In this document: positions 1-64,000 of the stretch, piece by piece
How positions within the stretch are numbered: position 1 is the first letter of the stretch
Layout: each line of letters opens with the position of its first letter
Made by a program: the position numbers and the translations under genes
Source of the DNA: Gemmatimonadota bacterium
GTDB lineage: Bacteria; Gemmatimonadota; Gemmatimonadetes; JACCXV01; JAHWKZ01
Length of the DNA: 64,000 nucleotides
Direction: 5' to 3'
Assembly: GCA_033722155.1 (NCBI GenBank)
Contig: JAWVZN010000003.1
Span: forward strand, 24,845-88,844
The notes under the pieces: generated by a model
The model's database searches: none
Seen by the model: only the letters and a program-made list of their open reading frames with translations
Told to the model about the DNA's origin: nothing

Positions 1-216
1 CCGATCGCGCTCTTCTTCCTCAGCTGGCACGCGGTCGGCTTCGTCGACGCCGCCACGGTGGGCGACTGGGAGAGCTGGCACGCCGACGTGGGGGCCGGCA
101 TCAGCGGGGTCAACATCTTCAGCTTTCTCGGCGTGTTCGTCGCCCAGCGGATCACCGACCTGGACGAGGATGACGCCGGCCCCCGCTTCGTTGTCAGGCT
201 CCGACGCGGACTCTAA
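1..216 (+). CDS. C-terminal fragment of an unidentified protein (runs off window start)
   Basis: Frame +1 is open from base 1 to TAA at 214-216 with GC3-rich codons (PIALFFLSWHAVGF...). No family recognised. Confidence 0.3.
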   Translation, partial: PIALFFLSWHAVGFVDAATVGDWESWHADVGAGISGVNIFSFLGVFVAQRITDLDEDDAGPRFVVRLRRGL

Positions 217-280
217 CTTCGCCCGTCGTTTCGGCGAGAACCTCGATCTCGGACATCTCGCATCGAAAGGACGAGCACGA

Positions 281-733
281 ATGAAGCTGGTCGAATTCTT
301 CACCGAGGACGAGGTGCGGCTCCAGATGGACGCGGACGGGAAGGACGCCGCGCTGCAGGAGCTGATCTCCCTGCTCGACCTCGAAGACGACGCCGCGGAG
401 ATCCTCTTCAAGCTGCTCAAGAAGCGGGAGAACCTGGGATCCACCGGGATCGGCAAGGGGGTGGCGATCCCCCACTGCCGCTCGCTCGTGGTGGATCGGC
501 TGCGGGTCGCCTACGGCCGCAAGTCCTCCGGCCTCGACTTCGACGCGGTCGACGACAAGCCGGTGAACCACTTCTTCCTGATCGTGGCGCCGCCGGTGGA
601 GATCTCGAACCAGTACCTGCCGGTCCTGGGCCAGATCGCCCAGTTCTGCAAGAACCCGAAGAACCTCACCCGGCTGGGCGAGATCGACTCCGAGTCGGAG
701 TTCTTCGAGGTGCTGGAGGACGCCGAGGTGTAG
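281..733 (+). CDS. ptsN: PTS EIIA-Ntr type nitrogen regulatory protein
   Basis: MKLVEFFTEDEV...GIGKGVAIPHCRS (conserved IPH phospho-His context)...FFLIVAP is typical PTS_EIIA_2. ATG at 281 is preceded by aaaggacgag. The ORF-track start at 170 adds a non-conserved leader. Confidence 0.8.
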   Translation: MKLVEFFTEDEVRLQMDADGKDAALQELISLLDLEDDAAEILFKLLKKRENLGSTGIGKGVAIPHCRSLVVDRLRVAYGRKSSGLDFDAVDDKPVNHFFLIVAPPVEISNQYLPVLGQIAQFCKNPKNLTRLGEIDSESEFFEVLEDAEV

Positions 734-758
734 CGCCCTACCCCCCCCGGGGGTTCCC

Positions 759-3700
759 CTACACCGAGAAGTACTTCGCCTCCGGGTGGTGGACCACCAG
801 GGCGGCGGTGGAGAGCTCCGGGACCAGCGCGCCCGCCTCGGTGAGCTCCATCGACAGCGCCTGCCGCGCCGGCAGCAGGTCGAACACCACCCGGTGCTGG
901 AGGGGATCGGGGCACGCCCCGTAGCCCCACGAGTACCGCAAGCCCCGACCGGGCTCGATCCCCAGATCCTCCCGGACGCGTTCGTGGACGTACTCCGCCC
1001 CCGCCTCGGCGAGCCGGACCCCGAACCCGTGGAGGTAGTACCCCTCGGAGTACTCCCCACCCTCCATCATCCCGCTCGAGCGCTCCAGCACCGCGTCGCC
1101 GACCGTCACGAGCTGCACCGCCGCCACGTCCCGCTCTCCATCGTCGGCCGGTCGGAAGTAGTCCACCAGCGAGAGGCGATCGCGTCCCCGCTGGCGGGGG
1201 AAGTCGAAGCGGCCGACCTCGCGGTCCGGATCCTCCGGATCGTACAGGATCAGCGCGTCCCCCTCGGTCGCGGCGGGCCAGATGCCGTAGGCCGCCTGGG
1301 GCACGATCCAGCCCGAGGCGAGGGCCTTCGCCCGGTACGCCTCCAGCCGGGGCTCGAACTCCTCGGCGACCAGGCGATCCCACTCCGCCCCCTTCGCGTT
1401 CTTCGCGCCCCAATGGAGCCGGTACAGGGTGTTCAGGTCGATCCGCTGGAAGAGGGCCTCGAGCGGAAGCCGCTCGATCACCTTGGTACCGTAGAAGGCG
1501 GGCTCTGGCACCCCGACGTCGGGGGAGGGGCGCTGCGCGTCGCGGTCCATCGCCCGATCGGCGACCGTCGCCTTCAGCTCCGCCCGGCGCTCGGTCCGCT
1601 CGCGGACCCGGCGGTGACGCTCGGCCACGAAGCGCTCCCGGCGTTCGGGGTCGGTCAGGGCCTCCACGGTCTCCAGTCCCGCGAAGGCGTCCTTGCAGTA
1701 CCACACACCCGATCCGTAGAGCTCCCCGTCCTCGTCGCCGTCCCCCAGGAGCGCTGCCTGGCGGACGAACGTGGGGTTGATCGCCGCCCCACCGCACAGC
1801 ACCGGGAACTCGAGCCCCCGCTGGTGGAGCTCCCGGACGCAGGCGGGCATCTGCTTCGACGTGGAGACGAGCAGGGCCGAGAGGCCGATCGCGTCGGCCT
1901 CCACCTCGACGGCCTTCGTCAGGATCGTCTCGATCGGCACCTGCTTGCCCAGGTCGTGCACGGTGTAGCCGTTGTTCGAGAGGATCGTCCCGACCAGGTT
2001 CTTTCCGATGTCGTGCACGTCGCCGAAGACGGTCGCGAGCACCACCGTTCCCTTCGACTGCCCCTCCACCTGCTCGAGGTAGGCCTCGAGCCTCGCCACG
2101 GCCCGCTTCATCACCTCTGCGGACTGGAGCACGAACGGCAGGATCAGCTCGCCCGCCCCGAACCTGTCGCCCACCTCCTTCATGGCCGGCAGGAGAACCC
2201 CGTTCAAAACCGCCACCGCGCCCGGATCGCCGCCGCCGCGCTCCTCGATCGCCCGATCGACCAGATCCTCGATCCCCTTCCGCTTCCGGTGGAGGATCTT
2301 CCAGTGGATCGCCTCCTCGGGGCTCCTCCCCGCGGTGGGATCGACCTTCTCCTCCACCTCCGCCGCGTGCTGCTCGAAGAAGTCGATGAACCGGGCCAGG
2401 GCGTCCTCGCGGCGGTCGAGGATCAGGTCGTCGGCGAGGGCACGGCGCTCGTCGTCGATCTCCGCGTAGGGCGTGATGTGGGCGGCGTTGACGATCGCCA
2501 GGTCGAGTCCGGCCTCTACGCAGTGGTGGAGGAAAACGGAATTCAGTACCGCCCGGGCCTGGGGGCTCAGGCCGAAGGAGACGTTCGACACCCCCAGGCT
2601 GGTGAGCACCCCGGGCAGGGCCGCCTTGATCTCCCGGATCCCCTCGATCGTCTCCACGGCCGAGCGGCGGAACTCCCTCTCCCCGGTCGCGAGGGTGAAG
2701 GTGAGGTCGTCGAAGATCAGGTCGTGGGGCGCGAGGCCGTACTCGTCGACGCAGATCGCGTGGATCCGCTTCGCGATCCCCAGCTTCCGCACCGCGGTCT
2801 TCGCCATCCCCTCCTCGTCGATCGTCAGCGCCACGACCGCGGCGCCGTGCTCCACGGCGAGCGGGAGGGTGGCGTCGATCCGCCCGCGGCCGTCCTCCAG
2901 ATTCACCGAGTTCAGGGTCGCCCGGCCGGGATACTGCTCCAGCGCGGCGGCCATCACCTCGGGTTCGGTCGAGTCGATCACCAGGGGGGCGGGAACCCCT
3001 TGCGCCAGCAGCTTCACCAGGGTCCGCATCTGTCCCGCCTCGTCGGGACGCTCGGTGAGGGCCGTGCACACGTCGAGGAGGTGGGCGCCCCCCTCGACCT
3101 GGTCCCGGGCCACCTCGAGGATCCCCTGGTAGTCGTCGTCGAGCAGCAGCCGCTTCACCTTGCGCGACCCCTGGCTGTTCACCCGCTCCCCGATCAGGGT
3201 CGGCGGCGGCCGCTGGACGAGGTCCGTCGCCGTCATCGCGCTGGCGACGCGAGGGACCACGGGGACCGACCGCTCGCGCGGTGCCGTTCCCCACACCCGT
3301 CCCACCACCGCCTCCATGTGCCCCGGCGTGGTGCCGCAGCAGCCGCCGACGATGGACACCCCGAGGTCCTCCACGAAACCGGCGTGCGCCTCGGCCAGCG
3401 CCTCCGGGGCGAGGTCGTAGACCGCCTCCCCGCCCACGTTGTGCGGGATCCCGGCGTTCGGGATCACGCTGATCGGAAGATCCGCGTTCTCGCACAGCCA
3501 CCGGACGGGCTGGCGCATCGGCTCGGGCCCGGTGGAGCAGTTGAGCCCCATCGCGTCCACGTTCAGCGCCCCGATCGTCGTCGCCGCCGCGGCGATGTCG
3601 GTGCCGAGCAGCATCCGTCCGGTGGGGTCGAGGGTGACCTGCACCTGGAGCGGAAGGTCCCTGTCGATACGTCGCATCGCGTTACAACATCCAGAGATGG

Positions 3701-4229
3701 CCGCCCTCACCTCGAGCAGATCCTGACTCGTCTCGATCAGCAGCAGGTCGACGCCCCCCTCGATCAGGCCCGTCGCCTGCTCCTCGAACACCTCGGCAAG
3801 CTCGCGGTAGCCGATCCGCCCCAGCTCCGGGTCCGAGGTGGAGGGAAGGTGGCCGGAGGGGCCGATCGATCCCGCGACGAACCGGGGCCGGTCGGAGGTG
3901 GAGAAGTCCGCCGCAACCTCGCGGGCGATCTCCGCCGCCGCGCGGTTCATCTCGAGGATCCTCTCCTCCAGGCCGTACTCCGCGATCGAGAGGCGGTTGG
4001 CGCGGAAGGTGTCGGTCTCGATCACGTCGCACCCCACCTCGAGGAACGACGCGTGGATCTCCCGGATCACGTCGGGGCGGGAGAGCACGAGGTGGTCGTT
4101 GCACCCCTCCAGCCCCTCGCCCCCGAAATCGTCGGGGGAGAGGTCGCGCTCCTGGACGCTCGTCCCCATCGCCCCGTCGAAGACGAGGACCCGCTCCCGC
4201 AGCAGATCCAGGTACCGCTGTCGCGCCAT
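759..4229 (-). CDS. metH: Cobalamin-dependent methionine synthase
   Basis: 1156 aa with the full domain order: Hcy S-methyltransferase (VLVFDGAMGT), pterin-binding, B12-binding (GDVHDIGKN), and AdoMet activation domain. Confidence 0.95.
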   Translation of the reverse strand: MARQRYLDLLRERVLVFDGAMGTSVQERDLSPDDFGGEGLEGCNDHLVLSRPDVIREIHASFLEVGCDVIETDTFRANRLSIAEYGLEERILEMNRAAAEIAREVAADFSTSDRPRFVAGSIGPSGHLPSTSDPELGRIGYRELAEVFEEQATGLIEGGVDLLLIETSQDLLEVRAAISGCCNAMRRIDRDLPLQVQVTLDPTGRMLLGTDIAAAATTIGALNVDAMGLNCSTGPEPMRQPVRWLCENADLPISVIPNAGIPHNVGGEAVYDLAPEALAEAHAGFVEDLGVSIVGGCCGTTPGHMEAVVGRVWGTAPRERSVPVVPRVASAMTATDLVQRPPPTLIGERVNSQGSRKVKRLLLDDDYQGILEVARDQVEGGAHLLDVCTALTERPDEAGQMRTLVKLLAQGVPAPLVIDSTEPEVMAAALEQYPGRATLNSVNLEDGRGRIDATLPLAVEHGAAVVALTIDEEGMAKTAVRKLGIAKRIHAICVDEYGLAPHDLIFDDLTFTLATGEREFRRSAVETIEGIREIKAALPGVLTSLGVSNVSFGLSPQARAVLNSVFLHHCVEAGLDLAIVNAAHITPYAEIDDERRALADDLILDRREDALARFIDFFEQHAAEVEEKVDPTAGRSPEEAIHWKILHRKRKGIEDLVDRAIEERGGGDPGAVAVLNGVLLPAMKEVGDRFGAGELILPFVLQSAEVMKRAVARLEAYLEQVEGQSKGTVVLATVFGDVHDIGKNLVGTILSNNGYTVHDLGKQVPIETILTKAVEVEADAIGLSALLVSTSKQMPACVRELHQRGLEFPVLCGGAAINPTFVRQAALLGDGDEDGELYGSGVWYCKDAFAGLETVEALTDPERRERFVAERHRRVRERTERRAELKATVADRAMDRDAQRPSPDVGVPEPAFYGTKVIERLPLEALFQRIDLNTLYRLHWGAKNAKGAEWDRLVAEEFEPRLEAYRAKALASGWIVPQAAYGIWPAATEGDALILYDPEDPDREVGRFDFPRQRGRDRLSLVDYFRPADDGERDVAAVQLVTVGDAVLERSSGMMEGGEYSEGYYLHGFGVRLAEAGAEYVHERVREDLGIEPGRGLRYSWGYGACPDPLQHRVVFDLLPARQALSMELTEAGALVPELSTAALVVHHPEAKYFSV

Positions 4230-4248
4230 GATCGGGTCTCCCGAAGAG

Positions 4249-4282
4249 AAAAAGCCCCGCCGAGGAGGCGGCCGTGCGGGGC
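4249..4282 (-). terminator. Intrinsic-terminator-like hairpin plus U5 inside the metH leader (possible attenuator or riboswitch expression platform)
   Basis: Minus strand reads GCCCCGC-N15-GCGGGGC followed by UUUUU. The U-tract ends 19 nt before the metH ATG, with a GGGAGA Shine-Dalgarno in between. Confidence 0.5.
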
Positions 4283-4417
4283 TTCGGGTCGGCCCTCCGA
4301 AGCTCGGCCGCCCCGCCCGCGTCTGCGGCGAGCACCTCGGAGCATCGTCTCGGATCTGATTGGTGACAGGCCGATTTTAGCGCCGCGAGAGAAGCCCAAC
4401 CACCCGCGTCTAGCGCT

Positions 4418-5656
4418 TCAGTCGGCGACCCAGGAGAGGCGGACCGGATCCACGATCGTCGATTCGACCTGTTCGATCGACTGGCAGGAGTAGAAGATCT
4501 CGGCCGTGCCCGCCCCGATCATGTCGATCTCGACCTCGGTCAGCGACATGATGGCGCCGTAGATGTCCACGTTGCCGTTGATCTTGTTGATCTTGTCGGC
4601 GATGATGATCCCCTTGAACGTGCCGCCGTTGATGTTCCCCATGTTGGCGGGGGCGTAGGCAGGGTCGCTCGCCTTTTCCGGATCGTACATCGGATCCTCC
4701 GGATCGTGCTCGCGCGGGTTGTAGAGGGGATTGTGGATGATGAGGATCCCGCTCCCCTGGATGTTGCCGCATCCACCGTCGGTCGCGCAGGCGCCCGTCG
4801 AGCCGAAGTCGTCGGTCACGTACACGATGCCCGAGAGCGTATCGGGACGGTTGGTGCCGTACTGCTCTCCCGACTGCTTGTAGGAGTCCAGCGCCCCCGA
4901 CTGGAGACCCAGCACTTCCTCCGGCGTGTGCCACACCACGCTGTCGTCGTATTGGACGTAGGGCGGGTCGTTGTCGGCGTAGGTCTCGTTGCCGTAGAGA
5001 TCGGGGGTTCCCTGCAGGGTGACGTCCTCGTCGTCCGTCATCCGGATGGCGGGCTTGTTCTCGTCGCACACCCCGTTCACGGACGTGTCGGAGGGATCCA
5101 CCTGTGTGCCGTCCGGGCGCGTGTTGATACCCGAGACGGTGATGTTCCCGTGCAGGCTCACTCCCGAGTTCGACTGCAGCGCCGACTGGGCCTCTACCGT
5201 CAGCGAGCGGGGCGTGATTCGCATCCGCTGGACGGCGCGGATGTCGCCGCGGGTGGCCGTCGAGACGAGGACCCAAACCGGATCGCCGATGCCGAGGCCG
5301 TTATAACCCAGGTCCTTGTCGTGCCACACGAAGGTCTCCCCGGTTCCGAAGTCGTGAACGTCCCGGGAGATCGTGACCGTGTAGTCGTATCCCCCGGTGG
5401 AGCCCGTGACCGGCCATCCGGTATCGGACCCGTTCGTGACGAAATGTCCCGCCGCGTGCTCGAGACCCGCGGTGGCGGCGGCTCCGGCGGCGCTCGAGAA
5501 CGTGTAGAGCCCGGACAGCTTGATGTCCGTGGCCGTCATCATGGTGGCCGCCGCCGCGATCATCCCGAGGCAGACGAGGACGACGAGCACCATCGCGACG
5601 GCGAAGCCGCCCTCGGACGTCCGGGCGAGGCCGGGTCGGGTGGTCTCTTCCCTCAT
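4418..5656 (-). CDS. PilX-like type IV minor pilin / pilus assembly protein (large, 412 aa)
   Basis: N-terminal hydrophobic segment (GGFAVAMVLVVLVCLGMIAAAATMM) as in PilX_N. Last gene of the pseudopilin operon. Its ATG overlaps the upstream stop (ATGA at 5653-5656). Confidence 0.55.
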   Translation of the reverse strand: MREETTRPGLARTSEGGFAVAMVLVVLVCLGMIAAAATMMTATDIKLSGLYTFSSAAGAAATAGLEHAAGHFVTNGSDTGWPVTGSTGGYDYTVTISRDVHDFGTGETFVWHDKDLGYNGLGIGDPVWVLVSTATRGDIRAVQRMRITPRSLTVEAQSALQSNSGVSLHGNITVSGINTRPDGTQVDPSDTSVNGVCDENKPAIRMTDDEDVTLQGTPDLYGNETYADNDPPYVQYDDSVVWHTPEEVLGLQSGALDSYKQSGEQYGTNRPDTLSGIVYVTDDFGSTGACATDGGCGNIQGSGILIIHNPLYNPREHDPEDPMYDPEKASDPAYAPANMGNINGGTFKGIIIADKINKINGNVDIYGAIMSLTEVEIDMIGAGTAEIFYSCQSIEQVESTIVDPVRLSWVAD

Positions 5657-6213
5657 TCGTAGATCTGATTCCGCAGCGCCACGGTCGTCGTCAGGCTGCC
5701 GGTGAGGGCGCCTTCGGCGGTCTCGTACTCCATGCGGATCCGGATCTGCTCGATCTCCGCCGCGGTTGACGCCGGAGTCCCCGCCTCGTCGCTCCAGTAT
5801 CGGAACTCGAGGTCGGTCACCCGGGTCGCCACCGTCGCCTGCACGCCGCCCTCTCTCCGGACCAGGAGATCGTCGTCCGGGTCGTACAGGTACGTCACCA
5901 CCTCGTCGGGATCGAGGACGTCTCCGTCATCGTTCAGGTCCGCGGTGTACCCGAAGGAGGTCGCCGTCCACTCGGTCACCCCGGCCCCGGCCAGCCCGTA
6001 CGGATCGAAGCCGGCATTGCGCATTTCCTTGGACATCATGTCCAGGCCCGCGCGGGCGTTCTGCATGGCGAGGACGCCTGCGTTCTGGTCATTGTAGGCG
6101 TGGTGCTGGACGCGCAGCAGGGTGACCAGGCTCGACCCCAGCACGGCGACCACGATCATCCCGACCAGGAGCTCCACCAGCGTGAACCCCGCGGTGTCCG
6201 GCGTCGCCCTCAC
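5653..6213 (-). CDS. PilW-like prepilin-type N-terminal cleavage/methylation domain protein
   Basis: AGFTLVELLVGMIVVAVLG prepilin motif. GTG start overlaps the upstream TGA (GTGA at 6210-6213). The ORF-track start at 6783 is an overextension. Confidence 0.7.
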   Translation of the reverse strand: MRATPDTAGFTLVELLVGMIVVAVLGSSLVTLLRVQHHAYNDQNAGVLAMQNARAGLDMMSKEMRNAGFDPYGLAGAGVTEWTATSFGYTADLNDDGDVLDPDEVVTYLYDPDDDLLVRREGGVQATVATRVTDLEFRYWSDEAGTPASTAAEIEQIRIRMEYETAEGALTGSLTTTVALRNQIYE

Positions 6214-6605
6214 GACTGCCCCCGCAGCGTGGTCTTCCGCACCTCGAGCGTGTCCCCCCGATCCGCCCATCGCACGGTGAGCTGGATCTCCATCACGTTG
6301 GGAATCGGGGTGTTGGGGGAGACGATCCAGCTGCGGGAGAACGTGACCCCGCCGATCGTCATCGAATCCGAACCGTTCGCGATGTCCTGATACGGCGTGG
6401 ACTGGAACTGCTCGATCCGCGAGTACAGCGCCGCGTCCGCCCGGCTCCGGTTCACCGAGTCCCGGTTGGCCTGCATGATCGCGCCCGTCAGCCCCGCCAT
6501 CATGACCACGCCGAACATCAGCACGACGAGGGCCACCATCGCCTCCACCAGGGTGAAGCCGTCGCGTTCGCGCGCGACCCTGTGGGGGGAGTACGCTTCG
6601 GTCAC
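6210..6605 (-). CDS. PilV-like prepilin-type minor pilin
   Basis: DGFTLVEAMVALVVLMFG prepilin motif, 131 aa. GTG start in a GTGA overlap at 6602-6605. Confidence 0.7.
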   Translation of the reverse strand: MTEAYSPHRVARERDGFTLVEAMVALVVLMFGVVMMAGLTGAIMQANRDSVNRSRADAALYSRIEQFQSTPYQDIANGSDSMTIGGVTFSRSWIVSPNTPIPNVMEIQLTVRWADRGDTLEVRKTTLRGQS

Positions 6606-7090
6606 GGGTTCGCGCTCCACAACGCCATGCCGCTGGCGAGGACCTGGATCTGCTGGTCGTGATCCCCGTCGTCGAGCACGATCGTCGCCACCTCGTCCGG
6701 TCGACCGTGGCTCGCGAAGCGGACGACGCCGTCGGAGGAGCCGTTGATCGACAGGCTGACCCCCGGGGCCACCGTGTCGACACCGCCGATGGTGTGCCAC
6801 GCCCCCGCCGACCAGTACGCCATGCGGTAGATCGATCCGGCCTCGAAAGCGACGCGAACGGGGCGCTGCTCGGCCACGGCGCGCCCCCTCGCCTCCACCA
6901 GCCGGGAGTGGACCGTCCGCGCCTCCGACACCGCCTCGTAGGGGTCCAGCGAGTCGGAGAGGCTGGGGAGAGCGACCAGCGCCAGGATCCCCGTGACCGC
7001 GAGGGCCATCAGGATCTCCATCAGGCTGAACCCCGCATCGAAATGCAGAATGCCACACCCGAACGGATTCGATCGGTCTGCTCCCACCAT
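6602..7090 (-). CDS. FimT/GspH-like pseudopilin
   Basis: AGFSLMEILMALAVTGILA prepilin motif. ATG at 7090 is preceded by GAGGGAG. Confidence 0.7.
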   Translation of the reverse strand: MVGADRSNPFGCGILHFDAGFSLMEILMALAVTGILALVALPSLSDSLDPYEAVSEARTVHSRLVEARGRAVAEQRPVRVAFEAGSIYRMAYWSAGAWHTIGGVDTVAPGVSLSINGSSDGVVRFASHGRPDEVATIVLDDGDHDQQIQVLASGMALWSANP

Positions 7091-7305
7091 GAGCTCCCTC
7101 GATGAGGGGGTTCTTTCTGCTGCTGCTATGGTGGTTCCAGTTGCAGGAATCATGCCTCCACCGCGTACGGGAAGGCGCGGTGCGATCAGCGGCGGCGGAC
7201 GGGAGCCGCGCGTCGGCGCGCTCGACGGGCCTCACGGGCCGGCGATATTCGCCCGCGGCACGCCGACGTCGACCACGACATCCCGCCATCGGAGAGGAGA
7301 GCCCC

Positions 7306-7641
7306 CTGAACGAGACGATCGAACGGCTGATCGCGCTGCAGGATCTGCTGCAGCTGAAGCGAGACATCCAGCAGGCGTCCTACGAGGAGCTGGGCTTCGA
7401 GAGCCTGGACGAGGAGGCGATCGACGCCGAGATCGAGAGCCTCGAGAAGGAGATCGACCCCTCCGTCCTCAGGCGCTACGAGCGGATCGCCGCGAAGTAC
7501 GACCGGCCACTCGTTCCGGTCCGAAAGGGGATCTGCTACGGCTGCTTCGTCCGCTTCCCCACGGCGAAGCTGTCGGACCTCGAAGAGGAGGAGCCGATGA
7601 CGTGCGAGAGCTGCGGCCGGCTCCTGTACCGGATTCCGTGA
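7306..7641 (+). CDS. C4-type zinc-ribbon / coiled-coil protein (COG1579-like); start codon uncertain
   Basis: Conserved part is LNETIERLIALQDLLQLKRD...CYGCFVRFP...CESCGRLLY (two CxxC pairs). There is no in-frame ATG or GTG after 7180. GGAGAGGAG at 7291-7299 lies 6 nt before CTG at 7306. Confidence 0.5.
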   Translation: MNETIERLIALQDLLQLKRDIQQASYEELGFESLDEEAIDAEIESLEKEIDPSVLRRYERIAAKYDRPLVPVRKGICYGCFVRFPTAKLSDLEEEEPMTCESCGRLLYRIP

Positions 7642-7671
7642 TCGACCGAGCCGGGCTCGAGACGTACCGTC

Positions 7672-8265
7672 CTACGGGGCCCGCCTGACCCACACGTCGG
7701 CCAGGCCACGCGCCGCGATCCGCTCGCGGGCGAGCTCCGCGCCCCGGCGGGATCCGTAGCGTCCCAGGAAGACCCGGTAGAGACCCCCCTCCACCGCGTA
7801 CCACCGCGGCTCCCCCGGAACGATCCGCTCCAGCTGCCGGATGCGGGCCAGCGCACCGACCTCGGTCTCGAAGGCTCCCACCTGCAGCGTCCAGAAGTCT
7901 CCGCCCGGCTCCCGGGCCGGCGATGGAGGCTCCCGCCTCCGCTCGGCGGTCCCGTCCCGGGGGCCGGCGTCGAGCGTCTCCAGCAGTTCCTCGGTCGAGG
8001 GGTCCGGGCCCGGCGCGGGCGCCGGGGCTCCCTCGCGCCGCGTCCTCGCCGCGGGCCGGACGGAGTCGGGATGGACGAACCGCTCGTACACACCCGCCGC
8101 GAGCGCGTCCGCCTGCGTCTCGAACTCGGGATCGGCCGCCTCGCGGGCGGCCACGAACTCCGGATCCCCGGTGCGATCCTCCCGGGTTCCCGTGCCCGCC
8201 TCCTCCCTCCCCGGTGGCGCCGACGCGCACCCGACGAGGAGCGCCGCCAGCAGGATCAGCGGCAT
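7672..8265 (-). CDS. SPOR-domain lipoprotein
   Basis: MPLILLAALLVGCAS lipobox. C-terminal FWTLQVGAF...YRVFLGRYGSRRGAE matches SPOR (peptidoglycan-binding). Confidence 0.75.
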   Translation of the reverse strand: MPLILLAALLVGCASAPPGREEAGTGTREDRTGDPEFVAAREAADPEFETQADALAAGVYERFVHPDSVRPAARTRREGAPAPAPGPDPSTEELLETLDAGPRDGTAERRREPPSPAREPGGDFWTLQVGAFETEVGALARIRQLERIVPGEPRWYAVEGGLYRVFLGRYGSRRGAELARERIAARGLADVWVRRAP

Positions 8266-8273
8266 CCCCCTCG

Positions 8274-10244
8274 TCACGACCCCTCCGCCAGCACCCGGCG
8301 ATCCCCCTCGCGGCGGGTCACCCCCCTCCGGTCGAACCACTCGAGGAGCGGGATCAGGTACTTCCGGCTCACCCCGAAGAGCTCCTTCAGCTCGCCCACC
8401 CCGGCGGCGCCGTCCCGCTCCAGCCGCTCCACCACCCGGCGCTCGGCCCGAGCCAGCGCGTCCGCGTCCGCGTACCAGTCGCTTGCGAGCTTCACCAGCT
8501 CCCCCTCCCGCTCCAGATGGCGCAGCAGCTCCCGCACCCGGGCCGGGTCGGCGTCGAGCCGGTCGACGAGGCCGTCGGTGCCGGGAGGCTCGATCCCCGC
8601 GGACGCGTACGCCTCCCGGATCCGCCCGGCGAGCTCGCGGTCGCCGTCGACCAGCTCCACCCGGTGGTCCGCCAGGGCCAGGGCGGTGCCTCCCGAGCCC
8701 CGACGCTCCACCGCGCCGATCTCGACGAGCCGCTCGATCGCCGCCTCCACGAGGGCGGGGCGGGCGGAACGGGCGCTCTGCCGCGCCGCCTCCAGCGGCA
8801 TGCCCGGCTGCAGGGGCTCCCCGGCGTGATGGGCCCGCAGGGCGGCGAGGATCCGCTCCATCGTCCGCTCGCGCGCGGCCCGGGCGAACCACCGCCCTCC
8901 GTGGGCCTCCACCGCCACGTCGTCCGCGGCCCGCGCACGCGCCAGAGCGTCGCCTCCCAGGCCCGTCGCCAGCGGGAGCTCCGGCTCGGGAATCCCGCCG
9001 GCGCCGGCCGCGGCCAGTGCCAGCGCGAGCCGCTCGCTCCCCCGGGCGTCCGCCAGTGCCGCGAGCCGGACCGCGCGATCCACCCGTTCCGAACCCCGGA
9101 CCCGCGGCGGCTCCAGGGCGAGCACCTCGCCGCCGCCGATCGTCTCGACCGGGCTGTAGGCGCGGACGACCAGGGGATCGCCCACCGCCGGAACGATCGG
9201 CGCCTCCAGCGCGAGCCGGGCCACCGCCCCGGCGCCCGGCGCCACCGCCTCCTCGGCGTACCACCAGGCGCGCCCCATCACCTCTCGCGTTCCGTGGTGC
9301 ACCCGGATCCTCGCGCCCCGCTCCAGCGGCCGTGGCGCTTCCGGTCCCAGCCAGATTTCGGCGTCGATCGTGTCTACCGGCCTCCAGGGGCGCTCCGGAC
9401 CCGCCAGAACGGTCCCTCGTCCCAGAGCGTCGGAGTCGACCCCGGCGAGGGCGAGGGCGGCCCGGCGTCCGGCGCTCACCCGATCCACCTCCTCACCGTG
9501 TACCTCGATCGTCCGAACCCGCGCCGCGAGGGGGCGCTCCCGCGCTCCGGCGCCGGCGGGGAAGGCGGAGACGGTGTCCCCCTCCGAGACCGATCCGCTC
9601 CAGACGGTTCCCGTCGTCACGGTCCCGGCGCCGGTCACCAGGAAGGCCCGGTCCACCGGGAGGCGGAAGGGGAAGCGGCCCGTTTCCCGCGGGACGGGCT
9701 CGCGCAGGACCCCGGCCAGGGCGTCGCGGAGCGCCTCGATCCCCTCGCCGGTGCGGGCGGAGACGAGCCGGATCGGCGCGCCGGCGAGCCCGCTGTCGGC
9801 GATCTCCTCGCGCACCGTCTCGGCGACCAGCTCCGCCCACTCCCCCTCCACCAGGTCCGTCTTGGTGACGGCCACCACGCCGCGGTCGACCCTTAGGGCG
9901 TCCAGCACCAGCAGGTGCTCGCGGCTCTGGGGCATCATCCCCTCGTCGGCGGCGACCACGAAGAGCACCGCGTCGATCCCGGTGGCTCCGGCGACCATGT
10001 TCCTCACGAAGTCCTCGTGGCCGGGGACGTCCACCACGCTGGTCGGCGGGACGCCGGGGCCCAGGTCGAGGGGCGCGAACCCGAGGTCGATCGAAATTCC
10101 CCGCTCCCGCTCCTCCGGCAGCCGATCGGTCGCCACCCCGGTGAGCGCGGCGACCAACTCGGTCTTGCCGTGATCGATGTGGCCGGCGGTCCCGACGACC
10201 CGGCCCACTCGCGGGCCGGCCACGCGCGGTCGATCCGCGCTCAC
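8274..10244 (-). CDS. selB: Selenocysteine-specific translation elongation factor
   Basis: GTAGHIDHGKT, DVPGHEDF and TKTD G-motifs, EF-Tu-like domains II/III, and a long C-terminal winged-helix region ending KYLIPLLEWFDRRGVTRR. GTG start in a GTGA overlap with the recO stop (10241-10244). An alternative GTG lies at 10208. Confidence 0.85.
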   Translation of the reverse strand: MSADRPRVAGPRVGRVVGTAGHIDHGKTELVAALTGVATDRLPEERERGISIDLGFAPLDLGPGVPPTSVVDVPGHEDFVRNMVAGATGIDAVLFVVAADEGMMPQSREHLLVLDALRVDRGVVAVTKTDLVEGEWAELVAETVREEIADSGLAGAPIRLVSARTGEGIEALRDALAGVLREPVPRETGRFPFRLPVDRAFLVTGAGTVTTGTVWSGSVSEGDTVSAFPAGAGARERPLAARVRTIEVHGEEVDRVSAGRRAALALAGVDSDALGRGTVLAGPERPWRPVDTIDAEIWLGPEAPRPLERGARIRVHHGTREVMGRAWWYAEEAVAPGAGAVARLALEAPIVPAVGDPLVVRAYSPVETIGGGEVLALEPPRVRGSERVDRAVRLAALADARGSERLALALAAAGAGGIPEPELPLATGLGGDALARARAADDVAVEAHGGRWFARAARERTMERILAALRAHHAGEPLQPGMPLEAARQSARSARPALVEAAIERLVEIGAVERRGSGGTALALADHRVELVDGDRELAGRIREAYASAGIEPPGTDGLVDRLDADPARVRELLRHLEREGELVKLASDWYADADALARAERRVVERLERDGAAGVGELKELFGVSRKYLIPLLEWFDRRGVTRREGDRRVLAEGS

Positions 10245-10981
10245 GCCGACCCCGCCCCCGCCGGTCGCGCGTCGGCGTGCCACGCCACGAAGCGGTCGAG
10301 CCGCTCGCGGACCCGCGCCTCCCCCCGGGCGCCCGACCCGAGCGCGTCGACCAGGCTCCAGTCGGGGTGGTCGAACACCACCAGAAGGCCGTACTCGTCC
10401 CGTCCGAGCCGGCCGGCCGCGCCGCCGGCGCAACGCGAGCAGACCGCGCCCCCCTCTTCGACCGAGAACCCCATTCCCTCCGAATCCGGGAGGGCGGCCC
10501 CGCAGCCCGCGCACGCGTCGACCATCGGAGCGAGGCCGAGCGTACGGACCGCCGCGAGGCGGTGGTAGGTGGACCACCGGGGGATCGCCCGGATCTCCAC
10601 CGCCTCGAGCCGCCGCAGGGCGGCCGCCGCCAGCGTGAAGAGGGGCTCGGCGGGTGCGTGCTCGGGGACCACCCTTCGGAGGAACCGGAACCACGCGCCC
10701 GCGGCCTCCATCCGCTCGAGCGACCCGATCACGCCGGGGTAGTCCGACACGAGGTCCGCCCTGGAGAGGGTCTGGATTTCGCGGCTCGGCTTGTCGTAGT
10801 AGGTGACGTCGAGCCGGTGGAAGGGGTCCATGCGCGCCCCGAAGCGGCTCTTCGGCCGCCGCACCCCCTTGGCGATCACCGGCACGACGCCGCGGTCGCG
10901 GGTGAAGAGGCGGTAGATCATGCTCGTCTCTCCGTACCGGATCGCCTGGACGACGAACGCCTCGGTCGTCACCAGCGCCAC
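10241..10981 (-). CDS. recO: DNA repair protein RecO
   Basis: MALVTTEAFVVQAIRYGETS... N-terminal OB-fold, and a C-terminal CAGCG...CSRC zinc motif. Confidence 0.9.
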   Translation of the reverse strand: MALVTTEAFVVQAIRYGETSMIYRLFTRDRGVVPVIAKGVRRPKSRFGARMDPFHRLDVTYYDKPSREIQTLSRADLVSDYPGVIGSLERMEAAGAWFRFLRRVVPEHAPAEPLFTLAAAALRRLEAVEIRAIPRWSTYHRLAAVRTLGLAPMVDACAGCGAALPDSEGMGFSVEEGGAVCSRCAGGAAGRLGRDEYGLLVVFDHPDWSLVDALGSGARGEARVRERLDRFVAWHADARPAGAGSA

Positions 10982-10988
10982 GCCCGCC

Positions 10989-12353
10989 TCACAACCACTG
11001 GAGCAGGAACCAGGAGGCGGATCCCAGGATCAGCAGGAATGACACCAGGTCGGTCATCGTGGTGAGGAAGACCGACGAGCTGACCGCCGGGTCGAGTCCG
11101 ATCCGGTCGAGGATCAGCGGGAAGGCCGCGCCCCAGGTGACCCCGATCGCCATCGCCGCCCACATCGATCCTCCGACGACCAGCCCCACCCGGAGGCTGT
11201 CCTGCCACACCGCCGCCACCCCGGCGAGGATCAAGGCGATCATCCCTCCGATCACGATTCCCGCGAGCACCTCCCGGGACAGCGAGCGCGCCGGTCGGGC
11301 CCCACCATCCAGCGCCAGCCGGCGCACCGCCACGGTGGTGGCCTGGATCGCCGAATTGCCCGCCAGCGCGGCGACCACCGGCATGAAGACCGCGATGAAG
11401 GCGAGCCGCTGGATCGTCTCCTCGAACTGGGCCACCACCAGGGCCCCGAGGCCCGAGGTGCCGAGCGTGATCAGCAGCCACGGCGCCCGCGAGCGCACGA
11501 TCTCGAGCGGGGAGGCGTGGCGCTCCTCTTCCTCGTCCACGCCCGAGAGCCGGAACAGGTCCTCCGTCGTCTCGGCCTCGATGATGTCGATCACGTCGTC
11601 GACGGTGACCCGTCCGAGGAGGTGGTCGAACTCGTCGACCACCGGGATCGAGACGAGGTTGTACTTGGCGATCAGGCGGGCGACGTCCTCCTGGTCGTCC
11701 AGCGGCTGCACCCGCACGGTGTCCGCCTCCATGATCTCCCCGACCCGCGTCTCGCCGGGGGCGAGGATGAGGTCCTGGAGCGAGAGGGTGCCGACGAGGC
11801 GGTTTTCGGCGTCCACCACGTAGACGGTGTAGAAGTCGTGCACCTCCCGCCCCTTTCGCCGGACGGCGACGATCGCCTCGTCGGCGGTGAGGTTCACCGG
11901 CACCGAGACGATCTCGGTCGTCATGACGCCGCCGGCGGAATCGACGTCGTACTGCATCAGGGCGGAGATCTCGCGCGACTCCTCGGGCTCGATCCGCGCC
12001 AGGATCCCGCGCGCCTCCTCGCGCGAGAGCTCCCCGAGGATGTCGGCGGCGTCGTCCACCTCGAGCTCCCCGAACAACCTCCGGAGCCCGGGCTCCCCGT
12101 CGATCGTCTCGAGCAGCTCCGGCCACGTCTCCTCGTCGACCTCGGCGAGGGTCTCCGCCTTGAGGGAGGCGGGAATCCGGCGGAAGAAGGCGACCCGCTC
12201 CCCCTCCTCCTCCAGCCCGTCGATCACCTCGGCGAGGTCGGCGGGATGCAGCTCGGCGATCCGCGCGTCGAGCGACGCGACGTCCTCGCCGCGCTCGAGC
12301 GCTCTGCGGATCTCCTCGATCCGCTCGTGGGCGTGTTCGGTCTGATCCTGCAT
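10989..12353 (-). CDS. mgtE: Magnesium transporter MgtE
   Basis: MgtE_N (HPADLAEVIDGL), CBS pair, and C-terminal MgtE TM domain. ATG at 12353 lies 2 nt after the upstream stop. Confidence 0.9.
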   Translation of the reverse strand: MQDQTEHAHERIEEIRRALERGEDVASLDARIAELHPADLAEVIDGLEEEGERVAFFRRIPASLKAETLAEVDEETWPELLETIDGEPGLRRLFGELEVDDAADILGELSREEARGILARIEPEESREISALMQYDVDSAGGVMTTEIVSVPVNLTADEAIVAVRRKGREVHDFYTVYVVDAENRLVGTLSLQDLILAPGETRVGEIMEADTVRVQPLDDQEDVARLIAKYNLVSIPVVDEFDHLLGRVTVDDVIDIIEAETTEDLFRLSGVDEEEERHASPLEIVRSRAPWLLITLGTSGLGALVVAQFEETIQRLAFIAVFMPVVAALAGNSAIQATTVAVRRLALDGGARPARSLSREVLAGIVIGGMIALILAGVAAVWQDSLRVGLVVGGSMWAAMAIGVTWGAAFPLILDRIGLDPAVSSSVFLTTMTDLVSFLLILGSASWFLLQWL

Positions 12354-12355
12354 CG

Positions 12356-13606
12356 TCACGAAGGGGATTGGGGGGGCGGTCGGCGCCGACGTCGGAAGCG
12401 GACGCGCCGAAGTCGCCGAGGGGTCGCGTCGAGCGCCTCGACCGTCCACTCGTCCCAGACGAAGGATTCGCCCGGCCGCGGAATCCGGCCGAGCTGGCCG
12501 ACCACGAAATCGGCCACCGTGGCCGCGCCGGCGAGATCGAGGTCGCGCTCCTCCTCAATCTGGGCGGCGGGGGTGGAGGCGTCAACGGCGAACGAGTCGG
12601 CGGAGTCGGCCCCTCCCTCGAGGCGGGCGTCGTGCTCGTCGCGGATCTCGCCCACCAGCTCCTCCACCAGATCCTCCAGGGTGACCATCCCCGCGGTACG
12701 CCCCTCCTCGATCACCACCGCGATGTGGCAGCGGCGCCGCTTCATCGTGAGCAGCAGCTCGTCGCAGGGCGTCTCGGGACCGGCGCGAACGACCCGCCGG
12801 GGACGGGGGCGCTCGCCGGGGTGGAGCCGCATCAGGTCGAACACGTGAACGAAGCCCACGACCTCGTCCGTCCGCTCGTCCCGAAGCGGGATCCGGGAGA
12901 AGCCGGTTTCCCGGATGAGGCGGGCGATCTCCCCCGCCGGGGCGTCCGCCGGAGCGGCGACCATCCGCTCCGCCGGGGTGAGGACCGAGCGCGCGGGGGT
13001 GCGGCCGAACTCGAAGACCCCGGCGATGATCTCCCGCTCGGCCGGCTCGACAACCCCCACGCGCTCGCTTTCCACCAGAAGCGCCTCGAGGTTGCGTCGT
13101 CCGGTGGCGGCCCGCACCTCGGCGTCGGAGCCCCGGCGGCGGATCAGCCAGCGGGCCACGGCGTCGCCGACCACCACGAGCGGCTTGAAGACCCAGGCCC
13201 CCACCCGCAGCACCAGCGCCACCCCGGGAAAGAGCTGGTGGGCCCGGGCCCGGGCGATCGCCCGCGGCATCGCCTCGCCCAGCAGGTAGAGGGGCGGCAC
13301 GAGGGCCACGCTCGCGAGCCCCGCCAGCGCGACGATTCCGGAGCCCTCCGGCTCGCCCTCGGGGGCGAGCGCCCCCGCGGTCGCCATCGCGGCCACCGTC
13401 ACCGTGAGCGTGTGCCCGACCAGGATCGGGCTCAGCAACCGGTACGGGCGCTCCACCACCTCGGCGGCCGCCCTGCCTCCGGCCTGCATCGCCTCGCTCA
13501 CCCAGTGGCGCAGCCGGAGCCGGCTCGCCGAGACGATCGCCAGCTCGGCCAGCGAGAAGAGGGCCGCCACGGCGACGGCGATGCCGACGGCGATCCACGA
13601 GCTCAC
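12356..13606 (-). CDS. CNNM/DUF21-CBS-CorC_HlyC family protein (hemolysin/Mg-Co efflux-like)
   Basis: N-terminal DUF21 TM region, CBS pair, and C-terminal CorC_HlyC domain. GTG start in a GTGA overlap at 13603-13606. Confidence 0.85.
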   Translation of the reverse strand: MSSWIAVGIAVAVAALFSLAELAIVSASRLRLRHWVSEAMQAGGRAAAEVVERPYRLLSPILVGHTLTVTVAAMATAGALAPEGEPEGSGIVALAGLASVALVPPLYLLGEAMPRAIARARAHQLFPGVALVLRVGAWVFKPLVVVGDAVARWLIRRRGSDAEVRAATGRRNLEALLVESERVGVVEPAEREIIAGVFEFGRTPARSVLTPAERMVAAPADAPAGEIARLIRETGFSRIPLRDERTDEVVGFVHVFDLMRLHPGERPRPRRVVRAGPETPCDELLLTMKRRRCHIAVVIEEGRTAGMVTLEDLVEELVGEIRDEHDARLEGGADSADSFAVDASTPAAQIEEERDLDLAGAATVADFVVGQLGRIPRPGESFVWDEWTVEALDATPRRLRRVRFRRRRRPPPQSPS

Positions 13607-14910
13607 GGCGAGCCCTCCCGGCCCGGGCTCTCCTCCGCTTCCCCCTCCTCGTCGGACTCCAACACGCGGTCGGCCCGAACCTTCAGGATCCGCTTCTCCT
13701 CGACCCCCTGGACCCGGAAGCGCCATCCTCCCGTCTCGACCGTCTCGCCTCCGGTGGCGATCCGTCCGAGCTCCCGCGCCACGATCCCCCCGATCGTGTC
13801 GACGCCCTCGGTCTCGAGTTCGCTGCCGGTCATCTCGTTGAAGTCGTCGGCATCGAGCCGGGCGTCGATCCGGAGCGAGCCGTCGGCGAGCGGCTCCACC
13901 ATCGGGGCCTCGCGGTCGTACTCGTCCTGGATCTCTCCGACGAACTCCTCGAGCACGTCCTCCAGGGTGACGATGCCGGCCACCCCGCCGTATTCGTCCA
14001 CGACGACCGCAAGGTGGAAGCGGTCGCGCTGGAACTCCCGCAGCAGCGAATCGATCTTCTTCCCCTCGGGCACGAAGACGGCCTCCCGCACCAGGGTCTC
14101 GATCTCGACCGGCTCGGCGAGCCCCTGAACGATCGGCAGCAGGTCCTTGGCATAGAGGATTCCCGCGATCTCGTCGAGCGACTCCCGGTAGACCGGCACC
14201 CGGGAGTGCTCGGAGGCACGCACGGTCTCCACCATCTCCTCCCACGGCGTCGACGTGTCGATCGCCACCACGTCGGGGCGGGGAGTCATCACCTCGCGCA
14301 CCGTGGTGTCCCCGAAGCCGAAGATCGAGGTGATCATGCGCCGCTCGTCCAGGTCGAGGTCGGCCCGCGCGCTCGTCTCGGCGACCATCGAGCGCACGTC
14401 CTCGGGGGCGAGAGGCTCGATTCCCGGAGCGGGCCCGACCCCCCGCTCGAGGGCGTCGACCAGCGCCGTGATCGCTACGGTGATCGGCGTCAGCGCCCAG
14501 AGCCACACCGCCAGCGGACCGCTGGCCCGCCGCGCCCACTGGCCGGGCCGCTCGGTCGCGAGAGCCCGGGGCGCGAGCTCGGCGCCCACCAGGACCACCG
14601 TCCCCGTCACCAGCGCCGTCGCGATCCACCCGACCAGGGAGACGGGCTCGTCCGATAGCGCGCGGAGCGCGATCCAGGCGGACGCGCCGGTCCAGACGAC
14701 GGCCAGGAGGTGGCCCAGGGCCACGGCGTGCTGCAACCGCCGGGGCCGGGCGAGCAGCCGCTCGACCCGGGACGGGCCGACCGACGAAGTGCCGGGGACG
14801 GAGTCGTCGGGGGTGGAGAGCGCGAAGAAGGCCGCTTCCGCGATGGCGAAGAAGGCCGCCACCGCGAGCCCCGCGAGGAGCGAGCCGGCGAGAACGAGGA
14901 CCTGGGTCAC
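13603..14910 (-). CDS. CNNM/DUF21-CBS-CorC_HlyC family protein (paralog)
   Basis: Same architecture as the neighbour (VREVMTPRPDVVAID..., VVDEYGGVAGIVTLEDVLEE..., transporter-associated C-terminus). GTG start in a GTGA overlap with the ybeY stop at 14907-14910. Confidence 0.85.
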   Translation of the reverse strand: MTQVLVLAGSLLAGLAVAAFFAIAEAAFFALSTPDDSVPGTSSVGPSRVERLLARPRRLQHAVALGHLLAVVWTGASAWIALRALSDEPVSLVGWIATALVTGTVVLVGAELAPRALATERPGQWARRASGPLAVWLWALTPITVAITALVDALERGVGPAPGIEPLAPEDVRSMVAETSARADLDLDERRMITSIFGFGDTTVREVMTPRPDVVAIDTSTPWEEMVETVRASEHSRVPVYRESLDEIAGILYAKDLLPIVQGLAEPVEIETLVREAVFVPEGKKIDSLLREFQRDRFHLAVVVDEYGGVAGIVTLEDVLEEFVGEIQDEYDREAPMVEPLADGSLRIDARLDADDFNEMTGSELETEGVDTIGGIVARELGRIATGGETVETGGWRFRVQGVEEKRILKVRADRVLESDEEGEAEESPGREGSP

Positions 14911-15347
14911 GACCCGACGGGGAAGGCCCGCTCGACCCACCTCTCCTGGCAGAGCCGCATCCGCCGGTCGGCCTCGTCGGTGTCGTGATCGTGGCCGGCC
15001 AGGTGGAGGGCGCCGTGGACGAAGAGCCGCCACACTTCGCGGGCGGCGGGCTCGTCGCGCTCGAGCGCCTGCTCCCGGGCGCGATCGACCGAGACGTACA
15101 CCTCCCCGAGGATCCCCCCGGCGTCCCCGGGGTCGTAGGGGAAGGCCAGCACGTCGGTGGGGCCTTCCCGGTCGCGGAAGCGCTCGTTCATCTCGGCGAT
15201 GCCGGAATCGTCCACGAGGATGCAGTGGAGCTCCCCCTCCCCGGACATCCCCTCCTCGCGCACCATCGTCGCCAGGGTCTGGGCCGGGAAGGGTTCGAGC
15301 TCAGCCGGTGGCCGGACCGACGCGTGGAACCGTATCCGCACGCTCAT
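14907..15347 (-). CDS. ybeY: rRNA maturation endoribonuclease YbeY
   Basis: GPTDVLAFPY and HGALHLAGHDH metal-binding motif. Confidence 0.9.
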   Translation of the reverse strand: MSVRIRFHASVRPPAELEPFPAQTLATMVREEGMSGEGELHCILVDDSGIAEMNERFRDREGPTDVLAFPYDPGDAGGILGEVYVSVDRAREQALERDEPAAREVWRLFVHGALHLAGHDHDTDEADRRMRLCQERWVERAFPVGS

Positions 15348-17601
15348 GCTTCGCCTCTTCCTCGGGGGCGTGGAGGGGGACGCCCGGGTACTCGATCCGA
15401 TGGTGGTGGATTCCGGTGAGGACGCTCACGAACTTCTCCTCGACCGTCGACAGGTCCGCGAACGCCAGCCCGGTCCGCTCGAGCTGGCGCTCCTCGAGCT
15501 TCATCTCCACGATCCTCTGGACCACTTCGCGGAATCGCTCGGGCGAAGGGTCCCGCACCGTGCGGCTCGCCGCCTCCACCGAGTCGGCGAGCATCACCAC
15601 CGCGGTCTCCTTCGAACGGGGCTTCGGGCCCGGGTACCGGAACTCGCTTTCCGTAGGGGTCGACAGCGGGCTCTCCTCCTCCGTCCTCTCCCAGAAGTAG
15701 GTGAGCCGTGTCGTACCGTGGTGCTCGCGGATGAAGTCGACGACGACCTCCGGCAGGCCGGCCCCCTTCGCCAGCGCGACCCCGTCGGTAACGTGCCGGA
15801 TCACGATCCGCGCGCTCGCCCGCGCGCTCAGCGCGTCGTGGGGGTTGCCCCCCTTGCCCTGGTTCTCCGCGAAGTACTCCGGCCGCTCGATCTTCCCGAT
15901 GTCATGGTAGTAGGCGCCCACCCGGGCGAGCAGCGAGTTGGCCCCGATCCCCTCGGCCGCCGACTCCGCCAGGTTGCCGACGATGATGGCGTGATGGTAG
16001 GTACCGGGCGCCTCCAGCAGCAGCCGCTTCAGCAGGGGACGGTTGAGGTCGGCGAGCTCGAGGAGGGTGAGGTCGGTAGTGCGCCCCGAAGCCCACTCCA
16101 GCACCGGGAGCAGCCCCATCGCCAGGAAGACCGCGAGGGCCGCGCTCAACCCTCCCCATGCCACCGCCACCCCGAACTCCGTCAACTCCCAGAGCCGGAG
16201 CAGCGCGATCAGGCCGACCGCGGTGGCGTGGCCGACGAAGATGAAGACGAGGGACTCGTAGAAGTGGGTGCGCCGCCGGATGCGGCGGACGCTCCACCCG
16301 CCGGCCAGTCCGGCGAGGAGACCGGTCCACAGAAGCGGCATCCCGAGCTCCCCCTGCGAGGCGAGAAAGACGGCGAGGAACAGCGTCGTGACCGCGCTCA
16401 GGCGGGTGTTCCAAAGCACCGCCACCATCACCGACGCGAACGCGATCGGAACCGCGTGCCCCGGCACCCCCTCCACCCGATCCACGAACCCGCCGATCCC
16501 CGCGACCAGGCCCCACACCACGACGATCACCGCCAGGGCGCGAAGGTCGTCGAACACGTCACGGCAGTACAGGAAGAGGTAGAAGCCGAACAGCAGGAGC
16601 AGGGCGGCGTTGAGGCCCAGCTTCCCCATCGCGACCTGGACGTCCTCGGGGGTGACTCCCCCGCGGCTGCGCTCGAGCTCCGCAGCCAGCGCCCGCACCT
16701 TCGCCTCCTGTCCGGGGGTGACGCGGGTGTGGGCGCCGACGATCAGCTCCCCCTGCAGAACCTCCTCCTCGATCGGCTCCACCGCCTCGCGCGCCTGCTG
16801 TCGACGGATCGCCGTGACGGCGGGCCGTGGCCTCAGGTTCGGAGGAATCAGGCCGGGGATCAGCTGCAGAGCGAGCGGCTCGAGGTCCGGGCCGAGGTCG
16901 CGGGCCCGCCTGCCGAGCCCCGGGATCTCCGCGCCGGGAGCGAGGCCCACGAGCTCGGAGCGCGCCACCAGCTCCTCCTGCGCGTCGGGCCGGCGCAGGG
17001 CGATCTGCGCGCTGGAAAGCCCCTCGCGATCGTCGGCCGGGATCAGCCACCGGCGTCGGTAGAGCTCGGGGAGCGCCTCGCGGGCGAACGCCCGGAGCGA
17101 GTCCCGGACCCCCGCCCGGAGGAGATCGCGCAGCTCCGCCGGCCGAAGGCCGAGGGAGCGGCCGTCCACACGGTTCAGCGACTCCAGCGCGGCCGGGGTC
17201 ACGGTGTCCCGCTCGTCGACCTCGGTGGCCCGCTCCAGATACGCGTCGACCGCGGCGATCGCGGAATCCGCGGCCGCCGGCACCTCCGCGAACACCGGCG
17301 GGACGGTGAGCGCGGCCTGTTCCCGGCGGCTGGCGAGCTCTTCCTCGGAGCGGGGCACCTCGAAGTCGATCGGAGCGATGACGTCCTCGGAGGCGACCGT
17401 CCCGGCGCGCACCCGCGGCACGTCGTAACCCCCGCGAGGCGGGAAGAGCACCAGGGCGAGGGTCGCCAGGGCCCCGAGCAGCCCCAGCCTCCAGGCGAGG
17501 TCGATCGGCGCAGTGGGATCCCCGGAGGGGCGCCATCGCTGGATCGCGTCGCCAATCTCCCCGGCCACGCGCTCCATCCGGCGGACCCATCGGTCGTTCA
17601 C
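15301..17601 (-). CDS. 7TM-receptor HD/HDIG phosphohydrolase (PgpH/YqfF-like)
   Basis: Extracellular 7TMR-HDED-like N-terminus, 7 TM helices, and an HD domain with YYHDIGKI. Conserved phoH-HD-ybeY neighbourhood. Confidence 0.85.
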   Translation of the reverse strand: MNDRWVRRMERVAGEIGDAIQRWRPSGDPTAPIDLAWRLGLLGALATLALVLFPPRGGYDVPRVRAGTVASEDVIAPIDFEVPRSEEELASRREQAALTVPPVFAEVPAAADSAIAAVDAYLERATEVDERDTVTPAALESLNRVDGRSLGLRPAELRDLLRAGVRDSLRAFAREALPELYRRRWLIPADDREGLSSAQIALRRPDAQEELVARSELVGLAPGAEIPGLGRRARDLGPDLEPLALQLIPGLIPPNLRPRPAVTAIRRQQAREAVEPIEEEVLQGELIVGAHTRVTPGQEAKVRALAAELERSRGGVTPEDVQVAMGKLGLNAALLLLFGFYLFLYCRDVFDDLRALAVIVVVWGLVAGIGGFVDRVEGVPGHAVPIAFASVMVAVLWNTRLSAVTTLFLAVFLASQGELGMPLLWTGLLAGLAGGWSVRRIRRRTHFYESLVFIFVGHATAVGLIALLRLWELTEFGVAVAWGGLSAALAVFLAMGLLPVLEWASGRTTDLTLLELADLNRPLLKRLLLEAPGTYHHAIIVGNLAESAAEGIGANSLLARVGAYYHDIGKIERPEYFAENQGKGGNPHDALSARASARIVIRHVTDGVALAKGAGLPEVVVDFIREHHGTTRLTYFWERTEEESPLSTPTESEFRYPGPKPRSKETAVVMLADSVEAASRTVRDPSPERFREVVQRIVEMKLEERQLERTGLAFADLSTVEEKFVSVLTGIHHHRIEYPGVPLHAPEEEAKHERADTVPRVGPATG

Positions 17602-17614
17602 GGTCGGCGGGCTC

Positions 17615-18634
17615 TCACCCCTCCGATTCCGGATCGGGACCGGAATCGCCCTGGTCCTCGCCGACCCGCTCGCCCGACTCGTCGTACGCCCGGAGGATCT
17701 CCTTGACGAGCTCGTGGCGGATCACGTCGCGCGCGCTCAGGTAGACGAACGCGATCCCGTCCACGCCCTTCAGGATCCGCTCGATCTGGAGCAGCCCGCT
17801 CTCCTCGCGGAACGGCAGGTCGATCTGGGTCTTGTCCCCGGTGACCACGGCCCGGGAGTTCAGCCCCAGCCGGGTGAGGAACATCTTCATCTGGTTGCTG
17901 GTCGCGTTCTGCGCCTCGTCGAGGATCACGAACGCGTCGGCCAGGGTCCGGCCGCGCATGTAGGCGAGGGGCGCGATCTCGATCACCCGGGTCTCGAGGA
18001 ACCGGCGAACCTTGTCCTGCGGGAGCATGTCCTCGAGCGCGTCGTAGAGGGGCCGCAGGTACGGGTCGACCTTCTCCTGGAGATCCCCGGGAAGGAAGCC
18101 GAGGGTCTCCCCCGCCTCCACCGCCGGACGGGCGAGGATGATGCGCCGCACCCGCTTCTTGTGCAGGGCGTCGATCGCCATGGCGACGGCGAGGTACGTC
18201 TTCCCGGTTCCCGCCGGGCCGATCGAGACCACGATGTCGTGATCCTCCATCGCCCGAAGGTAGCGATCCTGCCCACGGGTCTTCGGCTTGATGATCTTCT
18301 GGGTTCCCCGGATGACGACGCGACCGGCCTGGAGCTGGGCGAGCCCCTCGTCGCCCCGCTCGTCGAGCTCCCGGTGGTACCGCCCGATGTCCTCCACGTC
18401 GAACCCGGTGCCGGTCTGGATCAGCTCGATCAGGTGCTCGACGAGCTTCACCGCGCGTCCCACGCCCTCGGGCTCGCCCTGGATCCGCAGCTCCCCGCCG
18501 CGCACGAACAGCCGGGTGTCGGTGAGCTCCTCCACCCGCTTGAGGTTTTGGTCCCGGGTCCCGAAGAGGGTGAGCTGGTCGACCCCTCCGAGCGGAACGG
18601 AGCGGGTCGTGGTCGATGTTTCGGTGGGGGTCAT
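17615..18634 (-). CDS. phoH: PhoH-like ATPase (YbeZ)
   Basis: Walker A GPAGTGKTYLA, FLPGDLQEKVDPYLRPLYDAL, ILDEAQN. Confidence 0.9.
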   Translation of the reverse strand: MTPTETSTTTRSVPLGGVDQLTLFGTRDQNLKRVEELTDTRLFVRGGELRIQGEPEGVGRAVKLVEHLIELIQTGTGFDVEDIGRYHRELDERGDEGLAQLQAGRVVIRGTQKIIKPKTRGQDRYLRAMEDHDIVVSIGPAGTGKTYLAVAMAIDALHKKRVRRIILARPAVEAGETLGFLPGDLQEKVDPYLRPLYDALEDMLPQDKVRRFLETRVIEIAPLAYMRGRTLADAFVILDEAQNATSNQMKMFLTRLGLNSRAVVTGDKTQIDLPFREESGLLQIERILKGVDGIAFVYLSARDVIRHELVKEILRAYDESGERVGEDQGDSGPDPESEG

Positions 18635-18671
18635 CGAGGAAGTCGAGTGTACGAGGCTCCGTTCGAGAGCG

Positions 18672-20492
18672 TCAAGGAGCGGACTCCCCCCCCTCGTCCT
18701 CCCCCTCCGGAAGGTCGAAGCGGAGGTGGAGCTGGGCGAGCTCCTCGTCGTCCACCTCCGACGGGGCCCCCTCCAGCAGCGCGGCCGCGCTGGTCGTCTT
18801 GGGGAACGCGATCACCTCCCGCAGGCTCCGGGCGCCCGCGAAGAGCATCGCGGTCCGGTCGAGGCCGAGCGCGATGCCGCCGTGGGGCGGGGCCCCGTAC
18901 TCGAAGGCGTCCAGGAGGAAGCCGAACTTCTCTCGCGCCTCCTCGGGCTCGATCCCGAGCAGCTCCAGCGCACGCTCCTGGACGCCCCGCTCGTGGATCC
19001 GGATCGATCCCCCCCCCAGCTCGTAGCCGTTCAGCACGAAGTCGTACGCCCGGGCCCGGATCGCGAGCAGGTCGTCGGCGTCCAGCGCCCGCAGGCCACC
19101 CGCGGGTGCGGTGAACGGGTGATGGCTCGGCGCGATCCCCCGCTCGGGATCCTGCTCGAACAGCGGGAACTCGACGATCCAGACCGGCCGCCAGGCCCCC
19201 TCCTCGACCCATCCGCGCTCCGACGCCAGCCGGAGGCGCAGCGCGCCCATGGTGGAGCGGGCGCGGTTCGGCCGGTCGGCCACCGCCAGCAGCAGGTCGC
19301 CCGTCTCCGCGCCGGCGTCCTCGCCGGCCGCCTCCCATCGGGTGACGTCCACGAACTTGTCGATCGACGAGGACCATCCCTCCTCCCCGCGGCGGGCCCA
19401 CACCAGCCCCTGGGCCCCCGCCTCCCGGGCCGCCTCCGTCCACCGGTCGATCCGGCCCCGGGAGGCGTCCGCCCCGTCCGGGACCCGGAGGGCGACCACC
19501 CTGCCGCCGGAGCCCACCACCGAATCGAACACCCGGAAGCCGGTCTTCCGGAACCGGTCGGTGACGTCCGTCAACTCGTGGGGGATCCGGAGGTCGGGCC
19601 GATCGGTTCCGAAGCGACGCATCGCCTCATCCCAGGAGATGCGGGGGACCTCCCCCAGCTCCACGCCGAGGCACTCGGCGAACAGGTGGCGGAAGAGCCC
19701 CTCTGTCGTCCCGATCACGTCCTCTTCCTCCACGAACGCCATCTCGATGTCGATCTGGGTGAATTCGGGTTGGCGGTCGGCCCGGAGGTCCTCGTCGCGG
19801 AAGCACCGGGCGATCTGGAAGTAGCGGTCGAATCCGGAGACCATCAGCAGCTGCTTGTACAGCTGGGGCGACCGCGGGAGCGCGTACACCTTTCCCGGGT
19901 GGGTGCGCGAGGGGACCAGGTAGTCGCGGGCTCCCTCCGGGGTCTTCCGCGTGAGCATCGGGGTCTCGATCTCCCAGAATCCGAGTCCGCTCAGGTACTT
20001 CCGGGTCTCCAGCGCGATCCGGTGCCGCATCCCCATGTTGGCGGCCAGGGCGGGACGCCGGAGCTCGAGATAGCGGTGCCGGAGCCGGAGCTCCTCCTCC
20101 ACCTCCCCACCCTCCTTCTCCACGTCCACCGGGAACGGCGGGGTGCTCGCCTCGGCGAGCAGGCGGGCCTCGTCGAGGCGCACCTCGATCTCTCCCGTCT
20201 CCAGATCCGGGTTCACGCTCCCCTCGGGGCGCTCCGTCACCTCGCCGACGAACCGCACCACGTCCTCCGCCCGGAGACCCTCCACCACGCCGAAGTCCTC
20301 CTCCGGCAGCCGCTCGGGATCCGCCACGCACTGCACGGGCCCCCACCGATCGCGGAGGTCGAGGAAGACGAGCCCCCCGTGGTCGCGTCGGCGATGGATC
20401 CAGCCGCAGAGGGCGACCCGGAGGCCGACGTCCCCCGCGCGAAGGGTCCCCGCACCCCGGGATCGAAGTGCCGTGCCCAGTGGATCGCTCAC
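18672..20492 (-). CDS. aspS: Aspartate--tRNA ligase
   Basis: CGWIHRRRDHGGLVFLDLRDR, FQIARCFRDEDLRADRQPEFTQID and the class II motifs. GTG at 20492 is preceded by AAGGAGG. An alternative GTG at 20516 overlaps the upstream stop. Confidence 0.9.
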   Translation of the reverse strand: MSDPLGTALRSRGAGTLRAGDVGLRVALCGWIHRRRDHGGLVFLDLRDRWGPVQCVADPERLPEEDFGVVEGLRAEDVVRFVGEVTERPEGSVNPDLETGEIEVRLDEARLLAEASTPPFPVDVEKEGGEVEEELRLRHRYLELRRPALAANMGMRHRIALETRKYLSGLGFWEIETPMLTRKTPEGARDYLVPSRTHPGKVYALPRSPQLYKQLLMVSGFDRYFQIARCFRDEDLRADRQPEFTQIDIEMAFVEEEDVIGTTEGLFRHLFAECLGVELGEVPRISWDEAMRRFGTDRPDLRIPHELTDVTDRFRKTGFRVFDSVVGSGGRVVALRVPDGADASRGRIDRWTEAAREAGAQGLVWARRGEEGWSSSIDKFVDVTRWEAAGEDAGAETGDLLLAVADRPNRARSTMGALRLRLASERGWVEEGAWRPVWIVEFPLFEQDPERGIAPSHHPFTAPAGGLRALDADDLLAIRARAYDFVLNGYELGGGSIRIHERGVQERALELLGIEPEEAREKFGFLLDAFEYGAPPHGGIALGLDRTAMLFAGARSLREVIAFPKTTSAAALLEGAPSEVDDEELAQLHLRFDLPEGEDEGGESAP

Positions 20493-20512
20493 CTTCGAGA
20501 CCTCCTTTTCGC

Positions 20513-20926
20513 TCACCGTCCGATCCTCCACCACGCCGCCACGCCCACGATCGCCCCGGCGGCGTCGGCGATCCAGTCGCCCAGGTCGGGATCGCGGGAG
20601 AGCACCGCCTGAAGGCCCTCGACGCTCCCGCCGAAGGCCGCCGACCCGACGACCCCCGCGACCAGCGAGGCCGGGACGGCGAGATCGGATCGGCGAGAGG
20701 CGCGAGCCAACAGATACCCCAGGATGGCGTAGAACGCCCCGTGGCCCCACCGGTCGACCCCCAGCGGAGTGTCCGGCAGGGGATTCTCGGCCATCGGGAC
20801 CGTCGAGACGAGGAGGATCACGAGCATCCAGGCCCCGGCCGCGAGCCACGCCCGTCCCGCCTCGGAGCGGACCGCAGAATACGCCTCCCCGGCGCTCGTC
20901 ACAAGCGCGCGAGCGTGGCTTGACAC
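20513..20926 (-). CDS. VanZ-like small membrane protein (start uncertain)
   Basis: Several TM helices and a WGHGAFYAILGYL plus DWIADAAGAIVG pattern resembling the VanZ family. Starts are possible at 20926 or 20902 (both GTG). Confidence 0.5.
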   Translation of the reverse strand: MSSHARALVTSAGEAYSAVRSEAGRAWLAAGAWMLVILLVSTVPMAENPLPDTPLGVDRWGHGAFYAILGYLLARASRRSDLAVPASLVAGVVGSAAFGGSVEGLQAVLSRDPDLGDWIADAAGAIVGVAAWWRIGR

Positions 20927-20949
20927 CGCCTCGGAGGGCGGAATATCTT
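20920..20949 (+). promoter_or_regulatory. Candidate sigma70-type promoter for the tRNA-Gly/tRNA-Cys pair
   Basis: TTGACA (20920-20925), 18-nt spacer, TATCTT (20944-20949), 36 nt upstream of the tRNA-Gly 5' end. Confidence 0.3.
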
Positions 20950-20984
20950 CTTCATCGAATTTTCGGGCGAAGCACGCCCACCGA

Positions 20985-21060
<76 letters not shown>

Positions 21061-21075
21061 CCTCTCTGTCGCGCG

Positions 21076-21102
21076 AAGCCCTCCTGTCCACGGGAGGGCT
21101 TT
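21076..21102 (+). other. Stem-loop between the two tRNA genes
   Basis: AAGCCCTCC-N8-GGAGGGCTT (9 bp) followed by a single further T. May be a processing or weak terminator element. Confidence 0.3.
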
Positions 21103-21122
21103 CGCGTAGCCGGCCAGGTCGA

Positions 21123-21197
21123 GGCGGCGTCGCCAAGTGGTACGGCAGGTGTCTGCAAAACCACCATTCGGCGGTTCGAATCCGCCCGCCGCCTCCA
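21123..21197 (+). tRNA. tRNA-Cys (anticodon GCA), with an irregular anticodon stem
   Basis: Perfect acceptor GGCGGCG/CGCCGCC, T-arm GGCGG-TTCGAAT-CCGCC, loop CTGCAAA, discriminator U73 (Cys identity element), encoded CCA. The anticodon stem GGTGT/ACCAC(C) needs a bulge or two mismatches. Confidence 0.8.
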
Positions 21198-21214
21198 CAG
21201 CCCCCCCGCGTCCC

Positions 21215-22042
21215 TCACTCCACGTACAGATCCGGCCGTAGTCGGGAGCCCGGCTCCACCGCGTAGGGCGTGAGGTCCGTCACCCCCGCTTCTGCCAGCA
21301 CCTCCTCGTCGGAAAAGAAGTTCCCGGTGCACGTGGCGGCGTCCCGCACGAGGATCGCGTGCGCCGCGTCGGCCACGATCGCCGGGGTGCGACACTCCTC
21401 CGGTTCCACCCCCTCGAGGAGCCGAACGGCGGAGGTCGCGATCACCGTGCGCGGCCACAGCGCGTTCACCCCGACGCCCGCCTCCCGGAACTCGGCCGCG
21501 AGACCGATGACGCTGAGGCTCATCCCGTACTTCGAGATCGTGTAGGCGAGGTGCGGGGCGAGCCAGCGCGGCTCGAGGGAGATCGGGGGCGCCATCATCA
21601 GCACATGCGGGTTCTCCGCCCGCATCAGGTGGGGCAGGCACGCGCGGGCGCACACCCAGGCTCCCCGGACGTTGACGTCCTGCATCAGGTCGTATCGCTT
21701 CACCGGGGTCTCGAGTGTGCCGGCGAGGTGGATCGCTCCCGCGTTGGCCACCAGCGCGTCGATTCCCCCGAAGGTCGCCATCGTCCTCTCGACGGCCCGC
21801 TCCACCGCCTCCTCGTCGCGGACGTCGACGGGAACCGCCAGGGCGCGACCGCCCGCCGCCTCCACCGCCTCGGCCGCGGTGTGGATCGTTCCCGGCAGCT
21901 TCGGGTGCGGGCTCTCCGTCTTCGCGGCGATCACCACGTTGGCCCCGTCGGCGGCCGCCCGGACGGCGATCGCCTCCCCGATGCCCCGGCTCGCGCCGGT
22001 GACGAAGAGGGTTCGGTCCCGCAGGTCGGCAGGGCTCGGCAC
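21215..22042 (-). CDS. SDR-family oxidoreductase (HSDL2-like)
   Basis: TGASRGIG Rossmann motif and YTISK catalytic Y-x3-K. GTG start at 22042. Confidence 0.85.
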   Translation of the reverse strand: MPSPADLRDRTLFVTGASRGIGEAIAVRAAADGANVVIAAKTESPHPKLPGTIHTAAEAVEAAGGRALAVPVDVRDEEAVERAVERTMATFGGIDALVANAGAIHLAGTLETPVKRYDLMQDVNVRGAWVCARACLPHLMRAENPHVLMMAPPISLEPRWLAPHLAYTISKYGMSLSVIGLAAEFREAGVGVNALWPRTVIATSAVRLLEGVEPEECRTPAIVADAAHAILVRDAATCTGNFFSDEEVLAEAGVTDLTPYAVEPGSRLRPDLYVE

Positions 22043-22424
22043 GACCCGAAGCTAGAGGCGCGCCGAAGCGCCTTGCAAGTTGACGCGATTGGACCGCGCT
22101 CTCCCGGATACCACGGGGTCGCTCGAGGCCGCCGCTCAGCCCGCGATGGAACGTCACGGCCCCGTCCTCCGCGTGGGAGTTCCACGATACGGGAAGAAAG
22201 TTTCCGCCGGAGCGGAACGAGAGCCCCGCCGCCGACCATCTCGATTCCCTCTCGCGCTCCTTCGCTTTCCCGGGGGTGGAAAGGGGTCGGGAAGATGCGC
22301 TTCAAATCCGGTGGTGACAATGCATTAGCCGAATTCGTCATGGTACGTCGGATGCGCCTTGTCAGGGTGCCGCGGAGACGAGATCCGCATCACCCGACAC
22401 GGCAGACGAGGAACGATCCCGACG

Positions 22425-24548
22425 ATGCCGACGAACTGCCCGACCGAACGGCGTTCACCCGCTACCTTCCGTTTCGTGCTCCTCCCCCTTCTGACCGCGA
22501 CCGCCGTGGCGTGCAGCAGCGGCGCCGGCCCGACCGCGCCGGAGCGCAGCCAGCCCCGGATCGCTTCCGTGATCGTGAGGCCCGACCGGGTCTCGCTGGC
22601 GCCGAACGAGAGCGTCCGCTTCACCGCCGACGTCCGGGACGCCGACGGACGCCCGGTCTCGGCGCCGATCACCTGGAAGGCGACCGGCGGCGACATCGAC
22701 GCCGACGGCACCTACGTGGGCGGCGAGAGGTCCGGCGAGTTCCAGGTTCGAGCGATCACCATCGGAGACGTCCTGGGCTGGGCCCGCATCCGAATCGAGG
22801 GCGGCTCGGACGAGGGCGGCGGCTCGGACGCCGGCGGCTCGACCTCCGACACCGGCTCGGACGACGGCTCGACCGGCGGCCAGAGCGGGAGCGGATCCGG
22901 CGGCGGAGCCCAGGGCGGCGATCCCGCCGATCCGAAACCCACGACCCTCACGATCTCCCCCGGGGAGATCACGCTGGAGACGGGCGAGGGCGCGCAGTTC
23001 ACGGCCGACCTCCGCGACCAGAACGGCGATCCGATGTCGGAACCGGTGTCGTGGGAGGCCACGGGGGGGGCGATCACGAATCTCGGCCTCTATTCCGCCG
23101 GTGGCCGGCCGGGCGGCTACCACGTGACCGCCAAGAGCCGCGGTCTCACCGTCACCGCCGACGTCACGATCGAGGCGGTGCCGCGGGCGACCACGATTCG
23201 CGTCTCCCCCACCTCCACGGAGCTCGAGCCCGGCGAGAGCCAGCGCTTCTCGGCCGAGGTGCTGGACCAGAACGGAGATCCCCTGGACACCGAGCCCGCG
23301 TGGGACGCCACCGGGGGCACGATCTCCTCGAGCGGTCGCTACGAGGCCGGCTCCGAGGAGGGCGACTTCCGGGTGACGGTCCGCAGCGAGGGGCTCGAGA
23401 CGAGCGCCGACGTCACGATCTCGGCCCCGCACGACGACGCGAACCGGCGCGACGGCGTGCCGATCTCGCCTGGCGAGAGCATCCAGCGCGCGGTCGACGC
23501 CAACCCCGCGGGAACCACCTTCGTGCTCGAGGCCGGGATCCACCGCGGCCAGTCGGTCGAGCCCAAGGACGGGACGACCTTCGTCGGCGAGAACGGTGCC
23601 GTGCTCGACGGTGACGGCCAGGAGTTCGCCTTCCACGGCGATGCCGACGACGTGACGATCCGCAACCTCGTGATCGAGGACTACGCGCCGGGCGCCCAGA
23701 TGGGGGCGATCAAGGCCGGCGGCCACGACCCCGGCGCGAGCACCTCCGGCTGGGTCGTGGAGAACAGCGAGGTCCGCCACAACGACGGCGGCGGGATCCG
23801 GATCGGCGACCGGATGACGATCCGCGACAGCCGGATCCACCACAACTCGCAGATCGGCATCGTGGGGATCGGCGACGGCGTCCTCGTGGAGAACAACGAG
23901 ATCGACCACAACAACTGGCAGAAGGAGTACGACTACGGCTGGGAGGCCGGCGGGACGAAATTCGTGAAGACCCGCAACCTGGTCGTGCGCGGCAACCACG
24001 TGCACGACAACTGGGGCCCCGGCCTGTGGACCGACATCGACAACGTCGACACCCTGTACGAGAACAACCTGGTCGAGGACAACGCCGACACCGGCATCTT
24101 CCACGAGATCAGCTACTCCGCGGTGATCCGCAACAACACCGTCCGCCGCAACGGCTACGACCGGGTCGGCGACTGGGTGTACGGCGCCGGCATCCTCGTC
24201 GCCCACTCGTCCGACGTCGAGGTGTACGGCAACACCGTCGAGAACAACCAGAACGGCATCATGGGCGTCCAGCAGGACCGCGGCAGCGGCGACTTCGGAC
24301 CCCACCGGCTGGAGAACCTCGACGTCCACGACAACACGATCGTCCAGACCACCCGCCAGTGGGCCGCCGGGGTCGCGCAGGACGTGGGCGACGACAGCGT
24401 GTTCGACCGGAACATCCGCTTCGACTGGAACCACTATACCCTGGGGTCCGCCGACGGTCGCTGGTTCGAATGGGCGGACGGCCAGCGGGACAAGGACGAT
24501 TGGGTCGACGAGTACCGCAACGACGTGAACGGGACCTTCGAGTGGTAG
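22425..24548 (+). CDS. Secreted lipoprotein: 3x Big_2 Ig-like domains plus right-handed parallel beta-helix domain (candidate polysaccharide lyase/hydrolase)
   Basis: Lipobox LLTATAVACSS. Three repeats of the W(K/E/D)ATGG...G.Y pattern with a Gly/Ser/Asp linker. C-terminal half has PbH1-like repeats (NSEVRHNDGGGIRI, SRIHHNSQIGIVG, NNEIDHNN, GNHVHDNWGPGLW, NNLVEDNADTGIF). Confidence 0.8.
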   Translation: MPTNCPTERRSPATFRFVLLPLLTATAVACSSGAGPTAPERSQPRIASVIVRPDRVSLAPNESVRFTADVRDADGRPVSAPITWKATGGDIDADGTYVGGERSGEFQVRAITIGDVLGWARIRIEGGSDEGGGSDAGGSTSDTGSDDGSTGGQSGSGSGGGAQGGDPADPKPTTLTISPGEITLETGEGAQFTADLRDQNGDPMSEPVSWEATGGAITNLGLYSAGGRPGGYHVTAKSRGLTVTADVTIEAVPRATTIRVSPTSTELEPGESQRFSAEVLDQNGDPLDTEPAWDATGGTISSSGRYEAGSEEGDFRVTVRSEGLETSADVTISAPHDDANRRDGVPISPGESIQRAVDANPAGTTFVLEAGIHRGQSVEPKDGTTFVGENGAVLDGDGQEFAFHGDADDVTIRNLVIEDYAPGAQMGAIKAGGHDPGASTSGWVVENSEVRHNDGGGIRIGDRMTIRDSRIHHNSQIGIVGIGDGVLVENNEIDHNNWQKEYDYGWEAGGTKFVKTRNLVVRGNHVHDNWGPGLWTDIDNVDTLYENNLVEDNADTGIFHEISYSAVIRNNTVRRNGYDRVGDWVYGAGILVAHSSDVEVYGNTVENNQNGIMGVQQDRGSGDFGPHRLENLDVHDNTIVQTTRQWAAGVAQDVGDDSVFDRNIRFDWNHYTLGSADGRWFEWADGQRDKDDWVDEYRNDVNGTFEW

Positions 24549-24734
24549 CCTGACCGGGAATCCCGACCTCCTTTCTTCGGGCGGCCGCCCCCCCTCGCCT
24601 GCGTCGTCGGGACGGGCAGGGATCCGGGTGGCCGCCCTTCCTTCGTCCCGATCCGCCTCTGGTCGCCGGAGCCGCGCGATCTCCCCCCCGATCCGTTATG
24701 TTCGTGGCAGCTATCCTTCAGGCCGAAACCGATC

Positions 24735-25916
24735 GTGAGCGAATCGACCCGCCCTCTCCGCCACGTGGCGCTCTTCTGCCACTCCCTCGACCGCCGCGCC
24801 ATCGCGCGGCTGTGCTCTACCCTGTGTGCCGAGATCGCCGCCCGAATCCCCAGGGTGTCGCTCGTCGTGGTGAAGCGCGATCCGGAGGCGTCCGATCCCG
24901 CCGGCACGGATGTGGTGGTTCTCGGGGCGGCGATCGACCGCTCCGCCTTCGCCGTTCCCCGCCTCGCCGGCTGGCTCCGACGGGAGCGCCCGGACGTCGT
25001 CTTCAGCCAGCACAACGGTCCCAACCGGGCCGCGGTGACGGCGCGGGAGCTCGCCCGCGTCGGCACCGGGATCGTGACCGTGGAGCAGAACCACTACTCG
25101 ACCTACGTCTCCCCGAAGGGCGGACGGTATTCGCATCTTCGGATCCGGGACATGGCGACAGGGTGGCTCTACCCGCGAGCCGACCGCGTGGCGGGCGTAT
25201 GCCCGGACGTGGTGGAGGACCTGGAGGAGCGATTTCCCGGCGTCCGGGGCCGCACCACCGTTCTTCCCAATCCCGGGCCCGATCCCGCGGGGCTGGAGCG
25301 CCGGCTGGAAGGTGACCCCGCCCACCCGTGGTTCGACCGGACAGACGGGAACGCGGCACGGGTGATCTGCTCGGTGGCCAACGTGATCCCCCGCAAGGGA
25401 CAGGACGTGCTGATCGAAGCCCTGCCCCGGATCCGACGCCGGTGCGGGGAGGTTCGCCTGCTCCTGGTCGGCCGTCTCGACAACGCCGAGTACGTCGACT
25501 CCCTCCGGGCCCGCGCCGACGAGCTCGCGGTGCGGGAGTGCGTCTCCTTCGCCGGCTACCGCGACGACCCCCTCCCCATCGTGGCGGCGAGCGACGTCTT
25601 CGCCCTCGCCTCGAGGAACGAGGGGATGCCCCTGGTGCTTCTGGAGGCGCTGGCGTGCGCGACCCCCGTCGTGGCGACCGCCTGCCACAGCGGACCCGCC
25701 TACATCCTGGAGGAGGGACGGGCCGGCCGTCTGGTGGAGCTCGACGACCCCGTCGCCATGGCGGAGGCGATCGGGGACGTTCTCGAGGATCCCTCGCTCC
25801 GGCGGCGGCTCGTGCGGAGGGGGAGCGAGCGCACCCGACGGTTCGTCCCGTCGCGCGTGGCGTCCGACTATCTCGAGGTGGCGCAGGAGGTTCGCGCCGC
25901 CACGTCGACGGTCTGA
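24735..25916 (+). CDS. Glycosyltransferase family 4
   Basis: GT4 C-terminal signature SRNEGMPLVLLEALACATPVVAT. GTG start. Confidence 0.85.
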   Translation: MSESTRPLRHVALFCHSLDRRAIARLCSTLCAEIAARIPRVSLVVVKRDPEASDPAGTDVVVLGAAIDRSAFAVPRLAGWLRRERPDVVFSQHNGPNRAAVTARELARVGTGIVTVEQNHYSTYVSPKGGRYSHLRIRDMATGWLYPRADRVAGVCPDVVEDLEERFPGVRGRTTVLPNPGPDPAGLERRLEGDPAHPWFDRTDGNAARVICSVANVIPRKGQDVLIEALPRIRRRCGEVRLLLVGRLDNAEYVDSLRARADELAVRECVSFAGYRDDPLPIVAASDVFALASRNEGMPLVLLEALACATPVVATACHSGPAYILEEGRAGRLVELDDPVAMAEAIGDVLEDPSLRRRLVRRGSERTRRFVPSRVASDYLEVAQEVRAATSTV

Positions 25917-25998
25917 AGGACCGGACATCGCCGTTCTGAGGCGACTCCTCCGAGAATCCGCGTCCCGCGCCGAGGAGCTGTGGGGGCAGCGCCACGGG

Positions 25999-27252
25999 AT
26001 GCTCGCCGGCCTGGTGGACTCCGGGCTCGCCTCGCTGGCGACCTTCGCGATCGGAGTGTACGCGGTGCGGGCGCTCGATCCCACCGTCCTGGGGGGATAC
26101 GCGCTCGTCTACCAGGCGATCTTTCTGGTGGGGATGATCCCGGCCAACCTCGTCTTCACCCCTGCCGAGGTGATCGCCGTGGAGCACCCCGAGCCGGTAC
26201 GCCCCGTGCATCTCGCCCGCTCGCTTCCCTACGGGGCGCTCTTCGCCATCCCGGCCGGCCTCGCGGTCGCGATCTGGATCCCGATCGCGCCGCCCGAGAT
26301 TCCCGCCGGCGCGATCACCGCCCTCACGATCACCGGGATCGCCACCGCGATCGTCTCTCCGATACAGGATCACGTCCGCCGGGTCCTCCACTCCGGCGGC
26401 TACTCCCGGGACGCGGCCGTCGTCTCCGGGGTGCAGCTCGGCGTCGCCGGCGTCTCGATCGCCGTGCTCCACCTCGGCGGGTTCCCCGCCGTGTGGATCC
26501 CGTTCGGCGCGCTCGCGATCGCGAACGTCACGAGCTTCTCCATCGCCGTCGTCCTGGCGCGGCTCCGTACCCGGGGGAAGAGCGTCGAGCGGGAGCTCGA
26601 GTTCGGCGAGCTGGTCGCCGCGGGGCGGTGGCTGGCCGGGGGCGCCGCGCTCAACCCCGCCACCGGCTTCGTCTCCGCGGCGCTCGTCTCCCGCCTGGCG
26701 AGCGCGGCCGCCCTGGGATACGCGGAGGCGGCGCGGGTGGTCGCCCAACCGGTCTGGGTGCTGGCAGTGGGGCTCTCGGCGGTGCTCGGTCCCCGCTCCA
26801 TGTCGGCGGCCCGACGGGGCGAGCGCGTCGAAGCGCGAAAGGTCTCCCGCGTCTTTCTGACGGTGGTGCTGGTGACCGGCGCCTGCGTGCTGGCGTGGCT
26901 CGGACCCGACTGGCCCCTCAACCCGATGGCGTGGCTGATGCCGGCGGCGTTCGCGGTGGAGGGACTCGTGGCCGCCTCGATCGTCGCCCAGATCCTGGCG
27001 GCGACCATCTTCCCCTACCGCTCCGAGCTGATCGGCGCCCGGAGGGAGGCGACCTACACCCGGATCGAGCTGTGGGGTTCCATCGTCCGGACCGCGGTCT
27101 CGGCCACCGCCCGGTTCACCCGGGCGTTCGCGATCCCGCTGGGCATCGTCGCCATCTGGGTCTTTCGGTGGTTCGCCTATCGTAGAGTGCTGCGGGGAGT
27201 GTACGCGAGCGAGGGTGGCGGGCCGGGAGAAGGGAAAGCGGTCGGGGCCTAG
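25999..27252 (+). CDS. Multi-pass membrane protein, Wzx/MOP-type flippase candidate
   Basis: 417 aa with 10-12 predicted hydrophobic helices. Located in the EPS locus, which otherwise lacks a flippase. No diagnostic motif was recognised by eye. Confidence 0.5.
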   Translation: MLAGLVDSGLASLATFAIGVYAVRALDPTVLGGYALVYQAIFLVGMIPANLVFTPAEVIAVEHPEPVRPVHLARSLPYGALFAIPAGLAVAIWIPIAPPEIPAGAITALTITGIATAIVSPIQDHVRRVLHSGGYSRDAAVVSGVQLGVAGVSIAVLHLGGFPAVWIPFGALAIANVTSFSIAVVLARLRTRGKSVERELEFGELVAAGRWLAGGAALNPATGFVSAALVSRLASAAALGYAEAARVVAQPVWVLAVGLSAVLGPRSMSAARRGERVEARKVSRVFLTVVLVTGACVLAWLGPDWPLNPMAWLMPAAFAVEGLVAASIVAQILAATIFPYRSELIGARREATYTRIELWGSIVRTAVSATARFTRAFAIPLGIVAIWVFRWFAYRRVLRGVYASEGGGPGEGKAVGA

Positions 27253-28055
27253 CCTTCGCGTCCTCCGCGGCTCCGCCCGGGATCGGGGCCCGTATCGAGT
27301 CGCTTCACCATCTGGCCGCCGTCCACCACGAGGACCTGTCCGGTGACGTGGGTGAGCCGGGTCGCGAGGGCGACGAAAACCCGAGCGACGTCCTCGGGCT
27401 CGCCGAGCCTGCCCAGGGCGGCGCCCGCCTCCAGCCGCTCGAAGTGTCCCTCCGCCCTGCTCCAGATCCGCTCGGTCCGCGGCGTACGAACGGTCCCCGG
27501 AGCGACCACGTTCACCCGGATCCCCTCCGGGCCGAGCGCAGGCGCCAGCGCGCGCGCCATCCCGATCAGGCCCGCCTTCGCGGCCGAGTAGGCCGGCATG
27601 CCGCAGCCGGTGAGCGCGTTCCACGACGAGGTGAAGGCGATCGACCGATCCTCGCCGCGGCTCTCCCGAAGCCACGGCAGGGCGGCGTGGAGGAGGTGGT
27701 ATTGGGTCTGGAGATTCGCCTCGATCGAGGCGCGGAAGGTTTCGGGGGAGAGGGCCTCGGGATCGTCCTGGGTGGCCGGCTCCTCGGGGAGCGCCCCTCC
27801 CGCCACGCCGACCACGTGGAGGAGCCGCCCCCGTCCCCGCTCCCCCTCGATCGCCTCCGTCACCGGCCCGTACGCCCTCAGGTCCACCACCCGACCCGTG
27901 AAGCGCTCCCGGGCGAGATCCTCCACCGCCGGATCACGGTCGAGGCCCACCACCGCGTACCCCTCCTCGAGGAACGCGCGCACGGTGGCGGCCCCGATGG
28001 CGCCGGCCGCTCCGGAGACGAGAGCCACCTGCGGGCTTTCCCCGAGCTCGCTCAC
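27249..28055 (-). CDS. SDR-family oxidoreductase
   Basis: SGAAGAIG Rossmann motif, YSAAK catalytic motif, VNVVAPG. GTG start in a GTGA overlap at 28052-28055. Confidence 0.8.
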   Translation of the reverse strand: MSELGESPQVALVSGAAGAIGAATVRAFLEEGYAVVGLDRDPAVEDLARERFTGRVVDLRAYGPVTEAIEGERGRGRLLHVVGVAGGALPEEPATQDDPEALSPETFRASIEANLQTQYHLLHAALPWLRESRGEDRSIAFTSSWNALTGCGMPAYSAAKAGLIGMARALAPALGPEGIRVNVVAPGTVRTPRTERIWSRAEGHFERLEAGAALGRLGEPEDVARVFVALATRLTHVTGQVLVVDGGQMVKRLDTGPDPGRSRGGREG

Positions 28056-28855
28056 CGCCGGACCACCCGGTGCATCTCGACCTCCTCGATCGATCGCATC
28101 CAGTCGTCGCGATCGGCGGGGACCCTGCGGTCCTCCTCCCGGATCACCCGGAGGATCGGGCATCGCTTCTTCGACACCTGGTTGAACCATACCCGGCCGA
28201 CCGAGGTCTTCGGCTCGGTGAGCGCCTTCCCCAGGGCCCACGCCTCCACCGCGGCCATCGCCGGTCGGTTCCACTCCCCGCTCAGGACCGCCGCCACCCC
28301 GGCGAGAATCGAGCCCTCGGCGGGTCCGAACAGCTTCGCGGCGAGGCGAACTCCCTCGGGATCGCTCTCCAGGAGGTCGACGACGCCCTTGACCCGGAGC
28401 CCCTCGGGATTCTTCCGACCCCCCGGACGGAGCCCGTTGAAGACGAGCTTGATGACCCCTTCCGAGCCGGGACGGATGCGTCGGAAGCCGCGCTCGTCGA
28501 TCTCGGCCAGCTCCTGGAGGTCGTCGACGTCCATGAGCGTCGCCCCCCGGAAGGTCGCCAGCAGCTTCACGTCGAACTGGACCAGCCACGGCGAGTCGGG
28601 ATCGAGGGCCACGTAATGGGGCCCCTGCGGGACGTGGCGACACACGATCGCCGGCCGGAGGCCGTTCTCGTCGAGCCATTCGAGCCACACCCGCTCGATC
28701 GCCGGCCAATCCTCGGCCGGGGCGAAGGAGTCGACGTCGCCGTGTCCCGTGAGGGCCGATTCCACGTTCTTCCACACCGACCACCGGGGGAACGCCCGGG
28801 TGACCCGCCGCAGCAGCGGGAGCCACAGCTCCGCCCGCTCTCCACTCCGTTTCAC
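28052..28855 (-). CDS. Hypothetical protein of the EPS locus (possible nucleotidyltransferase-fold, HGDVDSF motif)
   Basis: 267 aa with balanced composition and GC3-rich codons. GTG start in a GTGA overlap at 28852-28855. No family recognised with confidence. Confidence 0.5.
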   Translation of the reverse strand: MKRSGERAELWLPLLRRVTRAFPRWSVWKNVESALTGHGDVDSFAPAEDWPAIERVWLEWLDENGLRPAIVCRHVPQGPHYVALDPDSPWLVQFDVKLLATFRGATLMDVDDLQELAEIDERGFRRIRPGSEGVIKLVFNGLRPGGRKNPEGLRVKGVVDLLESDPEGVRLAAKLFGPAEGSILAGVAAVLSGEWNRPAMAAVEAWALGKALTEPKTSVGRVWFNQVSKKRCPILRVIREEDRRVPADRDDWMRSIEEVEMHRVVRR

Positions 28856-29946
28856 AGCAAGCCCTCCACCTGTTCGAGCCAGCGTCCCGTCACCGCGCTC
28901 CACCGGAACTCCTCGCGAATCACCTCCGCCGCCCGCGAGCCGATCTCGGCCGCCTCCTTCCGGCCCGTCGCCCGAATCCCATCCGCCAGCGACCCGGAAT
29001 CGGGTTCCACGAGGATCGCGGCGTCACGGCCCGCAAGGTGGCGGCCGAGCGGGTACGGGGTCACGACCGTGGGGACGCCGACCGAGGCCGCCTCCGCGGG
29101 CGCGTTGCCGAACGCCTCCCACCGGGACGGGTAGACGAAGCCTCTGGCGCGAGCGAGCATGCCGTACTTCACCTCCCCGTAGACGGGATCGCCGATCGAC
29201 ACCCACCGCTCGAGGCCGAGCGAGGCCACCCGCCGCCGGATCTCGTCCTTCCCCCCGATCCGTGCGTCCGGGCCGTGGAGGCGAAGCGGAGGGCGCTCTC
29301 CGGGATCGAGCAGGGCCAGCGCCTCGATCAGCATGTCGATCCCCTTGTGCTCGGGATCGAACCGGCCGTACCACAGCAGGTAGCCGTCGTTGCCCCCGTC
29401 CCACCGGAACTCGTCGCGGATCTCGACCCCGTTGGGTGCCACGACGATGTCCCCGTCGTAGCCGAGCGAGCGGACGTACTCCCGCTGGGAGTCGAAGAAG
29501 ACGTGGATCGCGCGGGCCCCCATCACGAGATTCCGCTCCCACACCCTCCACCAGAGCCGCTTCAGCGGGCGCTTCCGCGCGCGGATCCGCGGATCGTACG
29601 CCCCGCGCGGCTCGAGCAGATACGGGACGTCCACCTTTCTCGCCACCGCTCCCGCCCGGACGTTGTGGAGCACCCAGGCGGAATGGAGCACCATGAGGTC
29701 GGCGTCGGCCAGGCACTCGTCGAGGCCGATCGGCACCTTCCACGGCCAGCCGGCGTGACGGATCGGGACGAGCTCCACCGATCCCGGCGTGGCCGGCGCC
29801 GAGCCCTCATCGTAGGCGATCCGGACGGCGACGTCTGCGGAGGAGAGCTCCAGCGAGTGGTGCCAGACCGAACGGGTGATCCCGCCGTCCCCCACCAGCG
29901 CGCGCGGATAGTACCGGACGATTCGAAGGTCATTCGTGGAATGCAT
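28852..29946 (-). CDS. Glycosyltransferase family 4
   Basis: GFVYPSRWEAFGNAPAEAASVGVPTV (E-x7-E region). ATG at 29946. The ORF-track start at 30510 is an overextension. Confidence 0.85.
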   Translation of the reverse strand: MHSTNDLRIVRYYPRALVGDGGITRSVWHHSLELSSADVAVRIAYDEGSAPATPGSVELVPIRHAGWPWKVPIGLDECLADADLMVLHSAWVLHNVRAGAVARKVDVPYLLEPRGAYDPRIRARKRPLKRLWWRVWERNLVMGARAIHVFFDSQREYVRSLGYDGDIVVAPNGVEIRDEFRWDGGNDGYLLWYGRFDPEHKGIDMLIEALALLDPGERPPLRLHGPDARIGGKDEIRRRVASLGLERWVSIGDPVYGEVKYGMLARARGFVYPSRWEAFGNAPAEAASVGVPTVVTPYPLGRHLAGRDAAILVEPDSGSLADGIRATGRKEAAEIGSRAAEVIREEFRWSAVTGRWLEQVEGLL

Positions 29947-30052
29947 CCCGTCCCCCGATGTAGCGAACGCTTCGCCTCTCGTCCACCGCCGGACCGCCGC
30001 CGGGGCCGGATGCTGGCCGCCGTGGTCCCGAAATTGCAGCTTCGTCCGGGCG

Positions 30053-30802
30053 ATGACGAACCGAGCCTCGCGATCGCGCGTCCTCCTGCTGGCCCTCGGT
30101 CTCGCGATCCCGGCCTGCACTGGTTGCGAGTCCGGCGGCGGGGGGGCAGGCCCCGACCCCTCCCCGGGGGCGGGGTTCGTCCTCTTCCTTGTCGGAGATC
30201 CCGGACACCTCAACGTGTCCGAGCAGGGAATCCGCGACCGCCTCGGACGGCTGGGCCACGAGTTGAGGATCCGCGACGACGACGGCTTCTCCACCTCCGA
30301 CGCCGACGGCTGCTCCCTGGTCGTGATGAGCAAGACCGTCACCTCCACCACGATCGGCGACCGGCTCAAGCCTGTCGGATGCGGGGTCTTCTTCTGGGAG
30401 GACAACCAGCAGAAGTTCGACATGCTGGCGACGATCGACAACGACGGCTCGGGCGGAACCGCCTGGCACGCGGCGGAAGACGACGTGTTCGTCCGCGGGG
30501 ACGCCCCCACGGAGCTCCGCGCCGACCTCGCCGGGGAGCGCCTCTTCTACATCGAGCTCGACGAGATCACCTGGGCCCCTCGGGGAGACCTGATACCGGA
30601 CGCCACCGTCGTCGCCGAGTTCGGCGAGGCCGGCGGCCAGCCGGTCTACTACGTCCTCGACGCCGGCGACCGCCTGGCCGACGGCAGCGACGCGGCGGGA
30701 CGAAGGGTGTACTTCGGGCTCTACGACGACACCTTCCGGCTGCTCACCCCGGAAGGGCTCTCGCTCTTCGACGCCGCCGTCGCTTGGGCGCTCGGCGGCT
30801 GA
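30053..30802 (+). CDS. Hypothetical lipoprotein (opposite strand inside the EPS operon)
   Basis: MTNRASRSRVLLLALGLAIPACTGC lipobox, GC3-rich codons, non-repetitive composition. No family recognised. Confidence 0.55.
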   Translation: MTNRASRSRVLLLALGLAIPACTGCESGGGGAGPDPSPGAGFVLFLVGDPGHLNVSEQGIRDRLGRLGHELRIRDDDGFSTSDADGCSLVVMSKTVTSTTIGDRLKPVGCGVFFWEDNQQKFDMLATIDNDGSGGTAWHAAEDDVFVRGDAPTELRADLAGERLFYIELDEITWAPRGDLIPDATVVAEFGEAGGQPVYYVLDAGDRLADGSDAAGRRVYFGLYDDTFRLLTPEGLSLFDAAVAWALGG

Positions 30803-31410
30803 ACCGCGGCCTTCAGGAAAAAGAGCGTCCAGGCGGCGATCCCGAACAGCTTCAGGCTCTCCTCCGTCCACGTCCGCCAGGCGGCCACCGCCTCGGGCTC
30901 GACCAGGTCGAAAACCTCGGAAAGCCCGAAGAGCACGAGGGCGGCGAAGAGCACGCCCCGGCCGACGGCGCGGACCTGGCCCCGGAACGCCACCGTCCAG
31001 AGGAGCACCAGGATCCCGTACACCGCGAGCGTCGCCTCCTCGGGAACCCCCAGGAAGCGGGGCAGGATCCATTCGTGGACCATGAAGAAATCGTCGACGA
31101 GGAAGATCCCGGTGAGGGTCGCGCCGGCCAGCAGGAAGCGGCCCCGGCTCGTCGCCCCATCGGCGAGGCACCATCCCGTGATCGCCACACCCGCGCATCC
31201 CGCCCACAGGAATACCCCCGCGTTCGAGGCGAAGCCGGTGTAGACGGGGATCTCCGCTGTCGAGAAGAGATCCCGGGTGAACACGGCGACCGGCTCGTCG
31301 AGGGCCCGTGAGAGAAGGGGAAGGGCCAGGACGAGCACCGTCACCGCGAGGGAGAGCGCCCACGCGACCCTCGTCGACGAGCCCCGTCGTTCCCCGGGAT
31401 CGCGGCTCAT
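30721..31410 (-). CDS. Hypothetical integral membrane protein (about 6 TM)
   Basis: 229 aa with hydrophobic helices throughout. ATG in an ATGA overlap with the upstream GT4 stop (31407-31410). The 3' end overlaps the convergent lipoprotein gene. Confidence 0.5.
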   Translation of the reverse strand: MSRDPGERRGSSTRVAWALSLAVTVLVLALPLLSRALDEPVAVFTRDLFSTAEIPVYTGFASNAGVFLWAGCAGVAITGWCLADGATSRGRFLLAGATLTGIFLVDDFFMVHEWILPRFLGVPEEATLAVYGILVLLWTVAFRGQVRAVGRGVLFAALVLFGLSEVFDLVEPEAVAAWRTWTEESLKLFGIAAWTLFFLKAAVQPPSAQATAASKSESPSGVSSRKVSS

Positions 31411-32600
31411 CGGGCCGACGCGGCCGGCTCTCGTCCCGGGGCCTGCTCGAGGAGCTCCGTGTAGACCCCCATCAGCCGCCGGTAGCCCGCATCCCCGGTG
31501 TATCGGGCCTCGTACTCCGCGCGCGCGTGCCGCCGCATGGCCTCGAGCGCCGCGTCGTCCCCCCACAGCTCCTCCACCACCTTCGCCAGCGCCGCGGGGT
31601 CACCGGGCCGGAACCGGACCCCGTTGCGCCCCTCCTCCACCATCTCCACCATCACGCCGAGGTCGCTCGCCACCACGGGGAGACCGATGGCGAAGGCCTC
31701 CAGCACCACCAGGGGCCACCCCTCGTACCACTTCGACGGCACGATCAGCATCCGGGCGCTCCGCATGCTGTCGAGGACCTCCGCCCGTGGGAGCCGACCC
31801 GTCCACTCCACCGCCGGATTCCGATCCGCGGCCGCCTCCACGCGCCACGCCTCCGGCCCATCCCCCACGATCCGGAGGGGAACGCCTTCCATGCGGTCCC
31901 ACGCCGCCAGCAGGGTATCGACCCCCTTCTCCTCGTCGAGGCGTCCGACGAACAGGGCGAACTCGCCCCCGGCCGGCCCCAGCCCGGGGTCCGGCTCGAC
32001 GTGGTTGGGGTGGACGACCATCCGGTCCGGCGGCAATCCTCCCTCGGCGAACAGCTCGCGGGCGAACTCCGACAGGACGAGGTAACGGTCGACCCGGGTG
32101 CGCCAGGTGCCGAGTGCGCGGTGCACGGCGAGCATCGCCGACACCGCGGCCGACGCCGCTCGGCTGTCCCGGTAGCACGCGTGGAGGACGCCGGGCCAGG
32201 GGACGCTCTTGCCGACGCAATCCTCGCACGACGCCCCGTCGCGGAAGAGGCGCGCCATGGGACACACCAGGCGGTAGTTGTGCAGGGTCTGGACCACCGG
32301 GACGCCCTCGGCCCGAACGGCCCCGTACGCGGCCGGAGAGATCAGGGGAAAGGTGTTGTGGAAGTGGACGACGTCCGGGCGCTCGCGGCGGACGACCGAG
32401 CGGATCCGGCGGGCCGCGGTCGGGTTCCACACCGTCGCCCCCGCCGCGACGAGGCTGCTCATCTCCGGGATGCGCCGGTTCTCCTCGGTGAAGCGGACCA
32501 CCGTGTGTCCGCGCGACTCCAGCAGCTCGCCCTCGGCCTCGAACACGACGTCCTCCCCCCCCGGACGGATGTAGCGCTCGTGAACGAGAAGCGCCTTCAT
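31407..32600 (-). CDS. Glycosyltransferase family 4
   Basis: MKALLVHERY..., IVPSKWYEGWPLVVLEAFAIGLPVVASD GT4 signature. ATG in an ATGA overlap at 32597-32600. Confidence 0.85.
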   Translation of the reverse strand: MKALLVHERYIRPGGEDVVFEAEGELLESRGHTVVRFTEENRRIPEMSSLVAAGATVWNPTAARRIRSVVRRERPDVVHFHNTFPLISPAAYGAVRAEGVPVVQTLHNYRLVCPMARLFRDGASCEDCVGKSVPWPGVLHACYRDSRAASAAVSAMLAVHRALGTWRTRVDRYLVLSEFARELFAEGGLPPDRMVVHPNHVEPDPGLGPAGGEFALFVGRLDEEKGVDTLLAAWDRMEGVPLRIVGDGPEAWRVEAAADRNPAVEWTGRLPRAEVLDSMRSARMLIVPSKWYEGWPLVVLEAFAIGLPVVASDLGVMVEMVEEGRNGVRFRPGDPAALAKVVEELWGDDAALEAMRRHARAEYEARYTGDAGYRRLMGVYTELLEQAPGREPAASAR

Positions 32601-34081
32601 CGGTCCCGCTCCCGCTTCTGGACCTCGATGGCGGCGATCCCGAAGCCCACGAGGCTCCAGAGCCAGATCCCGCCCTGGGGTCCTTCCAGGAAGACGTCGA
32701 ACGTCCCGTTGATCAAGAACGCCGCCCATCCCGCCAGGATCCACAGATTCACCCGGGCCCACCACTCCTCGCCCTCTCTCCGCGCGATCCCGTACGCCCG
32801 CAGCAGGCTCGCCGCGAAAACCCCGTGCAGGGCCATCCACAGCAGCAGACCCGGCACCCCCGAGCGCGCCAGGACCGTAAGGTGGCCGTTGTGGGGGCTC
32901 CGGAGCGATTCGTCCCGGGTGACCTGATAGCCGTCGGCGCTGGCGAGGTTCACCCCGTACCCCTTCCCGGTCCAGAAGTGGGGGCCGAAGACGGTGTACT
33001 CCACGATGTCGCCCCACCACCGCTTCCGCCACTCCACCGTCGACCGCAACCCCTCGTTTCCGGCGAGGCCCACGGTGCTCGCTGCGTTCCGGACGAGCTG
33101 GCGCGCCGATACCTCCCGCCCGCCGCCGAGATCCACCTCCACGTCGAGGGCGACGAGCGTCGCCGCCAGCACGAACGCGGGGACGAGGACCCGGAACCAG
33201 CGGAAGGAGGGGCGCAGCAGCAGGATCAACCCCAGCGCGCCGACGGCCGCCACCATCCCGCCCCGGTTCTGGGTGGCGGCCAGGAGGAAGCCGCCGAGCC
33301 ACACCGCCCACCACACCCACTCCAGCCACCCCCGGGAGCGCGAGCGGTCGCTCCCGTAGAGGCCGAGCACCAGGAACGCCCCCGCGACGGCGAGGTGGAC
33401 CGCCAGGTCGCCCGGCTTCACGTCCACCAGGGCCACCGACGAGCCGGGGACCGAGGGCAACAGGGCCGTGGCCCGCTCGCTCAGGACCAGGCCCAGGGGG
33501 CCGAGCACGAGAAGCCACGGCAGGAACCGCCGATAGCCGGACACCGTCCGCTCCATCCAGCCGGTCCGAAGCAACGCCGCCGCCGTGAGGACGGCGAAGA
33601 TCGCGTAGCCCCACAAAACCGCGTCCCGCAGGGCGGACACGCCGTGGGTCTCCAGATACGGGACCGTGCGGAACGCCCCCCACGCCATGTAGGCCGCGAC
33701 GGCCCACGCCACCGGGGATCGAAACGTTCTCGAAAGCCTGCCGCTCACGACCGCCGCGAGCCCCCCCAGACCCAGCACGAGCTCCCCTACGAACACGGGG
33801 GGCGCACCCAGATACGCGAAGCCCCGTCCCATCAGCGCGTAGCCGCCGAGGACGACGCCGAGAACGACCAGAAACCAGCGCGACAGGCGGGTTCGCTCGC
33901 CGAGCCCGGCGGCGAGGAGCACCATCACGACCACCATGCCGGCCGCCAGCAGCGGGGCGAGGAGGACTCCCAGCGCCACCGCGAGCGCGCCCCCGAGGAG
34001 CGCCGCGATCGTCCACGGCTCGACCCGCCGGGACGCCGGGGCATCGCCGAGGAACGGGAGGCTCCGGGTCCACGATCTCAC
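32597..34081 (-). CDS. O-antigen ligase / Wzy-like polysaccharide polymerase
   Basis: 10 or more TM helices, Wzy_C-like region (ATQNRGGMVAAVGALGLILL), and a periplasmic loop with SPHNGHLTVLARSGVPG. GTG in a GTGA overlap at 34078-34081. Confidence 0.75.
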   Translation of the reverse strand: MRSWTRSLPFLGDAPASRRVEPWTIAALLGGALAVALGVLLAPLLAAGMVVVMVLLAAGLGERTRLSRWFLVVLGVVLGGYALMGRGFAYLGAPPVFVGELVLGLGGLAAVVSGRLSRTFRSPVAWAVAAYMAWGAFRTVPYLETHGVSALRDAVLWGYAIFAVLTAAALLRTGWMERTVSGYRRFLPWLLVLGPLGLVLSERATALLPSVPGSSVALVDVKPGDLAVHLAVAGAFLVLGLYGSDRSRSRGWLEWVWWAVWLGGFLLAATQNRGGMVAAVGALGLILLLRPSFRWFRVLVPAFVLAATLVALDVEVDLGGGREVSARQLVRNAASTVGLAGNEGLRSTVEWRKRWWGDIVEYTVFGPHFWTGKGYGVNLASADGYQVTRDESLRSPHNGHLTVLARSGVPGLLLWMALHGVFAASLLRAYGIARREGEEWWARVNLWILAGWAAFLINGTFDVFLEGPQGGIWLWSLVGFGIAAIEVQKRERDR

Positions 34082-34731
34082 GGGGATCCCTCCACCTCGC
34101 CCACGATGGCGCAAACGGTGGACACGACCTCCTGCAGCGGGTGCGCCGCGTTCACGTACCGACCCTCGGGCGCCACCTCCGCCAGGCGGCGGTATTGCTC
34201 CCGCTGGCGGGCGAGCTCGGCGACGCCGACCTCCTGCTTCCGCCGGCGGAGGACCTCCACGGGGGCGTCGAGCACCACGAGGGCGTCGGGCCGCGGAACG
34301 GTGCGCGCCAGGATCTCGACCACCCGCTCCGGGCCGTCGTAGCGGTAGCGGAGGGGATCGACGATCAGGTCGTCGAGATAGCGGTCGAACAGGACGAGCG
34401 CCCCCGCGCGCACCGCCGGCCGCACCACGCCCCAGTAGCCCGTCCAGTAATCCACCCACCACCACGCGAGCGTCGCCGTCGAGGCCATCCCCCCTCGAGG
34501 CGGCTGGGCGTGGGGCGCCGTCACGGGCGAAGACGGCCGATAGCGACGCCCTCCGTGGGGGCGCAGGTGGTAGCGATGCACGTCGGCGAACCGGTCTCCG
34601 ATCTCCCTCTCCACCCCGTCCAGGACGGACGACTTGCCGCTCCCGTCCGGTCCGAGGATGGCGAGCCAGGCACCCCGGCGCGTCCGGCGGGCGGTCCGGC
34701 CCTGCGCTCTCACGCCACGCTCCTCGCTCAT
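34078..34731 (-). CDS. P-loop kinase-fold protein (dTMP-kinase/dNK-like)
   Basis: Walker A ILGPDGSGKSS, and LVLFDRYLDD (DRY-type motif). ATG in an ATGA overlap at 34728-34731. Confidence 0.6.
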   Translation of the reverse strand: MSEERGVRAQGRTARRTRRGAWLAILGPDGSGKSSVLDGVEREIGDRFADVHRYHLRPHGGRRYRPSSPVTAPHAQPPRGGMASTATLAWWWVDYWTGYWGVVRPAVRAGALVLFDRYLDDLIVDPLRYRYDGPERVVEILARTVPRPDALVVLDAPVEVLRRRKQEVGVAELARQREQYRRLAEVAPEGRYVNAAHPLQEVVSTVCAIVGEVEGSP

Positions 34732-35687
34732 CGTTTCGCCTCCATCCGATCGAGGGCGGCGAGAATGCCCCGGGCCAGCCAGGAATCCCGCACGCGGTCC
34801 CGTTTCAGGATCGCCTCGCGCCAGTAGCCGGTCGTCTCCCGGGCGGCCCCGTCCGGTGGCGCGTCGCCGTGGACCGCGGCGCGGGTCGCCAGGTAGAAGA
34901 CCCGGTCGGCGTCTGGCGGGCCCCATCCCGCGCGCTCCCAGTCGAACAGCAGGAGCACCCCGTCGGCGAGGCGCCTCAGGTTCCACGGGGTGAAGTCCCC
35001 GTGCATCGGCCTCCAGTGCGCGGGCGCGTCCGGCGGCCGGGAGAGCGCCGAGAGCCCCGCCTGGACCTCTTCGAGGATCGTGCCCAGCGGCGGATCCGCC
35101 GGCTCCCGGGTGGGCTCGGCGGGGAGTGATCCGGTCAGGATCCAGTGCCAGCCGTCGATCGAGCCCGCGTCGAGGACCTCCGGCACGGCGAACGACCGGG
35201 GATCGTGGCCCCCCATCGCCCGGATCGCCTCTCTCTCGTTCCCGATGGATCGCCCCGCTCCCCCCAGCTTCACGAACCCCACCGGCTCGTCCTGGCGGGA
35301 AAGCAGGGCGGAGAAGCCGGCCCCGACGCTCTCGAAGACCCCCGTGGCCCGAAGGCGTCCGAATCGACGGCTCCACTGCTCCACCAGCTCGGGCCAGAGA
35401 GGACACTCGCGCTCCGGCTCCCACGTCACCTCGCGGCCGGGGAGGACCCCCGTCCCGAAGAGCTCGACCGCCGCCCGCGCCACCCGCTGTCCCCACACCG
35501 CCCGGGCACGGCACGCCGGGTAGAGCGCCAGCGCCGAAAGCGCGGCGCGGCGGGACGACGTCGACAGGAGCAGGTTCCCGCCGAAGGGGGGAAATCGCTT
35601 GTAACGCACGAGGTCACGATAGGGATCGGGGAGCACCGACCGCAACGAAGACTCCGCGGGCTCGATCCGAGCGGCCGGAGCCTTCAT
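34728..35687 (-). CDS. Aminoglycoside/choline-kinase-fold phosphotransferase (APH family)
   Basis: Brenner motif HGDFTPWN followed by LLFDWERAG (metal-binding D). Confidence 0.65.
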   Translation of the reverse strand: MKAPAARIEPAESSLRSVLPDPYRDLVRYKRFPPFGGNLLLSTSSRRAALSALALYPACRARAVWGQRVARAAVELFGTGVLPGREVTWEPERECPLWPELVEQWSRRFGRLRATGVFESVGAGFSALLSRQDEPVGFVKLGGAGRSIGNEREAIRAMGGHDPRSFAVPEVLDAGSIDGWHWILTGSLPAEPTREPADPPLGTILEEVQAGLSALSRPPDAPAHWRPMHGDFTPWNLRRLADGVLLLFDWERAGWGPPDADRVFYLATRAAVHGDAPPDGAARETTGYWREAILKRDRVRDSWLARGILAALDRMEAKR

Positions 35688-35700
35688 CGGCCCGGCTCGC

Positions 35701-36474
35701 TCAGGAGATGGATTCGAGCTCGAAGCTCCGCACGCCGAGCACCTGGAGCAGCACCGACCACACGAACAGCGGGTTGTTCACGCAGTAGCGCCGCCCCAGC
35801 CGGCGCGGCTCGCTCAGCAGCCGGTAGAGCCACTCGAGGCCGGCCCGCTGCATCCATCCCGGCGCCTGCCTCTTGCGGCCGGTGTGAAAGTCGAACGCCG
35901 CTCCCACTCCGATGAGGACCGGGGCGCCGAGACGGCCCACGTGGGCGTCCATCCACCGCTCCTGCTTGGGCGTCCCGAGGCCGACCCACACGATGTCGGG
36001 GTTCGCGGCGTCGATCCGCTCCACCACCGCGGCATCCTCCTCCTCGGTGAGCGGGCGGAACGGGGGGGAGTACGCCCCCGCGATCTCGATTCCCGGAAAT
36101 CGCTCCTCGAGGCGCTCGGTCAGGAGCTCGGGCACCCCCTCGGCGCCGCCGTACAGGAAATGGCGCCACCCCCGCTCCACCGAGCGCTCGCAGCACGCGA
36201 GCATGAGATCCGGCCCGTAGACGCGCTCCACCTCGCGGAATCCCGCCAGGCGGCTCAACCACACCAGCGGCATCCCGTCCGGGGTGACCATTCCGGCGCG
36301 GTTGTGGATCGTGCGGAGCTCGGGGTCGCGCTGGCTCTCCATCACCCCGTGGACTCCGCTGACGCACACGTAGTTGGGCTCGCGCCCGGCGATCCACCCT
36401 TCGATCCTCCGGAGAGCCGCCTCCATGTCGACGGGGCTCACTCCGACACCGAGGACGTTGGCGTGGGCCGTCAT
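35701..36474 (-). CDS. WecB/TagA/CpsF-family glycosyltransferase (GT26)
   Basis: VTPDGMPLVW, FLYGG, VGLGTPKQERW, and GLEWLYRL, which are diagnostic of GT26. Confidence 0.85.
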   Translation of the reverse strand: MTAHANVLGVGVSPVDMEAALRRIEGWIAGREPNYVCVSGVHGVMESQRDPELRTIHNRAGMVTPDGMPLVWLSRLAGFREVERVYGPDLMLACCERSVERGWRHFLYGGAEGVPELLTERLEERFPGIEIAGAYSPPFRPLTEEEDAAVVERIDAANPDIVWVGLGTPKQERWMDAHVGRLGAPVLIGVGAAFDFHTGRKRQAPGWMQRAGLEWLYRLLSEPRRLGRRYCVNNPLFVWSVLLQVLGVRSFELESIS

Positions 36475-36477
36475 CGC

Positions 36478-37500
36478 TCAGGCCGCGCCGGCCCTCTCGG
36501 CGGCCTTCCCCGGCTCGTCCTCGTCGGCCAGCCGGTCGGCGACCTGCCTCTCGATCCACGCGTAGGTGCGGGCGATGCCTTCCTCGAGCGAGATCTGCGG
36601 CGTCCATCCCAGAACCTCCGCGAGGCGGGAGTTGTCGGAGTTGCGCCCCCGCACGCCCTGCGGTCCCGGGACGTGCTTCCTCTCCACCTCGATTCCCGCG
36701 GCGTGGGCGATGATGTCGACGAGCTCGTTGATCGTGACCATCCGGTCCTGCCCGATGTTGAGGGGCTCGCCGTGGTCGGAGCGCATCAGCCGGTGGATCC
36801 CGTCCACGCAATCCTGGACGTGGCAGAAGGATCGGGTCTGTTCGCCGTCCCCCCAGATCTCCACCTCGGGATCGCCGGTGAGCTTGGCGTAGGCGACCTT
36901 CCGGCACAGGGCGGCCGGCGCCTTCTCGCGCCCGCCTTCCCACGTGCCGAGAGGACCGTAGATGTTGTGGAAGCGGGCCACCCTGGTCTCGAGATCCGTA
37001 TCCTCCCGGTAGTGCCCGCACAGCCGCTCGGTCACGAGCTTCTCCCAGCCGTAGGCGTCCTGGGGCTGCGCCGGGTAGGCGTCCTCCTCCTTCAGCGGCG
37101 TCACGTCGGCGTCCGTCTGGCGGTACTCGGGGTAGACGCAGGCCGAGGAGGAGAAGAAGAGGCGCTTCGCGCCGTTCTCGCGCGCTGCCTCGACCGTGTG
37201 GGTGCTGATCAGCAGGTTGTTGTGGAGAATCTGGGCGTGGTTGCTCGAGATGAACCCCATCCCCCCCATGTCCGCCGCCAGGGAGTACACCTCGTCGATC
37301 CCCTCGGTGGCCTCCAGGCAACGATCCCAGCGGCGCAGGTCGAGGATCCGGAACTCATCCGCGTCGGTCGCGGAGAACTCCGGCCGCTTCAGATCCGCTC
37401 CCCGGACCCAGTAGCCGCACTCCTTCAGAAAGGTGACGAGGTGGTGCCCGATGAACCCTCCGGCGCCGGTGACGAGCACGCGCGTCTCCTCAGGCGTCAT
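36478..37500 (-). CDS. GDP-mannose 3,5-epimerase-like NAD-dependent epimerase
   Basis: TGAGGFIGHH, and a long block LAADMGGMGFISSNHAQILHNNLLIS...SSACVYPE. From memory this closely parallels plant/bacterial GME (LAADMGGMGFIQSNH...SSACIYPE). GGAGG lies before the ATG at 37500. Confidence 0.8.
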   Translation of the reverse strand: MTPEETRVLVTGAGGFIGHHLVTFLKECGYWVRGADLKRPEFSATDADEFRILDLRRWDRCLEATEGIDEVYSLAADMGGMGFISSNHAQILHNNLLISTHTVEAARENGAKRLFFSSSACVYPEYRQTDADVTPLKEEDAYPAQPQDAYGWEKLVTERLCGHYREDTDLETRVARFHNIYGPLGTWEGGREKAPAALCRKVAYAKLTGDPEVEIWGDGEQTRSFCHVQDCVDGIHRLMRSDHGEPLNIGQDRMVTINELVDIIAHAAGIEVERKHVPGPQGVRGRNSDNSRLAEVLGWTPQISLEEGIARTYAWIERQVADRLADEDEPGKAAERAGAA

Positions 37501-37516
37501 TTCGTACCTCCATCCT

Positions 37517-39535
37517 TCACGAACCGGTGAACGAGACGACCGAGAGGTGGGGGACGGCCTCCCGCTCCTCTTCCTGCGGCCCGACGTAGACGGTGACATG
37601 CTTCGAGAGATCCGACACGATCGGATCCGGAACCCGCGATCGGGGCCACCAGCGGACCCCGCTCCGTTCCACCGAGAGGAGGTCGATCTCCTCCTCCTCC
37701 GTCCAACCCGCGACGTGCGGGAGATCGGTGATCACGAGGCGCGCCTTCCGGGTGAGCCGGCGCAGGTCGGAGCGGCTGCGGTAGCGCGGAAACGAGATGT
37801 TCCTCCCCTCCCCACCCTTGGGACCGATCGACGCCTCCGTCATGCGGTCGACGGCCTCGCGGTTGTTCTCCGCGACGACGATCCGGACCGGCCACCGGTC
37901 CGCCACCGAGAGCGCGGCCGGCACGACCAGCCGCCAGCTCCCGGGCAGGGCGCCGTCGATCCTCTGATCGAGCGCCACCAGGACGTACCCCTCCTCGGTA
38001 CCGGGCGGCAACGTCTTCTGGGGAGCCAGCGCCGGGGCGCCCTCTCGGGCGGAACGTCGGTCGAGAAGCCCGACGACGATGCCGAGGGTGAACAGGAGCG
38101 TCTCCAGCAGCACCAGCATGTCGAGAAGGAACGACTGGTGGTGGACGTAGTAGAGGTCGTACTCGATGTTCTCGTGGATCTCCGCGTGGCGATCGGGACT
38201 GAGCTGCCACAGGCCCGTGATGCCGGGACGCACCCGCAGCCGCTTTCGCTCGAGCGGCCCGTACTCCTGGACGAGGTGGGGCATCTCGGGTCTGGGACCC
38301 ACGAGGCTCATCTCCCCCCGCAGCACGTTGATCAGCTGGGGCAGCTCGTCGATCCCCGTCTTCCGCAGGATCCGTCCCGCGCGGGTGATCGTCGGTACCC
38401 CTCCGTCGCCCGGCGGCGAGGAGGCGTACGGCGGGGCATCGCTCCGCATCGTCCGGAACTTGTACATCCGGAAGGTGGTCCCGTCCTTCCCGACCCGCTG
38501 CTGGGTGAAGAGGGCGGAATCGGCCCCCTCGAGCCGGATCATCGCCACCGTGAGGGCCCACACCGGCGCGGTGATCACGATCAGGAACGACGCGGCGACC
38601 AGATCGAACGCCCGCTTCAGCACCTTGCCGGCCCGCCGGCTCGGCGGGCGATGCGGCCGCAACACCGGGATGGCGCTCATCTCCTCGATCCGCAGCTGGT
38701 CGGAGCGCACGTCGCCGAGGCTCGGCACGACCCCGAGGGAGATCCCCAGCCGATCGCACAGCCGGATCGCCTCTCGCTGCCGCTCGGAGCCGAGGGCGGC
38801 CTCGACGACCAGCACCTCGTCGACGTCGTGTCGGGGGACCAGCTCCTCGAGATCCTCGAAACGCCCCAGCACCGGGGCCTCGAACAGCGTAGGATCGGTC
38901 TGGTCGATGCGGCAGCGCACCTGGCTCCCGACCGGCACCTGGTCGTCGAGGAAACCGACGACCCTGGAGCCCAGCTGGGGAGCCTCGAGCGTCTTCTTCA
39001 TCAGCAGCTGGCCGGTCCGGTCGCACCCGTAGACGAGCGTCCGCCGCCCCAGCAGTCCCGCGAGCTGGAGCTTGCGCGCCAGCGCGCTCATCCCCCTCCG
39101 CTCGAGGATCAGGAGGAGGGCGGAGAGCCCGATCGCTCCGACCAGCAGCCCCCGGGAGAACCCCACCAGGTCGAGGAAGAAGAGGAGCGCGAAGACGAGC
39201 GCCGCCGAGAGCATCACGCCCACCACGGCGGTCTCGAGCTCCCACAGGTTGAGGACCGTCGCCCGCCCCCGGTAGAGGCCCTGCTGGGCGAAGACGGCGA
39301 TCGTCACCAACGCGAAGAGGCCGGTGAGGAGGGCGAAGGAGGCGCCGTCCGAGGCCGGCCCCGCCATCCACCCGCGTTCGATGCCCACCAGATGGATCCC
39401 GCGGGCGAGCGCGAAGGCGAGTCCGATCGCCGCCAGATCCGCGAGCGCGCGGAGGGCCACGAGCTCCCACCATCGGATCCGGGAGCCGAAGCGTCGCGGC
39501 GAGCCGGCGGACACGACGTCGTCGGAGACGGACAT
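37517..39535 (-). CDS. Polyprenyl-phosphate glycosyl-1-phosphate transferase (WbaP/EpsB-type priming enzyme) with an extra 181-aa C-terminal region
   Basis: TM N-terminus, CoA_binding_3-like middle, and a bacterial sugar transferase domain (KRAFDLVAA...FRMYKFRTM...DELPQLINVLRGEMSLVGPRP). The extension occupies 37517-38062. Confidence 0.85.
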   Translation of the reverse strand: MSVSDDVVSAGSPRRFGSRIRWWELVALRALADLAAIGLAFALARGIHLVGIERGWMAGPASDGASFALLTGLFALVTIAVFAQQGLYRGRATVLNLWELETAVVGVMLSAALVFALLFFLDLVGFSRGLLVGAIGLSALLLILERRGMSALARKLQLAGLLGRRTLVYGCDRTGQLLMKKTLEAPQLGSRVVGFLDDQVPVGSQVRCRIDQTDPTLFEAPVLGRFEDLEELVPRHDVDEVLVVEAALGSERQREAIRLCDRLGISLGVVPSLGDVRSDQLRIEEMSAIPVLRPHRPPSRRAGKVLKRAFDLVAASFLIVITAPVWALTVAMIRLEGADSALFTQQRVGKDGTTFRMYKFRTMRSDAPPYASSPPGDGGVPTITRAGRILRKTGIDELPQLINVLRGEMSLVGPRPEMPHLVQEYGPLERKRLRVRPGITGLWQLSPDRHAEIHENIEYDLYYVHHQSFLLDMLVLLETLLFTLGIVVGLLDRRSAREGAPALAPQKTLPPGTEEGYVLVALDQRIDGALPGSWRLVVPAALSVADRWPVRIVVAENNREAVDRMTEASIGPKGGEGRNISFPRYRSRSDLRRLTRKARLVITDLPHVAGWTEEEEIDLLSVERSGVRWWPRSRVPDPIVSDLSKHVTVYVGPQEEEREAVPHLSVVSFTGS

Positions 39536-39541
39536 CGCCGT

Positions 39542-40183
39542 CTACCTCGTGATCAGAATCGCCGAGGTCGTGAGGATCGTACCGATCAGGAAGGTGGCGT
39601 TTCGCTCGACCCAGCTCCGCCTCGGGACCAGGATCTCGTCCCCCGACTGGACAGCGCCAATGCCGACTCCCTGGTCGAGTCTGGCCCGGATCCGCGATCC
39701 CTCGCGGAGGATCCGGATATCGTCGGCATCGCCGTTCGGCGTCACCCCCCCGGCCAGGGCGATCGCGTCGCCGAGCGTCATGGTGGCGTCGACGTGGTAG
39801 AGGCCCGGCTGGCGCACCTCTCCGAGGATCCGCACCCTCCGCAGGAACGTGATCTGGGCAGGCTGGTTTCGGAGTTGGCGGTCGTACTCCGCCTCGAGCT
39901 GCCGCTTCACCTGCCGTGCCGGGCGACGGGTGACCTGCCGAGCCCCGAGGATCGGCAGGGAGACGACGCCGGTCTCGTCGATCAGGTACTCGCCGCTCAG
40001 GTCGGGCTCCTGCCACAGGAAGACGCGGACCTTGTCACCGGGATGCAGGGGGCTCGGGGTCGCGCGGACCGACTCGCGGCCGTCCCGCTGCGCCATCGCC
40101 GGGGTCGCGGCCACGAGCGCGAGGCTCGCCAGAACGGCGGCCGCGAGGGAGATCGCTGCCGGGGTCGGATTCGGATCACGCAT
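39542..40183 (-). CDS. Polysaccharide export protein (Wza-like; Poly_export plus SLBB)
   Basis: Signal peptide (AATPAMA). YLIDETGVVSLPILG and ILGEVRQPGLY motifs. Confidence 0.8.
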   Translation of the reverse strand: MRDPNPTPAAISLAAAVLASLALVAATPAMAQRDGRESVRATPSPLHPGDKVRVFLWQEPDLSGEYLIDETGVVSLPILGARQVTRRPARQVKRQLEAEYDRQLRNQPAQITFLRRVRILGEVRQPGLYHVDATMTLGDAIALAGGVTPNGDADDIRILREGSRIRARLDQGVGIGAVQSGDEILVPRRSWVERNATFLIGTILTTSAILITR

Positions 40184-42635
40184 GATAGGCGTAGGTCTCG
40201 TAGCTGTACTGGCCGGGCAGGTTCACGTCGTTGAACACCACCCCCAGAACCGTGGCTCCGGCCCGACGCAGCCTCTCGAGCGTGAGCTCGAGCGCCGATC
40301 CGTCGGTGACCCCGTCCCGCACGACCACGACCGCGGCGTCGACGCTGCCGATCACGGCGGCGGTGTCGGGCAGCACGTTGAGCGGAGGAGTGTCGATGAC
40401 GACCAGGTCGTACACCGCCCGGGCGTCGGCCAGAATCGCATCGAAGTAGCTGGTCTCCAGAAGCTCCGCCGCGTGCGGGGTCGGCCGGCCGGACGGCATG
40501 ACCGAGAGGGTGTCGATGTCGTCCACCAGCACCGTGCGGCGGGCCTGCCGGGGGGAGGTCTCCCCTCCCAGAAGCTCGCTCAGGCCCGGACTCGCCTCGA
40601 GGTCGAGGAAGCGCGCCACGCCGCCGGCGCGCATGTCCGCGTCGACCAGCAGCGTGTGGACGCCGAAGGCCGCCCGGGTGAGAGCGAGGTTGCACGCCAC
40701 GAACGTCTTGCCGTCCTCGCGGCTGGCGCTCGTGACCGCCAGCGATCGGAGGTCGCCGTCGACCACCCGGCGGGCGAGGAACTGGAGGTCCGATCCGAGG
40801 CTGCGGAACGCCTCGAGCGCGACCTCGCGCCCGTTCCCGGCGAACCGGTCGCGGCCGAGCCGGTTCTCCGCCCGCGGGGAGCGCAGCGCGGGGAGGAGGC
40901 CGGCGCCGGCCTCCCCCTCCTCCACCTGCGGACGGATCGTCTCGTCGACTCTCAACGGCTCGGCGGCGAGCACCGGGGCCGACCGCTTCACGTACGGGAT
41001 CATGGCGAGGATCGGGAGGTCGGTGTGCCCCTCGAGCGCCGTGCGCCCGTGGATGCGGGTGTCGGCGTGCTCCCGCACGAAGGCGAGCGCGAGCCCGAAC
41101 CCGAGCCCGAGGACCAGCGCCAGGACCAGGTTCATCGCCGGCTTCGGGAAGGCCGGCTCCAGGGGGAGCGAGGCGGCGTCGACCACCCGCACCCGGGGGC
41201 GATCGACCGCCTCGGCGATCCTCGCCTCCCGGAGCCGGGTCTGGAGCAGCTCGTGGATGTTCCCCAGCGAGGAGACCTTGCGCTCCAGCCGGGCCATCTC
41301 CACCTGCCGCTCCGGAAGATTCTGCAACCGGCCGCCCGACTGGCCCAGAACGCGATTCAACGAGGCCACCTCGGAGCCGAGCGAGCGCTCGTAGCTTCGG
41401 GCCATCTGGCCCAGCTGTCGCTCGATCGCGGCGATCCGCTCGTCGAGGGCGGCCAGCTCGGGGTTGACCCGGCTGCGTCGCTGCGCGAGGTCGCTGCGTC
41501 GATTCTCGAGCTCGGCCAGTTGGGTCAGAAGCTGGGAGACGGCCTGGTTCTGGAGCAACGACGGGAAGCTCGCGAGGTCCCGATACGCCCGGGTTCCGCT
41601 CGTCCGATCCGCGCGGTCGAGCAACCGGGACAGCGCCTCCCGCTCGGCCTCCATTCGATCACGACGGGCGCGCACGCCGGCGTAGTTGCGGACCTCCTCG
41701 ATCGCCTGCTCCCCGAGGGCGACTCCCCGGTTCTCCCGCGCGAATGCCTCGAGGGTGTCCTCCGCGGCCGCGAGTCGCTCCTCGTATTCGGCGACCTGCT
41801 CCTTCAGGAACGCGGCGGTGTGGGCCGCCGAGGAACGGTGCAGCTCGGTGCGGAGGCCGACGTACTCGCGGGTGATGGCGGAACACAGGTCCTGGGCCAT
41901 CCGGGCGGTCGAGGCCTCGCAACGGATTTCGAGAATCTGACCGTCCTCCGCCGGCGGGGACACCGAGACCCGCTTCCGAACCGCGCTCACCGACTTCGGA
42001 AACGCCGTCACCCGGATCGCGAGTTCGTCGAAGCCGGGCGCCTCCGGCAGCCGGAAGGAGAGGCCCGCGAACGCCATCTCGTCGCCCGGCTCGGCGGTGT
42101 CGAGCTCTCGCTCGTCGGACTTCGAGCGCACCACGTACGATCCGTTCGACCGCGCGAGGACGTACGCGCCGGGACGGGCGTCGGAACCCGCCCGGAATCC
42201 GTTCAGCAAGTCCGACGGCCGGTGCGTCCCGCCGTCCGACTTCAGCGTCACGTGGGCGTCGAGCGAGTCGACCGCGTCGGAGACGACGCGCCGGCTCCGG
42301 ATCAACTCCGTCTCGGTCTCGAGGGTGGTGATCTGCTCCACCCGCTCGAGCACCGCGAGCCCCGGGATCTCCGCGGCCTCCCCCTCGCGCTCCGACTGCT
42401 CCACCAGAACGGTGGCGGTCGACTCGTAGGACTCCGGCCACAGCATGGTGAGCACGCCGGCGACCACCACCACCGCCGCGGTCGCGGCCACGATCGTCCA
42501 GCGGCGTCGGACCAGCGCCCCCCGGATCGTGTCCAGATCGGCCGCCTCCGATCGCCGTTCCGCGCTCTCCGCGGATCGCCCGGGAGCGACCTCCTCGGGC
42601 CGCCGGTGGGGCAACAGGGGGGAGGGGAAGTTCAT
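40176..42635 (-). CDS. Polysaccharide co-polymerase / tyrosine autokinase (Wzc/GumC-like)
   Basis: Wzz/GumC N-terminus with TM, long coiled coil, P-loop domain (VTSASREDGKT), and a C-terminal Tyr cluster YSYETYAYHA. Confidence 0.85.
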   Translation of the reverse strand: MNFPSPLLPHRRPEEVAPGRSAESAERRSEAADLDTIRGALVRRRWTIVAATAAVVVVAGVLTMLWPESYESTATVLVEQSEREGEAAEIPGLAVLERVEQITTLETETELIRSRRVVSDAVDSLDAHVTLKSDGGTHRPSDLLNGFRAGSDARPGAYVLARSNGSYVVRSKSDERELDTAEPGDEMAFAGLSFRLPEAPGFDELAIRVTAFPKSVSAVRKRVSVSPPAEDGQILEIRCEASTARMAQDLCSAITREYVGLRTELHRSSAAHTAAFLKEQVAEYEERLAAAEDTLEAFARENRGVALGEQAIEEVRNYAGVRARRDRMEAEREALSRLLDRADRTSGTRAYRDLASFPSLLQNQAVSQLLTQLAELENRRSDLAQRRSRVNPELAALDERIAAIERQLGQMARSYERSLGSEVASLNRVLGQSGGRLQNLPERQVEMARLERKVSSLGNIHELLQTRLREARIAEAVDRPRVRVVDAASLPLEPAFPKPAMNLVLALVLGLGFGLALAFVREHADTRIHGRTALEGHTDLPILAMIPYVKRSAPVLAAEPLRVDETIRPQVEEGEAGAGLLPALRSPRAENRLGRDRFAGNGREVALEAFRSLGSDLQFLARRVVDGDLRSLAVTSASREDGKTFVACNLALTRAAFGVHTLLVDADMRAGGVARFLDLEASPGLSELLGGETSPRQARRTVLVDDIDTLSVMPSGRPTPHAAELLETSYFDAILADARAVYDLVVIDTPPLNVLPDTAAVIGSVDAAVVVVRDGVTDGSALELTLERLRRAGATVLGVVFNDVNLPGQYSYETYAYHA

Positions 42636-42710
42636 CGGACGGGGGGCTTAGGCGTGGATGGAGGTCGGGAGGCGAAAGTTCTTGGCATTTCGAGTGAAAG
42701 CGTGGGGTTG

Positions 42711-42739
42711 ATCATACCGCATATCGGGAGTCCGGACAA
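42711..42739 (-). promoter_or_regulatory. Candidate sigma70-type promoter of the EPS operon
   Basis: Minus strand reads TTGTCC-N17-TATGAT, in the locally AT-richer 340-bp gap. The -10 hexamer ends 75 nt upstream of the wzc-like ATG. Confidence 0.3.
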
Positions 42740-42915
42740 GCGCGTACGGGCGGGCGTCACGCGGGCTCTCCGGTGGACCGGCCCGTGTCCGCTCCTCTCT
42801 CGATGCAATGTCCAGGCCAAATCGTCACGGAAAGCGGGGTCTCCGGCGCTGCCCGGGGATCGTGCCTCCTCCCGCGGGCCTCGAGGGGCCGCGAACGGGC
42901 ACACCAGGAGAGCCG

Positions 42916-42938
42916 AAAACGCGGGCCGGATCGCGTTT
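42916..42938 (-). terminator. Candidate intrinsic terminator after the ZIP gene
   Basis: Minus strand reads GAAACGCG-AUCCGGCC-CGCGUUUUC, about 40 nt after the stop at 42976. The stem is short and weak. Confidence 0.35.
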
Positions 42939-42975
42939 CGCAACCCGGCGAAGAGGCGGCTCTACGCCGCCCGGC

Positions 42976-44157
42976 TCAGGCGGGAATGAGCAGCGCGGTA
43001 CCGTACATGATCGCCAGCCCCGCCAGGGCTCCGGCGAGGACCTCCCCCCGCCACGGTCCCATCTCCGCGGTGGAGCGCGTGGCCACGAGACGCCCCACCT
43101 CCACGACCACCTGCACGATCGCGCCGGCCCCGACAGCGAGGAAGAGGCTTCCCCAGAGCGGATCGAAGACGAACCCCCCGATCCAGCAGCCGATCACCGC
43201 CGGACCGCCGGCCAGCAGCGCGAGCCAGGCGAAGTGGAGCAGCCGCGGCTTCGATTCCGCCAGCGGCGCCGCGATGCCGATCCCCTCGGTGACGTTGTGG
43301 AGGGTGAACCCCACGACGAGGAAGGTCCCCAGCCCGACCGCGCCCGTGGAGAGGGCGGCTCCGATCGCGAGACCCTCGCCGAAGTTGTGGAGGCCGATCC
43401 CGAGCGCGATGAAGCCGGCGAGCGCGAGCGGCTCCAGGGTTCCCCCACCGGCCCGGCGCCGCTCGCCCACGGCGAGCAGGCCCACCAGCGTGGCGATCGC
43501 GACCGTCCACACGAGGATCGGGGCGTGGAAGCCCGACGCGACCTCGCCGGCGAGCTCCACGGCCTCGGCCATGGTGTCGATCGCGAGGAAGACGAGAAGC
43601 CCCACGGTGAGGGCGAGGACGAAGTCGAGCCCGCGCTCGCCCAACCGAGTGAGAAACGGGTGGGTGGCCAGCCCGAGGGCGACCGGGACCACGCCCACGT
43701 ACACGCCCAGCAGGGCGAGCCGGAGAAACCACCCGAGGCCGGCGGTCGGGGTCTCGGTGGCGACCGCGATCTCCTCCTCGAAGGTGACCCCGTTGCGCGA
43801 GATCAGCTGGATCTCGTGCGCTTCCCCCTCGACCCAGCGGTACGGAATCTCGACCGTCGCCCGCTTGAGCCGGCCCACGGTGGCCTCCGGCTCGATCGAG
43901 AACGCCCACACCGCGTCGTCCACCACCACCTGGTGGATCGAGACGGGATCGGGCCCGCCGTTGACGACGTGGAGCACGATCCGGCCCGGCTCGGGCAGCT
44001 CGATCCGGTCGACCGTGAGCTCCTCGATCGGCGGCGCGGCGCGCTCGAGGCCCACGCCGCGGGCGAGCAGGAAGGCGAGCACCCCGACGATCGCCACGAC
44101 GACGGTGAAGCCGACCAGGGGGCCGGCGAGGCCGCCGGAGTCACGCCTCGGCGACAT
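42976..44157 (-). CDS. ZIP-family metal (Zn/Fe) transporter with an N-terminal TM plus about 100-aa extracytoplasmic domain
   Basis: ZIP core motifs GLHNFGEGLAIG and FTLHNVTEGIGIA. An extra N-terminal domain precedes the core. The start overlaps the oxidase stop by 17 nt. Confidence 0.8.
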   Translation of the reverse strand: MSPRRDSGGLAGPLVGFTVVVAIVGVLAFLLARGVGLERAAPPIEELTVDRIELPEPGRIVLHVVNGGPDPVSIHQVVVDDAVWAFSIEPEATVGRLKRATVEIPYRWVEGEAHEIQLISRNGVTFEEEIAVATETPTAGLGWFLRLALLGVYVGVVPVALGLATHPFLTRLGERGLDFVLALTVGLLVFLAIDTMAEAVELAGEVASGFHAPILVWTVAIATLVGLLAVGERRRAGGGTLEPLALAGFIALGIGLHNFGEGLAIGAALSTGAVGLGTFLVVGFTLHNVTEGIGIAAPLAESKPRLLHFAWLALLAGGPAVIGCWIGGFVFDPLWGSLFLAVGAGAIVQVVVEVGRLVATRSTAEMGPWRGEVLAGALAGLAIMYGTALLIPA

Positions 44158-45205
44158 CGAAGAACCCCATCCACCCGAGCTCGGCGAACTCGCTCTGGTG
44201 GGCGTGGAACATGAAGTGGCCGGGATGGCGGAACTCGAGCTCGAGAACGTGCCGCTCGCCCTGGCAGAACATCACCGTGTCGGTGAACTCGTCGGGCTCG
44301 AGCCGGGTCCCGGTGCGATACACGTCGAAGAAGTTCGCGTGGACGTGAAGCGAGTTGACGAGGTCGAACTCGAGGGTGTTGATCACGTAGAGCCGGACCC
44401 GCTCCCCCACCGTCGCCGGCAACGGATGGCGCATGTAGTGGAAGGCGACCGTGTTGACGGCGTAGAACTCGTTCTCCGCGTCGAAGTTGGTGTCGAAACC
44501 GTTCATCACGAACACATACTCCCGCGCCTCCGGCCGCCCCTCGGCGGGATCCACGATGAACGCGCCGTAGAGCCCCTTGTGGATGTGGCGCTTCAGCGGG
44601 GTGGTGTGACAGTGGTACAGGTGGAGGCCGAAGGGATCGGCGTCGAACTCGTAGACGAAGGAGTCGCCCGGCTCGACGATCTCGAACACCCCGTCCATGT
44701 TCGCCGGGTGGAACCCGTGAAAGTGGATCGTGTGGGGGTGGCTTCCGGCGTTGCTGAAGTTCACCCGGATCCGGTCGCCCTCCGTGCACCGGATCGTCGG
44801 GCCCGGCACGCGGCCGTTGTAGGTCCACGCGGGGAACCACACCCCGGGAGCGATTTCGATCTCCTTGTCGACGGCCACGAAGTCGTACTCGCGCAGGGTG
44901 CGGCCGTCGGGGAGGGTGGAGGCTCGCCCGTAGTCGAAATCGGTGGCGAACGCGGTGGGGTCGAAGCCGTCCGGGGAGATGTCCTCCACCGGTCCCGTGC
45001 CCCCCGCCCCGTGGAGATTCGGAACCTCGGTCCGGGGCTCGAGCTGCTGCTGCCGCCCGCTCAGTCCGAGGGTGGCTCCCCCGAGGGCGGCCAGTCCCGC
45101 GGCCGCCCCGCCCTTCAGCAGGGTTCGACGCGAAAGCCCCTTCGGCTTCTCCGGCCCGTCGGGGGGATCGGTCCGATCGGATGCGTGGTTCGGTGTCTCG
45201 CTCAT
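44141..45205 (-). CDS. Tat-exported two-domain multicopper oxidase / cupredoxin protein
   Basis: Twin-arginine signal SRRTLLKGG. Copper-ligand motifs HTIHFHG, LYHCH, HVHAN and FHAHQ. About 350 aa. Confidence 0.75.
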   Translation of the reverse strand: MSETPNHASDRTDPPDGPEKPKGLSRRTLLKGGAAAGLAALGGATLGLSGRQQQLEPRTEVPNLHGAGGTGPVEDISPDGFDPTAFATDFDYGRASTLPDGRTLREYDFVAVDKEIEIAPGVWFPAWTYNGRVPGPTIRCTEGDRIRVNFSNAGSHPHTIHFHGFHPANMDGVFEIVEPGDSFVYEFDADPFGLHLYHCHTTPLKRHIHKGLYGAFIVDPAEGRPEAREYVFVMNGFDTNFDAENEFYAVNTVAFHYMRHPLPATVGERVRLYVINTLEFDLVNSLHVHANFFDVYRTGTRLEPDEFTDTVMFCQGERHVLELEFRHPGHFMFHAHQSEFAELGWMGFFDVAEA

Positions 45206-45208
45206 GAT

Positions 45209-45222
45209 TTAGACATGTCTAA
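45209..45222. promoter_or_regulatory. Perfect 14-bp palindrome TTAGACATGTCTAA (candidate operator)
   Basis: Read directly from the sequence. It lies 3 nt upstream of the oxidase ATG (45205) and abuts the -10 element. It is strongly AT-rich within a very GC-rich context. Confidence 0.5.
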
Positions 45223-45250
45223 TTATCGCGCGCGTCCGGGGCCCCGTCAA
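45222..45250 (-). promoter_or_regulatory. Near-consensus sigma70-type promoter for the oxidase-ZIP pair
   Basis: Minus strand reads TTGACG (45250-45245), 17-nt spacer, GATAAT (45227-45222). The -35 hexamer contains the stop codon of the upstream CDF gene. Confidence 0.45.
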
Positions 45251-46626
45251 GCCCCGAGGCTTCTCGCGAGCCGGTCCAGCGCCCGCCGGGCCTTCGGGTC
45301 CGCCACCGCCTCCCGGGCGGCGTCGATCCGGGAACGGAGGTGGGAGGCGGAGGGAGGCGGCGGAGAACCCGCATCGAGGGACGCGGTCAGCGCCGCGTCC
45401 CGCGGGGTGGTCGCCCGGCGGTAGGTCGCCTCCACCTCGTCCCCCTCCAGCGCCTCGGCGATCCCGATCGCCTCGGCGGTCCCCACGGCGTCCTCCTCCA
45501 GCCGAGCGGCGAGCCGGCGCGCCTCCTCGAGACCGCGGTCCACGTCGCCGGCCTCGATCTCCGCGTCCGCGAAGTGCCATCCCGCCCCCCGGAGGCGCCG
45601 CACCACCTGCAGCCGCTCGGCCCGGGCCAGCGCCCGGGTGGAGAGGGCCTGCCACAGCTCCCCCAGCTCCGGCCGCTCCGCGTCCCCGGCGAGACGCTCG
45701 TACACCTCGCTGGCGACCCGCTCCCTGCGGGAGAGGGTGTCGATCACGTAGGTCGTCTCGAGAACCGGGTCGACGTGGACGAAGGCGCGGTCGATCCGCG
45801 GGAGCCGTTCGATCTCGTCGGCCACCTCCTCGGCAACGTCGTGGCTCCGCAGCGTCGACAGCTCCTGGTCGACCTCGATGTGCGCCTCCACGTGGACGCG
45901 GTGCCCCACGTAGTGGGCCCGGACGTCGTGGACCCCCCGCACCCCGACCGCGCCGAGGGCGACCCGGCGGATCCGCCCGACCAGCTCGGCGCCGGGGCTC
46001 TTCCCCATCAGGTAGTCGATGTTCTGACGGCCGAACCGGTAGCCCCCCCACACGATCCACACCCCCACCCCCATTCCGGCCAGGGGATCGAGGGAGGTCC
46101 AGCCGAGGACGGCGGCGGTGACCCCCACGAGGGCGGCCAGGGACGTCCAGATGTCGTTCTCGCACTCCACCGCGTTGGCGAGGATCGCCGGGCTCTCCAG
46201 CGCCTCCCCCCGGCGCCGGAGGTAGCGGGCGAGCGCCAGGTTCCCGGCCATCGAGAACAGCAGCGCGCCGATGGCCCATCCGGGCAGCCCGATGGGCTCC
46301 GGCGTGCCGATCAGCCGCTCGATCGCCGCCCGGAAGATCTCGAAACCGAGGATCGCGGTGAAGATCGCCACCCCGAGCGCGGCGATCGCCTCCGCCCGGT
46401 GGTGTCCGAAGGGGTGGTCGACGTCGGGCTCCCGGTGGGCCACCTCGACCGACCACCAGATGGCGACCGACGCCACCACGTCCACCAGCGAGTTCACCGC
46501 GTCGGAGAGGAGCGCGATCGATCCGCTGAAGAAGCCGATCGTCCCCTTCACCGCGAAGAGCAGCGTATTGCCGGCGATCCCCACCCCGGTGGCTCGCCGG
46601 GCGCGGGCGTGACGGGAGCGTGTCAC
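45247..46626 (-). CDS. Cation diffusion facilitator (CDF) transporter with a C-terminal extension of about 170 aa
   Basis: CDF TMD (SIALLSDAVNSLVDV, HPFGHHRAE) and cytoplasmic CTD (VHDVRAHYVGHRVHVEAHI), followed by a helical Ala/Arg/Glu-rich tail. GTG in a GTGA overlap at 46623-46626. Confidence 0.8.
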   Translation of the reverse strand: MTRSRHARARRATGVGIAGNTLLFAVKGTIGFFSGSIALLSDAVNSLVDVVASVAIWWSVEVAHREPDVDHPFGHHRAEAIAALGVAIFTAILGFEIFRAAIERLIGTPEPIGLPGWAIGALLFSMAGNLALARYLRRRGEALESPAILANAVECENDIWTSLAALVGVTAAVLGWTSLDPLAGMGVGVWIVWGGYRFGRQNIDYLMGKSPGAELVGRIRRVALGAVGVRGVHDVRAHYVGHRVHVEAHIEVDQELSTLRSHDVAEEVADEIERLPRIDRAFVHVDPVLETTYVIDTLSRRERVASEVYERLAGDAERPELGELWQALSTRALARAERLQVVRRLRGAGWHFADAEIEAGDVDRGLEEARRLAARLEEDAVGTAEAIGIAEALEGDEVEATYRRATTPRDAALTASLDAGSPPPPSASHLRSRIDAAREAVADPKARRALDRLARSLGA

Positions 46627-47567
46627 TCCACCGTGGCGATCGGGTGCTCCATCGGCTCCTCGTGCCCGGGCGGGATCTCGGGCTCGATCTGGATCGTGGT
46701 GTGGTCGATCCCGTACTCCTGCAGCAGCAGGCGGTTCACCCGGGCCAGCACCATCTCCCCCGCGGCCTCGTGGGAGCACACCACGTGGACGGAGAGCGCC
46801 GGATATCCGGACGTGATGGTCCACACGTGGAGATCGTGGATCTCGTCCACCCCCTGCAGCCCCAGGAGGTCCTCGATCAGGGCGTCGACGTCCAGGTCGC
46901 GCGGCGCCCCTTCGAGGAGGATGTGGACCGCCTCCCGGACCAGCTGCCAGGAGGAGGCGAGGATCAGCCCGCCGATCACCACGCTCGCGATCGGGTCGGC
47001 CACCGTCCATCCGGTGAGGTGGATCGCCCCGCCGGCGGCCAGGGCGCCGACCGACCCGAGCAGATCCCCCAGAACGTGGAGCATGGCGCCGTGGACGTTC
47101 AGGCTGCGCGCCGCTGCTTCGCCGGTGGGCCGGTGGAGGATCCAGAAGGCGATCCCGTTCACGATCAGCCCGCCGGCCGCGACCGCCATCATCGGGCCGG
47201 AATCCACGGCGCTCGCCCGTTGCATCCGGTCGACCGCCTCGAAGCCGATCCACACCACGATCGCCCACAGCGCGAGCCCGTTCGCCAGCGCGGCGAGGAT
47301 CTCCACCCTGGCGAACGCGTAGGTGTGTCGCGTGGTGGCGGGCCGGCGTGCGAACCACAGCGCCCCCAGCGCCAGGCCCAGCGAGGCGACGTCGGTCAGC
47401 ATGTGCCCGGCGTCGGCGAGGAGGGCGAGGCTCCCGGTGAGCCACCCGCCGACGGCCTCCACGACCATGTAGACGGCGGTGATGGCGAGGACGAGCGTCA
47501 GCCGGCGGCGGTCCGACTCCCGCTCCACGATCCCCCCCGTTTCGGGGGTGTGGACGTGGGGGGTCAC
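46623..47567 (-). CDS. czcD: CDF-family Zn/Co/Cd efflux transporter (CzcD-like)
   Basis: SLALLADAGHMLTD, HVLGDLLGS, and VHDLHVWTITSG, the hallmark CzcD/ZitB motifs. GTG start. Confidence 0.85.
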   Translation of the reverse strand: MTPHVHTPETGGIVERESDRRRLTLVLAITAVYMVVEAVGGWLTGSLALLADAGHMLTDVASLGLALGALWFARRPATTRHTYAFARVEILAALANGLALWAIVVWIGFEAVDRMQRASAVDSGPMMAVAAGGLIVNGIAFWILHRPTGEAAARSLNVHGAMLHVLGDLLGSVGALAAGGAIHLTGWTVADPIASVVIGGLILASSWQLVREAVHILLEGAPRDLDVDALIEDLLGLQGVDEIHDLHVWTITSGYPALSVHVVCSHEAAGEMVLARVNRLLLQEYGIDHTTIQIEPEIPPGHEEPMEHPIATVE

Positions 47568-47699
47568 GGCGTCTCCCGGGCGCTCATCGCGAGAAACCTA
47601 CCATGGGCCGACGGCCGGAGAAACCGGGCCGGCGCGGTCGTCCGGGCGGAGCGGAGCGAAGGCGAGTATCTTCCCCTCGCCGGATCGTGGGAGCGGGAT

Positions 47700-47786
47700 G
47701 CCCGGGTGGTGGAACTGGCAGACACGCGAGACTTAAAATCTCGTGGCCGAAAGGCCGTGTGGGTTCGAGCCCCACCCCGGGCACCA
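47700..47786 (+). tRNA. tRNA-Leu (anticodon UAA)
   Basis: 87 nt. Acceptor GCCCGGG/CCCGGGC, loop CTTAAAA, long variable arm GGCCGAAAGGCC, T-arm GTGGG-TTCGAGC-CCCAC, A73, encoded CCA. From memory it closely parallels E. coli tRNA-Leu(UAA). Confidence 0.9.
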
Positions 47787-47816
47787 CCCCTTCGGAATCG
47801 CCCGCGCCGGGGGGTC

Positions 47817-50396
47817 TCAGCTCGCCGTCGCCGCCTCCGACGGGGCCTCCCGCTCGGTCTCCGGCTCCCCGGACTCTCCCTCCGGCCCTCCACCGTCCGC
47901 CTCCGGCCCCTCCGTCAGGGCCACGTCCAGCACCTCGTCGATCGACTCCACGAACACGAACTCGAGCCCCTCGAGCAACTCCTCGTCGATCTCCTCCACG
48001 TGCTCCCGGTTGCGGTGGGGAAGCACCACCGTCCCGATCTCCGACCGTCGGGCGGCCACCAGCTTCTCCTTGATCCCCCCCACCGGCAGCACCTGGCCGG
48101 TCAGGGTGATCTCGCCGGTCATCGCCACATCCGGGCGCACCTTTCGTCCCGAGACCGCCGACGCCAGCGCGGTGGCCATGGTGGCCCCGGCGGAGGGGCC
48201 GTCCTTCGGCACCGCGCCCGCGGGGACGTGGAGGTGGATGTCAACCCCCTCGAAGAACTGCTGGTCGATCCCCAGCTCCTCAGCGTGGGAGCGAACCCAG
48301 GCGAGGGCCGCCTGCGCCGACTCCTGCATCACGTCCCCCAGCTTGCCGGTCAGGGTGAACCCCTTCTTGCCCGGCATCGTGGTCGCCTCGACGAACAGGA
48401 TGTCGCCCCCCGAGGAGGTCCACGCCAGCGCGGTCGCGACGCCCGGCCGCGCCACCCGGCTCGCGACCTCCCGGAACGCCTTGCGGGGCCCCAGGTACTC
48501 GGAGAGGTCCCCCTCGTCGACGGTGGCCTCCTCGATCTCGCCGGCGGCCACCCTCGCCGCGACCTTGCGGCACACCTTGCCGATCTCCCGCTCGAGGTTC
48601 CGGACCCCCGCCTCGCGGGTGTAGTTGGAGATGATCTTCCGCAGGGCGTCGTCGGTGATCTCGAGCCGCTCCTCGTCCAGGCCGTTCTCCTCGAGCTGGT
48701 TTCCGACCAGATACCGCTTGGCGATGAACAGCTTCTCGCGATCGGTGTAGCCGGGCAGCCGGATGATCTCCATCCGGTCCTGCAGGGCCGGGTGGATCGT
48801 CTCGAGGACGTTCGCGGTGCCGATGAACAAGACGTTGGAGAGATCCAGCGGCAGGTCGAGGTAGTGGTCGCGGAACGTGTCGTTCTGCTCGGGATCGAGG
48901 ACCTCGAGCAGGGCGCTGGAGGGGTCGCCGCGGAAGTCGGCGCCCACCTTGTCGATCTCGTCCAGCATGAAGACCGGGTTGTTCACCCCCACCCGCTTGA
49001 GCGACTGCACGATCCGGCCCGGCATGGCGCCGATGTAGGTGCGCCGGTGGCCCCGGATCTCGGCCTCGTCCCGCATCCCCCCCAGCGACATCCGGACGAA
49101 TTCCCTCCCCATCGCCCGCGCGATCGACCGCCCGAGGGACGTCTTGCCCACTCCGGGGGGGCCGACGAAGCACAGGATCGGGCCCTTCATCTCCGCCTTC
49201 AGCTTGCGCACCGCCAGGTACTCGAGGATCCGGTCCTTGATCTCCTGAAGGTCGTAGTGGTCCTCGTCGAGCACCTCGCGAGCGTGATCGAGCTCCAGCC
49301 GGTCCTCCGTCCCCCTGGTCCACGGCACCTCGCACAGCCAGTCGATGTAGTTCATGATGACCGAGTACTCGGGGCTCGCGGAGGGGACGTTCTGGAGCCG
49401 CTCCAGCTGCTCTTCGGCGGCCTCCATCACGTAGTCGGGAACCTCGGCCTCCTCGAGGCAATCGCGGAGCCGCTCGATCTCCCGCTCCTCGTCGGGGGTC
49501 TCCCCGAGCTCCTCCTTGATCGCCTTCAGCTGCTGGCGCAGGTAGTACTCGCGCTGCTTCTCCTGGATCTCCTCGTCGACCTGACTCTTGATCTCGCCGC
49601 CGATCTGGAGCACGTGGAGCTCCTGACGAAGCGCCTCGACGACGGTCATCAGCTTCTCCGCGAGGTCGTCGCTCTCGAGCACCTTCTGCTTCTCTTCGAG
49701 ATCCATCCGGACCATCGAGGCGATCAGATAGGCGAACTTCGCGGGGTCGGTGAGCTGCCGGATCGCCTGCTGCAGCTCGTCGGGCAGATAGCTGCTGGCG
49801 GCGATGACGCCCTCGGCGAGCTCGTACCCCTCCCGGAGCAGCGCCTCGACCCGGTCGGAGCGCTCCTCCTGGGGCTCGGGGAGCACCAGGATCGACGCCT
49901 CCAGGAAGGGATCGGATCGGGTGAGCTCGAGGATCCGGAACCGGCTCACCCCCTGCACCAGCAGCCGCATCCTTCCCTCCGGCTGCTTGACGAGCCGGTG
50001 GATGACCCCCACGGTGCCGACGTCGTGGATCTCCTCGCGTCCGATCCGCTCCGGGCGCTCCTCCTCCCCTGCTTCCCCCTCGCTCTCCCCCTCCTCCGTT
50101 TCGCGCCGGGCCACGACCCCGACCATCCGGGAGCCCCGCATCGCCTCGTCGACGGCGGCGATCATCCGCTCGTCGTCGGTGGACAGCGGGACGATCGTGT
50201 ACGGGTACAGCACGAGGCCCGGGACGGCGAGCAGGGGGAGGGTGTCGGGAATCGAGGAGAGGTCGACGTCCATGTCGGTGTCCTCCACGCCGGAGGCGGG
50301 ATGGGCCATCGCCGCCCCCTCCCCGGCGCCCTCGGACTCCCCGTTCCCGGGCTCGGCCGCTTCGAGGTCTTCGTCCTGGACGGGATCGTCGGACAT
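47817..50396 (-). CDS. lon: ATP-dependent Lon protease
   Basis: LON N-domain, AAA+ module (GPPGVGKTS), and proteolytic domain (PKDGPSAG). 859 aa with an acidic N-terminal extension. Confidence 0.95.
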   Translation of the reverse strand: MSDDPVQDEDLEAAEPGNGESEGAGEGAAMAHPASGVEDTDMDVDLSSIPDTLPLLAVPGLVLYPYTIVPLSTDDERMIAAVDEAMRGSRMVGVVARRETEEGESEGEAGEEERPERIGREEIHDVGTVGVIHRLVKQPEGRMRLLVQGVSRFRILELTRSDPFLEASILVLPEPQEERSDRVEALLREGYELAEGVIAASSYLPDELQQAIRQLTDPAKFAYLIASMVRMDLEEKQKVLESDDLAEKLMTVVEALRQELHVLQIGGEIKSQVDEEIQEKQREYYLRQQLKAIKEELGETPDEEREIERLRDCLEEAEVPDYVMEAAEEQLERLQNVPSASPEYSVIMNYIDWLCEVPWTRGTEDRLELDHAREVLDEDHYDLQEIKDRILEYLAVRKLKAEMKGPILCFVGPPGVGKTSLGRSIARAMGREFVRMSLGGMRDEAEIRGHRRTYIGAMPGRIVQSLKRVGVNNPVFMLDEIDKVGADFRGDPSSALLEVLDPEQNDTFRDHYLDLPLDLSNVLFIGTANVLETIHPALQDRMEIIRLPGYTDREKLFIAKRYLVGNQLEENGLDEERLEITDDALRKIISNYTREAGVRNLEREIGKVCRKVAARVAAGEIEEATVDEGDLSEYLGPRKAFREVASRVARPGVATALAWTSSGGDILFVEATTMPGKKGFTLTGKLGDVMQESAQAALAWVRSHAEELGIDQQFFEGVDIHLHVPAGAVPKDGPSAGATMATALASAVSGRKVRPDVAMTGEITLTGQVLPVGGIKEKLVAARRSEIGTVVLPHRNREHVEEIDEELLEGLEFVFVESIDEVLDVALTEGPEADGGGPEGESGEPETEREAPSEAATAS

Positions 50397-50498
50397 GGAC
50401 TCTGCCCTGCAGTGGGATTCGCGTGTCGAAAGCTTTCTACCGGCAGCGCTGACCTTCAGAATTGTGTCCCCCCGGCGAGCCGTGCGCCAGAGGATACC

Positions 50499-51941
50499 TT
50501 ACGTGCGGAACCCCACTCGCTCGGTCTCGGCCCATCCCTCCCGCCCGCGGATCGCGTCGAAGAGCGCCTTCGTCCGGACTCCCGCCAGGATCTGGCGCAA
50601 CCCGAAGTTCTCCACCACGGCGGCCCAGAAGAGGCGGGCCACGTCGCGCGCCCGCGGGTAGCGACGCACCGTGAGTTCCTCGAGAGCCAGCGAGGAGAGC
50701 GACAGCAGCAGCCCGAATCCCACCGAGACGAGAAGGAACAGCACCGCGAGGGTCGGGGCGACGAAGCCGGTGAGGAGTCCGACCCCGGTCAGCAGATAGC
50801 CGGCCAGCTCCACCGTGGGGCCGAGCGTCTCGAAGAGCAGGAAGTACGGGAAGCCGAACATGCCGACCACCCCGTAGCGCGGGTTGAGGAACATCCAGCG
50901 ATGGCGCCACAGGCTCTCCGCCTGGCCGCGGTGCCACCGGCCGCGCTGACGGCCGAGAGCGCGAAGGGTGCGCGGAGCCTCGGTCCAGCTCACCGGCTCG
51001 GGCACGAACACGATCCGGTAGGAAGGGGGACCGCCCACGCGTTCGTTGCCGTTCCGCCGCCCCCGCCACAACCGGTGGAGGCGCACGACCATCTCCATGT
51101 CCTCGCCGACCGTCTCTCGGGAGAACCCTCCCGCCTCGACGAGCGCGTCCCGACGAAACACGCTGAAGGCGCCCGAGATCAGCAGGAGAGAGTTGAGGAA
51201 GCTGTAGGCGATCCGCCCGCCCAGGAACGCCCGCAGGTACTCCACCGCCTGGAAGCTGCCGATCAGCGAGTCGGGGGCCTCCACCTCGACGACCCGCCCG
51301 TGCTCCACCCGACAGCCGTTCGCGATCCGCACGATTCCGCCGGAGGCGATCGTCCGATCCTCGTCGCCGAGGAACGGCTTCATCACGTGAAGGAGCGAAT
51401 CGGGCTCGAGGAGGGAGTCCGCGTCGATCGCGGTCACGATCTCGCCGCGCGCGACGTTGACGCCGGCGTTCAGCGCGTCGGCCTTGCCGCCGTTTTCCTT
51501 GTCGACCACCACCAGCGGGATCGGTTCGCGCGATTCGTAGATTCCGCGGATCGGCTCCGACGGGAGCTCGCCGGTGGGCATCCGGTTGGAGCGGAACAGC
51601 CGGAACTCCTCGACCAACCGGTCGAGCGTGTCGTCCCGCGAGCCGTCGTTGACGACGACCACCTCGTGGTTCGGGTAGTGGAGGGTGAGCAGCGACTTCA
51701 CGCTCTGGAGGATCACCTTCGACTCGTTGTAGGCGGGCACCACGATGGACGTCTTCGGAACGAGCGGCGATTTGAACAGGGCGTCGCGCTCGCTCCGGAG
51801 GAGCCGGCCGTGGTAGCGCTGCAGGGCGAAGAACCCCAGGACCATCATCACGAAATAGACGGCGGCGATGGCGATCATGTAGCCGACGATTCCGATCATC
51901 GCCCACCGGAAGGCGGCCGCCAGGAGGTCGAGCCACTCCAT
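50499..51941 (-). CDS. Processive family-2 glycosyltransferase (PgaC/NodC/cellulose-synthase-like polysaccharide synthase)
   Basis: N-terminal TM, VPAYNES, VVNDGSRDDT, AIDADS (DxD), GEDMEM, QRGRWHRG (QxxRW), and a C-terminal TM bundle. ATG at 51941. Confidence 0.85.
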   Translation of the reverse strand: MEWLDLLAAAFRWAMIGIVGYMIAIAAVYFVMMVLGFFALQRYHGRLLRSERDALFKSPLVPKTSIVVPAYNESKVILQSVKSLLTLHYPNHEVVVVNDGSRDDTLDRLVEEFRLFRSNRMPTGELPSEPIRGIYESREPIPLVVVDKENGGKADALNAGVNVARGEIVTAIDADSLLEPDSLLHVMKPFLGDEDRTIASGGIVRIANGCRVEHGRVVEVEAPDSLIGSFQAVEYLRAFLGGRIAYSFLNSLLLISGAFSVFRRDALVEAGGFSRETVGEDMEMVVRLHRLWRGRRNGNERVGGPPSYRIVFVPEPVSWTEAPRTLRALGRQRGRWHRGQAESLWRHRWMFLNPRYGVVGMFGFPYFLLFETLGPTVELAGYLLTGVGLLTGFVAPTLAVLFLLVSVGFGLLLSLSSLALEELTVRRYPRARDVARLFWAAVVENFGLRQILAGVRTKALFDAIRGREGWAETERVGFRT

Positions 51942-51943
51942 CG

Positions 51944-53137
51944 TCAAACCCGGGCGAGGGCGAGCCTGCCGGTGCGGAGCCGCTCGAGCGCCTCGAGAGC
52001 GGCCGAAGACGCGGTGGCGTGGTTCTCCCGGACCCGCCTCTCGAGCGCTTCGCGTCCGGCCTCGTCGAGCTCGGCGAGGGCGTAGGCGGCGCCCACCGCG
52101 ATCCGGCGATCGCGGGCGTGCAGCAGCCTTTCGAGCTCGGGGACGAGCGTCTCGAGCCCCAGCTTGCCGGCGACCCTGACGGCGGCGATCCTCACCGCGT
52201 CGCTCCGATCCGACAACCCGGTCCGCACTTCCCTCTCGGTGTCGAGGTCGACGAGGACGTACGGCAGCGAACGGAGAGCCCGGGCCCGGATTTCCGGTCG
52301 GGGGTGGCGCAGAAGAGGAGCCACCGCGGGAACCGGGAGGGACTTCTGCCACGCCTCGATCATTTCCAGAGTGACCGCCGCGCGCCGGGGATCGGAGGGA
52401 TCGAGCGCCCGGGGGATGGCCTGGCCGGCCAGGTGGCCCGCGTGCGGGCGGAGCTTCTCCACCAGCACCGCCCGCACCAGGAGCGGCTCGCGGGTCGCCA
52501 CCTCGAACACCCGCTCGATCTCGGCTATCTTCTCCGAGCGCAGCAGCGCCCGCGCCGCCTCGATGCGCACCGCGGGCTCAGGATCCCTCAGGGCGTCGCG
52601 GAGAACGTCGTCGCCCCGACCGCCGTCGAGCTGGCTCAAGCGTGAGATCGCCCGACGGCGGCGTTCCACCCAGGCCGACCGGGCCCGCCGCACCCACCGG
52701 TCCACCAGGCCGATCTCCTCGGCGAGCGACGAAAACCTCGAGCGCTCCGAGCCGCCTATCGAGGCGAGCAGGTCGTCCGCGCACCGCTCCACCACCCTCG
52801 GGGAGCGCGCCCACTCCTGCTCGATCGCGGCCCGGGCCGTCTCCACCTCCCCGCCGTCGTCCGCGGTGAGGAACGTGACCATCCGCTCGCGGACGATCGG
52901 CTCCAGCCTGCGCATCCGCCTCTCCCGCGCGCTGGCGACCAGCTTGGCGACCGACAGGCCGCCGAGCAGGAGCGCGATGGCTGCAGACTGGACCACGATG
53001 AAGGCCACCACCAGGGCCAGGACGACGGATCCGACCGTCCCCGCCAGCAGCTGCCGGTAGACGATCCAGATCGCCACGGCGTAGACGCCCACCACCACCC
53101 CGGTCTTGAGCCAGATCCCGCCTCGTCCGCGGATCAT
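51944..53137 (-). CDS. Membrane-anchored HEAT-repeat protein
   Basis: Two or three N-terminal TM helices, then repeated D/R-P-x-x-(V/I)R-x-x-A-(A/V)-x-x-L units (DPEPAVRIEAARAL, RPEIRARALRSL, SDAVRIAAVRVAGKL, DRRIAVGAAYAL). ATG in an ATGA overlap at 53134-53137. Its stop lies 2 nt from the GT2 start. Confidence 0.7.
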   Translation of the reverse strand: MIRGRGGIWLKTGVVVGVYAVAIWIVYRQLLAGTVGSVVLALVVAFIVVQSAAIALLLGGLSVAKLVASARERRMRRLEPIVRERMVTFLTADDGGEVETARAAIEQEWARSPRVVERCADDLLASIGGSERSRFSSLAEEIGLVDRWVRRARSAWVERRRRAISRLSQLDGGRGDDVLRDALRDPEPAVRIEAARALLRSEKIAEIERVFEVATREPLLVRAVLVEKLRPHAGHLAGQAIPRALDPSDPRRAAVTLEMIEAWQKSLPVPAVAPLLRHPRPEIRARALRSLPYVLVDLDTEREVRTGLSDRSDAVRIAAVRVAGKLGLETLVPELERLLHARDRRIAVGAAYALAELDEAGREALERRVRENHATASSAALEALERLRTGRLALARV

Positions 53138-54663
53138 CGGACCCGAACGGCGCGCTCGAGCCGGGCCACCAGTTCGAGCGGACTGAACGGCTTGGAGACG
53201 AAGTCGGCGGCTCCCAGCTCGAAGCCCCGCAGCACGTCGCTCTCCTGTCGGCGGGCGGTGAGCAGCACCACCGCGACGCGCCGGGTCCGCCGGTCGCGCT
53301 CCAGCGCGGCCAGCACCTCGAAGCCGTCGAGGCCGGGCAGCTGCACGTCGAGGACCATCGCCGCAGGCACGACCCGTCGGGCCAGCTCGAGCGCCGTCGG
53401 GCCGTCGTGGGCGAGATGACACGGATAACCCCGCCGGCGGAGGGAGGCGGCCACGAGAGAGGTGATCGTCTCGTCGTCGTCGGCGACCACCACCTCCGGA
53501 GCGGGCGATCCGGGGGAACGGGACGGGGCGGTGCGGCCCCTCCCCTCCCCCGTCGCCAGCGCCGCGCGGAGGAGCAGCTCCGAGTCGGTCCACGGGGCGA
53601 GCACCGCCGGGTATCCCCACCGTTCCACCACTCCCGGGAACGAGTGCGGTGGACCGACCAGGACCGTGGGTCGCTCGAGACCCGCCATCCCGGACGCTTC
53701 GAGCCACTCTTCCGCGCGCTCCGACTCCCCGACCGCGAGCAGGATCAGATCGAATCTCTCGAGGGCCTCCGAGTCCGGCCGGGCCTCCGACCAGCGGAGC
53801 GACTCGGCGCCGGCCCCGACTCCGCGAAGCGCCGCCACCGCCCGCTCCGCTTCGGGACCGTCGAATCCCACGAGGCCCGCCCGGAGGCCCTCCAGACGGG
53901 CGGCCACTCCGGGAGCGAACGCCTCCGCGGGACCGGGCGAGGCGGCCGGTCTCGCCTCCGCGAACGCGTCCCTCAGCTCCGACAGGCGCTCTCGCGCCGC
54001 CGACAGATCGCCGGCCGCCACCAGGGCCTCGAGCTCCCGCGCCAGGGCGCTGATCCTTGGATATCCCAGCGTGCCGCCCCGGCCCGCCCACCGGTGGGCC
54101 GCCCTGCGGATCGCCTTCGAGGGAGTCTCGGCATCGAACTCGTCCAACAGGTCGGGCGCCCGGCGTCGACCTTCGTCGAGGAATCGGGCGCGAAGGTCGA
54201 TCAGCACCGGGGACTCCGCGGGAGGGCCGACCCGATCGTCCAGGCAGCCGACCAGGGCCTCGAGCACCGACTCGAAGCCCGGCCGACGCGCCACGATCGC
54301 GTCGGCTCCCGCCTTCCGGGCGAGCAGCCCGTCGCTCTCCTCCTCCATGTCGTGGCTCGTGAAGAGGATCAGCGGGATCGTTGCGAGGCCGAGCTCGTCG
54401 CGGATTCGCCGGGCGAGCTCGAATCCGTCGCTTCGCGGGAGGACCACGTCCAGCAGCGCCGCGCAGGGGGGGTCGGCGGCGATCGCGCGGAGGCCGTCGC
54501 CGGCGTCGGCGGCGACGACGGGCTCGAAGCCGAGCCCCCGGAGCCTCTCCGCGAGGAGCCGGCGCTGGACCGCGCTGTCGTCGACGACCACCACCCGTCG
54601 ACCCCGGCCCGGAGTGCCGGAGGGCAGCGCGGACGCTCCCGAAAGGGCGTCGCTCTCGCTCAC
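53134..54663 (-). CDS. Multi-domain phosphorelay protein: REC - HPt-like - degenerate REC-like - REC
   Basis: N-terminal REC (VVVVDDS...LLDVVLP...), HPt-like AAHRWAGRGGTLG, a middle flavodoxin-like segment lacking the acidic pocket, and a C-terminal REC (VVVADDD...VLDVQLPGLDG...SKPF). GTG in a GTGA overlap at 54660-54663. Confidence 0.7.
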   Translation of the reverse strand: MSESDALSGASALPSGTPGRGRRVVVVDDSAVQRRLLAERLRGLGFEPVVAADAGDGLRAIAADPPCAALLDVVLPRSDGFELARRIRDELGLATIPLILFTSHDMEEESDGLLARKAGADAIVARRPGFESVLEALVGCLDDRVGPPAESPVLIDLRARFLDEGRRRAPDLLDEFDAETPSKAIRRAAHRWAGRGGTLGYPRISALARELEALVAAGDLSAARERLSELRDAFAEARPAASPGPAEAFAPGVAARLEGLRAGLVGFDGPEAERAVAALRGVGAGAESLRWSEARPDSEALERFDLILLAVGESERAEEWLEASGMAGLERPTVLVGPPHSFPGVVERWGYPAVLAPWTDSELLLRAALATGEGRGRTAPSRSPGSPAPEVVVADDDETITSLVAASLRRRGYPCHLAHDGPTALELARRVVPAAMVLDVQLPGLDGFEVLAALERDRRTRRVAVVLLTARRQESDVLRGFELGAADFVSKPFSPLELVARLERAVRVR

Positions 54664-55043
54664 CCGCGGCTTCCCGCGCCGGAGGAGCCGAGCAGCTCCT
54701 CCACCTTCCCGGCGAGCTCGAGCGGATCGAAAGGCTTGGGCACGATCCCCCGGACGTCGCTCTGCCGCAGGGCGTCGGCCCGCTCCCCCTCCGCGTTACC
54801 GGTCAGGAACACCACCGGAACATGCGTGAGGCCGTCGTCGAGGCGCATCCGCCGAAGCACCGCTTCGCCGCTCTCGTCGGGGAGGAGCACGTCGAGCAGA
54901 ACCGCGTCGGGCCGATCGCGGCGGGCCCGCTCCAGCCCCTCGGCTCCGCTCGCGGCTGTCGCCACCTCGTGTCCGGCCTTCTCCAGGGCGAAGCGTGCCA
55001 CGTGCCGGATCTCCGGATCGTCGTCCACCACGAGGACCCTCAC
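54660..55043 (-). CDS. Single-domain (CheY-like) response regulator
   Basis: VRVLVVDDDPEI...LLDVLLPDESG...PKPFDP. 127 aa. GTG in a GTGA overlap at 55040-55043. Confidence 0.8.
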   Translation of the reverse strand: MRVLVVDDDPEIRHVARFALEKAGHEVATAASGAEGLERARRDRPDAVLLDVLLPDESGEAVLRRMRLDDGLTHVPVVFLTGNAEGERADALRQSDVRGIVPKPFDPLELAGKVEELLGSSGAGSRG

Positions 55044-56587
55044 GACTTTTTCAGCAGCCGGTGGACGCGGGCCAGCAGCTCGGTCGGCGAAAAGGGCTTC
55101 ACCATGTAGTCGTCGGCGCCGAGCGAGAGGCCGCGCACCACGTCCTCCTCGCTGCCTCGCACCGTCAACACGATCACCGGGATCGAGGAGGTCTCCCGCT
55201 GCTGCCGCATCCGGTTGAGCACCTCGAAGCCGTCCATGTCGGGCAGCAGCACGTCGAGGATCACGAGCGAGAACTCGGATCCGTCCCCGTTGGATCCGAC
55301 CTCGTCGAGGACCGCTTCGCCGTCGCTGCAGTGGACGACCTCGAGTCCCTCCTGGGAGAGGCGGTGGCGGATCAGCGTGGCTACGAGGTCGTCGTCCTCT
55401 CCGATCAGCACCCGCCGCTTCGGTCGGGGAACGTCCGCGCTGTCGGAGACGACGCGGTCGCGTCCGGTGGACTTCGCCAGGTACAGGTAGTAGTCGGCGC
55501 GAGCCACCGCCTCGTCCGCCTCGTCCTCCGGCAGCACCGGCGCCACCCCCGCGCTGAAGGAGAGCTGGAACGTCTCCCCTTCCGCGACGAACTGCTCCTG
55601 GCGAAACCGGCGGCGGGCCTTGTCGAGGGCGCGCAGCGCCCCCTCGCTGTCGGTGTCGGGGAACAGCACCACGAACTCCTCCCCTCCCCAGCGCGCCACG
55701 AGATCGGATCCGCGAAGTGCGTCCTCGATCGTGGTCGCGGCACGCCGAAGCACCTCGTCCCCCATCGCGTGTCCGTGGGCGTCGTTCACCTGCTTGAAGC
55801 GGTCGAGATCGAGAAAACCGATCGAGAGGGCCTGCTCCTGTCGCCGCGCGAACGCCTGGGCCAGCCGGAAGGACTCGTGGAAGGCGGCCCGGTTCGGAAG
55901 CTCCGTGAGGGGGTCCTGCCGCGATTCCTGCGCCGACTCCCGGTAGCGCTGCAGCTTGGAGGCGACCGCGGTCGCGAACGCCTCCGGATCGAACGGCTTC
56001 TCGAAGAACTCGTCGGCGCCGAGCGCGAAGCATTCGCTCTTGGCGAGGCTGGAGGACTTCACGGTGAGCACGATGACCGGAAGCGCCGCGGTCGACGGCC
56101 GCTCCCGCAACCGCATCAGCAGGTTCCGCCCGTCGGTGTCGGGGAGGACGAGGTCCAGAACCACGAGATCGACCTCCTCCACGGCGAGGATCCGCTCGGC
56201 CTCTTCGGCCGTGCGGGCGTGGTGGATCTCGCGATTGTCGTTCCCCAGATGCCATTCGAGGATCCGGGCGATCTCGTCGTCGTCGTCGATCACCAGGAGC
56301 CCTACGCGATCCGCCTCGCTTCTGCCGGCCACCTCCCGGAGGACGTCGAGCAACCCCTCCAGCTTCACCGGCAGCTCGCTGTCGCTCGCCTCCTCCACCT
56401 CGGCGGCGGCTTCGGTGATGCGGGGGAAGCCGTAGGTGCCGCCGGAGCCGCGCAGGGAGTGGGCGACGCGCCGGATCGTGCCCCGCGCCTCCCCCCGATC
56501 CTCCACCAGGAGGGCCTCGGCAGCCGCCTCGAGGGCGTCGATCCGGGCCTCCAGCTGTTCCCGGTACCAACTCTTCAGCTCTTCCAT
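55040..56587 (-). CDS. HPt-REC-GGDEF-REC diguanylate cyclase response regulator
   Basis: HPt motif AHSLRGSGGTYG, REC (LLVIDDDD...VLDLVLPDTDG), GGDEF with an intact GGEEF and an RGSD I-site 5 aa upstream, and a second REC (VLIGEDDD...ILDVLLPDMDG...VKPF). ATG at 56587 is preferred over the TTG at 56632. Confidence 0.85.
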   Translation of the reverse strand: MEELKSWYREQLEARIDALEAAAEALLVEDRGEARGTIRRVAHSLRGSGGTYGFPRITEAAAEVEEASDSELPVKLEGLLDVLREVAGRSEADRVGLLVIDDDDEIARILEWHLGNDNREIHHARTAEEAERILAVEEVDLVVLDLVLPDTDGRNLLMRLRERPSTAALPVIVLTVKSSSLAKSECFALGADEFFEKPFDPEAFATAVASKLQRYRESAQESRQDPLTELPNRAAFHESFRLAQAFARRQEQALSIGFLDLDRFKQVNDAHGHAMGDEVLRRAATTIEDALRGSDLVARWGGEEFVVLFPDTDSEGALRALDKARRRFRQEQFVAEGETFQLSFSAGVAPVLPEDEADEAVARADYYLYLAKSTGRDRVVSDSADVPRPKRRVLIGEDDDLVATLIRHRLSQEGLEVVHCSDGEAVLDEVGSNGDGSEFSLVILDVLLPDMDGFEVLNRMRQQRETSSIPVIVLTVRGSEEDVVRGLSLGADDYMVKPFSPTELLARVHRLLKKS

Positions 56588-56701
56588 GGGATTCACGACC
56601 TCGATCGCAGAATCAAGGGGAATCGCGCGCAATCCACCCGTACGGCGCGCAGCGGGGCGCCGATCCGAGCCGGCGCGACTCCGCTCGACATCCGCGAAAC
56701 G

Positions 56702-58768
56702 TCAGCCGGGCGTGGAGAGCGCCCTCCCGGCCGCCGGATGGTCGTCTCCTTTCGATGCAAGATCGGGGCCCCCACGCGCCCTCGGCGCGAGCACCACGGA
56801 GAAGCACGTCCCCTCCCCCACCTCGCTCTCGACGGTGAGGTCGTATCCCAGCAGCCGGCACAGCGAACTCGAGATCGCCAGCCCGAGCCCGGTTCCACCG
56901 TAGGTGCGGGCGGTGCCCGTCTCCGCCTGCTCGAACGCCTCGAAGATCTTCCGGAGGCGGTCGGGAGGGATCCCGATCCCGGTGTCCTCCACCTCGATCC
57001 GCACCGGCCGCGCCTCCCCGGCGGCGACCACGCGGACCGTGATCCTTCCGCGATCGGTGAACTTCACCGCGTTGCCGATCAGGTTGATCAGGATCTGCTT
57101 CAGCTTGCCCCGGTCGGTCCGGATCGGCTCGAGGAGGCCGGGGAGCTCGGCCTTCAGCTCGAGGTCGCGATCGAGCACCGGCCCCCGGAACTGGTCGACG
57201 GTCTCCTCCACGAGCTCCTCGAGGTCGACCTCCTCGAGATCGACGCTCATCCGACCGGCCTCGATCTTCGAGAGATCCAGGATCTCGTTGATCAGGTCGA
57301 GGAGGTGGAGGCCGTTCTCCCGGATCCGTTCGAGGAACCCTCGCCCGCGCTCGTCGAGCGCGTCGCCGGCCCGTTTCAGCAGGACGTTCGCGAAGCCGAT
57401 CACCGAGTTGAGCGGCGTCCGGAGCTCGTGGCTCATGGTGGCCAGGAACTCGCTCTTCGCCCGGGTCGCCTCCTCGGCGGCCTCCTTCGCCTGCCGAAGC
57501 TCCTCCTCCGCCCGCTTGCGCGCGGTGATGTCCCGGTAGATCTCGTAGAGCGCGGTTCGGCCCCGCTCGAGGTCGATTGCGGTGCCCAGCACCGAGACGT
57601 CGATCGTCGTTCCGTCCTTGCGGCGCCGGATCGTCTCGTACCCCACGTTCTGCCCGCGGGCGACCCGGTCCTGCCACGTCCGCGCCTCGGCCCGGCGATC
57701 CTCCGGCACGATCAGCTCCTCGATCGCGGAGCCGAGGGCTTCCTCCCGCGGCCACCCGAACGTGCGCGTGAACTCGTCGTTCATCCGGGCGACCCGCCCC
57801 TCCTCGTCCAGGACGACGATCGCCTCCGGAGCGCTCTCGAAGAGCCGCTCCAGGTACGCCTTCTGCACCTCGAGCTCCTCCTGGGCCCGCTCCCGCTGGA
57901 CCACCTCGCGGGCGAGCGCGGCAGCCCCCTCCTCGGCCCGCCGGAACGTGAGGTAGACGCTGACGAGCAGCCCCACCCCGACGCACAGGTAGCTCACGAC
58001 CTTCAACACGTGGGCGGCGAGGAACAGCGCGTCGTGGGGGGCGGAAGAGAACGCCATGAACGGCGCCTCGCTCACGAAGGCGATCAGCAGCGAGACCACC
58101 AGCCAGTGGTCGAAGGCGTTGTCCCTCCAGTGGGCCTTCCACAGGTAGCCGCACAGCGCGAACAGGAACAGCCCCGCCGGAACGAGTTCCTGGGGACGGG
58201 GGAGCGCCGCCTCCGTCCACCCCCGGGACAGCGGCGCGGCCTCGATGACGATCACGGTCGCCACGGTGAGCAGGGCGGTGGTGATGTAGACCGCCCCCTC
58301 GCCCACCCGACCCTCCTGCCCCAGCCTCCGCTCCCTCCGCCAGCCGAGCCAGTTCAGGCAGAAGAACAGGGCCAGCAGCGTCCGTGAGGCGAACCAGCTC
58401 CACGCCTCGACCGCCGTCCGCTGGGCCGCCGCCCCCGCCGCGAACGGGGCGGACTCCACGAGGTGGACCCCGTCCAGGAAGGCGGCGGCGAGGAATCCCG
58501 TCCCGAGGAACAGGAAAACGTTGTTCTTCTTGCTGTAGAAGCGGACCAGGGCGAGGACGCCGAGGAACAGCGCGAGGGTGGTGGCGATCGCCTCGAGTAC
58601 CGCGTGCTCGCGCGGACCGCCCCAACCCGGGGCGCCCCGCAGCGCCACGTAGCCGACCGCGGCGGCCGCCAGCAGCGCCAGATAGGCGACCATCCGCTGG
58701 CGCTCGACGCGCGCGCCGCCCCTCCACGCGGTCGGCGTCGCCCGGAGGACCTTCTCCTCCACCCTCAT
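56702..58768 (-). CDS. Sensor histidine kinase (multi-TM sensor - PAS - HisKA - HATPase_c)
   Basis: About 7-8 TM helices, PAS (LFESAPEAIVVLDEEGRV), H-box FLATMSHELRTPLN, N-box LINLIGNAVKFT, and G-boxes DTGIGI/GGTGLGLAI. ATG in an ATGA overlap at 58765-58768. Confidence 0.85.
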   Translation of the reverse strand: MRVEEKVLRATPTAWRGGARVERQRMVAYLALLAAAAVGYVALRGAPGWGGPREHAVLEAIATTLALFLGVLALVRFYSKKNNVFLFLGTGFLAAAFLDGVHLVESAPFAAGAAAQRTAVEAWSWFASRTLLALFFCLNWLGWRRERRLGQEGRVGEGAVYITTALLTVATVIVIEAAPLSRGWTEAALPRPQELVPAGLFLFALCGYLWKAHWRDNAFDHWLVVSLLIAFVSEAPFMAFSSAPHDALFLAAHVLKVVSYLCVGVGLLVSVYLTFRRAEEGAAALAREVVQRERAQEELEVQKAYLERLFESAPEAIVVLDEEGRVARMNDEFTRTFGWPREEALGSAIEELIVPEDRRAEARTWQDRVARGQNVGYETIRRRKDGTTIDVSVLGTAIDLERGRTALYEIYRDITARKRAEEELRQAKEAAEEATRAKSEFLATMSHELRTPLNSVIGFANVLLKRAGDALDERGRGFLERIRENGLHLLDLINEILDLSKIEAGRMSVDLEEVDLEELVEETVDQFRGPVLDRDLELKAELPGLLEPIRTDRGKLKQILINLIGNAVKFTDRGRITVRVVAAGEARPVRIEVEDTGIGIPPDRLRKIFEAFEQAETGTARTYGGTGLGLAISSSLCRLLGYDLTVESEVGEGTCFSVVLAPRARGGPDLASKGDDHPAAGRALSTPG

Positions 58769-59127
58769 TCCAGCTGGGCCTCGATCACCTCGATCAGCTT
58801 CTCCTCGTCCACGATCGGCTTGCTCACGTAGCCGTCGAACCCCTTCGAGAGATACTTCTTCCGGTCGCCGGCCATGGCGTGCGCGGTGACCGCGATCACC
58901 GGAACGTCGACCAGCCGCTCGTCCTCGCGCATCCGGCGGAGCACTTCGGTTCCGTCCATCTCCGGCATCGAGATGTCGAGCAGCACGAGTTCGGGCTTCT
59001 GCCTGCGGAAGCCCTCGAGCGCGTCGGGACCCGACTCGTACTCGACGATCCGGTACCGGTCGCCGAGGATCGCCGCCACCAGGAGCCGGTTGTCGGGATT
59101 CTCCTCCACGTGGGCGATCGTCGTCAT
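58765..59127 (-). CDS. Single-domain (CheY-like) response regulator
   Basis: LLDISMPEMDG, VIAVTAHA, and SKP. 120 aa. ATG in an ATGA overlap at 59124-59127. Confidence 0.85.
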   Translation of the reverse strand: MTTIAHVEENPDNRLLVAAILGDRYRIVEYESGPDALEGFRRQKPELVLLDISMPEMDGTEVLRRMREDERLVDVPVIAVTAHAMAGDRKKYLSKGFDGYVSKPIVDEEKLIEVIEAQLE

Positions 59128-59492
59128 CCGCTTCTCCCTCGCGTCTCTCGCTCCAACCGGTCCCGGGCGGCCGCGAAGGCGTTCGCCATCTCCGCGATCT
59201 CCCGCTCCAGCGCGGCCGTCCCGGCGCCGGCGTCCCGCGCCCGCTCGGCGCCCGACTCCACCCGCTGGGCCTGCTCCTGCAGACGGACGGCGCCGACGTT
59301 GCCCGCGCTCGACTTCAGGGAGTGGGCGGCCCGCTCGAGGGTCTCGAGGTCGCCGTCGGCGACCGCGGCCCGCGCGGCGGCGATCCGGTCCTCCCCCAGC
59401 TCCGAGAACAGCGCCACCATCTTCGATGCCAGGGCCTCGCCTCCGAGACGCCGGAGCCGCTCGAGGCCGGCCGGATCCACATCCTCAGGCAC
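59124..59492 (-). CDS. Stand-alone HPt (histidine phosphotransfer) protein
   Basis: AAHSLKSSAGNVGA HPt motif in a four-helix-length 122-aa protein. Confidence 0.75.
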   Translation of the reverse strand: MPEDVDPAGLERLRRLGGEALASKMVALFSELGEDRIAAARAAVADGDLETLERAAHSLKSSAGNVGAVRLQEQAQRVESGAERARDAGAGTAALEREIAEMANAFAAARDRLERETRGRSG

Positions 59493-60069
59493 GCCCGGCG
59501 CTCCTCCACCGCCACGCCCGGCTCCCGTACGAAATGTAGGAGAGCGCCAGCATCACGCTCGCCGCGACGGTCAGGGCGGGGTACGCGGACTTCCACTGCA
59601 AGATATGGGCGAGAGTGAGCAGACCGAGGAAGAACGTCGTCAGCTTCCCCGTCCAGTCCGCGGAGAATACCACCTGCTCCCGTCGGAAGAAGAGCCACGC
59701 GCCGCCGATCAGGAGCGCGTCCCGGAGGATCACCAGCCCTACGAGCCAGATCGGGAATCCGCGGGTGGCGGCGAGGTACACGATGAGCCCCCCCAGGAGC
59801 ACCTTGTCGGCGAGCGGATCGACGACCTTGCCGCTCGGGCTGATCGCCGAGCGGCGCCGGGCGAGCCAGCCGTCGAGGAGGTCGGACAGGCCCGCTACCA
59901 CCAGCAGGACCGTCGCCCATTCGTCGCTCTTCGGGGCGGGGCTCTCGAGCAGCCACAGGATCGGCACGAGGAACACCATCCGGATCGCCGAGAGGGCGTT
60001 GGGGAGGGTCGCCCATCGGACCCCCCCCTCGACCCGCTCCGGATCCGAGGAGCCGTGCGTCGCTTTCAC
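59485..60069 (-). CDS. pgsA: CDP-alcohol phosphatidyltransferase (PgsA-like)
   Basis: DLLDGWLARR...GKVVDPLADK (the D-G-x2-A-R...G-x3-D-x3-D signature). GTG in a GTGA overlap with the recN stop at 60066-60069. Confidence 0.8.
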   Translation of the reverse strand: MKATHGSSDPERVEGGVRWATLPNALSAIRMVFLVPILWLLESPAPKSDEWATVLLVVAGLSDLLDGWLARRRSAISPSGKVVDPLADKVLLGGLIVYLAATRGFPIWLVGLVILRDALLIGGAWLFFRREQVVFSADWTGKLTTFFLGLLTLAHILQWKSAYPALTVAASVMLALSYISYGSRAWRWRSAGRA

Positions 60070-61721
60070 GCCCGCCCCGTCAGCAGCTCCTCGGCGTGAT
60101 GGCGGCTCACGTCCCGGTCGGGATCGCCGCCGAGCAGCCGGCTCACCTCCCGGACCCGGTCCTCGTCGTCGACCGAGCGGGCCGAGATCACCGTCCGCTC
60201 GTCCCGAGGCGCCTTCTCCACGACCAGGTGGCGGTCGGCCGCGGCCGCGATCTGGGCCAGGTGGGTCACCACGATCACCTGGTGGTGCTTCGCGACCGCC
60301 TTCAGCTGCGCCGCGACCCGATGGGCGATCCTCCCGCCGATCCCGGCGTCGATCTCGTCGAACACCAGGGTCGGGGTGCGGTCCGCGGCGGCAAGCGCGG
60401 ACTGCAGCGCGAGCATCACCCGGGAGAGCTCGCCTCCGGAGGCGATGCGGGAGAGGGGTCGCGGGGACTCGCCCGCGTTGGGCGCGATCCGGAACTCCAC
60501 CCGCTCCAGGCCGGCCCGGGACCACGCCCACCGCTCCCCGCCGCGGGGCACGCCCCCGGGATCGGGACGGCGGGAGAGGTCGATCTCGAAGGTGCCCTCG
60601 CCCATCCCGAGCTCGGCGAGCCGGTCGGTGACCGCCGCCTCCAGGCGATCGGCGGCGGCCTCCCGCGCGTCGGCGAGCGCGTTGGTGGCGACGGTCAGCT
60701 CGCGGAAGTGCTCCTCCCGCTCGGCGTCGAGCGAGGCCGCGCGCCTCTCGGCGGCCTCGAGCTCGGAGAGCTCCTCCCGCATGCGCCGGGCGGTCTCGAG
60801 CACCTCCTCGAGGCTCCCGCCGTGCTTGCGCCGGAGCCGAAAGAGGAGGTCGCGCCTCTCCTCCACAGCGGCCAGGCGCCCGGGGTCGAGATCCACCGCG
60901 TCGGCGTATCGCCCCAGCTCCCGGCCGACCTCCTCCAGATCGTAACGGACCGACGTCAGCCGGTCGGCCAGCGGGGCGAGGTCCGCGTCGAGCTCGGCGA
61001 GCCGTCGCAGATGGCGCTCCAGGCCCGCCAGGGCGGGCGCGACGGCGTCGTCGGCCTCGGCCAGCGCCCGGTTCAGCTCGCCGGCCAGCCTGCGCCGCTC
61101 CGTCGAGTGCCGCAGGCGCTCGGCCTCGCTCGCCAGCGACTCCTCCTCGCCGGGCTCGATCTCCGCGGCGTCGATCTCCTCGACCTGCGAGCGGAGGTAG
61201 TCGATTCTCTCGGCCCGCCGCCGCTCGGCGTCCTCCAGCTCCGCGCGCTCGGCCTCCAGCGCCGCCAGCGCCTCGGCGGCCCCGGAGACGGTCTCGGCGA
61301 TCCCCTCCGCGCCGGCGAAGGCGTCGAGCAGCTTCCGCTGCACCGCTCCCTTCACCAGCAACCGGTCCTCGTGCTGGCCGTGGAGCACCACCCGTCGCTC
61401 CCCCACCTCCCGCAGCATCCGGGCGGTCGCCATGTCGCCGTCGAGGTAGCACCGGTTGGAGCGATCGCGGCGTATCTCCCGACGCACCAGCCGCTCACCC
61501 CCGCGCGCGTCCCCGAACAGCCCCTCAACCACCGCCCGCTCGGCGCCCTCGCGGATCGCGTCCGTCGAGGCGCGCGCGCCGAGCAGCAGCGCCACCCCCT
61601 CGACCAGGATCGACTTGCCCGCCCCCGTTTCGCCGGTGAGGACGTTGAGCCCGGGTCCGAACTCCACCTCGACCTCGTCGATCAGCGCGTACTCGGCCAG
61701 CCGGAGGCGTCTGAGCGTCAT
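60066..61721 (-). CDS. recN: DNA repair protein RecN
   Basis: Walker A GETGAGKS, long coiled coil, SGGELSR signature, and VFDEIDAGIGG. ATG in an ATGA overlap at 61718-61721. Confidence 0.9.
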   Translation of the reverse strand: MTLRRLRLAEYALIDEVEVEFGPGLNVLTGETGAGKSILVEGVALLLGARASTDAIREGAERAVVEGLFGDARGGERLVRREIRRDRSNRCYLDGDMATARMLREVGERRVVLHGQHEDRLLVKGAVQRKLLDAFAGAEGIAETVSGAAEALAALEAERAELEDAERRRAERIDYLRSQVEEIDAAEIEPGEEESLASEAERLRHSTERRRLAGELNRALAEADDAVAPALAGLERHLRRLAELDADLAPLADRLTSVRYDLEEVGRELGRYADAVDLDPGRLAAVEERRDLLFRLRRKHGGSLEEVLETARRMREELSELEAAERRAASLDAEREEHFRELTVATNALADAREAAADRLEAAVTDRLAELGMGEGTFEIDLSRRPDPGGVPRGGERWAWSRAGLERVEFRIAPNAGESPRPLSRIASGGELSRVMLALQSALAAADRTPTLVFDEIDAGIGGRIAHRVAAQLKAVAKHHQVIVVTHLAQIAAAADRHLVVEKAPRDERTVISARSVDDEDRVREVSRLLGGDPDRDVSRHHAEELLTGRA

Positions 61722-62587
61722 CCCTCGCTCGCCGCCCGGCCGCCCCAGAAGAAGCGGTCGCGCAGCGCCTCGACGTAGCGATTCTGGTCGAGGCCCGCGA
61801 GCAGCACCCGCCGCTCGCCCCGCGAGACCCGCACCTCGTCGCCGACCGCGAGCGGAATCTCGACCTGGCCGTCCAGGATCAGGTACATCCCCTCCCCGCC
61901 GCGATCGATCCGCACGCCGAGGGTCCGGTCCGCCGGCGCCACCAGCGGCCGGATCGCCAGCGCGTGCACGCAGATCGGGGTGACGAGGATGGAGTCGAGC
62001 CCGGGCATCGCCAGCGGTCCTCCGGCCGAGAGGTTGTAGCCGGTCGCGCCGGTGGGCGTGGAGAGGATGAGGCCGTCGGCGAGCTGGGCCCCGAGCGCGT
62101 CTTCGTCGACGGAGAGGGAGAGGCGCATCACCCGCAGGTTGCCGCCCTTGTGGACGACCGCGTCGTTGAGGGCGTGGTGGCGCGCGACGACCTCTCCGCC
62201 GCGGCGGACCTCGGCCACCAGCGTCATCCGGGACTCCACCGGCGCCGATCCCTCGAGGACCGGGACGATCCGCTCGCCCATCGTGGTGGGCGAGGCGGCG
62301 GTGAGGAAGCCGAGCCCGCCGAGATTGATGCCGAAGATCGGGATCGGGCGGCCGCCGATCCGGCGGGCCGCCGCGAGCAGGGTGCCGTCCCCGCCCAGGG
62401 TGACGAGGAGATCCGCCTCGAGCCGATCCCACTCCAGCGGCTCCGCGGGGATGTCCAGCGCCTGGATCGCCTCGGGCTCCAGGGAGGGGGTCCATTCGCG
62501 GTGGCGCAGCAGCGTGACGGTCCTGTCGACCATCTCGCGGATCCGGGAGCGATCCAGGTTGGCGACGATCGCCGCGCGGGACCCCAC
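61718..62587 (-). CDS. nadK: NAD+ kinase
   Basis: GGDGTLL, NLGGLGFL, and STPTGATGYNLSAGGP motifs. GTG at 62587 gives 289 aa. Confidence 0.85.
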   Translation of the reverse strand: MGSRAAIVANLDRSRIREMVDRTVTLLRHREWTPSLEPEAIQALDIPAEPLEWDRLEADLLVTLGGDGTLLAAARRIGGRPIPIFGINLGGLGFLTAASPTTMGERIVPVLEGSAPVESRMTLVAEVRRGGEVVARHHALNDAVVHKGGNLRVMRLSLSVDEDALGAQLADGLILSTPTGATGYNLSAGGPLAMPGLDSILVTPICVHALAIRPLVAPADRTLGVRIDRGGEGMYLILDGQVEIPLAVGDEVRVSRGERRVLLAGLDQNRYVEALRDRFFWGGRAASEG

Positions 62588-62598
62588 GGTGCGTCGGG

Positions 62599-64000
62599 CT
62601 ACCGTCGCGCCGGGACGCGGGCGAGGGAGCGGGCGGCGTCGCGGATCGACGCCGGCGTGAGGCCGCACCGCTCCAGCTGCTCCTTGCGGGAGGCGTGGTC
62701 GATGATCTCGTCCGGGATGCCGAGCGACCGGATCTCCGGATGGAGCCCGCGCTCGGCCAGGCGTCGTCCCACGTTGGAGCCGAAGCCGCTCCATACCGCG
62801 CTCTCCTCCACCGTCAGGATCTTGTCGAACCGCTCCCCCAGCGCCTCCAGCAGGTCCTCGTCCATCGGCTTGAGATAGCGGCAGTTGACGACGTGGGCCT
62901 CCACCCCGTCCCCGGAGAGGCCCTCGGCCGCCTCGAGGGAGGGAGCGACCATCGTCCCGACCGCGAGAATGCAAAGGTCGGACCCCTCGCGGACCGTCTC
63001 CCACTTTCCGATCGGCAGGAACGTGAAGTCGGTGCGGTCGAGGTCCACGCCCTCCCCGATCGTGTCGCGGGGATACCGCAGCGCGAAGGGGTGCTCGCGC
63101 TGGATGATCGCCGTGTGCACCAGATCCTGCAGCTCGTGCTCGTCCTTCGGTGCCGCCAGGATCATGTTGGGGAGCACCGACAGATAGCCGACGTCGTAGG
63201 CCCCCATGTGGGTCGGCCCGTCGTTTCCCACCAGCCCGGCGCGGTCGAGCACGAAGACGACGGGGAGGTCCTGGATGCAAACGTCGTGGACCACCTGGTC
63301 GTAGGCGCGCTGCAGGAACGTCGAGTAGATGGCGCACACCGGGATCTTCCCCTGGCGCGCCAGCCCGGCGGCGAAGCACACCGCGTGCTGCTCGGCGATC
63401 CCCACGTCGAAGCCGCGGTCGGGGAACGCCTCGAGAAACGCCTGCACCCCCGCGCCCCCGGGCATCGCCGCGGTGATGGCGCACACGTCCGGCTCGCGGC
63501 GTCCCATCTCGACGAGGGTGTCGGAGAACACCTTGGTCCACTTCGGCGGCGAGGGAGGCCCCTCCACCTTCCCGCTCTCCAGGTTGATCGCCCCCACGCC
63601 GTGGTAGGCGACCTGGTCCGCCTCGGCGAACGGATACCCTTTCCCCTTCACCGTCAGGATGTGGAGCATCCGCGGGCCGCGCAGCCCCTTGATCTTCTCC
63701 AGGGTGTCGACCAGCTCGTCGACATCGTGGCCGTCGATCGGGCCGAAGTAGCGGAAGCCGAGCTCCTCGAACAGCATCCCCGGCGTCACCAGCCCCTTGA
63801 CGCTCTCCTCCAGCCGGTGGGCGAAGCCGCGCACCTCGTCGGCCACCTTCGGGATGTGGCCGGTCAGATCCCAGATCTCGTCCCGAAGGCGGTTGTAGAG
63901 CGGGTTGGTGGTGATCTTGGTGAGGTACTCGTGCATCGCCCCCAGGTTCGGCGCGATCGACATCTGGTTGTCGTTGAGGATCACCAGCAGGTCGCTCTCG
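62599..64000 (-). CDS. dxs: 1-deoxy-D-xylulose-5-phosphate synthase (N-terminus outside window)
   Basis: ILNDNQMSI, FDVGIAEQHAV and GNDGPTHMG motifs. The reading frame stays open to the window edge. Confidence 0.9.
   Translation of the reverse strand, partial: ESDLLVILNDNQMSIAPNLGAMHEYLTKITTNPLYNRLRDEIWDLTGHIPKVADEVRGFAHRLEESVKGLVTPGMLFEELGFRYFGPIDGHDVDELVDTLEKIKGLRGPRMLHILTVKGKGYPFAEADQVAYHGVGAINLESGKVEGPPSPPKWTKVFSDTLVEMGRREPDVCAITAAMPGGAGVQAFLEAFPDRGFDVGIAEQHAVCFAAGLARQGKIPVCAIYSTFLQRAYDQVVHDVCIQDLPVVFVLDRAGLVGNDGPTHMGAYDVGYLSVLPNMILAAPKDEHELQDLVHTAIIQREHPFALRYPRDTIGEGVDLDRTDFTFLPIGKWETVREGSDLCILAVGTMVAPSLEAAEGLSGDGVEAHVVNCRYLKPMDEDLLEALGERFDKILTVEESAVWSGFGSNVGRRLAERGLHPEIRSLGIPDEIIDHASRKEQLERCGLTPASIRDAARSLARVPARR

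Follow-up and report, generated by a model that had tools for sequence, protein, structure and literature searches.

The closest characterised sequence relative of the synthase described here (g8) is PgaC, the inner-membrane GT2 of the Escherichia coli PgaABCD system. PgaC requires a small two-TM partner encoded next to it, PgaD; PgaA is an export porin made of TPR repeats and a β-barrel, and Pga is controlled post-translationally by c-di-GMP. To our knowledge, the characterised bacterial GT2 synthase systems of this type (Bcs, Pga, Alg, Nfr and Bgs) are all c-di-GMP-gated. BcsA of the BcsA–BcsB(–BcsC) system and the hyaluronan synthases of Chlorella virus and vertebrates have the processive GT2 fold and the D, DxD, (T/G)ED and QxxRW motifs in common with g8. 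That the synthase-dependent class can gain newly recognised systems has a precedent in NfrAB/YbcH of E. coli, a minimal c-di-GMP-controlled exopolysaccharide system of a GT2 and a TPR-barrel outer-membrane protein, in which the synthase has its own, locally acting cyclase and c-di-GMP is sensed by the C-terminal MshEN domain of NfrB (PMC8669469, PMC8669472); Nfr is c-di-GMP-gated (PMC8669469). The cryptic yaiO-yaiX-yaiP-yaiS locus of E. coli also has a YaiO-family barrel gene (TIGR04390) near a GT2 gene.

In the window (the whole stretch of DNA analysed, 64,000 nt), a GT2 gene and a TM-HEAT gene stand at the end of a run of phosphorelay genes. More than a dozen bacterial phyla share the receiver–HEAT–synthase core; our literature searches turned up neither an account of this core nor a characterised member of the HEAT–GT2 system.

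Layout of the gene cluster

The original prediction had described eight co-directional genes in a given order, and this held when the ORFs and their boundaries were checked. All lie on the minus strand, and every named domain matched Pfam above the gathering score (E from 1e-10 to 1e-50).

59124-59492, minus strand: g1, stand-alone HPt phosphotransfer protein, 122 aa
58765-59127, minus strand: g2, single-domain CheY-like receiver (REC), 120 aa
56702-58768, minus strand: g3, MASE3-PAS-HisKA-HATPase non-hybrid sensor kinase, 688 aa
56588-56701, minus strand: g3/g4 gap, 114 nt, the sole real intergenic gap
55040-56587, minus strand: g4, HPt-REC-GGDEF-REC, 515 aa
54660-55043, minus strand: g5, single-domain REC, 127 aa (123 aa with start 55031)
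53134-54663, minus strand: g6, REC-HPt-pseudoREC-REC, 509 aa
51944-53137, minus strand: g7, 2TM-HEAT protein, 397 aa
50499-51941, minus strand: g8, membrane-integrated processive GT2 synthase, 480 aa

Six of the seven junctions had been counted as tight, and for five this stood: the 4-nt overlaps g1/g2, g2/g3 (g2 being overlapped by both neighbours), g5/g6 and g6/g7 are unambiguous, and g7/g8 is a 2-nt gap. The sixth, a 4-nt GTGA overlap at g4/g5, depends on a g5 start at 55043; the public gene call places this start at 55031, which leaves an 8-nt gap. The 114-nt stretch between g3 and g4 was, as claimed, the single real gap. It was negative for terminators, sigma-70 promoters and Rfam families, and in comparison with two relatives (L001 and L002) it was unconserved except for the start codon context of g4, the start ATGGAAGAGC being kept in both. 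This gap divides g1–g3 from g4–g8. Two genes further upstream, one RecN-like (SMC_N/AAA_23) and one for a CDP-alcohol phosphatidyltransferase, continue the tight packing with overlaps of 4 and 8 nt, and close packing is not special to the eight-gene cluster. The arrangement is not due to chance: close relatives show synteny of the entire cluster, and the core is kept in different phyla.

The phosphorelay and the receivers beside the HEAT gene

The relay had been predicted to set one non-hybrid kinase against three HPt domains and at least six receivers, and a residue check of the eight products agreed: the His residues are present in each of the three HPt domains, and five receivers are fully canonical, one has K109 replaced by R and one is a pseudo-receiver. 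The HPt of g1 (Pfam Hpt, E 7.6e-15) has its phosphorylatable His in AAHSLKSS and, in NCBIfam, weakly matched TorS and ArcB at their HPt ends; an HPt also occupies this position in both L001 and L002 as well as in Marinimicrobia, Lentisphaerota and Longimicrobiales loci. g2 (Pfam Response_reg, E 6e-25) has all of the EE, D, T and K residues, and its top NCBIfam match was the receiver region of BarA. The H-box of g3 reads SHELRTPLN. The HK-REC-HPt order of the unorthodox kinases BarA, ArcB and TorS is reproduced by the separate genes g3, g2 and g1, although here one kinase stands with three HPt domains and six or seven receivers. g5 (Pfam Response_reg, E 6.8e-24) has the canonical D, D, T and K, and a single REC fills the equivalent position in Marinimicrobia and Lentisphaerota loci. 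The domains of g3 and g6 are as follows.

57974-58606, minus strand: g3 MASE3 membrane sensor (Pfam, E 2.8e-16)
57512-57853, minus strand: g3 PAS (Pfam, E 1.4e-16)
57254-57460, minus strand: g3 HisKA (Pfam, E 1.3e-20)
56789-57115, minus strand: g3 HATPase_c (Pfam, E 2.4e-28)
about 54253-54594, minus strand: g6 REC1 (Pfam Response_reg), K109 replaced by R
53950-54198, minus strand: g6 HPt (Pfam Hpt)
about 53509-53901, minus strand: g6 pseudo-receiver (hhalign probability 91.5%)
53158-53493, minus strand: g6 REC2, terminal, canonical (Pfam Response_reg)

The reading of the g6 middle domain as a pseudo-receiver was confirmed by aligning the family of this region with a REC profile (114 columns, E 8.6e-7), and the acidic pair, T87 and K109 are all missing. 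The g6 architecture also lies directly upstream of HEAT–GT2 in Acidobacteriota.

The comparison took in 76 non-redundant related loci, spread over about 15 phyla, of which 48 had long enough flanks; 88 sources were scanned. In 75 of the 76 the gene immediately upstream of GT2 was TM-HEAT, and in the 80 loci that allowed placement of both, the distance from HEAT stop to estimated GT2 start was always 60 nt or less (median −7). A gene ending in REC lay directly upstream of HEAT–GT2 in 65 of the 76 loci (an adjacent REC gene was absent from 11), and at least one REC was nearby in 46 of the 48 long-flank loci, so that linkage to the relay is kept well beyond close relatives. HPt domains (30/48) and kinases (24/48) were found in fewer of these loci, and in about three loci only was a REC gene directly downstream of GT2. 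No natural REC–HEAT or HEAT–GT2 fusion was seen among the related loci.

Two receivers in the window resemble those beside the HEAT gene. g4-REC2 scored 150 bits on a profile of HEAT-adjacent receivers compared with 135 on a profile of all other receivers (+15), and g6-REC2 scored 140 compared with 119.5 (+20), a 15–20 bit signal that could partly reflect shared ancestry instead of a shared docking function. On the HEAT-adjacent profile, lower scores were obtained for the remaining four receivers of the window. As judged by profile score, g4-REC2 and g6-REC2 are members of the receiver subfamily adjoining the HEAT gene across phyla.

The synthase, its HEAT partner and export

about 50907-51764, minus strand: g8 GT-A domain (Pfam Glycos_transf_2, Glyco_tranf_2_3, Glyco_trans_2_3)
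50934-50948, minus strand: g8 QRGRW, the QxxRW motif
about 52943-53131, minus strand: g7 TM helices, two, N-terminal (AF2 model helices 3-31, 38-91)
51947-52855, minus strand: g7 HEAT solenoid (Pfam HEAT_2, E 1.9e-12; all-α in the AF2 model)

The assignment of g8 as a QxxRW-type GT2 synthase was upheld by its motifs (NDGSxDD, DADS, GED and QRGRW) and by fold. D99, D173xD175, G279-E280-D281 and Q332xxRW336 are invariant in the family, which has 43–74% identity across phyla. g8 has a single TM helix at the N-terminus and three or four at the C-terminal end. Its AF2 model (pLDDT 79) gave as top Foldseek matches the Chlorella virus hyaluronan synthase (8snc, TM-score 0.66), BcsA (9b8v, 0.57) and chitin synthases, whereas sequence identity to BcsA and the hyaluronan synthases is only 16–19%. 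Unlike BcsA, g8 has no PilZ domain, no BcsB-like partner and fewer TM helices (about 4–5); it also lacks the MshEN domain of NfrB, with whose GT domains it is barely alignable (E 7e-4 over 93 aa), and NfrAB has neither a HEAT partner nor a phosphorelay. YaiP is a different GT2, with 30% identity to g8 over the N-terminal GT-A half only, and its locus has no HEAT partner or relay.

One explanation is that the locus is a divergent PNAG system of the Pga/Ica type and mechanistically nothing new, g8 being a PgaC orthologue that makes poly-β-1,6-GlcNAc, with g7 in place of PgaD and YaiO in place of PgaA. Indeed PgaC_IcaA was the top NCBIfam model for g8 (E 9e-39), g8 and E. coli PgaC share 27% identity over 365 columns (E 3e-30), and TPR-YaiO proteins of the relatives gave weak matches to the PgaA TPR region. 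However, the model score was 133 bits against a cutoff of 422, two conserved inserts of the g8 family (about residues 113–142 and 205–225) are missing from PgaC, and the top structural match was a hyaluronan synthase rather than a PNAG synthase. No PgaB-type deacetylase was found in the 76 neighbourhoods, where other accessory proteins recur instead: a TM-sulfatase-TPR protein and two families that match nothing in Pfam, NCBIfam or PDB. We thus regard a PNAG system as improbable; the claim that no named exopolysaccharide system is matched is supported.

The partner likewise differs from PgaD, which has 137 aa, in joining a HEAT solenoid to two TM helices. Basic residues follow TM2 of g7, and the solenoid (AF2 model pLDDT 94.4) is predicted to be cytoplasmic. 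Foldseek returned generic matches only (alphaRep, ARM, importin and PP2A-A), none of which indicates a function.

The original prediction had also noted the lack of any recognisable PgaA/B/D, BcsB/C, Alg44 or PilZ partner. This stood for the window, where no YaiO, TPR or other porin is beside g8 and no PilZ domain was found, but relatives have a barrel of the same YaiO family as E. coli YaiO, not PgaA (20 of the 48 long-flank loci; 38 of the 88 sources). It is often fused to TPR repeats and in some loci to GT2, and none was found in the six Actinomycetota and two Bacilli loci (monoderm lineages), a distribution that supports a secreted polymer. The (TPR-)YaiO barrel probably plays the PgaA/BcsC role. 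No porin lies beside the synthase in the window, and outer-membrane export in the source organism would presumably use an unlinked one.

Could g8 instead be a non-exporter, making a membrane glycolipid or a periplasmic or cell-bound glycan tied to the CDP-alcohol phosphatidyltransferase, with the relay tuning envelope composition? The missing porin gene, the 8-nt overlap of the phosphatidyltransferase gene with g1, weak Pfam Glyco_transf_21 matches and the monoderm members are in its favour. Yet the phosphatidyltransferase linkage is limited to close relatives, many diderm loci carry a linked barrel, and QxxRW, GED and a hyaluronan synthase/BcsA fold match spanning the TM region point to a polymer-translocating synthase, which makes a non-exporting g8 very improbable.

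The c-di-GMP layer and the proposed switch

56345-56581, minus strand: g4 HPt (Pfam Hpt, E 8e-10)
about 55955-56299, minus strand: g4 REC1 (Pfam Response_reg, two g4 stretches, E 8e-50)
55454-55918, minus strand: g4 GGDEF (Pfam, E 2e-41), GGEEF active site and RGSD I-site
55064-55411, minus strand: g4 REC2 (the second of these Response_reg stretches)

The cyclase motif of g4 is, from its sequence, intact. g4 is like the PleD/CelR-type cyclases in its GGEEF and RxxD motifs and scored 287 bits on the NCBIfam PleD model (under the cutoff of 474), but has an additional C-terminal receiver; we found no description of its HPt-REC-GGDEF-REC arrangement in the literature.

The real switch might then be c-di-GMP itself, the relay activating g4 via REC1 and c-di-GMP binding GT2/TM-HEAT directly, as in PgaC–PgaD, while the HEAT-adjacent receivers are only relay intermediates or phosphate sinks. 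The PleD-model score, the intact active site and RxxD I-site of g4 and of 16 linked cyclases, the invariant Arg-rich C-terminal tail of the GT2 and the c-di-GMP gating of the characterised systems all favour this. Against it, a GGDEF protein was near HEAT–GT2 in 21 of the 48 long-flank loci and was not detected in the other 27, nor in the Bacteroidota (9), Balneolota (4) and Alphaproteobacteria (4) loci, and about 12 of 30 linked GGDEF domains (about 40%) are degenerate, lacking the I-site and retaining the terminal REC. A c-di-GMP receptor motif was looked for and none was found; Pfam and NCBIfam gave no PilZ, MshEN or GIL domain among the cluster products, and no GT2 or HEAT alignment column co-varied with an active cyclase. 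We therefore consider a c-di-GMP switch rather unlikely. Because GGDEF is present in fewer than half of the long-flank loci and often degenerate, the universal link appears from gene content to be the receiver domain, the conserved regulator that sets the locus apart from Pga, and c-di-GMP an optional, lineage-specific layer.

We favour, with somewhat better than even confidence, a single functional module in which a His-Asp phosphorelay switches a synthase-dependent exopolysaccharide machine through docking of a phosphorylated terminal receiver on HEAT. The predicted relay with c-di-GMP and/or phosphorylation output controlling GT2 and TM-HEAT is supported by the REC–HEAT–GT2 linkage, the intact motifs and the receiver-subfamily signal. 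Against the favoured module stand the 114-nt gap between g3 and g4, the absence of natural fusions, of a c-di-GMP receptor motif, of alignment columns tracking an active cyclase and of a porin gene beside g8, the 11 loci with no adjacent REC gene, and the part that common ancestry may have in the receiver signal. The membrane kinase g3 (MASE3-PAS) would sense the signal and pass phosphate to g2 (REC) and g1 (HPt), the three together forming a split BarA/ArcB-type unorthodox kinase, and onward to the receivers of g4, g5 and g6, g6 carrying a REC-HPt-(pseudoREC)-REC relay of its own. The decisive step would be phosphorylation of g6-REC2 and g4-REC2, the two terminal receivers, which would bind the cytoplasmic HEAT solenoid of g7 as a docking platform and so activate or assemble the synthase. 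g7 would be an obligatory partner of g8, its two TM helices packed against the synthase like PgaD beside PgaC, where they may complete the g8 channel. g8 would be the inner-membrane enzyme that polymerises a UDP-sugar and threads the chain through the membrane, and its product is probably a polysaccharide, perhaps a HexNAc polymer. With REC1 phosphorylated, g4 would also make c-di-GMP, which may act locally on the complex, because g4 may be anchored to the HEAT protein by its terminal REC. The slot upstream of HEAT is occupied by a stand-alone single-domain REC in many loci of Bacteroidota, Balneolota and Acidobacteriota; single-domain receivers act through protein–protein contact.

Gene cluster and predicted phosphorelay

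ORF mapping of the window (G+C ~71%; nearest named relatives, Gemmatimonadota MAG proteins) recovered eight minus-strand ORFs in 50499–59492, g1 to g8, in exactly the order and with exactly the boundaries of the original prediction, and the domains proposed for all eight products were borne out by a Pfam search. No NCBIfam equivalog-level match was obtained for any of the eight.

Pfam domains of the cluster products
g1: HPt
g2: REC (receiver domain)
g3: MASE3-PAS-HisKA-HATPase_c (kinase)
g4: HPt-REC-GGDEF-REC
g5: REC
g6: REC-HPt-x-REC (x, middle region)
g7: HEAT_2
g8: Glycos_transf_2 / Glyco_tranf_2_3 / Glyco_trans_2_3

Six of the seven junctions had been described as 4-nt overlaps or a 2-nt gap. 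The 4-nt overlaps at g1/g2, g2/g3, g5/g6 and g6/g7 and the 2-nt gap at g7/g8 stand, and g4/g5 depends on the start chosen, being a 4-nt overlap when g5 starts at the GTG at 55043; the public gene call places this start at 55031. The single 114-nt gap was located at g3/g4, the start of g4 being backed by ATGGAAGAGC, which is conserved in two relatives. The gap itself showed no conservation in the comparison with relatives, no sigma-70 promoter was found in it or in the cluster, and no Rfam match (E ≤ 1) was returned for 50200–61600, which covers both. Five terminator-like matches were no more than shuffles give, and none of the five lay at a gene end. A RecN-like SMC_N/AAA_23 gene overlaps a CDP-alcohol phosphatidyltransferase gene by 4 nt, and the latter overlaps g1 by 8 nt; this synteny (window 59485–61452 and upstream; L007, 221–2818) is common to the related loci L001 and L002. 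Because the tight packing runs on upstream of g1, overlaps alone do not delimit the module and, given these overlaps and the synteny, the transcription unit may start upstream of the cluster.

The predicted count of three HPt modules and at least six receivers was upheld by a residue check. All three HPt domains retain the His (motifs HSLKS, HSLRG and HRWAG), and five receivers are canonical, namely g2, g5, the first and terminal receivers of g4 (R1 and R2) and the terminal receiver of g6 (R2). In g6-R1, K109 is replaced by Arg. The middle region of g6 has neither the acidic pair nor T87 or K109; the family to which it belongs still aligns to a REC profile (hhalign 91.5%, E 8.6e-7), and it is therefore taken as a pseudo-receiver. 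With the g3 H-box SHELRTP, the HisKA His, receiver residues and HPt His of the cluster are those expected of a His-Asp-His-Asp phosphorelay, which it is predicted to encode. NCBIfam matched g2 to the receiver region of BarA and g1 to the HPt region of TorS/ArcB. Together, g3, g2 and g1 would be the equivalent of a split unorthodox kinase, with phosphate passing from g3 to g2 to g1 and then to g4, g5 and g6, the last of which would hold its own D1-H2-D2 relay.

The predicted synthase, its HEAT partner and their conservation

Residues D99, D173xD175, G279-E280-D281 and Q332-R-G-R-W336 of g8 were invariant among 18 homologues, and by these motifs g8 is predicted to be a processive membrane-integrated GT2 synthase (BcsA/HAS/CHS/PgaC class). 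The AF2 model, with a pLDDT of only 79, predicts the fold of the same class, TM and interface helices included. Its best Foldseek match in the PDB was the Chlorella virus hyaluronan synthase 8snc (E 1e-14, TM 0.66, 485 columns), followed by BcsA and chitin synthases, and the processive-synthase match spans nearly the full length of g8. Two conserved inserts (~residues 113–142 and 205–225) are specific to the GT2 family of g8, and the C-terminus lies ~20 residues past the last TM helix.

Among characterised proteins, E. coli PgaC comes nearest to g8 in sequence (27% identity, E 3e-30), which raises the reading of a divergent PNAG system. On the NCBIfam PgaC/IcaA model (TIGR03937), g8 scored 133.5 bits in two stretches against a cutoff of 422.3, and no gene for PgaD, PgaB (deacetylase/hydrolase) or PgaA (porin) is present in the window. 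ORF clustering of 76 related neighbourhoods gave no recurrent PgaB-type deacetylase, and we regard a PNAG system as quite improbable. Against the Bcs cellulose synthase (TIGR03030 / PRK11498), g8 scored 53.7 bits with a cutoff of 699 and is without PilZ and BcsB. A relationship to NfrB was rejected, as BLASTP (E 7e-4) covered 93 N-terminal residues only and g8 has no C-terminal MshEN. The synthase had been predicted to lack a PgaA/B/D, BcsB or PilZ partner and to match no named EPS synthase system; we found no such partner among the window genes (Pga) or the eight products (BcsB, PilZ), and g8 falls outside PgaC, Bcs and NfrB alike.

In the highly confident AF2 model of g7 (pLDDT 94.4), a pair of TM helices at the N-terminus leads into an all-helical solenoid, which the basic residues after TM2 would place in the cytoplasm. 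Foldseek indicated no function for g7, its matches being confined to alphaRep, armadillo, importin and PP2A-A solenoids of a generic kind (designed or eukaryotic), and no NCBIfam family describes it. The putative HEAT co-subunit is novel within the synthase-dependent EPS class. A profile search for the partner returned 947 clusters at 50% identity (E ≤ 1e-30), mostly full-length (~330–440 aa) with a few giant generic HEAT-repeat proteins, and no natural REC-HEAT or HEAT-GT2 fusion was seen among the related loci and HEAT-profile matches.

For comparison we used six loci obtained by exact protein look-ups and 80 loci from species-representative genomes. Domains were mapped by jackhmmer on six-frame ORFs with the window's own domains as seeds, and neighbourhood ORFs were clustered after masking known domains, as opposite-strand shadow ORFs of conserved genes dominated the unmasked clustering. 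The GT2 family has at least 7,900 clusters at 90% identity (E ≤ 1e-10), with 43–74% identity across phyla. In 75 of 76 non-redundant loci, the GT2 gene is immediately preceded by a TM-HEAT gene of the same orientation, and the HEAT stop is ≤60 nt from the estimated GT2 start in all 80 of 80 loci (median −7). In 65/76 non-redundant loci, the gene immediately preceding HEAT, or preceding a YaiO gene that intervenes, ends in REC. In the 48 loci whose flanks reach 8 kb or more upstream and 5 kb or more downstream, REC was found in 46, HPt in 30, a kinase in 24, GGDEF in 21 and a YaiO-family barrel in 20. The linkage of relay genes to HEAT-GT2 is thus conserved in relatives and, since adjacency holds across phyla, it can be effectively excluded that they lie together by chance. 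xREC, TM-HEAT and GT2 form the conserved unit.

The module has members in soil, marine and thermophilic lineages. Taxa with the module include Gemmatimonadota, Acidobacteriota, Bacteroidota, Balneolota, Rhodothermota, Ignavibacteriota, Marinimicrobia, Actinomycetota, Bacillota (Anoxybacillus, Rossellomorea), Alphaproteobacteria, Lentisphaerota, Elusimicrobiota, Fibrobacterota, Abditibacteriota and Sericytochromatia. It occurs in cultivable Anoxybacillus, Rossellomorea and Gracilimonas, and in MAGs assigned to Salinibacter, Ignavibacterium and Brevundimonas. The order HPt / REC / HK / HPt-REC-GGDEF-REC / REC / HEAT / GT2 is seen again in Marinimicrobia and Lentisphaerota; in Longimicrobiales loci the HPt-to-GT2 order is the same except that the single REC gene is missing, and the form REC-HPt-pseudoREC-REC / HEAT / GT2 recurs in Acidobacteriota; the window joins the Marinimicrobia/Lentisphaerota order to the Acidobacteriota form. 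The module is large, ancient and widespread, and apparently uncharacterised: within an incomplete coverage of the literature, neither a HEAT-GT2 system nor the REC-GGDEF-REC architecture was found described.

Proposed receiver docking and c-di-GMP in synthase control

To our knowledge, the characterised synthase-dependent EPS systems are few (cellulose, PNAG, alginate, Pel and Nfr) and all are described as c-di-GMP-gated. These systems underlie most knowledge of biofilm matrix production. The GGDEF domain of g4 (RGSD-LVARW-GGEEF; Pfam E 2e-41) combines a GGEEF site, an RxxD I-site five residues upstream and REC input, the features of an active diguanylate cyclase, which g4 is predicted to be; it is not a PleD orthologue, because it reached 287 bits on the PleD equivalog model, whose cutoff is 474. 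As the window cyclase is intact, production of c-di-GMP is predicted, possibly made locally as in NfrB-DgcJ, a precedent for local c-di-GMP action (PMC8669469).

A direct and main gate by c-di-GMP is nevertheless unlikely in our judgement. No GGDEF domain was detected in nine Bacteroidota, four Balneolota and four Alphaproteobacteria loci. Approximately 12 of 30 cluster-linked GGDEF domains are degenerate (variants including GGAEF, GGDDF, GGGDY and DGDAF), having lost both GGDEF and RxxD with the receivers on either side retained, the HEAT-side terminal REC among them; REC-GGDEF-REC loci with this trait are L020, L022, L029–L034, L039, L051, L078, L060 and L024. The degenerate domain seems to be kept as a scaffold rather than an enzyme. 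A group-specific conservation scan of active-cyclase loci against the rest found no GT2/HEAT column tracking the active cyclase, and none of the eight products has a c-di-GMP-binding PilZ, MshEN or GIL domain. Because no GGDEF was detected in the loci of these three groups, linked GGDEF domains are often degenerate and no column tracks the cyclase, c-di-GMP looks like an add-on layer.

Evidence for control through the receiver came from the REC slot, which is filled by a stand-alone single-domain receiver in many lineages. Single-domain receivers work by partner binding. When a profile of HEAT-adjacent receivers from distant loci was compared with a profile of all other receivers, g6-R2 and g4-R2 were favoured by 20 and 15 bits respectively, and the other four window receivers were lower on the HEAT-adjacent profile. 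On this signal, together with the single-domain REC slot, we propose receiver–HEAT docking as the likeliest mechanism, in which a phosphorylated terminal receiver would dock on the cytoplasmic solenoid, whose two TM helices would couple to the synthase as those of PgaD do with PgaC. We tentatively suggest, with somewhat less than even confidence, that REC/TM-HEAT/GT2(+YaiO) is an unrecognised family of EPS machines in more than 12 phyla, whose primary gate would be REC~P on a membrane-anchored HEAT solenoid forming part of the synthase, and not c-di-GMP, with cyclases recruited secondarily via the same receiver–HEAT contact. The idea of a relay and a c-di-GMP cyclase wired to a GT2 synthase with a TM-HEAT partner is supported and is refined here to receiver-centred control. 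Compared with known synthase-dependent EPS systems, the module would differ in its novel co-subunit, in the YaiO-type porin of relatives and in this control.

If such gating is true, the phosphorelay would act on polymer synthesis directly, without transcription or a second messenger, which would be a new mode of processive glycosyltransferase control and would open matrix production to genetic work in little-studied phyla, Gemmatimonadota, Acidobacteriota and Marinimicrobia among them.

Exporter, accessory families and other loci

The YaiO barrels of relatives, often TPR-fused, scored 75 and 49 bits on TIGR04390 (cutoff 32), and their genes lie upstream of GT2, downstream of it or fused to it. 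None was present in six Actinomycetota and two Bacilli loci, which fits expectation for an outer-membrane export component. L001 is the relative nearest to the window among those on long contigs, with 69% identity in GT2, and there a 265-aa YaiO barrel gene (11494–12291) overlaps the GT2 stop and is followed by lon. This gene is missing from the window and from L002, where the GT2–lon spacing is only ~100–130 nt, so that the porin gene looks recently lost. jackhmmer found no YaiO or other porin anywhere in the window. A synthase-dependent EPS secretion system in general comprises a GT2 or GT4 synthase, an inner-membrane co-subunit, a TPR/beta-barrel outer-membrane exporter and post-translational signalling control. 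Of these parts the window holds synthase, co-subunit and signalling genes, and an exporter is seen beside GT2 only in relatives (YaiO, 20/48 long-flank loci). That g8 makes a glycolipid or a periplasmic glycan we regard as very improbable, and we favour an EPS as its probable product. GT2 is fused to a C-terminal YaiO barrel (~745–785 aa) in L006 (10001–12352; Thermoanaerobaculia) and in the related proteins P0012, P0054 and P0077. The topology is puzzling, and such fusions point either to a periplasmic location of the GT2 C-terminus or to processing of the protein. The E. coli yaiO-yaiP-yaiS locus was rejected as orthologous, the YaiP match being only to the GT-A N-terminal half (30%) and the barrels unalignable pairwise.

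Two accessory families were found beside HEAT-GT2 in Actinomycetota, Bacilli, some Gemmatimonadota, Sericytochromatia, Marinimicrobia, Lentisphaerota and Bacteroidota, with examples, among others, as follows.

Accessory-family examples in related loci
L035: 11426–13660
L086: 11296–14541
L067: 11341–14625
L023: 4843–7683
L082: 4759–6966

The first is a ~700-aa module with a W-x-W-(D/E)-x-P-x-YHE-like motif at its end, the second a ~370-aa module with an N-terminal TM helix, and some members carry extra N-terminal TPR repeats. Neither family matched Pfam or NCBIfam, and the L035 member, the one queried, had no PDB sequence match. They may act in modification or export, in the periplasm or outside the cell. 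If the receiver–HEAT model is true, these two families and the very large 'HEAT repeat domain-containing protein' family would acquire a function. Bacteroidota, Balneolota and Rhodothermota loci (L027, 4803–7265; L047, 1659–4265; also L026, L037, L062, L070 and L077) encode in addition a Sulfatase-domain protein that has several TM helices and ends in TPR repeats. Its architecture is of the LtaS/EptA/BcsG type, an analogy that hints that in these lineages phosphoethanolamine or phosphoglycerol decorates the polymer.

Elsewhere in the window lie a 7TM-receptor HD-hydrolase (7TMR-HDED/7TM-7TMR_HD/HD; 15304–17721, minus strand) and a secreted beta-helix protein that carries Big and PKD domains (22329–24545, plus strand), and no link of either to the cluster was found. 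A separate Wzx/Wzy-type polysaccharide locus (28855–42647, minus strand) lies ~8 kb downstream of GT2, and the window therefore holds at least two polysaccharide pathways.

Genes of the Wzx/Wzy-type locus
40179–42647, minus: Wzz/GNVR co-polymerase
39545–40222, minus: Wza-like Poly_export/SLBB
37520–39541, minus: Bac_transf initiating transferase
36481–37731, minus: epimerase
35704–36477, minus: WecG/TagA glycosyltransferase
28855–30546, minus: GT4
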